The position numbers and the translations under genes were made by a program. A stretch of DNA of 64,000 bases. Source: Tricharina praecox (Eukaryota). Each line of letters starts with the position of its first letter. Position 1 is the stretch's first letter. Positions 1 through 64,000 of this stretch are shown in pieces. Location: NCBI RefSeq assembly GCF_024521635.1, contig NW_026250437.1:124001-188000 (forward strand), given 5' to 3'. The notes beneath the pieces are model-generated. The model was given only the letters and a program-made list of their open reading frames with translations, was not told the DNA's origin and did not search any database.

Positions 1-1086
1 GGAGCCGGTGGGGATCGCGCGGCAGACGGACCTGCACCCTGAGCTGAAGGGACAGGTTTCGTCGGCGCATGCGCACGTCGACCCCGAAACGGGGGATCTG
101 TTCAACTACAACCTCGACATCGGCCGCACCGTTACCTACCGTGTCTTCAAGACGTGCAAGGCGACGGGGGAAACGGAGGTGCTCGGGACCATTACCGATG
201 CGCCGCCCGCATATATCCACTCCTTCTTCATGACGGAAAACTTCGTCGTGCTGTGCGTGTACTCGGCGCACTTCGGCATGGGCGGCATCAAGATCCTGTA
301 CAACAAGAATATGCTGGACGCACTCGACGATGTGTCCGCGGACAGACGGGCGAGCTGGTATGTTGTCGACCGGCGACACGGACGGGGCGTGGTTAGGAAG
401 TACACTTCCGATGCGTTCTTTGCGTTCCATTCCGTCAATGCGTGGGAGGAGGATGGCGGCATCGTCGCCGAGGTGCCCGCGTACGAGAATATCGACATCA
501 TCAAGAAGTTCTACCTTCACAACATGAAGGGCGAGACGGATGAGGCGAGGAAGTGGATAGCCGAGGGGCGCTCAAGGTTCAGCAGGTTCTGGTTGCCGGG
601 GCTGGACGATGTTGAGGCCGGCGAGGGGAAGGCACAGCTGGTATGGGCGAGGGAGGCGGATATGTCCATGGAGCTCCCCTCGATCAACCCTCAATTCTCG
701 ACCAAGCCCACGCGGTACGTCTCTCTCCACCCCATCCTCCACCCAGCTCACCCAGCTCACCCCACTAACCCACCACCAGGTACACATACGGCCTAACCAA
801 CCGCCTCAAATCCACGCTGATGGACGGAATCATGAAGCACGACAGTGCCACGGGGGGCCACCTGCTATGGGAGGAACACGCGCACACACCCGGCGAAGCC
901 ATCTTTGTGCCCGACCCCGCAGGCACAGACGAGGACGATGGCGTTCTGATGAGCGTCGTGCTGAATGGAAGGACCGGATTGAGCTACCTCCTCGTCTTGG
1001 ATGCGAAGACGCTCAAGGAGGTGGCCCGCGCTGAGATGCGCTGCGCGGTGTTGGTCGGGTTTCATGGGAGTTTCGTGGGTGCTTAG
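1..1086 (+). CDS. Carotenoid cleavage oxygenase / RPE65-family dioxygenase, 5' end outside the window
   Basis: Family motifs SAHAHVDPETG, AYIHSF, FAFHSVNAWE, ELPSINP, GEAIFVP, EDDGVLMSVVL and GFHGSF. Intron 715-779 (gtacgt...ctaac...cag) joins ORFs 8-796 and 820-1086 in frame (KPTR|YTYGL). Confidence 0.9.
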
Positions 1087-2569
1087 GGAGCGAGGGGGAG
1101 GGGGCGTTTGGGTGGTGTGGAATTGGGTATTAGGTTTTGGCATACGCTGCGTTAGTATTGTTTACGATTTTGTTCGTACTCAATTGAGTGAGCCGGCCAG
1201 ATTGGATTGGGCGGGGACAGTATTCCGGGAGCTTTCCGTGTGCGAGGACGAGGGGACTGCAATGTGCATTGTGCATTGAGATTCGAGAGGTTGGTATTCA
1301 AATATACCTCATGGTGACCAATCATGATTCATCAAGCCTCAAGTTCCGACGACGACTTGCACTTGCACTTGCACCGGTACATCTAGTAGGTAGCAAAAAG
1401 TGAAGTGGGATTGATACGGGAGGAATACCGCGGTCATTTGAATACCGACGAACGACCAGATTTTATTTGGCCAACTTCGGTAGTACTACGTGATCAGCGA
1501 CCAGATGGCTGCGGTTTCAGTGATCACTACCGAAATACTTCCGTGCTTGCAGAAAGAGATGCTCACCAGTACTTCAAAGTCCGTAGATATACATACAATG
1601 CGATCTTTTGGAGTACCATGGGCTTTGGTAGATGCAGGAGCACAACAGAGTTTTGGGAAGTGTAACTGATATTGGAGATGCCAAAGTAATGTTGAAGGGC
1701 TGTCATAGTACTGGAGGAATCCGGCAGAACTACAGCAGCGGAAAACACCACGCAGTGTTGGCACTGCCCGATAGTTGCTTCTCGATTCCGTAGGGACTCA
1801 GCAGCTCTACTATATTTAGCTCAATCCGAATGGTTTCCTCTACGGTTTTTATTCCGTAGGCCTACAGCACTTCCTGCACTACACGAATGTCGTAAATATT
1901 TGCTTGCGTACAGCACGGCTTACTCACTGTACGTATTCCTGGAACTAGAGGGTTTCTACCGTGTGCATACCGGGTTCAGTGACCAGTGCATTCTGCCCAC
2001 CACGGCATTTCGTCTGTAGGACTCTTGTCGGCATGACAACGTTTTCTCTGCAATACGTTGTTGCGCGAATTGGGTAGTTCTCTGGTAGGTCTCTGGTAGT
2101 TCTCCGGTATTCTGGACAGTGCGTAACACCTTACATTCAGAAGAACCGCGGTAGTTCTTCCGGTGTTTTGGTAAGCGTATCTTTACAACACTGCGTATAA
2201 TTTGTCGATACTGCAGAAATGAGAATACTAGTATAGAAAACAAAATATCAGAATAAATCTGTATTCTTTACGACTGCTGGATGTAAATCTGAGCGGTAGT
2301 ACTACTGGGGAACTTCGGGCATCAATCGCACCCCATCTTTTGCTCCTGTAATTAACAAGCTGGGACTCCGTCTTTGAAGAAGTGCGAACTCCGTAGGCAG
2401 TTGTGTAGGAACGGTATCCGGATTTAGGAGCAAATTTTCTTCATCATAAGACTGCACAGCTTCCAAGAATCTAGGTTGCATCAAATTCGGATAATACATA
2501 ACACGAGGTAGATGCAGGATCACAACCAGATCCCCAAAAATACGTCTTGCAATGAACACCCATCAAATA

Positions 2570-2915
2570 CCACTTTATATACAAGACTGAGGTGCCGCCT
2601 AACGTTCGCCGCGTAATCATATGCTCGTCGACACTCGGCCACAGCCGTTGAGCGTCCTGTACTCTACGTAGAACGGAACGATGGGAGTGACGACGTACGG
2701 TTAGGCAGTCAAACAATTTATTGGTGAGTGTCTCGGTACATACAGAAAGAAGAACCACAAGATTGAAGAGAGCCCGCCGCTCCACTGCCCGTCTCCTCCC
2801 AAAACTAAGAAACCACTATATAAACATTCGATCCAACGCTCCACACTGTGACCGTCGAGGCTCGGTCTCGACCTTCCACCGCGAAACCCTATCCGTGCCG
2901 ACGTCTCCGGACGAC
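2570..2915. mobile_element. Degenerate LTR fragments of the same copia family as 4999-5237
   Basis: tatacaagactgaggtgccgcctaacgttcgccgc (~2578) and ccgtcgaggctcggtctcgaccttccaccgcgaaaccctatccgtgccgacgtctc (~2852) closely match segments of the 4999-5237 LTR. Confidence 0.75.
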
Positions 2916-2939
2916 TACCTAGAGTTTGCCACTTCCCCT

Positions 2940-3158
2940 CGAACGGAGAAAGTACACAAATGGTACAGACTGGAAAGAAGGAACAGCAAGGGCCAATACG
3001 ATAACGAGACGTTCCGATTGGTCCTCGCAGAACATGGCATCACCTTCGACTCTCCGAGCCTTCGCCGCCAGACACTCAACATAGGAACGGCGTGTTCGAG
3101 CGGTGATTCAGACGCATAACATGAAGGCCCGATATATGCTACTGGATAGCAACCTTAC
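2940..3158 (+). mobile_element. Decayed Ty1/copia integrase fragment
   Basis: Frameshifted translation KGQYDNETFRLVLAEHGIT...KARYMLLDSNL; a diverged inverted copy of 3225-3436. Confidence 0.7.
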
Positions 3159-5237
3159 ACCGAGCGTGCAGGACCCAGGTATTTTGCGGTGGGTACTGAT
3201 ACTGCTTCTGCCCACCTACGCGGTGGAAGATTGCTGTCCAGTAGCATAGCTCGAGCCTTCGTGTTGTGAGTCGGGATCATTCGCTCGGACACGCCGTTCT
3301 CATGCTGAGTGTATGGCGGCGGTGGCTCGGAGGTGATGCCATGGTCTGCGAGGATCGATCGGAACGAGTCATCTCGTTGTCGTATTCGCCCTTGCCGTTC
3401 CTTCTTCTTCAATCTGTACCTACTTTCTCCGTTCAAGGTTTTGTTCTTCCAACGGCGTCCTTTGAACTTTCGAGTATGACCACGATGTTTGCGAATGTTT
3501 TGGCGAGGGTTGCGAAGATGCGCATAAGTAAACTCCTAGGTATCATCGAGCTCGTCTGGGGTTCCTTCTAGCTCCTGGCGTATATCGGATAGCAAGGAGG
3601 TTGTTGAAATATACGGGTAGACAAATGATGATATTATACCTATACGATACCGGAAGCAGACGTCATGGCCAGTTAGGTTCAGTTGCGGAACAGACAGAAG
3701 CGGAGTTTTATGGTCTGGGACATATAGGGCTTCTATGTACCCGGAGCTCCATCCCACAGTCAAACCGGAAGTGAATTTGGCCGATGGCAGTTGCTAGACT
3801 CGTGGATTCGGCCGAATCAACGTCCAGAGGTGGGTCGAGGGTCCGGTACGGTATTCATCGAAATCCGCCAGGTTAGGTGTGATGTGATGAGTAGAACCAG
3901 AGCCGAAATCCAATGGCTGGTGCTTCTAAGTGCGTTGCCGACAGAGCGGGCACTGGCCGTTAGGCCACGTACTATGTTGTCACCATCGGCGTTCCCAAAG
4001 GGTCCGGATGCCTGGGAAGCTCGCCTGTGTTGGTTTTCCTTCCGTATCTGGGCTGCATTGTCCTTCATCCGACATTCACCAGCTCTATATATGGCCTTTC
4101 TTCGTACAGTAGAAGCATACTACCTATGTCGGGGTCCGAGCTTTCCGGCTTCCTGTCATAGGGCTTACCAGTGTTTTTTCCGCAGCCCTTCCGCTTCCCA
4201 TGTTTTCCGGAGTTCCTCCTATTGGTATTGGTTGGTCACCATTGCCTGAATAAACAGTAGTACCGGCGGTGTTAGGATTAGACCCAGCTAACGCGGTGCA
4301 GAGGTTTTCGGAGGCTTCGTGCTCGATAAGGACTGCGGCGACAGAGTCGAGGGTTTGGTCTTCCCAAGGGTTCCCTTTTCAGGATGACGACTATGTTTGC
4401 GAATGCTTTGGGAAGGGTTGCGAGGAGGCGCATGAGTACAGTCCTCTCTTCTTGTTCGTCTGCGGTACCTTCTAACTCCTGTTTTATATCTGATAGGTAG
4501 GAGATGTAGTCGGACACCGGAGTTCTAGGTTTCATCGATGAGTTGTGAAAGCGGGAGATGGTGGCTATACGTGCTGACTGAGATGTTGCGCAGTCAAGTC
4601 ACTGTCCAAGGGCTTCCCATGCGCATTGCGGGTCGCGATGGCCAAGGCCACTGATAAAGGAACGGATAATTGGCTCAGTGGACGATCGTATCACGCCGAA
4701 GGCTTTGTTCGACCGTCTAGAGTAGTCTCTTCCGAGGGCAGATGTCATGTTGGCTGATGCTCCTTCCAAGCCGAGGACAATGTCACGGGCGTCGTCCATA
4801 CCGAGGAAGTCCACGAGATCGTTCTGGTCCCAACATCTTGGCAACAAGTCCGTCTAAAGTCCGCAGCCCCGAGTGATAGTTTCTTGCGGTGACTTGGGCT
4901 GTGGAGCCGTGTTTGCTGGTGTGCATCGCGGTGGGCTCGGCCATGGTTTTTGGTGGTCGCCATAGTCTAGTAAGGCCGCATGCGCTGGATTCATAGTCTG
5001 TTGAAATATGGATAGAACGATAGAGATGATTGATTTGATACAGAAAAAACCTATCGTCAGCGGGCGGCGAGGCCTCTCTTTATACAAGATTGAGGTGCCG
5101 CCTAAAGTTCGCCGCCGTATAGTTAACCATATGCTCCTCGACACTCAGACTTCAGTCGACGCCGTCGAGGCCCGGTCTCGACCGTCCACCGCAAAACCTT
5201 ATTCGTGCCGACGTCTCTTGGCGACCAAAGTTTGACA
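3155..5237 (-). mobile_element. Decayed Ty1/copia LTR retrotransposon (LTR, gag, protease and integrase remnants)
   Basis: LTR 4999-5237 (TG...CA) followed on the - strand by GACTATGAATCC, similar to the GGTTATGAGCCC seen next to many copia LTRs. Gag-like DYISYLSDIKQEL...RLLATLPKAF; protease-like W..GSGSTHHIT and ALYVPDHKTPLLSV; integrase PYTQHENGVSERM...KARAMLLDSNLP..WAEAV. Many stops and frameshifts. Confidence 0.85.
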
Positions 5238-5570
5238 ACGTTTATGTGGAAGCCGTTCTTCTGCACTCAGTCTTATACTAGTACTCGAGTTTATACTATA
5301 GAGAGAGATCTTCCTGTTTTATTTTGCATGCAGCCTATCTAGACTATGGCGAACCCACAACCTCCGTTTCCTGTCCGCCCTGGCCAGTCGAGGTGAAAAA
5401 CCCACCCGGGACCGACCAGTCTGATGCGGCACCCCACTTCCCCCGCCCCATCCGCCTCGGACCGACACAAGCAAAGAAAAAGTATATCGTCAGTAAAGAC
5501 CGGTATGGGCCCACATGCCCGCTCCTCCTGCTGCACCTCGCCTCTCTTCCCCTCGAGTTTATACTGTAAA

Positions 5571-6007
5571 GGGCCCGGTTGGATGGCCTCAGTTTTAGCG
5601 AAAACTGTCAGTTTTTCGAGAAACTGAGCAAATGGAACTGAGACCCCGTTTGGATGGCACAAAAACTTAAAAAAAAAACCTGAAACTGTGCGGCTCCAGC
5701 GACGAAACTGGTACTGGCCTCGAGAGATCATTTCTTTGCTGCCACTCAGTATCGCATTTTAACTTCAACCATGGACTCCCTTTACGGGGAAGAGACAAAA
5801 GCGGGGCCACAATGTGTCCACTACATATTAAAGTTCTGGCGAAGCCTATTATTCAGACTTATGGCTGAGTAATCTAAAAATTGCCAAACACTCTGTTCAT
5901 CTCACAGTTCTCCGGAAACTGAAACTGGACAGTATTCGGTGTCCCGGCGGGGAACTGAATTTCGCTCTAACATTGGAACTGAAAACTGAGGCCATCCAAA
6001 CGGGCCC
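5571..6007. mobile_element. PIF/Harbinger (Tourist-like) MITE
   Basis: ~26-bp terminal inverted repeats gggcccggttggatggcctcagtttt / aaaactgaggccatccaaacgggccc (1 mismatch), TAA on the right flank, non-coding interior, and an internal partial TIR copy at ~5645. Confidence 0.8.
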
Positions 6008-6245
6008 TAATAAATCTCTCGTTCCGTGCATATCAACAGTGCTAATTTTTGAATGCCATGATGCTGCTCAACTACTCAAGCCCAAACCGCAAACCCCCCT
6101 CCCCGTGGTGCAAAGTGCTCCCATATTCTACATGCATTTATACTCCCAAACAAAAAAAAACCAGAAACCAACGACCATATCTATGCAAAACTCCATTCCC
6201 ATCAGATTCCCCACCGGCCTCACTCCTCCCCTCTGTTCTCGCTAA

Positions 6246-7862
6246 CTACCGCTGCGGATACGGCAACGTATTAGTCTTCTGCAGCGGCACGCCCCTCGAG
6301 TCCCTCCTATCACTCGCGGCCGAATTCGTAGCGCCACTCTCCCTCCTCGGCGCAACGAACCCCGGATACGGTCCCGAGCTCGCACTATTCGTACTCGCGC
6401 TGGAATCCTGTCTTTGGGGCGCGACATATCCAGGCCTGACATACGCGGGCGCACCACCGGGGGAGACAGTGCGGGGGGCCGGAGTCGCCGTGGTGGACGA
6501 CGGCAATACCGCCTTGCTCTTGATGACATGATTGAGCCTTGCAATTTCATTCTCCCTTGTGGCGAGCGTTGTGCGCACCACCTGCAGCTCATGCCACGTC
6601 TTCTGGTGCTTCGCCTCGTCCGCGGCCCTATCCTGCAGCTCCAGCCGCAGCGTCGCAACCTCGGCCCTGGCCGCCTCGAGCTCGCGCGCCGCCCCCGAGT
6701 GCTGCAGCGCCGCCGCCTGCAGCTCGAGCGCCTCCTTCCGCAGCTTCGCAATCTCTGCCATCGCCGCCGCGAGCTCGCGCGCAACTCCCGCGTGCACCAC
6801 CGCAGCAGCCTGCAGCTCCCGCACCTCCGTCCGCAGCTTCTGCCCCTCCGCTGTCTTTTCCGCGACCTCAGCCCGCCCCTTCTCCACATCGCGCTTTACC
6901 CCCGCCAGCTCCCCATCCCTCTCCAGCGCCCGCTTATGTGCCGTCTCGACCTCAACTCTAAGCGCCGCCACCTCGCGCTTCGTCCGCACCAGCTCCTCAT
7001 CAGCCTCACCCGCCCTCTTCCTCGCCACATCGATTTCCGCCTGCAGCACCGCAGCCTCCCGCCTACACTTCTCGAGGGCACCCGCCTGCTCCCGCGCTTC
7101 GGCCGACTTCCGCACCAGCTGCTGCGTAATCGTTTCCAGCTCGCGCGTGACGCGCGCGCACTCGCTGTCCTTGTCCGCGAGCACCCGCGTAAGCCGACTG
7201 TTCTCGATTTTGGCGTCGTACATTTCGGCGGTTTTGGTTTTTAGCGTCGATTCTTGCGAGACCGTGAGGGTGCGCAGGCGGGCGAGCTCCGGGTCGGGCG
7301 CGCTGGACGCCGCGGGATGGGAGGGCGCCGGTGGCGTGTAGGGCGGCGTGGGCTGTGCGGCTTGCGCGGGAGGTTGGTATGCCGGCGGTGGGATGTGTTG
7401 GGACTGCGCAGGCTGCTGGGGGTGGGCGGGCGGCTGGAAGTGCGGTTGTTGTTGTTGTTGTTGTGGATACTGCTGCTGCTGCTGTTGTGACTGCTGCTGC
7501 GGAAACTGCTGCTGCTGCTGCTGCTGCTGCTGAACGGGCGGTCTATACTGTTGCTGCTGTTGCTGTTGCTGCTGCTGGGGCGGCTGTTGTTGCGGCCACT
7601 GTTGCGGCGGATGATTATACGTCTGCGGGCTGGCCACATACTGTTGTGGGGAGACGGGCGTCACGGGCTGCGGAAACGACGGCCGCGACGAAAAGATGTT
7701 CAGGGTCTTGACCAGGCTTCCGCCAGACTGTTTTGGCGAGACGGGCGGCGGGCGGTAGCGCGGGTCTAGGTATGCGGGCTGTTGTTGTTGCTGCAGTGGT
7801 TGCGGCTGCTGCTGCTGTTGCTGCGGAGAGTAGTTCGGTTGCTGGGGCGGCCACTGTGCCAT
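6246..7862 (-). CDS. Uncharacterised protein: Q/P-rich N-terminus plus long coiled coil (538 aa)
   Basis: Single 538-codon ORF with A-rich start context (caaaaacaccATG), GC3-biased codons and a heptad-like E/K/R/A/L-rich middle. Confidence 0.8.
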   Translation of the reverse strand: MAQWPPQQPNYSPQQQQQQPQPLQQQQQPAYLDPRYRPPPVSPKQSGGSLVKTLNIFSSRPSFPQPVTPVSPQQYVASPQTYNHPPQQWPQQQPPQQQQQQQQQQYRPPVQQQQQQQQQFPQQQSQQQQQQYPQQQQQQPHFQPPAHPQQPAQSQHIPPPAYQPPAQAAQPTPPYTPPAPSHPAASSAPDPELARLRTLTVSQESTLKTKTAEMYDAKIENSRLTRVLADKDSECARVTRELETITQQLVRKSAEAREQAGALEKCRREAAVLQAEIDVARKRAGEADEELVRTKREVAALRVEVETAHKRALERDGELAGVKRDVEKGRAEVAEKTAEGQKLRTEVRELQAAAVVHAGVARELAAAMAEIAKLRKEALELQAAALQHSGAARELEAARAEVATLRLELQDRAADEAKHQKTWHELQVVRTTLATRENEIARLNHVIKSKAVLPSSTTATPAPRTVSPGGAPAYVRPGYVAPQRQDSSASTNSASSGPYPGFVAPRRESGATNSAASDRRDSRGVPLQKTNTLPYPQR

Positions 7863-9352
7863 GGTGTTTTTGTTTTTGTTTTGTTTTGTTTTGTTTGGAT
7901 ATTAGATGGCGATGCGGATGTTTGGCGTTGCACAAGTGATCGTGGCGATGGAGAGAGTTACGAGGGATTTTTAGGGGGCTCGGACTCGTTTTAATCGCGT
8001 CCCGCGAGCTCAGAGTCACTCCACCCTCCCTTATCCTCCTCCTCCTCCTCCTCCTCACATCACATTCCGCCTCCACCTCCGTGAGTATGGGTTTCCCCGC
8101 AGCTGCGCACTTTGCACGCTGCGCTGCGGCTGAGAAGAGAGTCAAGCCTTTGCTGGGTGCTGCTGCAAGTGGGTGGGAACATTAATGGAGTATACGAGCA
8201 GCTGCCCAGCTGATTGGCCGCAGTAACGAGCGTGACACCGTCTTCTTCCCCCTGAGCCGTGGAGATCTGGAAGGTGGGACAATGGCCACAGAAACCGCAT
8301 GAGGACTGTGGGGTGGCGGCAGGTGGCGATGATGAAAGCTGTCTATTAGGGAAAACGTATATAAATATTCAGTGTCTTCTTGTCGACGAACCGCGCAGTG
8401 GACTTGTTCGGTTGGTGGACGCGGAAGACCGCCGGACACGTGTGTTTGAGGCTAAAGGGGCCGTTCATCCAGGATCACTCACGGAACTCTCAACAGAGCA
8501 GGCAGGAAAGGCTGTACGAGAAAAGGAATTAAAGTTTTCTCTCCTTTCCACCGTGAAACCGGGTCGCCATAGTCCAGACTCTTGAAAGGCTGTATACGAC
8601 AATAAACTGATGTCCCTCTCTTCCGTCGTGAAACCCAGCGGTGGGCACAGCAGACGGCTCTGTGGGTGAGAGTGAGGAAGGAGACACGACGGGAAAGGCG
8701 ACGGTGGAAATGGCCGAGCTGTTCATACTTCGCAAACGAGCTGTGGGAATTCCTGAAGATGACAGACAGACGTTGGTAGGATAACTACATCTCGAGTATT
8801 TGGTACCCAGCAGACTTATCTAGAGTATCAGGGCGGTCAGTAAAGTAGTTCCGACGTGACACGGGTGGGAAAGATTCAAACACTTCGATTTTGGCAGAAC
8901 CAGTACCGGTGAGCAGTCCCGCGCCCCGGCTTCTGTGCGGGGAGCGGCGGCCATCTTTTAGGCGAGTGCGGACAGCCCTGTCATCGCGGACAGTGTTGCG
9001 GGGCGTAACGTGGATCCTTCGGCGTGGCTCGTCCACTCTCGGGTACCAGCGGGGCGCCACAGTAGCGGCCGCTCGCAACAACCTCCGCGGAAGTTGCCTG
9101 CGCCTGTCCAGTGTCGGCAAAGCCCGAGTAGCTAGAGCGGAGCAGCGATAACGGAGTCGGCGCAACGTCTCAAGAAATAATACCATGAGCAAAGGCAAAC
9201 ATGCTGTGTCCGATCGGCCGGCGATTATTGATCAGTCATGTTACTTAGGTAGGGGTGCATATCAGTAGGTATTTAGAAGCATCGGGGGGCAATCCGAAGG
9301 GTTCGCTTCTCTACTGCTGCTGCAACCACCTACTTCGAGATCTTTCCCCGCC

Positions 9353-10727
9353 ATGTCACTCAGAGTCCCCCACGCTCGCAGCCTTCTCCTCCGGCGCCAC
9401 CGACCGCCGCCAGCACCACGACTGCGTCTGCTTTCCCCGAATCGCGCCCACTCCTCCTCCTCCTCCGCCGCCGCCGTCTCAATCGCACGCCCAGATGCCG
9501 TCCCCCCGCCGTCGCCGTCGCCATCGGCACCGCCCGCCACACCCCGCCTCACCGCCCTGCGAACAGCCAAGCCGTTCTCCGCCTTCCTGACGGACCGCTT
9601 CTCGCGGCAACACAACTATCTCCGCATCAGCATCACGGAGCGCTGCAACCTGCGGTGCCTCTACTGCATGCCAGAGGAGGGGGTGGCGCTCTCGCCCGCC
9701 GCGCACCTGCTCAGCACGCCCGAGATCCTCGAGATAGCGCGTATATTCGTCTTGCAGGGCGTGACCAAGATCCGGCTCACGGGTGGCGAACCGACGGTTC
9801 GCCGCGATGTCGTCGAGCTGGTCGAGGCCCTGGGCGGTCTGAGGGAGCTGGGCCTCAGGGAAATCGCCATGACGAGTAATGGCGTGGCCCTCTCCGAGAG
9901 GAAGTTGCAGCGCATGGTGGATGCTGGGTTGACGGCGTTGAATTTGAGTCTGGACACGCTAGTGCCAGCGAAGTTTGAGTTTATGACCAGGCGGAAGGGG
10001 TTGGAGAGGGTGTTGGGAGTAGTCGAGCACACTGGCAGGATGGGGTTTGGAGCGGTCGGCGGAGAGGGGACCAGGACGTTGAAGATCAATGTTGTTGTCA
10101 TGAGGGGCGTGAATGAGGACGAGATTGTGGATTTTGTCGAGATGACGAGGGGCAAAGAGCTCGAGGTCAGGTTCATTGAGTACATGCCGTTCGATGTCCG
10201 TCTGCCCCGCCCCGCCCCGCCCCGCCCCGCCCCGCCCCCGGTGCCTATCCCACATCCCATGCTGACCGAAAAATATGTAGGGCAACAAATGGGCCACCAA
10301 AAAGATGTTCCCATTCGCGGACATGCTCTCGACCATCCGGGCCAAATACCCCACATTCACCGTCCTTCCCCAGCAGCGCCCGAACGACACGGCAAAAACC
10401 TACCACGTCCCCGGCTTCGCCGGCAAAATTGGCTTCATCACCAGCATGACCGAGAACTTCTGCGGCAGCTGCAACCGCCTGCGCATCACCTGCGACGGTA
10501 ACATCAAGGCGTGTCTCTTCGGGAACGAGGAGGTGTCGCTCCGCGACATCATCCGGCAGTACAGGGCTACGGACGAGGCGGTGGGCGCGGGGAGGGATAG
10601 GGACGCGATGGAGAGGATGCTGCTACAGGCTATTGGCGGTGCGGTCGGCAGGAAGGAGGAGGGACATAAACCCGCTGAGGAGATCGCCAGGGGCGAGAAT
10701 AGGCCCATGATTTTGATTGGTGGGTAG
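9353..10727 (+). CDS. moaA: GTP 3',8-cyclase (MoaA/MOCS1A; cnxAB/nit-7 A domain), radical SAM
   Basis: [19 protein letters not shown] (CxxxCxxC), [22 protein letters not shown] across intron 10196-10280, FCGSCNRLR...C, and C-terminal RPMILIGG*. The R/S-rich N-terminus resembles a mitochondrial targeting peptide. Confidence 0.95.
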
Positions 10728-10898
10728 TCTTCTCGGTCCTTCTTGTTTGCGCGCTTGCTTGCTTGGTTCGTTTGCTTTTGCTTCTATTCAGGCGTGCATT
10801 GGGTGCTTGTTCAAGGGGTTCGTTGTGTATGTGTATGTGTACGATGATGAATGGGAATGTGTGTTGGTTAACGTGATGGACTCGCTCGGGACATGTAG

Positions 10899-11602
10899 AT
10901 AAACATATGTACCACACTGGCAGTGGCAGTGGCAGTAGCCACACCAACCCCCACCGCACCCCCTCCCTCCGCATCCCTCTACACCTCCTCCCCCACAGCC
11001 TCACCCCCTCCCTCAGCATGCGCCAGTACTCGACCAAGCCCTCGACCAAGCCTTCACCCGCCCCCTCCGCACTCCCACACCTCACCCCCACCGGCGCCGC
11101 ACACATGGTACCGATCCACACCAAGGCGGTGAGCACGCGCACGGCAGTAGCCGTAGGGACAGTGACGTTCAGCAACCCCACAGCACTCGAGCTGATCCGC
11201 AGCAACAGCAACAAGAAGGGCGATGTCCTCGCGCTCGCACGCATCTCGGGGATTATGGCCGCAAAGAAGTGTGCTGACATCGTCGTGCTGTGTCATCCCA
11301 TTCCCATCTCGTCGGTGGAGGTGGATGTGAAAGAAGTGGTGGGGGAGAGGGAGGGACTGGGGGGCGGGGAGGGTGATGGGAATGGGGTACTGCAGATTAG
11401 GGCGACGGTTACGTGTGAGGGGAAGACGGGTGTCGAGATGGAGGCGCTTACGGCTGTCATGGGCGCTGCGCTTGCCGTGGTTGATATGTGTAAGGCGGTC
11501 GATAAGAGGATTGTTGTTGGAGGTGTTAGGGTGATCGAGAAGAGGGGCGGTCGGAGTGGTGATTTCTTTGCGGATGGGCCGCCGCCGGTGGAGGGGAGGT
11601 AG
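10899..11602 (+). CDS. moaC: Cyclic pyranopterin monophosphate synthase (MoaC/MOCS1B; cnxC domain), likely the last exon of a MoaA-MoaC fusion
   Basis: Motifs LPHL...AHMV, KKGDVLALARISGIMAAKK, LCHPI, KTGVEMEALTA, DMCKAVDK and EKRGGRSGDF. Joined in frame to MoaA by intron 10720-10898. Confidence 0.93.
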
Positions 11603-11757
11603 ATGAATGGATCGATGGCTTTGGTTGTACATGGTGGTCACATTGATGTCTGGACTGCTACCAGTTGCTTGTCAAACTTGGTTGGAGAGAATCCAAACCG
11701 ATCCTACATATCGCATTTCATTCCAGTAGATCATCGGCAGTCTATATGATACGCCCT

Positions 11758-14003
11758 CTACCGCCCAAACTCAGGCTTAAAGGCCACAACCCCACCCTTC
11801 ATCACCTCCCTGAGCGCCATAGTCGCATAGCAACTCGTTCCCAACCTCATCCTTATGACAACCACCATCTCCTCCTCCTGCTCCTCCGTCTCCGTCGTCT
11901 GTACATCCTCCATCTTCTCATCCTCTCCCTCACGTTTCCTCTTCTCTCCAGCCTCCTCCGTGGCCTGCTTCCCCGCCTTTTTCTTACTCTCAATAATCTC
12001 CAGATCGGTGCTGACAACCTGCTCACCGAGCTTACACCTCCTGACCTCGTAGCTAATCTCATCATCGATAAAGTTACTCATGATCTTCCTATAACTACCC
12101 GTGAGCGAGTAGTCCCTCACGCTCCTTCGCATATCTCTAGGATCGAGCTGCTCCGCCGCCATAATCTCCTTGTACACCGCCATCAACTCCGGATTGGCGG
12201 GGTACTCGATATCCCAGCCGGGCGAGGGAAGAACGACATCGGTAATAGCGAACCTCCCACTCGCGGCCTCCTCAGCAGAGAGCGCTCTCGCGCGCTGGAT
12301 CCCATCGCCGCCGACGTCAGCCGAGTCAACGGGCGCGATAACCACCTCGCCGTCCTGATCGACCTCCTCGACAGGTGCAGGTTTCTTCTGTTCGGCGAGG
12401 ACGAGGTCGCCGGGCAGTACAGCGGTGCGCGACATCCGCAGCCTCGCCGACGTAACGTGATTCCACACGAAGCTCTGGTACGCGTGCGCGTACATGATTC
12501 TCAGCGAGCGGGGGATCGCCTGCATGGCGCCGAGGTAGTCGAGGCCCTTGCCCTTGCCGTCGCCGGGCATGCCGCGCTCCGCGAAGTACCGGAGGATTGC
12601 CGACTCGGCGACGAATTTGCGCGGCATGGTCGACGAGGCCCGCGAGAAATCGTACGTGTCGTGGTAGATCTTGCAGGCTTCCGCGCGCTCCCGGTCGTCG
12701 CGCGAGAATTTGTTTTCGTTCTCCACAGGCTGGTCGCAGAGTAAGGCGTTGTAGCTTAGGATCTTGTCCACGGCCCCGCGCCAGTCCCCGCGCAGCAGGT
12801 ACACGCCGATGTCGGACGTGGTGACGTCGAAGGAGCCGAAGCGCTGCAGGCCGTAGTAGTTCGCGAAGCCGGAGCGCTTGACCGCGTCGACGCAGGTCTT
12901 GACGGCGGCTTCGAGCGTGACGCTGGCGTCAAGGCTCTGTGCCTGCCGGAGGGTGATGACGAATTCGTTGCCTTTCAAGTCGCCCAGAGATAGGCCGTAC
13001 GGCTTGTATTCAAAATCCCCCAGACGCGCACCTCGCAGGCCGTGTTCGCCACCGTTGTTCAAGCCAGCCAACCTATCCGCCCTGATCATATGCGCCGCAC
13101 ATTTCTGCGCCGTCACAGCCCGCCGATCCTTCGTCCCCGCAAACGAAAACGCCTTCCCGCCACTCTTCAGCTTCAACAGCCTCGCCAGGAGATTCAGCAC
13201 CTCCATCGTATCGCGGTTCTCCTTGTACAGGGTGAAATGGCAATACTCGCCGCCGAGCTCCTCGAACCCCCCCGGCTTCTTGTGGTTCTTCCCGCCGCGA
13301 CGCGAGCGCCGCCGATCGTTTTCGAGCGCCTGGACACTACCTCGCTGGATGGAGATGCACGGCGGATCGTCGCTCGTCGCCTCGGTCACAAGCTTGCTGT
13401 TGAACAGCGTGCGGATCAACGCGTGGAATGCCGACCGCGAGTCCTTGTTATCCATGGGCGGCGTCGTGACGTCGGCCGCCTTGCCCGGCGCACATCGCGC
13501 CAGCTCGATGATCGCCGCTGCGGTGTCCGCAGGAACGAACGCAGCGAGCTGTTCCGCCGCGGTATCCGGCGTCTTCTACACACCCATCAGCATCTCTTCG
13601 CCAGAAAAACCCCAATCGCACGCACCTCCACAGCCACCTTCTCCCCCACCTCCGCCACAGCCGCCGCGGTAGGCTTAGCATTAGTCGTCTCCCTCTTCCT
13701 ATTCATATTCGCATTCTTCCCCTCCTCGCCACCACGGTCCGCCTGCGCCGGCGGCCTCGTGTTGACAAGATGCACCACCCTCCCAGCCTGATCGACCTCA
13801 TTGACGAGGAAATCGGAGTATCGCTGCTTCAGCACGCCCGACCACGCGGGTAAGGTGGGATTGACATATTCGGTGATTCCGACGGCGATTTCGGCGGCGG
13901 ATTGCGGGATTGCTGTTGTGCTCGAGGCAGTGGTGGTAGTGGAGGCGAGGGGCGCTGGAGACGGGGACGAGAGGCGCGCCTTTTTTGGAGGTGGGGTGGA
14001 CAT
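11758..14003 (-). CDS. PUS7: Pseudouridine synthase TruD/Pus7
   Basis: GVLKQRYSDFLVNE, FTLYKENRDT, AGTKDRRAVT (catalytic Asp), LGDLKGNEF, GFANYYGLQRFG, HAYQSFVWN and YATMALRE. Intron 13576-13625. Confidence 0.95.
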
Positions 14004-16842
14004 GGTGTGCTGTGCTGAGGTGTGGTGGGGTGCGGTGGGGTGCGGTGGGGTGCGGAACCGTGGTCAGGCGTGAACGTGGAAGGACGTGAAGGTTCGGTTT
14101 GGCGTGGTTGGAACTTGGGACGCGGAGCCGCAGGCAGGCAGGCAGGCTAAGATATGCTTATGGACTATCACTCGCCATTGAGTATAATGAATACATAGAC
14201 GTTCGAGTACGTAGCAGCAAAAGGAAGAGGCTGCGCATGCGGGGCTTTGCTTCGCTCTCGAATAGCTGGTAGTTTGCTTTTCCCCGCGCCGTTCAAGCTC
14301 GATTCTGAATACCGGCTGAGTGATATCCCGTGCCTGGTCAACACGAGCGATGACCATGTTCATGTTCATGTACTCTACAAAGATGTCACGCGTGGGACTG
14401 AAGTGAATATTTGTTGAGAATACGAGTGTGATATTATCCAGTTGCTTTATTCATTTGCAAAACACAGCGGATGACCAGCTAGGTAGGTACATAGACATAC
14501 GTACCAGACAGAAGCAGGAGCAGAAGCAGAAGCAGAAGCAGAAACAAGTATGAGAATAAACAGGATTCTCGCGGCGCACTCGCGGCGCACTCGAGGAGGC
14601 GCAAATGAGGCGCATATGACCAATCTGACAAATGTGCAATATCTGGGAGGAGTGATGACGGTGGCTTTTCAACGAGGATCGCAACAATATTGACTCGATG
14701 CCGTGGGACTCTCGAGGTGTCGTACGTATTGATGGCAACGGTATATAGCAACCGCAATAGTTGGCTGGTCGGTCCGAATTCGATAATCCGCCTACAAAGC
14801 GCTTGGGTATTTGGGCTCCGATGGCGATAACTAACCGGAACCAATGCCAGTCCGGGTCATGGTCATGCCGAGAGCGATGGCTCTGTCAAGTTTCAACCGG
14901 GTCCGGAGATTAGAGTTACGGCCCGCACCGGGAGGGATTCGGATACTTGGGAAGCAGCTCCAATTTGTATCAGTCGGTACTCTACATACCTAGACTTCAA
15001 TGAAGATTGGAAGGGGGTACCTAGGATAGCTAATGCCTACCGACGAGTGACTGTACATACTGCATGTATCGAGAGGCTTTAAAATTGCCGACGCACCCAG
15101 GTATGTAGAGTACGGTATCATGCCTGTTGTTTGGGATGATGGGATCCCCAACATTAGAGATCCTGGAAATCGGGTTTAGTAATCACCCGGTCGACAATGC
15201 AATTGTCCTCTTTCGGATAACTCGCTTCCACCGGCTGCAGCTGCCCATATATTCCCGGTTGTTCCATATTTCAGGGTGTCGGCGTTGGGGTCCCGTTCGG
15301 CGTTGAGTGGGCCTGAGTATGTGCGGACTGATGCCTACGCTCACCGGATTACCTCCGTGCCCCCCGTGCCGCACGCCGGTCCCGGTCTCCAGGGCGATGC
15401 TTTCCGGAATGTTCGGCTGTTGCATCGGCAATGTCAAATACGGCAGATAACCAGTTAACTACCGGTATCGAGATTATGCTTCCTGCTCGGGTTCGTTGCA
15501 ATGTTTGCCGCCACACAGCTGCAGCCGCCCCCCATCGACACTGAAACACACGATATCCATGCAGGCGCCAAGAAGCCTGCCTACACCGGACTGTGCACGC
15601 CGCTGGGGGCTTGACGCCTTGACTCTCATTTCGTTGGTGAGAAGTACCGTAGTGCGGTCACATGCGCCGTGCGTCCGCCCACATAATCGACCGCGCTCCC
15701 TCCCTCTCTCTCGGAAGCTGGCGGCCGTCCGAGTGCTGGATCGCGCCGAATGGAACTCCGCATGTTCAGTTCCGGTTGTTCCTCCAACTTACGTAACCAG
15801 GGGGTTCCTTTGACTGCGGCGGATGGCGGCGACTCGAAGCCCGCAGATCAACCAGGACGGTGTGCCTGCCAAGCAACGGATAGGGCGTGGGCTTGGAATT
15901 CACATGCAGCGAACCGCAGGGCTCCTTGTTTCATCTGCGGACAAATTTCTTCTCGACTGCCAACGCCTGGCGCCCAACCAGTCGTGGTCTGGCGGCAGAC
16001 CGCCAGCAAGTTACACACCAGAACTGACGGTACTACGTGGTATGTATCTGACGTGCCGCCCAGCATCGAGAACTTGATTTCTGATCATGTCGCTCTTTTC
16101 TCTCGCTGGCGGCAACGCTGTGGGACGACCATGCGCTCCATGGATGCTCTCGGAAGCACTTCTAAGTTCTGGATCTGAGTGGCATCACCGTAGCTGGGAT
16201 CTATTTTGGATTCCCTGTGTTTACTCTGCTGTTCTCGTCAACGCTGTGGCCCCGGGTGACCCCCAATGTGTTTCCCGAGGCCTTCGTTCGGCCACCGGAT
16301 TGTTCCCAGAGACTTTGATTCGGCCATTTCCTCTTTCGAACGGTGATGTGGAGTACTTAGCGCAGTGTACTGTTCGTTCCTGGCTTGGGGTGGCTTTTTT
16401 TGGATGCTTGGCATGCAGCTTGCCTCGTTCGGGACGTGCTCAGCTCCGCCGCCCGCGCGGCCAGGGCCAAAACGTCCGGCAGGGGGAGTCCGCATCTGCC
16501 AGGGCATGCATTCCTCCATGGTGCGGCCACTCTATGGCCCTTGGGTCTGTGCAACCATTCAAAGTCCGCCTCCTTATATCACACACTCCTCTCTTCTCTT
16601 CCGCTTACATCCGTTCCTCTTCTTATACGACTCCCCTTCCTCTCCCTCACCTCCATCATCACTACCACCACCACATTGACGAATCGCCGTCACCCACAGT
16701 CGCTCAATAATCCCATCCACAGTCCTTTTTTATTCGAGTCCCGATAGACCCACTCTTTATATCTGTCCGGAGTCCCACAGCTTTCTAGTCCGCCGTCGAA
16801 CAGAAATTACCCACCTTCTGATATCAAAAAACATCCCACAAC

Positions 16843-17867
16843 ATGAAGTTCTCCGTCCCCGCCATCTTCTTGGCCTTCGCCGCCGCCGCATCGGCTGCCC
16901 CCACAACCAGCTACTTCGCCGGGTTCAACTTGGGCCACACGCATAAGAGCGGTAGCTGCAAGACCACCGCGGCATGGACTCAAGAATTTAAGAAGATCAA
17001 GTCCTGGAGCACCGGTGGCAAGGGAACCTTCAACACCGTCAAGCTGTTCTCCACCAACGACTGCAACGCCCTTGAGATGGCCGTGCCGGCTGCTAAGGCT
17101 GCTGGTGTCAAGATCTGGGTTGGTGCGTTATCGGTCTCCCATCCCGGTGGAGAAGTTCTTTGCTGACGGGATGTAAAGGTGTTTGGAACACTCCCGAGGA
17201 CAAGTTCAATGCCGAGAAGGCTGCTCTTGAGAGAGCCCTGAAGGCGCACCCCGACACGGCTAAGTGGCTTGCCGGAATCAACGTCGGCTCCGAGAGTTTG
17301 TACCGCAAGGACGTTCAGCCTTGGAGACTGGCCGAGCAGATCTACGGTTAGTCTTATGATCCTCTTTGCCATGCGAGAGTGCTCTACTGACGATGGATTC
17401 TAGACGTCAAGGGAATGGTCCAGACCGCGTACAAGTCCCCCAACACCCCCGTCGGTACTGCCGATACCTGGACGATGTGGGTTGATGGCGCCAACGCCGC
17501 CGTGATCAAGGCCTGCGATGTTGTTCTCATGAACGGCTTCCCGTACTGGCAGGGCGCCACCATCGGCGAGTCGCTCGGAAAGTTCAAGGATGCCATTACC
17601 AACACCCGCAACGCCGTCGGAATTAACAAGCCCTTCGTCATCGGCGAGACCGGCCACCCCACCAAGGGCGACAACTTCGGCAATGCCGTCGCTTCCGTCC
17701 AGAACGCTGCCGCCTACTGGAAGGCCGCCGCTTGCTACCTCCAGACCACCAACATCCCGTGGCTCTGGTTCTCCGGCTTCGATGAGCCCAACAAGTCTGG
17801 TACCATCGAGCAGAACTTTGGTGTTGCTCTCAGCAACCAGCCCCTCAAGTTCAGCCTGAAGTGCTAA
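16843..17867 (+). CDS. Secreted glycoside hydrolase family 17 beta-1,3-glucanase/glucanosyltransferase (Bgl2/EglC-like)
   Basis: Signal peptide MKFSVPAIFLAFAAAASA; INVGSESLYR, VGTADTW, NGFPYWQG, IGETGHPT, FDEP and EQNFGV. Introns 17123-17178 and 17347-17403. Confidence 0.93.
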
Positions 17868-19329
17868 ATGTTTTTGAGTCGTGTGCTTGGTGGGTGGGTG
17901 TTTTGGCTTTGCTTTATTAGACGGGGGTTTTGGAATGCCTGAGGCCCCCCCTGGGTCGTTACGTTAATCATTGCTTGCGCGCGTCGACGGATGGATTGGA
18001 AACGTTTCTTACGAGGGGTTTTTCATACCGTCCTTTTGGTAATAGAAGGGGGCGCTCGCTCGGGGGTAGTTAATTGTTAATTGACGCTGCGAGGGCTGGT
18101 TTGTGTCATACACTGAACCGTGAACTGTGAATCGTGATGTGATGTGATGTGATGTGATGTGTGCCATCTATGTCGTAGCATATACTCTAGCTTCCGCCCG
18201 GTGAAGGAAGGCTAACTAATTGATTAAAGTACGGGTGGGTACCTATTACTCCATTCCTTCGCTCTATGCATAACTTCTGCTATCATAGAAGTGAAGATTA
18301 TGGAAGATTCAGTCATGGCATTACCTAGGTTAAGATGTGATTCTAAAAGTTGGTGAGATCATAGATGCGGCGTAGTTAGCTGTCGTCGGATTTGAGACTT
18401 CCGCTGGTCTGGTGGTTAAACTAGGTAGGTAGGTAAGTTCTTGCCGTGACCTCTACGGCATTACATTGCAACACTCTTGGTTGTTAGAGTATAGTAGGTA
18501 CATGGGCAGGTTCAATTTGGTAGCGCATGATATGTAGATGGAGGAGGGAGGATGGAACTTCGGACATGGCATAGCATGGTCGGTATCTGTCTTGGTTGGC
18601 GTCATGGACATTGGATATCACTCGTGCCAGTGCAGGTGCATAGCTTCACTCGAGTACTAGGGTCTACCTAGGTAGTGCCGCCCGCTTCTACCAGCTGAAG
18701 ACAGGGCACGCCATCGTGGCGACGTACCTGAAGTGGATTAAGAAGCGGGGTGATGACCATTGCTGATGGTGCAATAGGCCTACCAAGCAGTCCCGGGAGC
18801 ACCTATTCAAAAACTGTTCACGGTGGAGAGGTCAACAGAAAGCCTTGTGGGCGAATGTCGGGAAGGAGACGGAGAGAAGGAAATAGAGGTGATCAATAGC
18901 GGAGCTGTTCGCCGACGAGCGGTGCAGCGAGGCGATACTAGAGTTTCTGGGAACGACGGATGTGGGGGAGAAAAGCTCCACCAGACCTGGAGGAGGAGGA
19001 TGAGGAGGAGGCAAGCATCGGATCGGGGGCAGAGCAAGAGTGTCCAGCAGGATACTGCGTCTGCGGCCGGTACGAGGAAGCAGGAGATGAGGATGGGCGG
19101 TGATATTTCTTGGTGCGATTTCATTTGTTATTTGTTTGGTAGGAAGCGGCGCCACATCGTGCTGGCTGGCAACTGGGTCCTAACTCCCGGCTCGCCAGAG
19201 TGGGCAGGAAAGGAGTGTGACGGTTCGCCATAGTCTAGATAGGCTGGATGCGAAATAAAACAGGAAGATCTCTCTCTTTTACTACCTAGGGCCTAGGTAG
19301 GTAGTATAAACCCGAGAACTACCTAGGTA

Positions 19330-19575
19330 GGGCCCGTATGGATGGCCTCAGTTTTCGGTTCCGGTCTAGGTACATAGAGCCAAATTCAGTTCCCTCGCCA
19401 GGGCCGGGACACCGAATACCTACCTCCTACCTACTGTTCAGTTTCAGTTTCCGGAAAACCTTGGGGTGTTCGAACTTCAAGCAGAGTGTTTGGCAGTTCT
19501 CAGTACCTACTATATACTCAGCCATGAGTCTGAATACCTAATAAGCTTCACCAGAACTTTAATGGTATGTACACA
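19330..19575. mobile_element. Truncated, inverted copy of the 5571-6007 MITE
   Basis: Begins gggcccgtatggatggcctcagtttt and aligns with the reverse complement of ~5815-6007 (gggacaccgaata, cagtttcagtttccgga, cagagtgtttggca, ctcagccat.agtctgaata, ccagaactttaat). Confidence 0.8.
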
Positions 19576-22500
19576 AATATCGTAAGGCTTGTGAATTTTT
19601 TCTTCTGCTTCATCATATCATATCATATCATTCAGTACTCGGCCGTGTCCGGCCATGCCAGTTCAAGCACGTAGTGATAGGTAGGCGCTCCGCGACTTGG
19701 ACTTGGGCTTCCGCCGGACAGGCCTCCAGCCATGACCACAGGATGGCTTTAATTTTCGGGATTCCAATTTTTTTCTCCCCGCAGCACGGGTGTGTTTATA
19801 CACCGATAACGGAACGAGTGATGGCTTGGAGGAGGAGTGGTCTGTACTAGGTACCTAGGTAGTACATGCGGGTACGCCGGGAAAGTCGGTATGTAGGCGT
19901 CGAGGATACTGTAGAGCTTTTTGTACAAGCATTGCTACTGCTAGGTTGGCAGTGAGGAAGTAGAAGGCGTTTGTGAGGGTGCCGGCGGCACGTGGTGTCG
20001 GTCAGTGAGAACGGAGAACGGCGTGGCGGCGGAGGAGAGAGCTTGGGAGACGCATCTTCCGGGGATGTAATGATGAGTCGGGAATCGAGAATCTTCGCTC
20101 ACGGCGCGCGGAGGTACTCCAGGAAGTGAAGTGCTCCACTTGGGGATCAACCCGGAGTCAGCCAGGATCTAATCCATCCAGATCATGACATCGGCCGGCC
20201 GGCTTCGAGTCGAGTTTGAGATTCATCCTGGGGACCATTAGCACTACCTACCTACATACCAGGAAGCCCCCGCGAAGTTAACCTTCTTCTTCTCGACCGG
20301 TTTGTCCCAGCACCATTCCATAGAGTAAATCCTTGAAGGCTGGAGCGCCTTCGCAGCTGCCCCAGGGACATCCTTCAACAGTCTCGGCAGCTGGGTAGCC
20401 ATGGGAACTGGACCGAATAGCCTCCAGCTGCAGGAAGACGTAGATTTCTTGGATTGCGGAGGGACGGACGACCGAGATCTCTCGGGGGCCTGCCGCCTGC
20501 GGAACATGTCAGATGTGTTTCCGGTGGGAGGATGGAGATCTGTGGGGATCTTTTCACTCACCTGTCCTGACGGAGTCACCATACTTCCAAATTCCGGTGC
20601 AAAAGCACCCGATGAACCAGGATAGGTACTGGTCACCAGGTGGCAGGTGGGCCTTAAAGACGGCAGCCGCTATCTACGAGCGTTTTGCATCCCGTATCCG
20701 CGATGCATTGGCGGTGAAGCAGATAGAATATATAGGTAGACCCCCGACATACGGAATATATCCGCCGGCGATCTGCTTGAGGCGCAAATCGTGCCCGTAC
20801 GGGATAATCGAGAAGTTGGAACTCACGGCCAGCGCTGCTGCTCCAACCGAGCGATACATGGTATTGGTGCACTCTGGCAGGGCACTCATCGTGAGGTCAG
20901 TGCTGAAGGATTCGGAAGGCGGACTGGTGGCACGGAGGGCGGAACGGGGGAAGATATGGCTTGCTATAGACGACTTGGGTACTCGAAGTTGGTACGTCCG
21001 CTCTGCAGAGCCAGTAGGTATCAGCTATCGTCTCGCAGAGCACCTACAATAGAGTACATCCGTCAAATGGCTGCGTCACTATCAGTTCCTAGATGTACAG
21101 TGGACACTGAAGAGCCAGATGCCCGGAGGGAGATCCGAGAGTTCGATGCATGCGCCAGAAGCCGGGGAGCTCAGACGTACCCGGTCTTAGATTGGTTGGA
21201 CGGTGTGTGGAGGAGTTCACTCCACAAATTTCATCTATTCCCCACACTTGCCGTTTCCGCTGGTTGTCTATCGGACACGTGGAATACTAACACTCTATAG
21301 CCGATTTCATGAACCAGCAGGATTTTGTGCGCCTCCGTGGTGAAGACGAAGACTCCTAATCACTCGAGCAGGAAGTACTTGGTATCTGTAGAATAGTACA
21401 TTGGCCAGGTGAAAGATTGTTTTGCAGGTCTGTTAGCAATGATACCTACAGCTTCTACAGACCCCACCTATGTAAGTATCTAGCGACACAGCGGATCGCC
21501 AAATACTCCAAATGCTGGGTACAGCGGCGCCGCGGTAATTTAGCGAAACCAGGGCAATTCTTTGTCACTTCGTGAAGGGTTTCTCCGAATTCCTCATCCA
21601 ACGAGGAAGCTCTGGATCATCCTGAACGGGGTTCGCCGCTGGTTAGGCCCAATAACGAAGCTGAAGGATATGACACGCCCACCTCTCAGGGTCATCAGCC
21701 GACAGAGGATCGTACTCCCCGCGCTCGGCTAGAAGCTGGCGCCCTATGTACCCGGCCAGGACTCAGACGATTCTTCGGCACCACCGACAGGTACCGTACA
21801 TACTGGTTCTTCGACGGTGGGCTGGATGGTAAGTTGATTATTGATAACCGTGGCAATATCCGACGATTTGTATGTACATAATGTACTTAGGCACGACCGC
21901 CCGGAATTGTATGTAAGTGAAGGGTATGTAACTGACAGTTTGTGCCATCGGGTCCAATCACATCTTCAAGCCTAAGCTGCTTGGCCATGCATGCAAAGTG
22001 CGTAATTAGCGATGTCACTGTTTACATTGCATCCACGTGGGAAAAGAAAGGAAAGAAACGTGGAACATATCAGGGGTAACTATAATTCTGCACTCATGTT
22101 ACCTTTCTGCTTGGGATTAAGTGCACTGTGCACGTACATACACAGGTATATCTATTCAGATCTATGATGAGAGTGATCCTACAGCCGGCGACTCCGAAGC
22201 CGCTCAAGCTCTCGTCTAATTCGACAGCGGCCAAGGTAGGTACGTAGGGGAATTCTTCTGGAATGTGTGTGGCTTCGTTCGCGGCAGTAGCGGATAGAGA
22301 TATGTATAAAGCCGGCACCGGGTCGGACTGCAGTCTCATCCGCTGGTGGTTGAGAACTACCTATTGCTGAGCAGTCCGTCCAATCTGAAAAGATCTGAGG
22401 ATTAGCTATTAGTCAGGCATAACCAGATCCACCGACGGCAAGATCCGTCCTGTACCTTTAATACCACTATATAACCCTTCTTCTCCTTCTCCTTGCTACT

Positions 22501-24281
22501 AGTAGATACCTAGTACCAGTTAGTCCCGGAATCGGTCAGACTGTTTCGTGCGTCGAGTCCCTTCTTAGGGAGAGCCTGGATGAAAAACCAGGCAACTACT
22601 AGTAACAGAAGTCAGTATACATACACCTCCCGAAAATGTACCACAGGTGCCCTCCTCTGTGGTTGCAAACGAGTAATATAGTAGAGTACGTCAGCCCCTG
22701 GGTGGTGCATTTAGGCACAGTATCTTTCTTAGCTCGGGTGAGCCAGCCAGCGATGTCGGGATGTGGACACCGGTGATGATCAAGAACAAAGGATCCAGTC
22801 GGCCTCGAGAATCGCACATTGCTCTCGAGCAAGACTTGCAATGCACTAGAATTCCACCCGTACCGGTGGACGTATGTACCGGACGGCACGCAGCCTTCTA
22901 TGGCATATATTGTAGAGATCCAATCCTTCGCAACCCTATTGACCCCCCGGTGTTCCAGTGGATACCCTAGAGCACCTAGATACCGGTATGTCAGCGCCGG
23001 ATTAATCGTGGGCTTCTTTTGGCTCATCCACCTAGGTACCGTAGCTGGTGTTCGAGATATAAGGTCAGCCCTAAAGAAAGCGTGTATGTAGGACTCACGG
23101 AACCACTGCAGGACGAAGAGTGGGAATGCCGGTTCCCGGCAAGAGATATGAGCGCCAGAGTTGCCTCAGGGTGCGGTTCATCCAGTCGTTTTACCTCTTC
23201 GCCCTGGCCGGTAGTTGTACTCGGTAGGTATCGTAGGTGTGTAGGCAGAAGGAACGGCGACGCCGGGCCGTCGTGTGAGCAGTCAATCCAAGCGGGACCC
23301 ATTGTGCAGGCTGACATCTCTCCTTCTGCGAATGATGGATGATTTTCGCGGTGTGTTGCACGGCTCGCCTGAAGTTATGCACGGCGAGGACGCCCACATG
23401 GACCATTCACGACCTTTATCCTACATATACGTACACAATCCCTCAATCCTTCAGGAATAGCGCAAGTCCTACAGGCCTACTGAGTTACCTACCTGGATCA
23501 CTGCCACCGCAAGACACTACGAAGCTGTTTTATAGCCGGCGGCTTTCCCGCGAACTTGATCTCCAGTGGATCGGATCTCTGGGGAACCGAATCTTCATAT
23601 TCCCCATACTCATAGTTAGAACCCATCCTCCCCACCCTCCCCACCCCCCAATCCTTCCCTCCCTGCAGGTGTTTGAGAAAGCGGACCCCATGGCCGACTA
23701 GTCCGTATCTACCACTTGAATGCGCATGTAATGGGATTAAACGCTCAGGATATAGGTACCAATGATCCGCCAGGGCGGCACTCGAACCTTCAGCCGGGGG
23801 CGAGGTTCGAACGCATCAAGTACATACCCCCTACATATCGCGACCAAGAGCTGAACTTTTACCCATACCCACCGACGCGTTCGCTTGCGGGTTATCTCTC
23901 CTTAGAGTACCCCGCACTCTGCTCAGGAACTTATTTGATCAGCAAGACCCCCGAAAGGCTGTACGTATTGTACATTGCTGCTGCTACGACTAGTACATAC
24001 TACTCACCCCCAGTTCGACGCTCACTTATGCTCGTTTTCCGACAAATAACGTTCACGAACCGGCCTGTTACATATACTACGTAATCTCTGAATCGGTGCC
24101 TGCGCTTGGGCTATCCGGACGGCTATATACACACACACACGAGTGATACCATATCGTGCACTGCGGCAGGGACTCCAATCCACACGAATAATCGAAACGT
24201 CTCGACGGAAGGCGCAGTTGGCGCACAAGGCTGGGGACGACAAACAGCGGCGATAGTAGTCGTAGGCTACATCAATCGAAA

Positions 24282-25713
24282 ATGGACAGTCGGCCGTCAC
24301 CACCACCAAACTCAACTCAAGGACCGGCACCCCAGGACTACGGCCATGGACTCTCCCGCTCTCTGGTGACGACCGCGTACGCCGTATCCATACTCCTGTT
24401 CGTCATTGGTACCATTTCGATTATCCTGAGGATATACTCCAGGGCGGTCGTGGTAAGGCTATTTGGTCTGGACGATTGGTTGATGACAAGTATTCTCGTG
24501 GGTCTATCTGTGCTATGGGTGGCGACGATAGTGGCTGATGAAAGGGGGATAGGTCTTTCATTCTGGGCAACATGCTATCCTCATGCTCTTCTTGCATTAT
24601 GGGGCGGGATTGTAAGTCTGCTCTTCGCGGTCAACGGGGATCCATTCAACTAACCTTCGTGATCAGACATAACAGTGTGCTGATGGAAACGGACCCCGGA
24701 AGTCTCGCCGTTCTCCCCAAGGTCCTCCTCGCCGAACAATTCTATTATGCATTTATGCAATTCATCATCAAGATGTGCATCCTAGCGTTCTACCTGCGCC
24801 TCTCACCACTCCAGACATTCCGCAGAGCCGTGTATGGTACCATGGCACTCAATACCGTCTGCACGGTCGTGATCTGGCTGGTGTACTGTTTGCAGTGCAT
24901 ACCTTTGAAAGGGTTCTGGGCTCCGACCGTCAAGGCGAAGTGCTTGCCGCCATTGTTCTTGAACTTTTTTCCGGCGTCGCTGGTAGGAACCCTTCGAGCT
25001 TTTCTCGGCTTCGCACAGAGGGTGCTGACAGAATGGTGCAGAACATCGCAACCGACGTCGTCATCTTCATCTTGCCTTTGCCAACACTGTTCAAACTCCA
25101 GACTAGCCTCAGACGGCGGGTTGCGGTGATGTCGATAATGAGCGTCGGCGGCATCTCCCTGATCGTGTCTTGTCTCCGACTCATCGTGTATGCCCCCCCG
25201 CGCCCTCTCTCTCTCTTTCTCCCGATCGTTCCTCCTTTCCGGTCAGCATCAATACTAACTCCGGGACCTAGCCTCCACCAATTCGCCGCCGACCTAGACT
25301 TTGCCTACCTCCTGGGCAAAATGGTGATCATGTCTGCTGCCGAGCTCGAGACGATGATCGTAGCGGCGAACATCCCGTCCTACAAAGCGCTCTGGGTGCA
25401 CGGTCTAGGGTGGAAAGTCTTCTGGGGCAGTACTCGGAACGAGAGCACCGGTGGAGCCCAGAAGCTCAGCGGGTACGAGCTCACGCACCACAGCCGGCTG
25501 CGCGCGCCCACGAAAGAGATCGGAATCGACACCGAGATCGGCCTGCACGATTCCCAGGAAGAGCTGTGTAAGAATGAAGCGGCGGCGGCGAGGGCAGGCG
25601 GCATACAGGTCTCGAGAGACTTCACCGTCACGAGTGATAGGTGTGGAGAGAGGGACGCGGCGAAGTTGGATAAAGAGAGGAATCGAGCGTATTATGATGT
25701 CGGCAATAGTTGA
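24282..25713 (+). CDS. PTH11-like (rhodopsin-domain, non-CFEM) integral membrane protein
   Basis: LRIYSR...FGLDDWLM, IKMCILAFYLRL, QCIPLKGFW...C, NIATDVVIFILPLP and ANIPS. Introns 24498-24552, 24612-24666, 24983-25041 and 25188-25271 keep the frame. Confidence 0.9.
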
Positions 25714-27610
25714 TGCATGGATGTAACGGTAGAGATAGGGATGGATAGACGCAATCATTGCAACAGCTTTTTTTTTCCTTCCTCTTCTGCTTTTGTTGCG
25801 GCATTCGGTGTTCGACGGGTCTGGTCATGATAGTTTTAAGTACACCATACGTTTCCTGTTCCCACCAGAGGCCGAGACGGCTGGCCCCGACAGGTTGAAG
25901 GAATCGATATCACTCGTGGACAATATACCGTAGATGATAGATACCCACTCACGTTCACCAGTGGCACCGAGCAGCGGATATTTCAACTCCCTACCTACTT
26001 ATTGTGGAAGTTCGCTTCCCAAGGCCCACGTAACCTATCGACAGAGAAGGGAAGTGCGCAGCACGAATGAACCTCGGGTATACTATATTCTCTATCAATC
26101 GAAAAGGTGACCTTGTGCTGAGGTATGTACCGGTTATCAAGCACCAGTCCTGGCGCTACGTCAACGGTCAACATCTACATATGATAAAGCAAGAAACCTC
26201 TCAGCTCCCAGCTCCTACTCATCCGGGGGTTTGCGTACTACCTACATCACTACGTGACATTTCTGATTTTTTTGTTTCATCATTTTGCATTCGCCCGTGA
26301 GCGATCATGCGCTAGTTATGCTCTCCTAGTACCTACTAGGTATCATGGTTGCAGCCGATCCTGTTCCCACGGGGTTCCCGCGGTATTGCCGCGGCCGAAT
26401 TCCGATGGCGATAGATAACCGGCTCGACGGGGATGCGGACACACTTCCCTACATAACCACCACCTAGTACCTACTGCATACCCGCCGGTATTGAAGCGAG
26501 AATCTGAGATCGACATGGTCTTAATTAAAGTTTTGCGCACGCACGGGAAAACTTTTAACCCACGCTCCGCGGCTCCGAGTGCGGAATTCGAATGATACCT
26601 CGTGCTGCAGAAAGTTGAAACTGGACAACAGTCGACATTCTGGCTACCTCTGCTTGGGTACTAGTGAGTAGGTCAAGCTACCGGTGGGGGTTAGCTTCTG
26701 TGATCGTCCATGGGAGGTGGTACAATCGGGTGCGAGCTTTTGAAGGACTGCGCGAGTGCTTTTACCTCATGTCCCGCTTTACTCCAGCTACCGACTCAAT
26801 AACTATCAACATCTTGAATGAGGGTAGCTGCAGTCACGTCCTTGCTCCCCCAGACATATGTGCGGAGCAGTCAAGCATCACAGAACCATTAATTTCGAAG
26901 ATGATTCTCCAGCCTTCAGGAGAACGGTGTGCAGTACCCTCAGTGGTTTCTCCCTCTTTACAAACACGTAACATCAAAGCTCGACGCCTTAGTCGCAAGC
27001 CAAGAAAGTTGAGCTTACACAAACAGGTCCCCTGTGATATTTATTCTGGAGTGATATCTACAACTCGATACGGCTGGAAGGAAGGACAAAACGGCATATA
27101 TGACGAAAAGCACGATATGCCGTATCTGACTCCGCGGGGATGGGAGATGTCCGTGATGAAAGTGAAAGGCCTGCACCTTCAAGTTTAAGGTGCTCATGTA
27201 CCGGCAGGATCTCAGAACGGCACCAAGGCCGCCCAGCTTCCGCCGTCTTGAGGGGTAAGAATTCGCCTCACTCATCGTAGGTACACCCTTATCTTTCCGG
27301 TCAGCATGAGGAAGTGGATTTAGGAGGATTCTGGACGAGGGCAAGAACAGCACGAGAATTGCCAGAGGAACAGTCAAGTAAAGTAAGGATAGTATCATGA
27401 CTGGCCCTCAGTCTAAAAGTACGGAGCCAGCCGTCAAGACAGTTCACTGACTGTGCGCAACTGGTAACAACAACAACAAACTCATTCAGTACTTGGAGAA
27501 CGAGTGCCACCTAAAACCGAGGCAATAAACCCCCCCCCCTCCCTTTTCAACGCCCGAAAACAAGCCTCATTCGTCGTCCATCACCATAGCACATAATCCC
27601 CCACCGTCAA

Positions 27611-28046
27611 CTACTTGGGACCACCCAACACCCTACCAATAACAGACTTGACTCCCTTGAAACACTGCGCCTTCACGTTGCCAGCCACGCATTGGGTATC
27701 GACCTCGGACGGCACCACGGTCCAGTCGTCGTCTTCTTCCGCCGGGGCCGGCGCGGGCTTCGCCGCCGGCACGGGCTTGGCTGTGGATATGATACTTGCA
27801 ATCAGCGGGCTATTATCTTTGAAGATTGGGCACCGGACGAGTAATGGTGTACTTACACTTGATATTCTCGACGCGAATAACCTTCGTGCCGCTGGGGAAG
27901 TGGACGTGGATCTCCCTGTCGCCGTTCGGCAGGCGGTGGGTGGTGACCTGCTGCTTGTAGGCAGGAATGTACGTCCATCCCGTGGAGAGGGAGGCGTCGA
28001 CGGGGTTCGACGGGGAGGACGACGAGGAAGAGGATGAAGAGGCCAT
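27611..28046 (-). CDS. Small hypothetical protein (~119 aa)
   Basis: ATG at 28046; intron 27781-27856 (gtaagt...gctgat...cacag) gives an in-frame product MASSSS...VIRVENIK-SKPVPAAKPAPAPAEEDDDWTVV...GGPK*. Confidence 0.6.
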
Positions 28047-29559
28047 CTCGGTAATCGGGTTTATGGAAGCGGTATGGAAGGAAGTGGGATGATGAACTCG
28101 GCGGGTTGTTGGCAGGGAGTGATGCCGAGGGTTAGGTTGCAGGGACGGTACAAGGTGAAAAGATGAGGGAGTCTGCTGTGGTAATGAAAAGAACCTTCGC
28201 AGGCACAAACGGAGGGTCAGAGTTGTCGAATTTGGGGAGGGAGAGGGAAAGGGAGAGGGGGATGGGGGAGTACAGCAAGTTAGTCACTCAACTCTGCTTC
28301 ACTTGCTTCTGCGTTTCTGCGTAGGAATGGTGTGAAGTAGGAAGATGGAAATCGCTCTCTAGTAGACTACAATGTGGTGGGAGTGATGAGTCGTTGGTAC
28401 GGTTGTTTCTGATCTTGGAGATGGAGAAGGAGAAGGAGGAGAAGAAGAAGAAGGAGGTAGTACGTGGGAGGGGAAATGGAGAAAGTAGGGACCTCTAGTT
28501 GAGGCCGAAACCAGCACTGCATGCTCATTTTCATTTAATCGTCTGCTGGATGAATAAATGAGTTGTTACGTAGCTGCAATAACGGCTAGAGGAAAGAAGA
28601 AACAGCATACTCCAGAGAATAAACAAACAGCATACAAAGATAGAAAGCATCCTTCCACGGCACATTCACATTTGTGTGATGATCTAGCCATCTTCAAGTT
28701 TCTCTCTGTCGAGGGCATGTTCTGTGCAAGTACGGCCCCAGGGACGTCGACCATCTGCTCCGAGAAACAGGCGTCATCTGTTCAATACATTCCCGAGGCT
28801 ACGTGTAAAGCATTGAATGATCTTTCGTTAGCAGTCGCCCTCGGCCAGCAGCAGAAGGAAAACACAGATTAATCAATTCACCATCTTCTACGGCTCTGCC
28901 CTCTATTTCTAGTATTGCTTTTACCCTTTATCGGATTCTTCCATCGCCGTATCCATCCACCATCATCCCACACACCCGACTCTCGTAAAGCCGTTAGTCC
29001 TCATACGACATCAGTCTATTGTCTACCACGGCTACACGTCATCATTTCACAAACATCGAACAAAAATGCCATTATTCCTGTCCTGAGTAATTTCACCACG
29101 ATGACTTCCGTCTGCCTACGCTTGAATCCGAATTCGATACGAGAGCTCATAGTCATCAGCCATCATTCGATACTAGGGCTTGTCATCATGAGCCCTCATT
29201 CGGTACGAGTGCGATATAGTGAATAGCCATATTAAGAATCAATGGCAATAGAATGTTTCTTCAGGTAGATCTGTATTGAATAGCTCTACACGAAGCTATT
29301 CATTGATATTCAACTGAAGGGGGCCTTACGTGTCTGAGGAAAACCCTGCCAAAAGATGGTAGCATCTCGTAATTTCTTGTTCTTTATACGCCGGCAGCAT
29401 AGCTGGCAGCTTATGAGTCTTATCACTGTTTATTTCATGCATTTGCTTGTTTGTAAATGACGGACTCTACCACTGCGACCAGCTGTGGCAGTATGGGAGT
29501 GAGATCGGCAGGTTACCCTATCGAGCCACCCTACCCATCGAGCCAACCCGCCCATCGAG

Positions 29560-30150
29560 CCACTCCGCCGATCCTTCTTCACATCACTTCAACTCTCCTC
29601 TGTCCATTCTTCACATCACATCCACTCTCCTCTGCCCATCCGTCTTCACATCACATCCACTCTCCTCCGCCCATCCGTCTTCACATCACTTCAACTCTCC
29701 TCCGCCCATCCTTCTTCACATCACATCCACTCTCCTCTGCCCATCCGTCCTCACAACACATCTACTCTCCTCTGCCCATCCTTCTTCACATCAAATATAC
29801 TCTCCTCAGCCTCAGATCGTAGCCATGGCGGCAGCATTCTTCGACGGTGCAGCATTCTTCGACGGTGTTGCGCAGATCGTAGCCCGTCTTTCTTCACATC
29901 ACTTCAACCCTTCTCGTCTCATCCTTCTTCACATCAAATTTACTCTCCTCTACCCATCCTTCTTCACATCACATCTAGTCTCCTCTGCCCATCCTTCTTC
30001 ACATTAAATTTACTCTCCTCTACCCATCCTTCTTCACATCAAATCTACTCTCCTCAGCCTCAGATCGTAACCATGGCGGCAGCATTCTTCGACGGTGTTG
30101 CGCAAATCGTAGCCCGTCTTTCTTCACATCACATCAACCCTCCTCAGCCC
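29560..30150. repeat. Degenerate ~33-bp tandem array with an internal ~120-bp duplication
   Basis: More than 10 copies of a unit like ccatccttcttcacatcacatccactctcctctgc. The block cctcagcctcagatcgta.ccatggcggcagcattcttcgacggtg occurs at ~29804 and ~30052. Confidence 0.9.
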
Positions 30151-30208
30151 TCGGCGGCACGACCTCAACCACAACTGTGTACGCTGTCCCCGAGCCGACC
30201 GAGCCATC

Positions 30209-30328
30209 GGGTGGTACCATCAACCATCATCGATTCATCCATCCAACCGGGTGGTACCATCAACCATCATCGATTCATCCATCCAACCGGGTGGTACCAT
30301 CAACCATCATCGATTCATCCATCCAACC
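30209..30328. repeat. Perfect 40-bp tandem repeat x3
   Basis: gggtggtaccatcaaccatcatcgattcatccatccaacc starting at 30209, 30249 and 30289. Confidence 0.95.
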
Positions 30329-30569
30329 AGTGCCGCCCAACACCAACAAGACGGTTGATACGACTTTAGTTACATTAAGGGTCCTTTATGGAGCATACTG
30401 TGGGTCGGACGACTACTGCAAGACCTTTCACCCACGCGCAGATCTCCTCCCCATGGTTCGTCTTTTTGGACGTGACGAGAAATATCATCTACTATTCATC
30501 TTCAACAATGCTTTTCTTAACGGCAGGGAAGTTTATCGTGCATTCTTTCGATCAAGAAATTTAGAAACA

Positions 30570-30779
30570 GCATACCGTCTCCATGACCAACCGATTCAAT
30601 TGGCTACCGGCCCCAGGGCCATAGATCTGCAGATGTTGCCTGCGGCATCACTCGTCGTGCACTTCCTCGATCAAACAATTGCGGCGAATTTGAGGCTGCA
30701 TTTCTATGCAGCATTCCGTCTCCATGACCAACCGATTCAATTGGCTACCGGCCCCAGGGCCATAGATCTGCAGATGTTG
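30570..30779. repeat. ~70-bp direct duplication
   Basis: ccgtctccatgaccaaccgattcaattggctaccggccccagggccatagatctgcagatgttg at ~30575 and ~30716. Confidence 0.9.
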
Positions 30780-30789
30780 TCTGCAGTGT

Positions 30790-31100
30790 TGGACGTTGTC
30801 TGCAGCGTCGGACCTAGTCTGCAGTGTCGGATGGGGGGGGGGGGGGGGAGGCGAGAGGAGGAAGTGAAGGTCGACGTTGTCTGCAATGTTGGATGAGGGG
30901 GAGGCGAGAGGAGGAAATGAAGGCCAAAAATATATGCAACGTCGGATGGGGGGGAGGCGAGAGGAGGAAGTGAAGGCTAACAATATCTGCAATGTTGGAT
31001 GAGGGGGAGGCGAGAGGAGGAAGTGAAGGCGGACGCTGTCTGCAGTGTTGGATGGGAGGGAGGCGAGAGGAGGAAGTGAAGGTCGATGTTGTCTATAGCG
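30790..31100. repeat. ~55-60-bp purine-rich tandem array (about 5 copies)
   Basis: Unit like ggaggcgagaggaggaagtgaagg..ga.gttgtctgca.tgttggatg. Confidence 0.9.
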
Positions 31101-31374
31101 TTTGGAGAGTAAGTGAAGGAGGAGCTGTTGGCGAGAGGAAACGAATGTGGTTAGTGGTCAGCATTAATGTTGGTGGATGGCTGGTTTCTTCTTTTTCTTT
31201 TCTTCTTCTTCTTTCATGATCATCATCTAGCAAATATGTCAAATGTACTGAGATAGATAGGAGAATTGGTAGGAAGATAGAACTGTTTTGTAGCTTGCTT
31301 TTTCTTCTTCTCCTGGCCAGTGTACTTCTATATATACAGAATATGTCTGCAATTGGGAGATATCCCCGCCGGCG

Positions 31375-31420
31375 AGACCAGACAACAGACCAGACAACAG
31401 ACCAGACAACAGACCAGACA
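31375..31420. repeat. 12-bp tandem repeat (agaccagacaac) x~4
   Basis: Read directly from the sequence. Confidence 0.9.
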
Positions 31421-32249
31421 GCAGAACTCATCTCCTCCTCCGGATACAGTTCGCATGACTGAGTCCTTGACTCCTTCAGAACTGAGAACAGTGCTCCTTG
31501 AAACTTCACCATCACCATACAGCAGACATAAGGAGAGAACCTTCATGCGCTCCGCACGCCGTAATCTGACAGAATAGACGGTCAACCCCCCATATCCGCT
31601 CTCTCCTCTGTGTGCGCTTCCTTTCTCGTCAGGCCTGGAGAGGCATTGGCAAAGAGCCCTCGCACAACGGATAATGCGGCAGTCACTGCTTACAGTCGCG
31701 TTTGGTGTACTGCGGAAGTTGCATCGTGTTGGCTGGGTCAACACAGCTGAAAGAATGAAGAAGACTCCGTTCTGCAGTGGACCTGATCCACGCAAGGAAG
31801 GTGTGAAGAATCCCGTCCAGTTAGATTCCTAGACGAGTGCGGCATGATGACTGCCCACGTGCGTGCTCCCCTCTAGTTCAGATCCGCTCTAGCCCGATCG
31901 AAACCCAAATCAAAGAGAGCTACTTTCGAGCTAATCACAGTCCATCGGCAGCCCTCGATCGGTTCCCCTCATGCCTCATGCACGCCATCCGATCCTCCCC
32001 CAACCTCCTCCATAAACTAAGCGCCCGTACCCCAGCCTGCGCAGATCCCGCGCACACGGCAGCATCCCCCACACAACCACTAATCCGGCAATCCGCCGGC
32101 CTCCAATCCAACCACACAAACGAACGGAACGCGCTCGATCTTAGATACCTACCCCCCCTCCCACCCGCCGACCGCGCCCGTAAACGACCCACCACAACAA
32201 ACCACGTAACTCATACCTGCCTGCTCTACATGCACTGACGGAACGGACG

Positions 32250-33722
32250 ATGCCGCGCTCGCACCGAGGCCCCAGCCGCCCTGGGCCACACTCTCTAATC
32301 CTCCCGTTCGCGCTCACACTCACGACCGCCGCCCTCGCCTCCGCCGGTCTATACTTCTTCTCGTCTGAGTCCTCCCCACCGAGCTCGTACCCGGGCAGCG
32401 ACAGTGAACACGAACCGCCGCGTCGCAGCCACAGTAGTGGCCACCACTCCCACCGCCGTCGCCGCCGCCATAGTGACCGTGTCCATGACCACATCACCGA
32501 GGAAGACACCGATGCGATTGAGGATTCGCGCCGGGAGGAGGAGCTTTATCGGAAGCGGAAGTCTGCTGCTGGCGTCATGTCCTATATGAAAGGCGCCGTG
32601 GAGAACTTTACGCATCATGACGACGACGATGATGGGCTCGCGTTCGAGGAGGACGAAGAGGTGGTGCACAGGCCGAGGCCAGGGAGGGATAGGCCGTCGC
32701 AACAGCCACCGAGACCGTCAGTGATTGACACCGCCACTGGCCGTCGGCCTACTGCCCCGTCATCAGCCCCCATCTCCGCCGTTACACCGAACCTCCCCGC
32801 CCAGAACAGCTACACCGCCTCAACCTCCGCCGCCTCAGCCTCAGCCTCAGCCTCAGCCTCAGCCTCCGCCGCCAAACCTGCCCAGAATAAGAGCCAATAC
32901 GTTCCACCGCCGCGCAGGAAACGCCCAGTAGTACTTGTTGTCGAAGAGCGCAAGGCCACACACGGACATGATAGCGACGCCGAGTTTGAGGAGCTTCTAC
33001 CGGCGGTGCGTTCTAGTTCCCCTTTTTATCCACACCGTCCTTGGTGTTGTGGCACTAATACGTGCGCCGTTTTTCAGCGATCGCTTCTCTCGAAAATCCC
33101 GCACCCGCTTAAGCTATCCAATACAATTCTGTACATCCTGATCCACTCTCCGCACATGGCTTCCGACAACCAGAGCACTACCGCACGGAAGGCGAAGAGG
33201 AATGTTAGATCGAGCGACAAGTTGACTGTCCTGGAAGCTCCCGAACCAATGCCTTCGCCATCACTCCAGGGCATCCGATTCCATGAGGACATGAACAAGA
33301 GTACTTTCGAAATCGCCAGCGAGATCCTACCCGACGGCACATCACAGGACAACATCGTGCCCTTCGCATCAATGGACGCGCTTGTGCCGCTCCTGCGCAA
33401 GCTGGCCCCTGACGTCGTGTACTTCGAAGAGGCGGCGGTGGATGCGGAGGGAAGAGTAGTGGATGAGGTTCTTGGTGGGAGATGTATCAACCGCGCGGTT
33501 GTGGTTGTGGGTGGTGGTGACGGAGTCGACGATATTGCGGGACTGGTTGACAGCAGCGATGAAGATGACGCCGGCGACAGGAGGCGGGGAGAGGGGAAAT
33601 GGTGGGGCCCTGGGGCGCCCATCAGAATCCGGCATGGAAAGCGCGTGGATGTCGTTGAGGCGTGGACTGTCGAGGACGATTGGAGGAGCCGTATTGAGGA
33701 GGCCGATGTCGCCCCTCAGTAG
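32250..33722 (+). CDS. Peroxin 22-like (Pex22-like/Fam1) membrane protein
   Basis: N-terminal TM segment LILPFALTLTTAALASAGLYFF; C-terminal pattern SLLSKIP...ILIHSP...IVPF...L.PDVVY.EE...VVVVG...GLVDSSDE...KWW...GKRVDVV....EDDWRSR, as recalled for filamentous-fungal Pex22-like proteins. Probable 72-nt intron 33006-33077. Confidence 0.7.
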   Translation: MPRSHRGPSRPGPHSLILPFALTLTTAALASAGLYFFSSESSPPSSYPGSDSEHEPPRRSHSSGHHSHRRRRRHSDRVHDHITEEDTDAIEDSRREEELYRKRKSAAGVMSYMKGAVENFTHHDDDDDGLAFEEDEEVVHRPRPGRDRPSQQPPRPSVIDTATGRRPTAPSSAPISAVTPNLPAQNSYTASTSAASASASASASASAAKPAQNKSQYVPPPRRKRPVVLVVEERKATHGHDSDAEFEELLPAVRSSSPFYPHRPWCCGTNTCAVFQRSLLSKIPHPLKLSNTILYILIHSPHMASDNQSTTARKAKRNVRSSDKLTVLEAPEPMPSPSLQGIRFHEDMNKSTFEIASEILPDGTSQDNIVPFASMDALVPLLRKLAPDVVYFEEAAVDAEGRVVDEVLGGRCINRAVVVVGGGDGVDDIAGLVDSSDEDDAGDRRRGEGKWWGPGAPIRIRHGKRVDVVEAWTVEDDWRSRIEEADVAPQ

Positions 33723-34116
33723 GGCGTATTTGTGTGGGTGGGTGATGATATTTGATGACTTTGTTTTTTTGGCTTTCTGTTTGTTGTACGTATACCCGGT
33801 GTATTTCCAATTTTGATACTATCACTTCCTTCTTGCCTTCTCCCTTAATACCTACACCGAGGGTTGCTTTGTATATCATGCTTTTTTGGATGGATGGGAG
33901 GGAGGTCTGAGGGGAATGGAAAATAATCAGCATACCCAAGTACTGAAGTACCTACCTTGAAGCCTGACTGGAGTGAATCTTGAGGTGTCACTCGTGAGAG
34001 ATGGCTCCATTGCCACATCTGCAGTCTGCACTGGCGAGACCAAATGTGTGCTTCCTCAATGCAATCGTAAATGCAGGCGCATAGGCTAGGGACCAACGCC
34101 CAGTCTCCAAGCTCTT

Positions 34117-34353
34117 TGTTGAGATATATGGGTGAACAGATGATAATATTCTATTCGATACAGAAAAGAAGAACCTATCGTCCACGGCGAAGGCCTCTAT
34201 TTATGATTGAGCACCGAACAAAGTTGGCCGCCGAACAAAGTTGGCCGCTCATCAGAGTTCGCCAGGCCCGCTCATCAGAGTTCGCCTGGCCGCCGTCGAG
34301 ACTCTTCCACCGCCAAACCTTAACTGAGATCTCCGGGCGACCAAAGTTTGACA
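34117..34353. mobile_element. Solo LTR of the copia family seen at 4999-5237
   Basis: Ends tgttgagatat...ggcgaccaaagtttgaca match the 4999-5237 LTR. Flanked by a perfect 5-bp TSD CTCTT (34112-34116 and 34354-34358). Confidence 0.9.
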
Positions 34354-35884
34354 CTCTTCTATGGCCGGTGTTCTACATAGCCCAGTTTGTCCGGTTTTCA
34401 CCTATGGGCTGGACTGGATTACCTATGTGACGTGGTCCGTCTCAAGGCCCGGACGGGACGGTGCAGCTTGGGGGTGTGACCAGACAGGACAGCCGGCAGT
34501 CGACTGCCAAAGATGTTCGGAATCACCGAAGAAAATTCCGGCAAAGGACGTTGCTGTGAGAATGATGGGGTTCTTAATGGAGGAGTCGGGCATCCGGTAT
34601 GCAGAGAAGGTCTAGGGTGGAGACGGGGCAGAAAGAGACCGCGCGGATGATGTAAGGAATTACAAAAGTGTCATTTTGACTTTACGATACCTGCATGCTT
34701 CTAAAGAGGTAGCTGCTTCTGTAAATCCCCCGAGCAGAGTGCCTGCAATATATTCTCTATCGCTTCACTTACCTTCCCTCGTTCCTGCAAACAACCCAGC
34801 TATGCCCACCGTTTATGCCATCATCGCCATCAAAGAGCTTTACATCCGAAAACCACTAGTTTGGGTCTCCTCATCCATCCAGAGTGGGTCAATACCGTAG
34901 AATTCGCGCCTGATGGCAAGTTCTTCGCATCAGTACAATCAATGGTCTAGCAGCTTTTAGTATGTGGATGAAATCCTGGTGCCCCCCAAAGTTTTTAAGA
35001 AGCCATTGTACTTGCCACCGTTTAGCGGACGTTAACCGCAATGAGCCCAGGGCTTTGAAACTTGGTGTTTCAATGGGTAAGGCTAGACTGTTAGGATGGA
35101 GCTTAATACGTCGTTTCTCGGTGACGCTACGGTTTGAAGTGACTACGATCATCTTGTCCCCTCTACGGATGTCAAACACCAGCTTTATTTTGTATTCAGT
35201 GCTGTGTTCATCTTTCTTCATATGGCTTTTATATCACGAATTATGCACATGTCCGATAGTTTTCGGCCCTTCGGGACCGGCCGTGGGCAGCTGATTACAT
35301 GCAATGACGTGCAACACCGAGTCAATCATGATGATGCACTCACTGACGTTCACTCGCCAAGTGAGAGGTGTTACCGCATTCTTAGACCTTCTCCGAGCTC
35401 TCCATTAATATGTATTCTCATTCAAGATCATTCCGGAGGTTGCCGTTACGCGGTAACTTCTCTCTCTTTCTCCGTCAGGTTGAAAGCGCCGCACGTGACG
35501 CCAAGCCTGGCACATATCGCCATCTCTCTTGCACTCGCGCCTGAAACTCGACTACCAACTTCAACTTCTCCAGCTCCCAAAATCAAAAGTCGCACAACCG
35601 CACGCTCGTTCCACTCCGCTCCTGCAGTTGTCGCCAATTCCCACTCTCTCTTTACGCGATCGCGCAGACCCCTAAATATCTCCTCCCCCCAATGATTGTG
35701 GCATAGAAGGAGCAGTCACTTAGCTATTGCAAGCGAGCAAGAAGCCCCCGTTTAACTTCCCGACCGCGCTGTCGCGAAACGCACCGTAACAGAGCCGCAT
35801 CGAGGGGACCAGGACATACTATCACACACCACCCACCACCCACCTACCCTTCAACACTCGCGCGCATACCCCTCCCCCCAGCAT

Positions 35885-37793
35885 ATGCCCACGACATCCT
35901 CACAAAGCCCATCCTCAGTGCTCCCTATCTCCCGCATAAAGCTCCCCGCCTCCAATATGGCGGCTGCTGCCACCTCGAATCCTCCTAGGCTGACAGGAAA
36001 ACATCCACCGGGCGGGTTGGCATCGGCGTATGGGCGGCCATCGGCCGGATCGAAGACGCGTCCCCAAGCGCTGGCGAATGGCGTTGGTGGTGGTGGCGGT
36101 GGGGCGGCGGCTTCTGCGACGGGGACGGGTACGCCTACCGCGGCTAGTAAGCTGGCGGAACGTAAGAGGGCCGCCGCAAATAATAAGGCAGCAGAACTGG
36201 CACGACAGAGGGCGAAGACAAACGGGGGTAACGACGACGACGACGCCGGTGGAGGAACCAGACGGGAATAGTGTTACGGCGAGGGAAGCTAGAGAGAGAG
36301 CTGCTGCGATACAGGTTCGTAGGTCGTTGCGCGCGCGCGCCGGCGGCGGTGGACCGTATGGTGGCGGAGGAAGCTATTGCTAATTCTTGTGCATCTGTAG
36401 AAATTACCGCCGCGACCGCCTGTTATATCTACATCTTACATTCTCAAGCGATTTACCGGGAAACCGCCGAGCTTAGTGTTACACCTCCACCAGCTTAACT
36501 TCCGGTTCGAAGGGCAGGATGGGAGTTTTGGATATGGCAGTCCTATGAGGGTGTGTTCTTGCGCTGGCGTTGCCGTTGCCTGAGCTGTAGCGCTAACTGA
36601 TGGCTTGACTTAGACGATTCTGGAATGTGTCCGTAATGAAGAGATTCCCCATGAGCTCATAGAGGAGTTTAGGGATGCGGGGACGATGTTCTACGACGGT
36701 ATGTGTGCGCGGCGGGGTAGGGTCATGGGGGCGGGGATAAACGGGACAGTGGTCTAACGTGCGCAGGCTGTTTGATTGTGCAGATACATGACCATCGGTC
36801 GGCCTCTTCCACGTCAACGTCGAAGGTCAAGAGCAAACAGGACCCCGGGTCGATACACAACTACAACGAGTGGATATGTCCGTCGCCGATGGTTCCATTC
36901 CCGACTCCGAAGCCCCCTGAAGCGGTCGAGAAGAAGGAGGAGAATAAGGACGGCAAACCGAAGGGACCGAGGATCTTCACCACAGTTCTACACCCCACCC
37001 CACTCACCCTACACTGCGACATGGCCGTTCTTGCCTCAACGCCCATGCCAGGCCGATCACAAACCCTTGCGCAAACTTCTACCACAACTACCCCACGGTT
37101 ACCCCCTACCCGCCGAACGATATTGGACAACTCGAACTTGCACGATTTCGAAGCCAAGAACCTTTTGGCCACCTCTCCATCTCTGATCCTAACCCCGGCA
37201 AAATCTGTCGAACATGCAAAGATGATCCACAAGATACTTCAGCACCCACTACACTGCTTTCCATTGCCTCCGCCGAAGGCGCGGAAACGCACCATGGCCG
37301 AACTACAGGCGGACGAGGCACAGGCGGCAGAGCAGGAGCGACTGCTGCTATTTATGGACGAGCGCAGGTACGCCGCACACAACGCCAACGGCTCAGAATC
37401 CGCTGTTGGCGATGGATCCGGCTCGTCCTTTGAGCACAGCTTCAAGAAATTCAAGGTCATCGAAAGCATCAAGCTTGCACAGACCGAGAAGAAGAAGGAA
37501 GCGGCGGAGAAGGCCGAGAAGGAGCGGAAGTTGCGTGCGGAGCAAGATCATGCCAATCGTCAGCGCGCCGAGATGCGGAAGCAGGAGGAGATGGAGAAGC
37601 AACGGCAAATAAACGCTAGGAGGGCGGCGAGCGCAAGTCAGCAGGGGAGTCCGGTGCTCGCTCAGGGCCCGATGGGAAGCTCCGCTGCGCAGGTCAATGG
37701 CATTACTGCTACAACGAGGCCAGGTTCCTCGGGTGGCATGAACTCTGTGCCTATGAGCCCGGCGCAGCAACAACATACTGCTAATATGCGATT

Positions 37794-37829
<36 letters not shown>

Positions 37830-38007
37830 ACTCGCACACGTTCAAGCGCAAGCACAACAAGCACAGGCACAGGCCCAGGCTCAAGCTCAAGCACAGGCCC
37901 AGGCTCAAGCGGCACAGGCCCAGGCCCAGGCCCACGCACAGGCCCAGGCACAAGCACAGCAGCAGGCCGTGCAACAGCATCACCAGCAACAGGCTCAGCA
38001 ACAAGCC

Positions 38008-38090
<83 letters not shown>

Positions 38091-38865
38091 GCCCCAAGCC
38101 CAGGCAATGGCAATGCAACACTCCCTATCACAACACTCTCAGCATCAATCCCCACGGCCACAACAAGCCGTTCCCCGCCCTCAACAGCAAATCCCACCGC
38201 AACAGCAACCGCTTCAAATCCATCAGCTCTCCCAGACCCCACTCCAACAGAGTACCCCCCACTTAGCCTACATCAACCAACTCCGTCAACAGGCCCAAAG
38301 CGGACAGAACCCAATGGTTGGCGTCTCACGCCCACCACAGGCCCAACCCCAACATGCCCCAGCCGCACGCCTTCAACCTCCTCAGATGAGCCATCCGCAC
38401 GCCTCCCCTCGTGGCACCATCTCCTCTCCACGGATGCCTCCCAACGCCACTTTGCAGCAACAACAAGCCGCACAACACCAAGCCGCTCTCTACCAACAAC
38501 AAGCCGCCATGGCCGGACACCCGCAAATGATCTATGGCAGCGCAGCATACATGCAAGCCGCGCAGCAACAGATGCTCATGCAGCAGCAACGGCAGATCCA
38601 AGGCCGCGGTGGCCAGATGATTGGCAAAAACATGGCTGGCCAGATCCGAGCAGGGCAGATCGGTGGTGGCGGTGTCGGCCGTGGAATGCCCATGCAGCAG
38701 CAGATGGGGGTGCAGCAGGGCGTTGGAGGTGTCGGTGGCCAGGGTTTCCAGGACTATGGGATTAATATCGGGCCTGGCGGCGGGATGATGCAGCAGCAGG
38801 GGATGGGCGGGGTTAATATGATGGGTGCGGCGGGGAGAGGCGTGGGGATGGGACGGGGACGGTAG
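35885..38865 (+). CDS. SPT20: SAGA complex subunit Spt20
   Basis: [65 protein letters not shown] and a polyQ/QA C-terminus. Introns 36315-36400, 36551-36613 and 36699-36767. Start uncertain because of a frame break near 36224-36228. Confidence 0.9.
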
Positions 38866-41373
38866 TTTCTCCATCGCCATCCTTTCCATTGATTGTGTTT
38901 CCGGTGTTGGGCGGATAGGGTTTGGTTTGGTTTTTTCTTCTCTTTCTTTCACTTTTTTTTCTTCCAATCGACTCGCAATTTGGCCGGATTATGCGGATTG
39001 TGGGAGTGTTAAATGTTACAGTGGTTTTGCGCTTTAGCTTTTCTTTTCTTTCTACTCCTTCTATTCCTTCTTACTTTTTTTTTACTGTTTTTTACTTTCT
39101 TTTCTTTCTTTTCTTTGCTGTTTTGCGGTCTTCTTCTTCTTCTTCTTCTTCTTCTGTCTTTTTGAGTGCTGCTCAGTGTTTACATGCAACTGCAACCAGG
39201 CGTTTATCGAATTGAAATATATGAATGGATACAAATTTCTGCGTTGGTCTGATGCTTTGCTTGTTCCGCCGTGCTGGCTGGTTAGGTAGTGGATAGTCAA
39301 ATGTACTGGTGTTTAGATTTTGAACGGCTGCTGGTCAATGAAGATAGCGGGTTATTTGAATGGTAGAATCATTTGCCGGAATTGCAGAGCCTAGGCGGTG
39401 GTATATTCCCACTACGCCCGCTCGCCCCTAGGGTGAATGGGATACGGTACGGCCGATTATCGACACCGATCACTCGCCGCACGTGCCCGATTCGCCGCGC
39501 CAGTAGCCAGCTACTCTGGATACCTACGTCATACCCGCCCCGACCCGCCCGCCCGCCCGCCGCAAGAAAGAGAGAGAGAGAGGTATGCTGTGCCATGAAA
39601 CATGAAACGACGATCGGGTGTGTAGATACCGTACCGTACCAGGAGATACCGTGCCGAGTGTAGACCCCCCCCCCCCCCCGCCACCAACCCCGACCCGGGG
39701 CAGGAGGATACCGGCAAGGTTCAGTAGGCCCGCAAGTGCAGAACTACAACCGCAACCTACAGCCCACAGCACAACACGGCAAAACCATCAGGACCGTAGG
39801 AGCATCAGTCTTCGGGACCACAAGTCTCCAAATCCCCAGTCTCCAATGGAACAAACCCTCGGAAAAAACCATCGGAACAGACCCTCGGGAATCGGAAACG
39901 GGATCGGAATCGCAATCAACCATGTACGCTCAAACCCGAACCGGCGTAAACTCCCATCCCAGTGCCCGCCCCCCTTCCCGGCCCGCCCCAGTGCCTACCC
40001 GGCCCCGGCCCCGGCCCCGGCCGCAAACATCCCCGGCCCAAACCCCCAGCTCGGCAGCACCCACCAGCTCAGCAACGTCCCTAGTCCACTCGCAAGCACA
40101 TACCGGTACTGACACTCGCAGGTACTGCTAGCCTGCCAGTCTGCCAGTCTGCCACAGAAACCGAAATATTCTATATCCTGCCGTTCCTCTCCATCCTCTC
40201 CTTTCCCAATGCTCATCCGCTCAATGGATACCACCATGGCACTATCATATCAACTATGCATGATAGGTAGGTGAGTAAGTAAATCCGGACCAGCAGCACC
40301 AGCATATCCAGATTCCAGCCATAACACCAGCCATCATTTCAGCCATCACAGCCAGCCATCACCGTATCCAGATTCCAGCCATCACCATGAGCCATCACTA
40401 TCACCAGTGAATCGAACGTAATGTACCGTAATGAACCATACCATACCGTACCACAACATAACATAACTTATGCCAGTCTTCGCATCTTCTTAGCCACGCA
40501 GCCACACAACAGCAAAGCATCTCGACAAAAGCCCAGCACAGCGTGGCACAGCGTGGCACAGCACAGCACGATAATAGTGGAGTAAAACAAACAAAACCCC
40601 TCCATAGCCCGACGGTGACCTTAATACCTAATCCACAATTGTCAAGTCAAGTCAAGTCTCAAGCACAAGCAACAGCACAGCATACCTAATAAAAGGACAA
40701 GAAGAATAGAAGAAAAGAAGAAGAAAAAAGGAAAGAAAAAAGGAAGAAAAAACACATCAAGAGAACAAATATCCATTCACTCCAGTCCAGTCCAGCTCCC
40801 CAATCCCAACCCAACCCAATCCCATCCAACCCAATCCCATCCCGTCCCATCCCGTCCCGTCCGGCCACTGCGCAATCCAGCTTTGTCCCCCATAATCCTC
40901 GCGCCAGCTAACGAGCCCCATCCCCCCCCCTCCCCGCCATTTTCACCCCACGCACAGCCATTCACAGTAAATAAGGTAACAAAACACAAGAAGAAGAGAC
41001 CACAGGAGGCAAAGTGAAGTGCGTGACAGGTCGAGTAAAAGTTAAAGAAAAAGAAGTAGGATGCAGAGTTGAAGAACGTAAGTAGTAGTAAGGTAAGGTA
41101 AGAAGTAATTGCCGCTCACAAATCCCTCCCAGATTGTCGGCTTCGGTTGGTTCAGGTATTGGTTGTCCCCGCTGTACACAAAAAAAAAACACACATTTGA
41201 AGGAAAAGAGAAAAAAAAGAAGAGAAAAGCAAAAACACCCGTACCATCCATTAAGAACTGTCCACACGATGGCGGTGGTAAGTGTGTATCCACCCAGAGT
41301 GAAGAGTTTTCTACATATCTATCGAAGATATGGGCTTCACCTCCCTCATCCGATTCCGTAAAGAGAGGTCGTT

Positions 41374-44227
41374 TCAAAGATTCTCACGAGGCTCGGCTTC
41401 CCGGTATGCTTGGGCCCTGGCAGCTTCGGCTTCTCGGTCATCTCGAGACTTGGCGGCTTCAGTTCCCTCATCCTGGATGGTCTCCCGGAACCACGGGTGC
41501 TTGAGCGCATCTTTGGCGGTAATCCTCTTGTTGGGATCGTAGACGAATATCTTCTTGAGCAGATCGTGGAACTGCTTGTTGAAGGTATTGTTGCTGGGGA
41601 TGATGTCCTATTTCGACTAATCAGAACGATGGGAAGAAAAGCCAAGATATCACGGCTGGAGAAAAGGTAAACAAACCTGCAGATGCTTCATCGCGTTCAC
41701 GTACTTCTTGCTGGCCCTAGTAGTTTCCGCATTAGGGTAATCCAGCCTGGCTCCCTTGAAGTACCTAGGTAATGTCAGTGAACGAGTCGCCGGGAATGCA
41801 CGCCAAACGGATAGGTCCGTACTTTGAAGCATTTGAAGTGTTTCCACCACCGCTCTTTCCCGCGATTGCCCGAACCAGCTTCGCGTCGATACGCGGCCCG
41901 CAGACGGCCTGCATCATGGCGAGATGCTCCAGGTTGTCGTGAGTCTGGAAGAGAGCATCGCCGGTATAAAACTCGACCAGAATGCATCCGATGCTCCAGA
42001 TATCACAGGGGAAACTCCATCCCAGCCCCAGGATGATCTCGGGGGCCCTATAATGTCGAGTACTCACGACGCTAGAGTGGTACTCGTCGTCAAAAGTGGC
42101 CGAACCGAAATCGATGAGACGGATATCAGTATCCAAGAGTATCCGTCGAGTCCGTCCTTGGCGCTGGGTCAGGTTGGACGACGACGGAATCGAACGGTTG
42201 TAGTTGTACGTGTGGAAGCCGTTGTTGACTAGGAGGATATTCTCGGGCTTGAGGTCCGTGTGGATCAAGTTGAGATCGTGCAGAACTAACCAATCAGGTC
42301 AGCATCCCATCCCATCCATCCATCCATCCATCCATCCACCCATACCGAACGCGGGGAAAGAAAAGGGAAGAAAGCACTCACACGCAACACTAGTGAACAG
42401 CTGCCGAGCAAAACTCTGGATGTGCGTGCTAGGAAACGGAGCAAACTGATTCCCCTTGAGGAAATCAAAAACACTCATCCCGAGGAGATCGGTAACGATA
42501 CCTGGAGATCTTCGTCAGCAGTGAACTCAATCGGGCTTTTGTCGTGTGAGCGAGAAAGCTGACAGATATGGTTCTTGTAGTCGAAGCAGTCCCTCAGATG
42601 AATGCACTTATTCCTATTCTCCTTGTCATTGCAGGAGAGGGTGGATAGAACTCGCAGTTCGATCCTCGACGCATCCCGGTATTTCTGGACCGATCGAATC
42701 ACTTTGATCGCACATTTCGTACGTTTCGTGCGGTCGTAGGCCTCCACCACCTTGCCGAAGGTGCCCTGTCCTAGTAACTTGGTGATGCGATCTGAACACA
42801 AAAAAGGATTAGTCCGGGTCGATGGTCGATGGTGGTGCACAGAATTGTGGGGGGGTGGAGGGAACGACTACGCACATCGAGCAGTCAAATCCGTATTCGG
42901 TGAAACAATGTAGTGTCCGTCGTTGTCGTCAACCCTCTGTTGACTATTTCTATCCGGCTGTTATACCAAAGAAGAAAAAAGGGCGACCAGTCAGCAGCGT
43001 CCCATCCAAGTGCCGAAGAGAAAAGCGTAAAGCGTATACGAGGGAGGGTGGGTTATCGATCCACCTCCGCGAAACGAACGCTGATTTTTTTTGCAAAGCC
43101 AGACTACTTACATCCTGAATTGGTTGCACGTAAACATCCTTCGCCTTGATCGGTGGTTTCGGTGGCGGGTGATAGCTCGCAAACGCATCCAGCGTGTTGG
43201 CAGCAGCAGCAGCCGCTTGACTTGCCCTCGTAACCCTCTTTCGCTTCTGACCGTTGGCGGCGACGGCAGCAGCAGCTGCTGCGGCGTTCGAAGAGGCGGC
43301 GGCGGCGGCGGCGGAGGCAGTGTAATCCTTAATGCTGCTCACGGACCCCAGCGAAGTCCCCGCCGTGGTACCATTGACGCTCGAAGCACTCGAGTGCGCC
43401 GACAGAGTGGTGGGTGAGGCGTAGCCGTTGAGATGTGGCGTCTGCGTCGCAGAGTAGGCGTGGCCCTCTGGTTGACTTCCGTACACGGGTTCGTATTTGA
43501 CGGACTGTGCCGACTGCGTTGACTGAACTTTTCGCTTCTTGTCCGCATGACGAGGCGGAGCGTTGTTGGCGGCGGCGGAGGCGGCGGTAGCAGCGATCGG
43601 ATATTGCACGGTTCCATTCTGCCGTGAGGAGGACGATGCCGGAGCGGGGGCCAACGCCGCGGTGCCTGCTGCTGCGGTTGCTATCGCCTGGTGTTGTCGA
43701 CCGCTGCGAGACGACACGGCAGGAGGGGGCGGACTCGGCGAATCGTCAATGACGATGATCTCCTTCGGGGGTCCATTCCGATAAAATTCCTGCCAGTCCG
43801 GTGTCCGCCGGCGGGATCTCCGGGGAGCCGATGACGAAGTGGACGCAGCTTGTGTTCTCGACGCCATCGTTCCTGAAACTGTCGTACGCGTTTCCACGGA
43901 CGAAGATGGGGACGAGGCCGACGACGGAACTGGAGCTGTCGCTAGCGGGCTCTGAGGCTGGAAGTACGGTAGCGGAGCGGGTAATCGCTGGTGGTTGTGG
44001 TGAGAGTGGGAGTTGAGCGAGGTCAGGGCAGCGTGCGGGTTGGTGCTGTGGGTGTTGTTGTTGTGGATCTGGAGCGGTTGGAGGTGGTGGTGGAGGAGTT
44101 GGTGCGGGTTGTGGTTGTGGTTGCTGTGGTGGTGGTGGAGGTGGTGGTGGTGGGAGTAGTTGTACGAAGAATAAGGATTGGCGATGTCGAGTGGAGCAAG
44201 TGCGGTAGCTGTGGAAGGAGTCGACAT
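41374..44227 (-). CDS. lkh1: LAMMER dual-specificity kinase (Lkh1/Kns1/CLK family)
   Basis: [44 protein letters not shown] and EHLAMMQ. Several introns, e.g. 42958-43111, 42792-42875 and 42502-42563. Confidence 0.95.
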
Positions 44228-47200
44228 CTGGAAAACGTTCCGCGTATTTTTTTTATTCGGCAACGCTTTGCAAGTGCACACGACTCAGCGAGGAGACTCG
44301 CTGAGGACTATCGCCAAACCGTTATCTTTTTTTTTCTCTTTCTCTTTCTGCCTCTGGCTCTTGTCTCTGCAGCGCGAAAAACGGAAGGGGGTGGTATGGT
44401 ATGGTGCGTGTGGTGTGCGTGGTGTTGTGTGGTAGTTGGCGGAATATTGTTTTGAGTAAAATTGACGTGGGAAGGCGAAGGGGGGTTTGGAGTGCCGAGA
44501 ATTTGTGGATAACTAGAGTGTATTGGAACGAGGCGGAGAGACCGAAGCAAGCAGACAAGCAGGCCGGCAAGCAGGTAGACCAGCAAGCAAGCAATACCAG
44601 CGTCACTTGAACGAGGTGAGAAGGGGGGAGACGGCGAAGTTGGGATCGGTGGAGAAGGAACTCTGGCCACGCCACACGCAACAGCAAGCGGTTGAGGGGG
44701 TTAAAGGGAGAAGCCGGGTGTCGTGATTGTTCGACTTCGTCTTATTCTTGTCGTTGAAGTTACGCTAAAGGGAATAGAGTTGTTTGGAGTTTGTGGCGGC
44801 GTGTGAACGCTGCAGAGGAGGAGGAGGATGGGAGGGAAGACGGAGGGACACGAGAGATGGAAATGGAAGCAAGCCAAGTTCGATTGTTGCCCGCGGATTC
44901 TATAGTAAAGGGAGTTTTTTTCTTCTTTTCTCTCTCTAAGTAGGTCGGCTTCAGGTCTATAGTAGGTACGCAGATGGTTTTCTGATCTTGTTCCTCCGTT
45001 CCCCGTGTTCTCGTGCCGTCAGAAGTCAGTGGGGGCATGGGTGGTGCGAATATCCGTGTCGTAACAAGCAGCAAGCGAGACCGCTAGAGTATCGGCTGCG
45101 GCGGCGGCAGTGGGAGGCAAGTCGGAGCAAGCAAGCAAGCAAGCAAGCAAGCAGGACGCAGTTGGCAGTTTTGGCTGAACGGGCGAGTCTGAATGGATCG
45201 TGGCAAAAGCGTTTGGGAGGGGGGGAGGTGGTTGGAGTTTGGGGGTCTCGTGAATTCTATTCTTCTTTGACTGCTTCTGGTCTTCCCGTCCGTTTCTGCT
45301 ATGTGGCCGCGGAGGTCTCGGTGATTGGTTGTGCTGGCCGGGTTGACGATGGTTAACGATGGGGTGTATTGGCGGTGGTGGTGGTGATGGTGGTAGTGGG
45401 TGTGGCGGCGGATTCACGTTACTTCTTCTTCAAGCAGGCAGATCGATATCGAACCAAGTTCCGATTTGCAGGCTGCAAAAGAAAAAGAAAAAGACGAATA
45501 AAACACCAGAGCGAAAAGGAAAGGGAAAAAAGAAGAAGAAATCTCTAAAAACGGCAGACAGACAGGAACTCTGCCTGTAGAGTATAGTTAGTACTCAATG
45601 GAGTGGGGTACGATATCTAATTGAGAAGACGCAGCCAAAGAAAGACGGAGATGCTGGTGCTGATGATGTCGGTGTTGATGATGCTGATGCTGATGATGCT
45701 GATGATGCTGCTGGTGATGATGATGATGCTCCGAGTTTACATAACACCGGCCGGGCCGGTGGCACTCTAGAAGTGGAGTGCTCGCCTCGAGCCACGGAAG
45801 TGGTCGTGAATTGTGATTTGCTAGAGTGCTGACCCTCGCAGCAGCCACACGACTCAACGAGTCTGGTTTCCGTGTGTACAAAACTCGGCTGCAGCATAGC
45901 CTCCGAGCCCGGGTCACTGGCCTGTCTTGTTTATGTCCGTCTGTTCATTTCCATCCGGGCTCGCGCGTCGGCGGTCGCGGAGGTGGTGGTTGTGGTGCTG
46001 GTGGCGGCGGCGGCGATGGCATTATCACAGTAATGATGGTGGTGATGGTGGTGGTAGTCATGGCGGTGGTGATGTTGCGCGATATAACGGACTCCAGAGT
46101 CCAGAGTACCTAGTTTAATTATGTATGTACGAGTACAGCATCGCTTCGCTTCCGTCTTTCACATTCCCAGGCTCAGCAGACATGTCCGATGTGCATTATT
46201 ATGTGATATCCGTAACTCCAGCTTCAGCTCCAACTCGAGTTCGAATCTCGCACATAATAATAGCGATCGATACGAAGCATCCTCATCTTCACGAGTTCGA
46301 AGTTGCAAGTTTGAATCCGTCGAATCTCGTAATAGCCATACATACAAACAAACCATCCTCTCCATCCGTCCATCTCGGCCATTCCTCGTCCGTCAAAAAC
46401 TTACTTACCTACCGAGATCGCCATCGCATGAATGCAAACAGGCCAAAAGCCAAGGGCCCACCCACCGCCCCACCGCCCACGGCCAGGATCCATCCCATCC
46501 CACGGGGTCGATCTGGGCTTGGACGGGTTAAGGGCTAGCCGGTAAGTACTCTAGAGCACTTTTGCAGGTGGTGGTGGTGGTGGTGGTGGTGGTGGGCGCT
46601 GGACGACCCTGATCGTGATCATACCGTACTTATGATGTGTGCGGAGAGGGTTTCGACACAGCGATGATGTCTTTTCTCTTTTTTTCTCTCTCCTTCTTTC
46701 TCTCTCTCTCCCTTTCTCGCGGGAGGCGGGGGGCCAGAGCGCTATGTACCAAGTTGAATCATCAAAGCGACGAGAAGTCCATTCTCTGTTTTACCTTCTC
46801 TCTCTCGTGAACTGAGCTGAACTCGAATCTGGGTACTCTAGGTAAGTTATCCCTTGAGCTCTCGAAACGCGTCCACTCTCCCACAGAAAACCCTGGCCAC
46901 TTTACGCCCCTCCCCTCCCCCCGACCGCCCATCTCCACCCTATAACTACGCGTATCTATCATAGGTAGTACCTACCGTAGTTACATGTCATAGAGTACAT
47001 AGGAGGTATCTCGCAATCCGCGTCTGTCGCTCAACGGCTACTGGAAACATTCCGGCCAGCAAGTACCCAAGTACTATGTTACGCCCCCCTGGGCCCTCAC
47101 AGAGTCCCCACGAGCCCGTCCTGTCCTGTCCTGTCCTGTCTGTCCTGTCCTGTTTTTGCACTCTACCATACCATACCGTACCGTACTATACACCCTGCAT

Positions 47201-47325
47201 GTCACCGTCCGCACCGCCATCCGCACCACCGACCGCACCACCGTCCGCACCGCCGTCCGCGGCGCGCGCCGCAGGCCGTATATAGTAGTACCTACTACCC
47301 AGTGGAGTGGAGTGGACAAGTAGTA

Positions 47326-47390
47326 AGCAAGAGCAAGCAAGAGCAAGCAAGAGCAAGCAAGAGCAAGCAAGAGCAAGCAAGAGCAAGCAG
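47326..47390. repeat. 10-bp tandem repeat (gagcaagcaa)n
   Basis: About 6 copies, read directly. Confidence 0.9.
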
Positions 47391-48339
47391 ACATCACAAA
47401 TTCCAGGTTTGGTTTACGACGTGCGATCGCCCAGAAGGGCGTGGTATGGAGGGTACGTGTGGGCAGGGGAAGTTCTCTTCCGCTCCGTTGCTGCGTTGCG
47501 CTGCGTTCTTAACTTCTTGTTTGTGCGACGACAGACCGGCGCTCGCACTCGTCCACTGCTCGCTGCTGCTGAGTGCTGCTGACTTCATCTGCTGCCCGGT
47601 GCAAGGACGGCAATTTGGATTTTGGATTTTGGGGGAATTGCAACTGCACAACTGCAACTGCTGCAACTGCGAGACAGCATAGCATGGCTGCTCACTGGTG
47701 GACACGGTGGATACTGGGGATATTTGTGACACCGGGGACACTGCGGACACTGGGCACTGGATCGTAGATCTGGCGCTGCCTGCAGAGTCAGCGAGACGAT
47801 GACGAGAAGACGAGAAGACGAGAAGGCTTGAAGGGATGCACGGCGTGCACGGTGTGCTTAGTCAAGCGCAACCACCACCTCCACCGAAACTGAACGACTG
47901 AACCCCACATACGGCAGAGAGCAAAACAGCAATCGAACACCAGCCGCCGCACGGTGAGCGGTGTGCAGTCAGCGGTGTGGGGAACAGGAAGCAGGCAGTC
48001 TCGAGCTTACTCTACCTACCGTCCTACCTCCGAACCTACCTACTCGAGACAGAGAGAGCGAGAGAAGTCAGTATCTATGCATCGCTTCTTCTTCCTCTTC
48101 CTCTTCTTCCTCCTCTTCCCCTTCTCCCCTCCCCCTCCTTCAAAAAATTTACGATAAACCCTCCCCCGATTCCCATCCCTCTCATCCCCCAGTGTTTCCA
48201 TTCTACAACCGAACATCGACCGTAGCTAACGTTCTCTCGGCGCGTTCTCATTCCCGAGCGAGCGGAGAGGTGTCGGGCGTTGGGTCGGGTGTCGGGTGGC
48301 GTTCTACATTTCTACACATCTTGTGGCGCGCCAGATGCA

Positions 48340-48396
48340 GAGTAGGTAGGTTGAGTAGGTAGGTTGAGTAGGTAGGTTGAGTAGGTAGGTTGAGTA
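48340..48396. repeat. 13-bp tandem repeat (gagtaggtaggtt) x4
   Basis: Read directly from the sequence. Confidence 0.9.
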
Positions 48397-50533
48397 AGAC
48401 TCTGTTACTCTGCTCAGCGCCCGCTTCCCCTTCCCCTTCCTGCAGTCCGGCCGGAACCACGGCAACGGCGACAGCAACGAAAAACGGAAACACGAGGTGT
48501 CAACAAACAGCACGACAAAGCAGCATGTGCTATTCCAGAGTAGCAGCAGAGTAGCAGCACGGTCAGCCATCAGCCATCCACCGGTAAGCGCGGCCCCGTG
48601 GAAGAGCAGCGTTTCAGCCACACAAGGCTGCTGGGGGAGGGGGTTTCGAGCGGGTGGCTAGTACTCTATGCATAGAGTACTGTAAACGAGGAGGCGTCTA
48701 AGCGCGGAGGATCTTACATACACTCCAGGCGCTGGCGCGTCCGGAGCGCGTCCGGAGCGCGGGCTAACAGGATACATAAAACTGAGGGGTGGGGTGGGGG
48801 TGGGTAAGATGGGTGAGTGATAGTTTGTGCACCACCCTCGCAAGTCGCGGATCGAGTGGCAGAGGGGGGAGGTGGGTTTTCGTTTTCGCAGCGGGGATGG
48901 GGTGTAGGAGTGAGAATGGAGTGTAGGAGCGGGCTTACGCGCTGGTGATGGGTAAATCCACGAGGCGGGTGCGAGGCGGGGTTTGTTTTTTTCTTTGACG
49001 TGCTGCATGCTTATGCGCATGCGCGTGAGCTTGAATGACTACTCCGAGAACTACTTGAGCTAGCTTCGTTGATGTTGTGTATGCTTCCAAGCTTCGTGAC
49101 GGACTTGATGCGGCGGAGCCAGGCTCTAGGTGCTCTGGAAGACTCATTCAAACTTTGGTCTGGGGATGATGAATGATGAATGAGGGTCATAATTTTGAAT
49201 AGCGTCACACAGATAACAAACAGTCAGCGACTTGTTATGTAAGTACACACTTTTTTACCCCTCGAACCGCAACCCAAGCTCAATAGCCCCCCATAGCCGC
49301 AACCCGCGCTCAACAGCCCCTCAATGCTCATCGCAAACCAACCCAGCGCCACTGACACTCCTCCCCCCCTCCTGCGCCGTTTTGATCTCCCCGCGATCCC
49401 CACATACTCGGAGATCCTTTCGAACTTCGTCACGATGATCCCCCGCCACGCTCGTGCACATACTTCCTAGGTACGCTGCTTCCGGCTGTTGACATCACCC
49501 AAGCGCCATTCGCCGCCGCAGGCCCGCATACCCCGCAGGCCGCAGACCCGTCCGAGGGTTTTCGGACATCGAACGGTGGGTCGGTGACAGCCCATGTGCT
49601 TTGTCTCGATGCGGAGTCAGATACCATCTCCTCGCGCGCTGCCTTTACCCAGAGTACTCTACCTACCGATGTGTAAGTCTTACGTAATCGCATGGCTGTC
49701 AACGTCAACGTCAACTTCCCCGGTGAACGAATTCGGCGCTGCTTCCTGGAGCTGCACTACCTAGCCTATAGTAGCCTGTCCACGACCCCACGACTACGTA
49801 GAATCGATATCTCCTGGAGGTGGATGGACTGGTTTGGATGGCGAACGGATGTCAGGAGGAGTGGAGCACAGTGCACGCTGAGTTGAGTTGAGTCGCCTAG
49901 GTAATGGCGGTTAACTATGTGCAAAATGGCTGAATGTGGTGTGAGTGCGGGTGGGGGTGGGCGTCGCTTGCCCCCAGGCGCTTCGAACGGCACAAAGACC
50001 TACCTAATCGACCGTCGACAACCGGTCGAATACCCATCGCCAAAGGGTCCCGGCGATCAATGCTATGGAGCTAGTGCTTAGAGGATTGAAACCGAAGATT
50101 CGCTTCTACACTGGTAATCCATATTTTGGTCTGGCTACATACTTTCCCAAACGTCGGTACACCGTACCCATCGGAAAGCCTGCTACATTCGGCTGTGGCT
50201 AATGTGTTCCTAGGTGTGTGTCTCTATTCACGTAAAATCACTCGGTATTGAAGTCACTTGGGTAAGAAGATCTGTGAAGAAACGGGGTATAGTACGACAC
50301 ACGGTTTGGGCGGTCAAGCTTCCTAGTACCTATTCAAGCGTTTTCGATACTATTGGGTGATTTACCGAATGGTAACAGCTCGACTCTGCACAGGGCTATC
50401 CATAACATGGCTTTTCTTTGCGGTGTCATGGAAATTCGGAATGCGATACTCAGTTACATTGAAGCCAAATTGAATGCTTTACTACGGCTAATTCTTCTCT
50501 AGGTACAATGTAGGCAGTCCCGGTGCCCGCTCC

Positions 50534-51569
50534 TCACTCATCGATCCTAACATAACTCGGCGCGGGCGTATCATCGCTCAGATCCGCCCAGGCCGTCCAA
50601 TGCCTTCCGACATGCCTCCTCTCCTCCGCCTCATCCGCAATCGCGACGGCCAGATCCGCGACCGAAATCCCATGCAGGCGACCCTCCATGGCCTCAGCAC
50701 TGTTCCTATCCCCCTTCAGCGGGAGAACATCATACGCCCACATATACACCCCCGTCCTCTTCCCGGGTCGATACAGAGAGCTGGGGCTAACAAAGGACCA
50801 CGCAAAATCCGCCCTGCCCTCAAAAAACATGAAGCTAGTCCTGCAGGCGGTCACAAACTCCATCGCTGCATCCCTGTTTTTCACCTCCTGTTCATACGTC
50901 TTTATCACCTTCTCCTCCACCTCCCCGGCCGTCCCCGCCTTCAGCGCGAGCCGCGCATTCCGGTACCCCCGCAACGCGACCCCCGACGGCCCCAGGCGCT
51001 CCTCCATGTACGTCACGTGCGCGTGCGAGTCGGCTATGCCGCGGCGGTAGTCGAGCCACCACTGCGGCGACTCGAGGACGGAGACGTGAGGTTGTCCCGG
51101 TAGGTGCAGGGATCCCGTGCCGCCGACTTTAATGAAATACGGGACGCGCGCCAGCTTTATTGCGAGGATGACGCGCCGGGTTACTTCGAGGAAGGGCACT
51201 GCACCCACCCACCAGGACTACGTCAGCATCGAGGGGGAAGCGGGGGGAAGCGGGGAGGGGAGGGGGGGAAGGGGAAGCACTGTATTTCAGCGCCGCGAAA
51301 CCGGCGGCGTGCGGGCCGTACTCGTCGACTATCACGTCGAAGCCGGCGAATGCCGCTGCGAGCACGGTGATGTCTGAGGTGATGTCGAGTTGCTTCGGCG
51401 TGTAGAGCGGGTGGATCCCGAGCTTTTCGGGGTGTCGAGAAAGACCGGTCACTCGGTGGCCGCGCGAGATTAGCTCCTTCGTTAGCCAGCTGCCGCCGAA
51501 GCCGGTGGCGCCAATTACGGCTATGTTCAGCGGAGTGGTGGGGGAGGGGGAGTAGGTGGTGGAGGCCAT
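50534..51569 (-). CDS. NAD(P)-binding Rossmann protein (YwnB/NADH-flavin reductase-like, atypical SDR)
   Basis: IAVIGATGFGG...RGHRVTGLSRHP, VGGTGSL, WSFVSP...PGKRTG and ISVADLAVAIADEAE. Intron 51199-51280. Confidence 0.88.
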
Positions 51570-51910
51570 TGCAATAAGGGAGGTGTGGTTGGTTGCCTAG
51601 GCATCGAGACGATGGGGGTGGATATTATATGAGTCTGTGCCATTGAGACGGTCCAGCAAAGATGGATACTGGCAGAAGCTATCCGGCAGCAGGTGGGGCA
51701 GATCATCTCCAGATCCCCAAATGTGGGGTTTACTCTGAATTCCCAGCAGGGTTGTGGACCCGAGCCCGGCCGAAGCGGTGGTGGATCTGCCAAACCCTCA
51801 AGATGGAGCCTGTATAGTGATTTACGATACTTCTGGAATCACGACAAGTACCTCAACATCGTCTAAAAACGTATAGCAAGTAGATAGGTGTTACAAAAAG
51901 CCCCACAAAA

Positions 51911-52975
51911 TCACGGCAACCTCCCAGTCTTTAGCCCCTCCTCAACCCACTCCTTCAAATCCTGATCCAGCAGCCCCATCAGCACCGGATCCGTTCCCTC
52001 CTCCACCCAGCTAACATCATGCGCAAGCGCCAGATGCACTCCCATCCCCCTCAGCACCCTAAGCTTGGCCATTGTATCCTTCGCCGCCGGAATATCCACA
52101 TGCAGCGCCCCCTGGCTGCCATCGGGATTGCACCACGTGGCAATATCGTATTTCCCCTCGAGGAGGCCTCTGGGAATTGTTATTTAGCCACATTCAAGCA
52201 TTGCAAGGAAGGATAGATGAAACAGCGTACCGTGAGTGACAGCAATCACTAGCCAACAGCACCCACTCGCCGCCTTCAATCCTGACGGCGCACGCCAAGT
52301 TCCCGCCCATATGTCCCGGCGCCTGGATAACCCACATGGTGCCATCGCCCAGAAAGTCCATCGCCCTCTCGAACGGCCCAAACCTCTTCCACGGGCCCCG
52401 CAGCGCCTCCCAGCTCTCGGTGCGATGCTCCGGATGGAAGAAATTCCCGTCCCACGGAACATCCGCTAGCTCTTCTCCGGTGGCCGAGAAGTGCCCGGCG
52501 CCGCAGAACTCCGCCGTGCCTGGCCCGAAGTACCCGGTTGCCCGCGGAAACAGGGCGCGGATGGGCCGGCAATGGTCCCAGTGTGCATGGCTGAAGATCA
52601 CAGTATCCACCCCCTCTGGAGGTACTCCCGTACGCCTCTTGATCTGCTGCTCGATCGGCTCTGGTGGAGCGAAGGGGCCGAGCGGGAACATGTGTTGGCG
52701 CACCCACGGAGTGTAGTCGTCTGGATTCTTCACGGGAGTCAGTAAGGGGGCTTGGAAATGGCAGGCCAACCAAGGGACGAACGAACGGAGGTGTTGCCAA
52801 CATCCCACACGATCTGACGGCCGCTGGGATGCGAGATGTGGAAGGCCCAGTTGAACATTGTAAATGGAGTGGCTGCGGCGCCGGCGTGCAGGAAGTTGGC
52901 TGTGGCGGTGAAGCTGCCGCCCGCGAGGAGGGTGAGCTCCACGTGGCTGTCGGTTTGGGGTAGCGGTGAGGACAT
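51911..52975 (-). CDS. Metallo-beta-lactamase-fold hydrolase, AHL-lactonase-like
   Basis: WDVG, SHAHWDH (HxHxDH), DFLGDG, APGHMGGN, LASDCCH and LAHD. Introns 52728-52786 and 52170-52230. Confidence 0.9.
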
Positions 52976-53642
52976 GATCCTGTGAGGAAGGGTTATTGGA
53001 CTGTCTTCAGCAATCTGAGGGGTGGGATGGAACGTGCAATGGTACTGACGCCTCACTACACATGGCTGCGAATCTTTACAGTGATACCGAATCGATAGAG
53101 TGAACTCCTTTTCTAGCACTCCTCTGGTCCTCCAGCGGTTTGATAAGGGCATGGCCCAGCCCTCGAGGGGTATCGCTCGTACCATCCCGGCACGGCTCAT
53201 GGGCGATGCCGCAGGTGTTCTTGGTGAGTCCCAAGCAGCAGTCTCGTGGCCATCAACACATGCGTCTGACCCCGTCCGCCGTAGCTGCGACGCAACTACC
53301 CCTTGTTGAAGCGAGTAGCTCTCTCCGCAATTGCGGGTCCGGGAATTGGGATCCCGTTCTGATTTTGTGGGGCCGACGTTGCCATGTGGAGATCTCTGGC
53401 CAGGGCGCGTTTGAGGTGTAGAGTAGAGGTGGGGCGATGTGGGGTAGTTTATCGTCGGAACGTCGCACAAGCGACATGCTCGGCCACTACCAGCGTCACT
53501 TGCGCCGACATGGCAGTACGGTACGGGATACGTAGACCGCGTAATAGCCGGCTGGCAATAAGTTCTCGCAATGAAAAGATTAAAGAAAACTGTTTGTGCT
53601 CCAGAGTCAACCTATCAATTTCAATCCACCGCCGCAATCACA

Positions 53643-54775
53643 ATGGCAGAAAACTCAAACTTCTTGGATGTCAACTTCGGCTTCATCGGTATGGCTCCCC
53701 TCTCTCTATTCTCTCCACCCAACTAGCTAACATCTCAGGCCTGGGAGCAATGGGCTATCCCATGGCGATGAACATCTGCAAAAAGATGTCGCCAACCAAG
53801 GCCCTTTACATAACCGATGTGAGCCGTCCGGCAGTCGAAAAGTTTCTTGCGCAGGCGATGCAAGAGAACTGGGGAGGTCTCGTGGTGATAGTGGAGACGG
53901 CCAAGGCGGTGGCCGAAAATGCGGAGACAATCTTTACAATTGTCCCCGCAGCAAGCCATGTAAGGGATGTGTACCTCAATCCCGAAACGGGGGTGATTGC
54001 TGCAGGGAAGAGCGAGGGAAGGCTGTGTGTCGAGTGCTCCACGATCGATCTGGCGACTACGCGGGATGTCGGAGAGAAGATCATGCAGGCGGGGGTGGCG
54101 GAGTATGTTGATTCTCCTGTCTCGGTGCGTATCCTGCCCACATTGCTGTCAAGATCCAGATGCTGAGTGTCATTACAGGGCGGCGTACCAGGCGCCACAG
54201 AAGGAACCCTCTCCTTCCTCCAAGGCTGTCCGCCTGCCTCCGCTCTCTCCGCCCGTCTCACCGCGGTCTCGCTTCTCATGGCGTCCCCCGACAAAATATT
54301 CCCCTGCGGCCCGCTCGGCAGCGGGCTAGCCGCCAAGATCAGCAACAACTACCTCTGCGGCACCAACCTGCTTGCGTCCGCCGAGGCGATGAACTTCGGC
54401 ATCCGCAACGGAGTCGACAAGCACATCCTGTACAAAGTCATCCAGAACAGCACGGGACAGAACTTCATGCTTGACAAGGTGACGCCTGTGCCGGGAGTCA
54501 ATCCCGCCGCCCCGAGCAGTAGGGATTATCAGGGTGGGTTCAAGGCGCAGATGATGGTTAAGGATATGACGCTTGGCGTCGAGGTCGCTGAGGCGACGGG
54601 GGTGGTGGCGACTATGGGCAGGGCGGCGTTGGAGGTTTACAAACAGGCGGCAGTGGATCCGAGGTGTATCGTAAGTTGTTTCTCTGGAGTGGGTGGAGTT
54701 GATCTTGAAGCTAATCAGTGACGACAGGATCGTGATGTGAGTGTTATCTGGCGGTTTTTGGATGGACCGGAGTGA
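53643..54775 (+). CDS. 3-hydroxyisobutyrate dehydrogenase-like (beta-hydroxyacid dehydrogenase family)
   Basis: FGFIGLGAMGYPMA, ECSTID, DSPVSGG..GA..GTL, GLAAKISNN and GGFKAQMMVKD. Introns 53689-53738, 54125-54178 and 54671-54727. Confidence 0.92.
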
Positions 54776-55341
54776 AGATTTTGTCCCGCGAGGGTTGCCG
54801 GCAGGTTACTGGTAGAGTGATATGGCGAGAATTAAGCAAGACCTCTTCAGAACTTTTAATATCACTATGGTTCAAAATTTCTGATGCGAGTGATGTGTCG
54901 TGCCCATGTATTGGTGACCAGCAACTGTGAACTAAAGCGAACCCGTAAAGCTGAATGAAAACTTGCATGATTGACTATCTCGGTGGCTATTGTGGCAGAG
55001 CGATGGTGGAGCTGTCGGCGAGAGGAAACGGATGTAGTTAGTGTGAATGGCAAGGGCAGCCAGCGGGGAGAGAGCGAGCATGAGAGACCTTCTCTCACTT
55101 TCTCTCTCATCTACAGAATAGACGATCAACCTCTAACTCCTCTTTCTTCCGTGTGTGCTCTCCGCTCGACCCCACCACCGGCTTGGAAGGGTATTGACAG
55201 AAGAGCCCTTTGCAAAACTAGTTTCCCAGCTTCGCTGGCCTACCGTGGTCAGGACGAATTACTTCACAAGCAGACGACCACCGCAATTTATTCACGATAG
55301 TCCTCAAGTCCAAGCATCAACACCACCTCTCTAGGATGTAT

Positions 55342-56268
55342 TCACTTCTCCACTCCATACGCCTTATCCCACAACTTCATACTCTCCACTCCAATCCACC
55401 TCTGACTCTCATCTGGATAGTCCAAGACCGGTCTCATATATATCTCCTCGACCGAACATTCTCCACACAGTCCCGTCTTTGTCCCGTCGTTAATGAACAA
55501 GTCATATGCTTTCAGTATCGTGCTCATCGGGGTGGTATGTTTCTCCGGCCAGACGGCGAGCAGCTCTTTTGGCGCGAGCGAGGTTGCGACGAAGCCGGGG
55601 AGAATCGTGTTCACCGTGATGTTCTCGCCGAGCAGGTTGGGGCCCATGCTGCGGGTGAAGCCGACGAGCTGGTGGTGGTGGTGGTGTCAGTGATGCTTCA
55701 AGTGAGAACCTATAAGGGAAGGGGGGGAGCATACAGCATGCTTCGCAGCAGCGTACTGCGGCTGCTGCGCCATCGGATACAAGCCAGCAGGGGAGCTTGT
55801 GATAACGACCCTGCCGCCGCTGCCCGGGTTTCGACGGAAATAATGCACCGCCAACCACGTCCCGTACACAGGTCCGAGCAGATCCACCTCGATAGTCTGC
55901 ACATTTGGCTTCCTAGGCGTGCTCTCATCCCCCGGGACACCAGTGGGGCCAAACATCTGTTCGCGATCGGCGATGCCCGCGTTCGCGGCGTGGAAGTCGA
56001 TGCGGCCCCATTTGTCCCAGGCGGCCTTGAAGAGCGCCGCTTGGTCGTCCCACGAGGAGACGTCGGTGCGGATGAAGATTGCGGAGTCGCCGGGCAGAGT
56101 GGCTAGTGCAGATAGGCCGCCCGCTTCGTCGATGTCGGCGAGTGCGACCCGCCAGCCTTGGCTGATCAGGTGCTTGCTGATGGCCAGGCCGATGCCGGAG
56201 GCAGCGCCGGTCACCACGCCGACGCGAGCGGACGACGACGGGGAGGAGGAGGAGGGCGCAGTAGACAT
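55342..56268 (-). CDS. Classical short-chain dehydrogenase/reductase (15-PGDH-like)
   Basis: VVTGAASGIG, NAGI, TSS, YAAAKH and VNTILPG. Intron 55669-55734. Confidence 0.92.
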
Positions 56269-57504
56269 CTGCCTATGGATTTCTGTGGGGAGGCTTCGTC
56301 TGGTCGAGGTTTGACAGATACCGGTACCTATATACACGCAGCAAGTCCACCCTCTCCTCGTGAGACTACTAGTGCAACTCGGTATGCTGAACAGCCCCCC
56401 ACAGCTTCATTTTGTGGGGCACCCCGTCCTAGCTAGCCGAGGTGGGCTCGAATATTTGCCAGCAAAGGTATCATAGAATGTCCGCGGTGGAGCTAAAAAG
56501 GTACCCGGTGCCCCTCGTTGGTACCCGGTGCCCGCTGGTTATGTGTTCCATCGGTTGAGAAGTAAATTTTTTGGTTGGTTGGTATTTCAGTGACTTTGGA
56601 GTCAATCCAAGTCAGTGGCAGGTCAATCCATATTAATGACAAGTCACTAGGTGTGCACATAGCAAGTCAGTAACTTTTATGATTCAAGCGCAAAAAATTC
56701 CACTCATCTGGTCTGTGCTGTGCCCATAGACAAATTGGCCAGTATACAGTTATGAAATGCAAGCAAGCAGATCCTTAGTAAAATTATTTCAATGATAGTT
56801 GCTACAATATCTCGATTCTCGGGGTTCTCTCTTTTTCTACCTACCCCACTTTCTGTCTTGTTGCATTGTCTTCGTTGCATCGATGCCTGAAATTATTGCT
56901 GTGGCTGGTGAGGGTGTCGCGTATCATACATATCGACGAGGGCACCGTACCGGGTAGATACCTTTTTAGCTCCACCGCGGGCATTCTAGAATCTATGGTC
57001 TATAGATACCTTTGCTCGAATATTTACACTTTAGCACGGCCTGGCACTGCATTGACGAATACGCCTAGTTAGGTAGCGGGCGCGAGGCGCAACTAAACCC
57101 TGGCGATGGCCTAGGCATGGTGAGATTTCGGGCATCCGGACTTTCGGTGGTCGGCATGGCCTAGGTGCCAGCTATGTGGGGTCCTAGAAAACTACCCCAC
57201 GCGGATATCCACGATGACACAACCACCATAGGTATCTCCAGCCCAACCAAACCAAACCAAAGAGGCCGTAGGTATGCTAAAGATGATCGACGTCTGGGTG
57301 GGTGAATGAGTATTGATATCCCCAGGCTTATCCAGTAGGTATAGTAGACTGGGTATCAGCATCTATTTTGGATATAAATCTTGCCTCCGCTTTGGTTACA
57401 GTTACATACGAATTTTTATCAGCCCGCTGCCCCCTATCATCATCATCACAATTCACCACTGCCCTACCTACCTACCTACGTCCCCGCCCGCCCGCCCGCC
57501 CGAA

Positions 57505-59402
57505 ATGGCACTGCCCATCTACATCTACGCCATCCTCGTGCTCGCCGTAGCCCTTGCAGTCGAAAAACTGATCAAATCTAGAAAGCCGCTGCCGAGCGGC
57601 TATCGTCGAGTTCCTGGGCCGAAGGGCTTGCCGTTGATAGGGAATACACTGCAGATGGCGAGAAATCCCCGCCCGCAACAGCAGGTGAGGGATTGGGCAG
57701 ATCAGTACGGAGAGCTGTTTATGATCCAGATGGGGTATGAGAACTGGGTGTTTTTGAACAGGTATTTACGGATTATTTTTTGTTTTTTGGGGGTGGGTGG
57801 CATGTGCTGACGCTGAGGATGTAGTCCCGAGGCGGTCAAGGAGATCCTGGATAAGCAGTCTGCCATAACGTCGTCGCGAGTGCCGAGCCCCGTCCTTATG
57901 GACCTGGTCTCGGGCGGGATGCGGTTCTTGCTCATGCCGTACAGTGCGCCGTGGCGGAAGATGCGCGGGATCGTGCACCAGCTGCTGACGCCGCGCATGT
58001 CCGGGACGTTTGTGCCGAGTCAGGAGTTTGAGGCGAAGCAGCTCGTCTTCGATTGTCTGACGGATAATGAAACCGGCATGGACTTCTATCAGCATGTTAG
58101 GAGGTATACCACCAGTGTGGTCATGACGAGTACTTATGGAAGGAGGATTCCGAAATGGGTGAGCCGCTGTGTCTCGGCCCTCGGAGAGAATTGCGCTGAT
58201 CATGGGCAACAGGATTGCGATGATATCAAGCAGATCTATGGCGTGATGGAGGACTTCTCCAAGACCTCTGCACCAGGCTACTTCCTCGCGGACACCTTCC
58301 CGCCTCTTGCCAAGCTCCCGGTATTCATGCAAAGCTGGCGCAAAGAAGCCGCCGTATACTACGAAAGGCAGTGCAACATTTGGATGCACTACTGGTCCAC
58401 GCTCTCCTCGCAGATCGCCACTGGCGACGCCCCGGCCTGTTTCGTGAAGCAGTTCAAAGACACCGGATACGAGAAGATGAACATTAGCGAGATGCAGGGC
58501 GCATTCGTGGCCGGAACCATGATCGAGGCGGGATCGGAAACGACTTCGGCGGCACTGAATATTGCGCTGCTACATCTGGCGGCGTTCCCACAGAAAGCCA
58601 GAGCGGCCCAGGAAGAGATCGACCGTGTCGTCGGGCCCAAGAGATGTCCTTCCTTCGTCGACGAAGACCAGCTGCCGTATATCCGCGCCATCGCGAAGGA
58701 AGTACTGTGCGTACCCCCTCCCCCTCCCCCTCCCCCTCCAGATTGTCCCTGATCGCGCGGCGACTCACGCCCAACTATGCAGCCGGATGTTTCCAACTAC
58801 CACCTTTGGAATCCCGCACTACACGGATGACGACGTGAAGTACAAGGACTTCATCATCCCGAAGGGCACCGTAGTCGTCATAAACCAGCAAAAACTGCAC
58901 TATGATCCCCAGCGCTGGGAGAACCCGTTCGAGTTTCAGCCCGAGCGGTTTCTTTCCTACCCGCTGAAGGCGGGGGCGTACACTGCCATGGCGGATGCGA
59001 GTAAACGGGACCATTTCTCGTTTGGAGCTGGTACGTGCTTCCCGTTCTTCGTACGTTATCAGTACTTGACTGATTGTTCCCACAGGCCGAAGAATCTGCC
59101 CGGGCATGCATCTTGCCGAAAACTCGCTGTTCATCACGCTGGCGAGTCTGCTGTGGGCGTTCCACATTCTGCCGCCGTTGGATGAGAGCGGAAGGGAGGT
59201 CCCCGTTGATACCAGCGAGGACGCGTTTCTGCTCGGCAGCGGGATTCTGGCGAAGCCGTTCAGGCTAAGGTTGCTGCCAAGGAGTGAAGAGATTGAGGGT
59301 ACGATTAGGAGTGAGTGGGAGATGGCGAGGAAGGAGGGGTTTGTGCTCGGCGGTAATAGAGTTATGGTTGATGGCGTTTTCTGCGTAGGGTGTGTTATGT
59401 AG
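57505..59402 (+). CDS. Cytochrome P450 monooxygenase (OrdA-like appearance)
   Basis: N-terminal TM anchor, PGPKGLPLIGN, EAGSETT, EVLR, PERF and FSFGAGRRICPG. Introns 57762-57824, 58159-58212, 58707-58782 and 59031-59085. Confidence 0.95.
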
Positions 59403-59745
59403 GGAAGGAAAAGTCAATGGTACACACCTGTGAAGAGGATACTTTCGGACTGTAGAAATCTTTTTGGTCGCAGATCTGTACATGTAGATCGAAAAGCCTT
59501 CGATGGAAGATTGGATTGGATCAATTCAGACTGACTCACAGTATGTCACTCATAATTACCATTCGTTTCTAGGTGCGATGCTTGTTTCTGGAACTCTGAT
59601 AGCCCTCTCGTGAGCTTGAACGTACATATAGACTCTAAACTTGTGAATGAAAATCATTTTGAGTAAGCCGACAACCTTAATTCCCGTCCCTCATCCACAA
59701 AAGACAGCGCATCAACTCTCCGCATATACAGGATATATCAGCCCA

Positions 59746-60585
59746 CTACCCCTCGACCTCCTTCAAAAACTTCAACACCTCCTGCTGACACAGCTCCGCA
59801 CACTCCGCATAGATCTCATGCCCCTTCCCATCGACCTCGACCAACCTGGCCCCCTCAATCTGCCCCTTTAGCCACCTAGACGCCTCCAAGGGCACAGCGG
59901 CGCTCCTCGTCGGCGCCAGTATCAGCGTCGGCGTCCTAATCCCCGCCAACACCGGGCGCGCATCCAGCGCGCCCAAGAACTCCGCATAGCCCGCCAGGCC
60001 CTCAGCCTGACTCTTTGCGACCTCATCGAGCCACCAGCTCAGATACGCCGGATCCTCGCCGGCAACCGTCCCGCCCACGGCGGCCAGCGCCTGCGCCCAC
60101 CCACGACTGCCGAGCGCCCGGCACGCGCCCGGCCAGTCCTCGTAGCCGAAGGCGAACAGCTCTTGCGCGGCGGGCGGGAGGTGCGTCGGCGATGCGCAGA
60201 GAGTTAGCGACGCTACGCGCGACGGGTGCGCCGCCGCAAAGAGCATAGATACTATGCCGCTGGTGCTTTCGCCGAGGAGGTGCGCGCGGGTGACGCCCGC
60301 TTGGTCGAGGGTTTCGAGGATCTCGGATAGGATTGTCGAGACGGTGTAGGGGTAAGGCGAGTCCGGGGAGGGGAAAGAGGACCGCCCGTGACCACGGATG
60401 TCCCGTCGGATGATGCGGAAGTTCCGCGATAATGAGGGGATCCAGTGGTACCAGAATTGAGAGGTGCGCGCGAAGCCGTGCTGGATTAGGAGTGTGGGCG
60501 GCGGGGCGGCCCATGGGTCTGTGAAGTTGTCGATTTCGCAGTAGGAGGTTTGTCCGTTGGCGTGGGTGGCGGTGAAGGACGGCAT
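59746..60585 (-). CDS. Alpha/beta hydrolase, enol-lactonase (PcaD)-like, intronless
   Basis: QHGFAR, DIRGHGRS, nucleophile elbow GESTSG and C-terminal GHE. Likely start MPSFTATH at 60585. Confidence 0.88.
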   Translation of the reverse strand: MPSFTATHANGQTSYCEIDNFTDPWAAPPPTLLIQHGFARTSQFWYHWIPSLSRNFRIIRRDIRGHGRSSFPSPDSPYPYTVSTILSEILETLDQAGVTRAHLLGESTSGIVSMLFAAAHPSRVASLTLCASPTHLPPAAQELFAFGYEDWPGACRALGSRGWAQALAAVGGTVAGEDPAYLSWWLDEVAKSQAEGLAGYAEFLGALDARPVLAGIRTPTLILAPTRSAAVPLEASRWLKGQIEGARLVEVDGKGHEIYAECAELCQQEVLKFLKEVEG

Positions 60586-60814
60586 TGCGGCCGTGGGAGT
60601 AGGTAAGGTAAGGTAGGATATGGGATATGGAATGCTGGATGAGAGCAGCTGGGCAGGTTTTATATTTGCAGCGATCAATGGGCAATACCCCACTTTACTT
60701 TGATCTAGGTATTCCCGGTCTCAATCTCCAGCATGAATGGTTACCGCAAACACAAGCTTCATTTCTCGCATCTCAAACACACATCGTTACTCTACTCTAC
60801 TCTACTCTACTCCA

Positions 60815-61240
60815 TTATTCCAACTCCCCGCTCTCTTTCATCTCCCCCAACACCCTCTCCGCGACCTTCGTCCCCTCCAACCCGGCGGGCATACCACAAT
60901 AAACCGCAACCTGCAACATCACCTCCCTAACCTCCTCCATAGTGGCACCATTCACAATCGCGCCCCTAACATGCAGCGCCAACTCCGGCGACCTATTGAG
61001 CGCGCACAACATGGCAATATTCAGGAGACTCCGTGTTTTCCGCTCGAGCCCGGGCCGCGTCCACACGGCGCCCCAGCACGCTTCTGCCACCAGGTCTTGA
61101 ATGGGCTGCGAGAAACCCGTGGCAGAGGCGAGGGAGCGGTCGACGTGTGCGTCGCCGACGACCGCGCGCCGTACGGCGAGGCCCGCTGCTTGTAGCGTGG
61201 CGTGCGCGGAGGCGATTTCGGAGGGGGTGGGGGTGCTCAT
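60815..61240 (-). CDS. Carboxymuconolactone decarboxylase (CMD/AhpD-like, PcaC-like), intronless
   Basis: [46 protein letters not shown] and YCGMPAG. Confidence 0.92.
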   Translation of the reverse strand: MSTPTPSEIASAHATLQAAGLAVRRAVVGDAHVDRSLASATGFSQPIQDLVAEACWGAVWTRPGLERKTRSLLNIAMLCALNRSPELALHVRGAIVNGATMEEVREVMLQVAVYCGMPAGLEGTKVAERVLGEMKESGELE

Positions 61241-61493
61241 TGTGGCTGTAGAGAGAGGAATTAGTATTATCCACTGCGAGGATGGGGATGGGTGCACACC
61301 GATTGCAACTTTGATGAATTCTGAGAAGGATGGAGGCGCCGAGTGAGAACTTGTGTATGTACGAATTTGTGTGGTTTAATGGGTAGCGGAAGGCATGTTC
61401 GGCGGCGCTTATACACCACCGAATTATTCCCCTACCTGTTCTTCACACCGTTGTAATTAAATCTTCTCAAGCCTAACATTGACAGACAACCCC

Positions 61494-61596
61494 ACCCCGC
61501 ACATTGCGGGGTAGGGTTGGCTGGGCTGAAATTGTGGGGTACATTGATAGTCCGCCCGACATAACACTACCACACGCAGGGACCCTGCTACCCCAC
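61494..61596. promoter_or_regulatory. Cluster of GYGGGG boxes upstream of the CMD gene
   Basis: Palindrome accccgca-cat-tgcggggt (61494-61512), aattgtggggta (~61530-61541) and taccccac (61589-61596). Confidence 0.55.
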
Positions 61597-62003
61597 ACGA
61601 TCAACGGCGGAGATGGGAAGTCTAGGGTGGGAACGTAAAGCTTGACTGCAAATCCCGTTTGTTATCCGAAAAACATCCTGCTCAGCCGAGAGGGCGAAGG
61701 GGTTTGCAATAATGCAAGAGCCGGTCGTAGGCTGTAGTCGGCCTGGCAAATTTGAAGGCTATGACAAGCTGTCCGACGAAAATGCGGGTGCGATATTGCG
61801 AGGAAAGGAACCCCTATGCAGGCAGGATGCTTCGTAATCCATAGTATACATGGTATTGGTATCTAATATACAAAACAACACGTGCAGAAGACGCCCAAAC
61901 GCCATTGGCCGTCACAACTCCAGAACACAACCAAACCCCACAATCCAAGCTCCATCTAACCAAAATAGACTCCTTAGATACCAACCGCAAGCCCCCATTC
62001 AGA

Positions 62004-64000
62004 TCACGCTGCCCGCCTCCTCGCAGCCTCAAAATGACTCGCCAACTCCCTTAGCGCCGCGCCCATACATGGCGTAATACCCCCTGTATTATCTCCCATT
62101 AGCCATGATTCCCCCCTCCCCCACCAGCACGCGGACCGCCGTGGGAAAAACTTACAAACCCAAGTGTCATCCATCATCGTACTCCAGAGCAGGACAATTT
62201 CCTTCGCTAGGCTTGTATCGTTGGAGATCTCGATATCGACGTCTTGCAGCAGCGTGCGGATCTCGCGGAGTACCTCGGACTCTTCGTGGGTCAGTGGCGG
62301 TTGAGTCTCTACCGTGTGAGTCCATTTTGCCAGGAGGAGGACTGTGGACGTTAGTTAGTAGTGTAGGTGGGATTCATGAAGGGGAGGGGTGAAATACTCC
62401 CGCACCAGCCCGTAAGACAGTGTTCAATCCCCCAATGCAGTGCCGCCGTGCGGCGTACGAGTACATATCCGACCTTGATGGGCTCGTGCAGAACCTCATA
62501 GACAGTTCTGATCAACCTGATGAGTTCGGGGTACCTGACCAACGGCTGCGCTACGAACGCGGCCATCGCGCCGGCCACATACGCGCCATCGTGCGCGTGT
62601 AAGAGGCTCTTGCTCGGAAAGCCAAAGTCGTGCGCAAAGTGCCGGACATGTGCCAGACGCAGAAGTGAGACGACATTGAACGGGAGCGGCGAGTCCGGGC
62701 TTGACGGTTTCAGCTCGCTCTCGTGGCGGCCGAAGAAAAGAATTTTTCGACAGCGGCTCAAAATTCCTTCTGCGAGACGGGAGAGTTCTTGGCCGCTTTG
62801 CTCACGTCCCCACATCATGGCGGAGCATTGGCCGGATAACCAGAGCTGCGAAAGCACGCCGTGCATCAGTGCCAGCGCGCCGAAGGCGGGTATCGTGCAG
62901 TCGGGCGGGAGGTCAAGTGGTTTGGCAAGGAGGATGTGGTCGATGCAGGATTGGTAAGAGAAGCTATGCGGATATCGTGCCGCAATTTCAGCCCATTCCT
63001 GGCCTGGTGCCGCTTCCCAGAGCTCTTCGGCACAAGGAAGCTCCTCGTCCAGGTCCGAGACTAGTGTCGAGACCGGGTAGGAGAAGGTTATGTTCAAGAG
63101 GCTACCGAAGACGAAGATTCCGTAGCGGATCCGTTTTGCGGTCTCCCGCTGTATCCAGGTGTGCCAGTCGGAGGTCTCGGTATCAAAGGGAAGGGGACGG
63201 TGATGGGATATTGTTGTATTTGCTCGGAAGTACTGCCGACAGTTAAGTATGGCACATGTAACGGTGGGGGAGAGGGCAACCCACATTGACCACCACTGCC
63301 TGCTCCAATATTGCTTCCTCCTTCAATATCGGATCATTGCTCCACGCACCAAAGCATGCACACAGCAGCCGTGTCTGTATGATCCATAACATATCACTCT
63401 GCGAAGGTTGCATCTCCCTTTTACTAGCCTGAGTAATCTCGTTAGTCACATCACCCCCACTCGCAGAAACCGGGAAAACGAACGTGATCCACCAGCTTCT
63501 TCGCCCAATCCCGCAGCGTCCTTGCCCTCTTACGTTCTAATGAATATAGTGCTCCAATGCTGAGCATAGCTAATGTCACTGGAGCAGGTGATGACCCAGG
63601 ATCAAACGACGGGCTATGAACGATCGGCAGATGCTGATGAAATGCGGTGAAGTACGTGGCCAGCAATCGCCGTAGGGTGTCCCTATTCGGCAGCACGAAG
63701 CCCTCCACCAACTCTTCCGGATATCTGGCCTTGATCCCCGCAAACATTGAGTCCCGCGTCGCCGCATCCACCTCGGGTCGCGCAAGTGCGGCAGCCGCAG
63801 TGCGAAAGCGCATCTTTTTCTTCGGCCCCCCTGATGAGGTCGCAGATATCGAGGGTGTTCGTGGACATGCGCCGCCGATGGTGTGAGGTGTGGCGACTTT
63901 TGGACTGCTAGTGTGTCCGTACAGTACCCCGTCGTCATAATTGTGTTGGTGCTGAATAGCCAGACCGGCAGGTGACTCCGCCGCGGAAACCGAGAGTGGG
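62004..64000 (-). CDS. Fungal-specific transcription factor (Fungal_trans domain, C2H2-associated type); 5' end outside the window
   Basis: YFTAFHQHLPIVHSPSF, AMLSIGALY, WIQRETAKR and LPCAEELWEA. Spliced 3' exons give ILLLAKW...DTWVWGITP...RRAA* with the stop at 62004. The DNA-binding domain is not visible. Confidence 0.85.

Follow-up and report, generated by a model that had tools for sequence, protein, structure and literature searches.

Gene content of the cluster

The window is a stretch of 64,000 nucleotides of Tricharina praecox DNA, and a gene cluster begins near its right end. A preliminary description placed eight genes here, from position 50534 onwards. All eight are present with open frames and GT-AG introns, and they belong to the families assigned to them (Pfam NAD_binding_10, Lactamase_B, NAD_binding_2+11, adh_short, p450, Abhydrolase_1, CMD, and Fungal_trans). 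Two divergent promoter pairs were likewise recovered. The extent of eight genes was too small. Past position 64000 the transcription factor (TF) gene continues, and five further members follow, so that the eight genes form the left part of a 13-gene cluster, as delimited by ORF, Pfam, and gene-model analysis. The features are listed below; those past the window are given in coordinates of G000:C34.

50534..51569, minus strand: NAD(P)H-binding flavin-reductase-like protein, 317 aa, one intron (51280-51199), PF13460
51911..52975, minus strand: MBL1, metallo-beta-lactamase-fold lactonase, 314 aa, HxHxDH motif, two introns, PF00753
52976..53642: divergent promoter MBL1/HIB1, 4 GTGG(A/G)G sites
53643..54775, plus strand: HIB1, beta-hydroxyacid dehydrogenase of the 3-hydroxyisobutyrate dehydrogenase (HIBADH) clade, 323 aa, three introns, PF03446+PF14833
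55342..56268, minus strand: classical SDR, 286 aa, one intron, PF00106, part of the conserved core
56269..57504: divergent promoter SDR/CYPa, 7 GTGG(A/G)G sites
57505..59402, plus strand: CYPa, cytochrome P450, 549 aa, four introns, PF00067 (gene model, motif check)
59746..60585, minus strand: alpha/beta hydrolase, 279 aa, intronless, PF00561, serine elbow and invariant His
60815..61240, minus strand: CMD, PcaC-type (no CxxC), 141 aa, PF02627
62004..64000 within the window, minus strand: TF, 863 aa, two C2H2 fingers and Fungal_trans (PF04082)
G000:C34 190486-189551, minus strand: MBL2 (ORF, Pfam, gene model)
G000:C34 191276-192357, plus strand: HIB2 (ORF, Pfam, gene model)
G000:C34 194587-193198, minus strand: FMO, PnpA/HspB-type FAD monooxygenase (ORF, Pfam, gene model)
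G000:C34 195130-196995, plus strand: CYPb, second P450 (ORF, Pfam, gene model)
G000:C34 about 197800-199574, plus strand: MFS transporter (ORF, Pfam, gene model)

The cluster is thus a contiguous run of intact enzyme genes with a transporter and a C2H2 regulator. Its enzymes include two P450s, two metallo-lactonases, two HIBADH-like enzymes, an SDR, an alpha/beta hydrolase, and a CMD, beside the flavin-reductase-like protein and the FMO. The TF gene starts at G000:C34:188976, 976 bases past the window. Contigs of runs X1 and X2 lack at least 10 of the 15 introns predicted in the window and join the exons at the expected bases: one in the NAD(P)H-binding gene (in X1), two in MBL1, three in HIB1, and four in the TF gene.

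The nearest PDB entry to the NAD(P)H-binding protein is Lmo0794 (E 2e-9); it is an accessory member and possibly a quinone reductase. The best model for HIB1 is TIGR01692, and it matches HIBADH-clade structures at E 1e-28. CYPa and CYPb are 41% identical, and CYPa is the accessory paralogue. MBL1 scores far under the cut-offs of the AttM and 4-pyridoxolactonase models.

As first described, no core synthase is in view: the ORF lists of the window and 29 kb beyond hold no ORF of the size of a PKS, NRPS, or terpene synthase, the Pfam scan having covered a subset of the ORFs in the window and the 29-kb flank. Nor did Pfam find a PKS, NRPS, terpene synthase, or prenyltransferase among 83 flank ORFs of 11 other loci.

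A shared promoter motif

The motif GTGG(A/G)G, a pattern chosen on these same promoters, is present in all nine promoter regions of the cluster; their 5,948 nt hold 42 sites, where 5.8 would be expected. An independent test comes from other loci. There, the motif lies upstream of the hydrolase gene in 18 of 20 cases, with 32 sites in 9,313 nt upstream and 7 in 9,575 nt downstream. It is frequent genome-wide (245 paired sites versus 142 in the control) and also compatible with CreA. The promoter of the hydroxyquinol dioxygenase shows no enrichment (4 sites, P 0.09). The C2H2 factor, as candidate binder, probably drives the cluster through these sites.

Conservation in other fungi

Homologues of the cluster genes are co-located in other fungi, including distant genomes. 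Subsets are linked across Pezizomycotina, where the hydrolase is 54-60% identical, and membership varies between genomes. Together with the shared motif, this linkage indicates that the cluster is more than a chance assembly. Partner genes were counted in 12 long fungal loci with a limit of 20 kb. A CYPb orthologue (49-63%) occurs in eight of them and an SDR orthologue (39-49%) in five. FMO, HIBADH, and CMD occur in three each, MBL and the NAD(P)H-binding protein (51%) in one each, and two loci have no partner gene. The steadiest core is hydrolase, CYPb, and SDR; the conserved P450 is not CYPa, the one first described, but CYPb outside the window.

The CMD is 75% identical to that of Pyronema. 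In P. domesticum the homologues are linked (gene_11782-11787). On char, in data without an inducer, three cluster genes (HIBADH, MBL, and CMD) drop together, two stay flat, and one has no value. An FAD oxidase in locus L027, considered as a VAO/PinA-type enzyme, proved to be BBE-type.

The monooxygenase and bacterial counterparts

The FMO, missed at first, has intact FAD motifs. Among proteins of solved structure it is nearest to PnpA (E 2e-37) and HspB (E 1e-23), ipso-substituting enzymes that both replace a substituent para to a hydroxyl group.

Similar gene sets are found in lignin-degrading bacteria, on plasmids. Among 882 plasmid records, the top match of the fungal CMD lies in a Rhodococcus cluster, and a second Rhodococcus match is at 64%; the CMDs of two Rhodococcus plasmids are 58-65% identical to the fungal one. 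These two clusters share with the fungus CMD, FMO, HIBADH, an MBL of the AHL-lactonase family, SDR, hydrolase, two P450s, and MFS. They add a PcpA-like hydroquinone dioxygenase (E 3e-67), maleylacetate reductase, a VanB-type reductase, and formaldehyde dehydrogenase; the GD02 cluster alone of the two also has an annotated succinate-semialdehyde dehydrogenase (SSADH). Sphingobium EP60837 combines P450, FMO, MBL, SDR, esterase, CMD, MFS, SSADH, dioxygenase, and maleylacetate reductase, and CMD adjoins FMO in all five other sphingomonad loci fetched. The association is not universal: six of the 14 bacterial loci examined have the FMO family without CMD, and Variovorax has CMD, HIBADH, and MBL without FMO. 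Identities between bacteria and fungus are 44-65% for CMD and 33-41% for FMO, and weaker for HIBADH (31-33%) and MBL (28-31%). The bacterial P450s are at most 27% identical to the fungal ones, and nothing in the bacterial clusters matches the fungal hydrolase. The fungal cluster has no ring-cleavage gene; a hydroxyquinol-type dioxygenase lies on another contig of the genome.

Proposed pathway

A catabolic role with a dedicated regulator, as originally suggested, is very likely, supported by the co-located homologues, the lack of a core synthase among the ORFs listed, and the shared motif. By analogy, the probable task of the cluster is to detach an aromatic ring from a plant phenolic, for instance a lignan, and to digest the leftover lactone. 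The specific reading we favour, that lignans or lignin dimers undergo alkyl-aryl cleavage inside the cell, is put forward at somewhat less than an even chance. In its favour are the kinship of the FMO to PnpA and HspB, the Rhodococcus and sphingomonad clusters, the gene context of a Massilia FMO described below, and the hydroxyquinol-type dioxygenase elsewhere in the genome. Counting against it are the sparse occurrence of FMO, HIBADH, CMD, and MBL in the long fungal loci, the low or missing similarity of the bacterial P450s and hydrolase, the bacterial loci in which FMO and CMD occur apart, the lack of a ring-cleavage gene in the cluster, the unenriched promoter of the hydroxyquinol dioxygenase, the BBE type of the L027 oxidase, and the genome-wide frequency of the motif.

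In this model, with each step assigned by family or analogy, the co-regulated cluster would dismantle a compound that carries a para-hydroxyaryl group and an oxygenated side chain. The likeliest candidates are furofuran lignans of the pinoresinol or syringaresinol type, or related lignin dimers. First, the MFS transporter would bring the compound in. Next, a P450 would hydroxylate the benzylic ring-ether carbon, and/or the SDR would oxidise a benzylic alcohol, giving a 4-acylphenol. The FMO would then hydroxylate the ipso carbon and break the aryl-C-alpha bond. This would yield a (methoxy)hydroquinone, for a hydroxyquinol dioxygenase encoded elsewhere, plus an acid or lactone. Lactones would be opened by the MBL lactonases and the alpha/beta hydrolase (with a carboxylesterase in other fungi), the HIBADH-like enzymes would oxidise a CH2OH beta to the carboxylate, and CMD would remove CO2. 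We know of no precedent for a PcaC-type CMD decarboxylating a beta-oxo acid. A beta-beta lignan would need two rounds and end up as succinic semialdehyde; this would account for P450, lactonase, and dehydrogenase genes that come in pairs. The order first suggested (P450, lactone, ring opening, hydroxy-acid oxidation, decarboxylation) is supported in its logic, but lactone formation by the SDR is one of several possible orders.

Alternative explanations

An unlikely but not remote alternative is that the cluster degrades or detoxifies a phenolic lactone or ether of another kind (isocoumarin, phthalide, coumarin, depside, or isoflavanoid). Here the FMO, a presumed relative of TerC, would hydroxylate beside a carbonyl and release CO2. 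Ring opening would fall to lactonases and esterases, and the P450s would hydroxylate a methyl group or the ring. Passages of one report provide a precedent, in which TerC hydroxylates 6-hydroxymellein with decarboxylation (PMC8453496). Relatives of CYPb carry database names after AtE or OrdA, carboxylesterases flank the hydrolase in loci L015, L022, L025, and L027, and the bacterial hydroquinone modules suit this reading equally well. However, it leaves the pair of HIBADH-clade enzymes and CMD without an evident role, and likewise the SSADH of the bacteria. The wide occurrence of homologues among saprotrophs, endophytes, and pathogens speaks for a plant substrate that is universal.

Nearest to the route first suggested is the breakdown of a cyclic but non-aromatic ether or of a furan (of the THF or furoate type), which is improbable. 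A P450 would form a lactol, the SDR a lactone, and a lactonase a hydroxy acid; CMD and hydrolase would act like PcaC and PcaD on a carboxy-butenolide, giving succinic semialdehyde. This explains the conserved core of hydrolase, P450, and SDR, the adjacency of the CMD and hydrolase genes, their likeness to PcaC and PcaD, and SSADH. It leaves unexplained the phenol-type FMO and the bacterial genes for hydroquinone dioxygenase, maleylacetate reductase, and O-demethylation, and the lowered HIBADH, MBL, and CMD of P. domesticum on char also count against it.

Two further readings are very unlikely. In the first, a hydroxypyridine (vitamin B6-like or succinoylpyridine-like) is degraded; the function list of the cluster parallels bacterial pyridoxine breakdown, the nearest structure to MBL2 is 4-pyridoxolactonase (E 6e-9), and HspB is the second match of the FMO. 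Yet the 4-pyridoxolactonase equivalog model gives 24 bits for one MBL1 exon and 39.7 bits for MBL2 against a cut-off of 325, no amidase or deformylase was seen, and the bacterial counterparts carry genes for hydroquinone rather than dihydroxypyridine cleavage. In the second, the cluster makes or tailors a metabolite that derives from a primary precursor, with no core synthase involved. P450s, FMO, SDR, MFS, and TF are usual tailoring parts, and MBL domains can close lactones (MpaDE), but hydrolases, dehydrogenases, and a decarboxylase predominate, no transferase or synthase occurs in the cluster or as a partner in the flanks scanned, and the bacterial counterparts adjoin ring-cleavage genes.

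Least probable is an origin from the beta-ketoadipate pathway through relocation or duplication of some of its genes. In its favour, no second PcaC-type CMD was found in the genome (the cluster CMD scores 146.4 bits on TIGR02425, narrowly under the NCBIfam equivalog cut-off of 155.7), and the cluster hydrolase is the genome's best match to the PcaD model (90.2, E 1e-25, also below its cut-off of 255.85). Against it, C83 has a separate PcaD-like gene beside an intradiol dioxygenase, and in P. domesticum the 3-oxoadipate pathway responds to char by induction while the cluster is repressed or unchanged. Orthology is contradicted by FAMeDB accession and presence tables, which served here in place of alignment. 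These tables give KAL3483254.1 as the ChdA orthologue of A. germanicus, where the orthologue of the cluster hydrolase is KAL3485855.1; they also mark AN5232 as missing from Halenospora and Venturia, both of which have this CMD. The analogy drawn earlier holds for the folds and fails for orthology with ChdA and AN5232.

Significance

Whatever the substrate, this is a widespread catabolic cluster for which no description was found in the literature searched. According to passages of a 2026 review, no specific pathways for model dimers of lignin have been reported from fungi (PMC12997858). Found in moulds and endophytes as well as in wood-dwellers and post-fire cup fungi, and accompanied by a candidate regulator motif and plasmid-borne bacterial counterparts, the cluster provides a short gene list with which to test this gap. 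We tentatively suggest a dedicated intracellular pathway for lignans and C-C-linked lignin dimers, widespread in ascomycetes. It would pair benzylic oxidation by P450 with flavin-dependent alkyl-aryl cleavage, and the aliphatic core would pass through lactonases, HIBADH-type enzymes, and a CMD acting as a beta-oxo-acid decarboxylase on the way to succinic semialdehyde. Its module of FMO, CMD, HIBADH, and lactonase would be common to the Rhodococcus and sphingomonad clusters, and its genes may underlie the syringaresinol chemistry of Fusarium solani from 1981. If true, PcaC-like CMDs and HIBADH paralogues would gain a function outside their named pathways, and lignin valorisation would gain a candidate benzylic P450 and an aryl-C-alpha-cleaving FMO.

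Comparison with known systems

The fungal beta-ketoadipate pathway (ChdA/AN10520, AN5232/NRRL3_00837) and bacterial PcaC/PcaD resemble the cluster in their adjacent CMD and alpha/beta hydrolase folds; unlike them, it has no dioxygenase, cyclase, CoA transferase, or thiolase. PnpA (4-nitrophenol 4-monooxygenase) and HspB (6-hydroxy-3-succinoylpyridine 3-monooxygenase) are relatives of the FMO, but it is about 30-33% identical to plasmid proteins so named, and their pathway partners are absent from the fungal cluster.

The Fusarium FDB1/FDB2 benzoxazolinone clusters are alike as fungal xenobiotic clusters with an MBL hydrolase, FAD enzyme, TF, and transporter. Their own genes encode amidases, NAT1, dienelactone hydrolase, and CoA enzymes, and the table rows examined list no P450, CMD, or HIBADH. 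The likeness to Fusarium MBL1 first drawn does not extend to its setting, since the amidase, NAT1, and dienelactone hydrolase set that accompanies it is not present here.

The closest counterparts by family list, including hydrolase or esterase, P450(s), and MFS, are three uncharacterised clusters on plasmids: KUM34_RS29555-29635 of Rhodococcus rhodochrous GD02, JKI97_RS32465-32530 of R. qingshengii F2-2, and EP837_RS18785-18885 of Sphingobium sp. EP60837. They differ in adding hydroquinone ring-cleavage and demethylation genes, and their versions of P450, SDR, and hydrolase are not orthologous. In those passages, the section, and the supplement of the GD02 paper that were searched, its cluster is not described.

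The chemical logic proposed here is closest to the partly characterised oxidative (+)-pinoresinol pathway of Pseudomonas SG-MS2, compared by description. According to passages of three sources, it comprises hydroxylation by PinAB, a putative ipso-hydroxylase, and methoxyhydroquinone, and Fusarium solani is reported to use similar steps (PMC12997858, PMC12607616, PMC10795516). Benzylic hydroxylation, a ring-opened aryl ketone, ipso-hydroxylation, and methoxyhydroquinone would be common to both. As described there, SG-MS2 starts with a VAO/PCMH flavocytochrome (PinAB) and routes the second ring to protocatechuate; the fungal cluster has no PinAB-type flavocytochrome, and its P450s would take that place. 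The closest plasmid FMO (Massilia, 40%) has a flavocytochrome-like pair on one side and genes for hydroquinone ring cleavage on the other, a context that resembles the route described for SG-MS2.

Gene content and extent of the cluster

The assembly of Tricharina praecox comprises 38.4 Mb in 104 contigs, and the region examined consists of the window and 29 kb beyond its right end. The eight genes of the preliminary description are all present, with open frames, GT-AG introns and the families it named, but the cluster is larger than it proposed. Past 64000, where it had advised looking for further members, five more genes follow the transcription factor (TF) gene: a second metallo-beta-lactamase-fold lactonase (MBL2), a second 3-hydroxyisobutyrate-dehydrogenase-like protein (HIB2; HIBADH family), a PnpA/HspB-type FAD monooxygenase (FMO), a second P450 (CYPb) and an MFS transporter, after which the cluster ends at about G000:C34:199574 on the contig. 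The TF itself extends beyond 64000 and has two C2H2 fingers.

The HxHxDH motif is intact in MBL1 and MBL2, the catalytic Lys motif in HIB1 and HIB2, YxxxK in the SDR, and ExxR, PER and the haem Cys in CYPa and CYPb. The alpha/beta hydrolase has its Ser elbow and His; the CMD protein is without CxxC. The pairs of paralogues are old, at 31% (MBL), 41% (HIB) and 41% (P450) identity. The closest relative of the CMD is a Pyronema protein (75% identity), which, together with the spliceosomal introns, points to a Pezizomycete. ESM Atlas matches carried generic names only.

Contigs from runs X1 and X2, assumed to be RNA, skip 10 of the 15 introns predicted in the window at the predicted bases. Coverage from about 56300 to 59660, at CYPa, is almost zero in the four sequencing runs, which is uninformative; X3 and X4 yielded nothing.

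At the left edge, X1 and X2 contigs also skip two introns around which no convincing protein frame was found, and a single X1 contig covers the NAD-binding gene and MBL1. These transcripts may be antisense, UTR or non-coding RNA.

Features at the cluster edges and in the rest of the window
2-796: RPE65-family oxygenase, at the left edge of the window
9269-13575: genes that we take, by motif, to be MoaA, MoaC and Pus7
24542-25713: fungal rhodopsin-domain (Pth11-like) gene
29417-30369: low-complexity tandem repeats, several frames open
49696-49760, minus strand: skipped GT-AG intron
50153-50213, plus strand: skipped GT-AG intron
52979-53036: extra non-canonical joint in the X1 contig, just upstream of MBL1
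Fetched loci L003 9418-10000 into L004 1-607, right of the cluster: Gln/Pro-repeat protein, C-terminus presumably of vWA type

Conservation in other fungi

Relatives of the hydrolase at the 54-60% level occur in Dothideomycetes, Sordariomycetes, Leotiomycetes and Eurotiomycetes. The survey took in twelve fungal-looking loci, each 10 kb or longer; L024 and L034 among them are near-duplicates, and L015, L033 and L042 have flanks in common. Orthologue-level neighbours of the hydrolase are CYPb (8 loci), SDR (5), TF (4), MFS (4), CMD, HIBADH and FMO (3 each), and MBL and the NAD-binding protein (1 each); two loci have no partner gene. The 83 flank ORFs scanned add carboxylesterases, an aldehyde dehydrogenase and FAD oxidases.

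In named genomes, linkage was read from accession numbers, with the CYPb orthologue of locus L023 as the P450 query.

Linkage in named fungal genomes
Hydrolase and CMD: Bisporella KAH8585668/669
Hydrolase and CMD: Lachnellula TVY48169/172
Hydrolase and CMD: Apodospora KAK3312724/716
Hydrolase and CMD: Pseudogymnoascus VE00_03324/03325
Hydrolase and P450: Plenodomus NX059_003419/418
Hydrolase and P450: F. mangiferae FMAN_10957/10961
Hydrolase and P450: F. sarcochroum FSARC_4793/4798
Merged model, CMD+HIBADH+P450: Colletotrichum
Merged model, HIBADH+P450: Neonectria

Co-location of homologues in other genomes is borne out for varying subsets, both in the long loci and by neighbouring accessions. 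There are counter-cases: the listed CMD of Neofusicoccum, and the listed P450 of Bisporella, Cladophialophora immunda and Exophiala viscosa, lie on a different contig from the hydrolase. In six database proteins (P0264, P0277, P0278, P0286, P0312 and P0338, from Colletotrichum, Neonectria, Neoarthrinium and Phlyctema) CMD, HIBADH or SDR is joined to the conserved P450. These are probably merged gene calls, real fusions being the alternative.

Another example is Pyronema domesticum, where gene_11782-11787, among the rows listed in the supplement of PMC8579045, are annotated as HIBADH, MBL, CMD, P450, hydrolase and FMO, a match by annotation and not by sequence. On char versus sucrose, the same rows give HIBADH, MBL and CMD as down (log2 -3.5, -4.8 and -3.5), hydrolase and FMO as flat and the P450 without a value, and the 3-oxoadipate pathway is reported there as induced on char (PMC8579045).

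The FMO and bacterial counterparts

Among solved structures the FMO is closest to PnpA (E 2e-37), followed by HspB (E 1e-23); the next ones are far behind. Both enzymes act at the ring position para to a hydroxyl and replace the group there; in the case of HspB an aryl-acyl bond is broken.

The best plasmid match of the FMO (Massilia, 40% identity) is flanked by a FAD oxidoreductase-cytochrome c pair and by annotated hydroxyquinol dioxygenase and maleylacetate reductase genes. Searches in the family (1 match in 172 genomes) and order (5 in 401) of genome G001 were uninformative. Relatives at E 1e-30 occur in 29 of the 401 genomes from the family of G002, a Sphingobium. All five such loci fetched carry a CMD within 7 kb of the FMO, at 44-48% identity to the fungal protein, along with hydrolases, SDR and transporters. 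The sphingomonad cluster L207-L211 (G752, G790, G662, G574, G739) looks undescribed; its full gene list comes from L207.

With the CMD as query, the plasmid search gave 882 records. The best match and another at 64% are Rhodococcus plasmids, of R. qingshengii F2-2 and R. rhodochrous GD02, and both are also FMO matches.

Bacterial clusters
L207, sphingomonad: TonB receptor, MFS, 1-2 PnpA-like FMOs, alpha/beta hydrolase, CmcJ/NvfI oxygenase, class C esterases, CMD, two SnoaL proteins, SDR
L214, NZ_CP083976.1, about 143-160 kb: Rhodococcus plasmid catabolic cluster
L215, NZ_CP092103.1, about 282-306 kb: Rhodococcus plasmid catabolic cluster

The near-syntenic L214 and L215 share lactonase, hydrolase, P450, SDR, FMO, CMD, HIBADH, second P450 and MFS genes, and add a PcpA-like hydroquinone dioxygenase, maleylacetate reductase, VanB-type reductase and formaldehyde dehydrogenase; GD02 alone of the pair has an annotated SSADH. 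A similar set occurs in Sphingobium EP60837. According to the available text of PMC9618137, the GD02 paper, strain GD01 is without the GD02 plasmid, and only vanA2B2 and formaldehyde genes are named on it.

Of the 14 bacterial loci examined, eight have a CMD together with the FMO, and two of these eight had been chosen via CMD; the loci without it are from Massilia, Agrobacterium, G410, Sulfitobacter, R. qingshengii djl-6 and R. koreensis. Homology between the fungal and bacterial clusters covers CMD and FMO, weakly HIBADH and MBL, and no other members. In a CMD tree of 25 rows, with no true PcaC, the fungal proteins fall among bacterial-looking rows and a donor is not identifiable. The closest bacterial relatives of the hydrolase (L048-L158, mostly 36-46%, largely Binatia) often lie beside PagL-like and PEP-mutase-family genes. 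No cluster-like gene set surrounds them and their contexts are unrelated, so the hydrolase is no guide to the substrate.

Promoter motif and regulation

Each of three overlapping 8-mers around CCCCAC is found in 7 of the cluster's 9 intergenic regions, a number that no 8-mer reached when equally long sequence was drawn at random 200 times. The pattern GTGG(A/G)G(T/A/C) is present in all nine regions, with 42 sites in 5,948 nt against 5.8 expected from the genome's non-ORF background of 0.98 per kb. Because this pattern was derived from the cluster promoters themselves, an independent test in other loci matters. From 80 metagenome loci, 34 (L005-L037, L042) were taken as fungal, and 23 remained after reduction at 80% DNA identity. 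In 20 of these the sequence extends 400 nt or more upstream of the hydrolase, and 18 of the 20 have a site. There are 32 sites in 9,313 nt upstream versus 7 in 9,575 nt downstream (P 2.5e-5), and 86 in the remaining 81,508 nt of non-ORF DNA.

The finger helices of the cluster TF, as we read them, are like those of CreA and Adr1, so the predicted binder could be CreA as well as the cluster TF itself. The motif was rejected as a genome-wide regulon marker, being too common across the genome, and no enrichment was seen at three dioxygenase loci. The SDR-CYPa promoter contains an inverted duplicate (window 56460-56540 and 56930-57000) with the same motif context at 56487 (+) and 56975 (-), possibly a small transposon remnant.

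Proposed chemistry and substrate

The role of the cluster is very probably catabolic. No core synthase, which the preliminary description did not see either, appears among the ORFs listed for the window or for the 29-kb flank, and none is among the scanned flank ORFs of the fungal loci; a biosynthetic cluster is very improbable.

All of the chemistry is inferred. Since the bacterial counterparts carry the corresponding genes, the route would yield a hydroquinone, probably a methoxylated one, and the lactonase-HIBADH-CMD-SSADH set suggests that an aliphatic lactone is formed as well, its CH2OH group beta to a carboxylate. Cleavage between ring and C-alpha of a C-alpha-oxidised lignin dimer or lignan would give both products, and such a compound is, tentatively and at somewhat less than even chance, the substrate. 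Two rounds on a beta-beta lignan, which match the doubled genes of the cluster, would on paper lead through 2,3-bis(hydroxymethyl)succinate to succinic semialdehyde. We know of no precedent for the proposed CMD step.

A parallel to the earlier steps is Pseudomonas SG-MS2, which is reported, in the portions available of PMC12997858, PMC12607616 and PMC10795516, to convert pinoresinol by C-alpha hydroxylation, ring opening to a ketone and a putative ipso-hydroxylase to methoxyhydroquinone; similar steps are reported there for Fusarium solani. F. solani has CYPb relatives. Kamaya in 1981 reportedly found that it forms mono- and bis-lactones from syringaresinol. One weak point of a lignan substrate is that the commonest fungal core is without FMO and HIBADH within 10 kb. 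A VAO-type starter enzyme in fungal-looking locus L027, whose oxidase is BBE-type, was rejected.

On contig C28, a hydroxyquinol-type dioxygenase and a group A hydroxylase form a divergent pair (L166 4300-8550). The pair is a likely lower route for hydroquinones, and the released ring could pass to this dioxygenase.

Other phenolic lactones are a rather unlikely substrate, although TerC chemistry, as far as set out in PMC8453496 and PMC10257657, fits part of the gene list. A cyclic ether or furan is improbable, and a hydroxypyridine still more so.

Comparison with known systems

Fungal catabolic clusters are already known as a kind. The preliminary description did not recognise this combination as a described pathway, and the literature searched, supplements lying outside the search, likewise holds no description of it. 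Searches by the orthologue gene ids Pc21g22400, FMAN_10957/10961, LEMA_P095190, SNOG_15745, NECHADRAFT_86143 and PFICI_07613 returned none. CMD or HIBADH is not mentioned in the available main text of Gluck-Thaler and Slot (10.1101/184242), nor is the gene set found in that of PMC5007530 and PMC6486533, nor such a cluster in that of PMC8283699 and PMC12388069, which treat the pathways of Scedosporium and A. niger. An Alternaria CMD appears, in the portions available, in the context of H2O2 stress, with no tie to the cluster CMD established.

The comparison with the beta-ketoadipate pathway holds to the extent that there is a likeness of the CMD to PcaC and of the hydrolase to PcaD; both nevertheless score below the cut-offs. 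In the available part of FAMeDB (PMC13094099), the A. germanicus ChdA orthologue is a protein other than the relative of the cluster hydrolase, and Halenospora and Venturia have no AN5232 orthologue; both carry a relative of the cluster CMD. A separate PcaD-like gene lies beside an intradiol dioxygenase elsewhere in the T. praecox genome. On these grounds the cluster was rejected as this pathway, and a duplicate of it is the least probable reading of all. The FDB1 and FDB2 clusters of the benzoxazolinone systems, as far as presented in PMC10512309, differ from this cluster in gene content.
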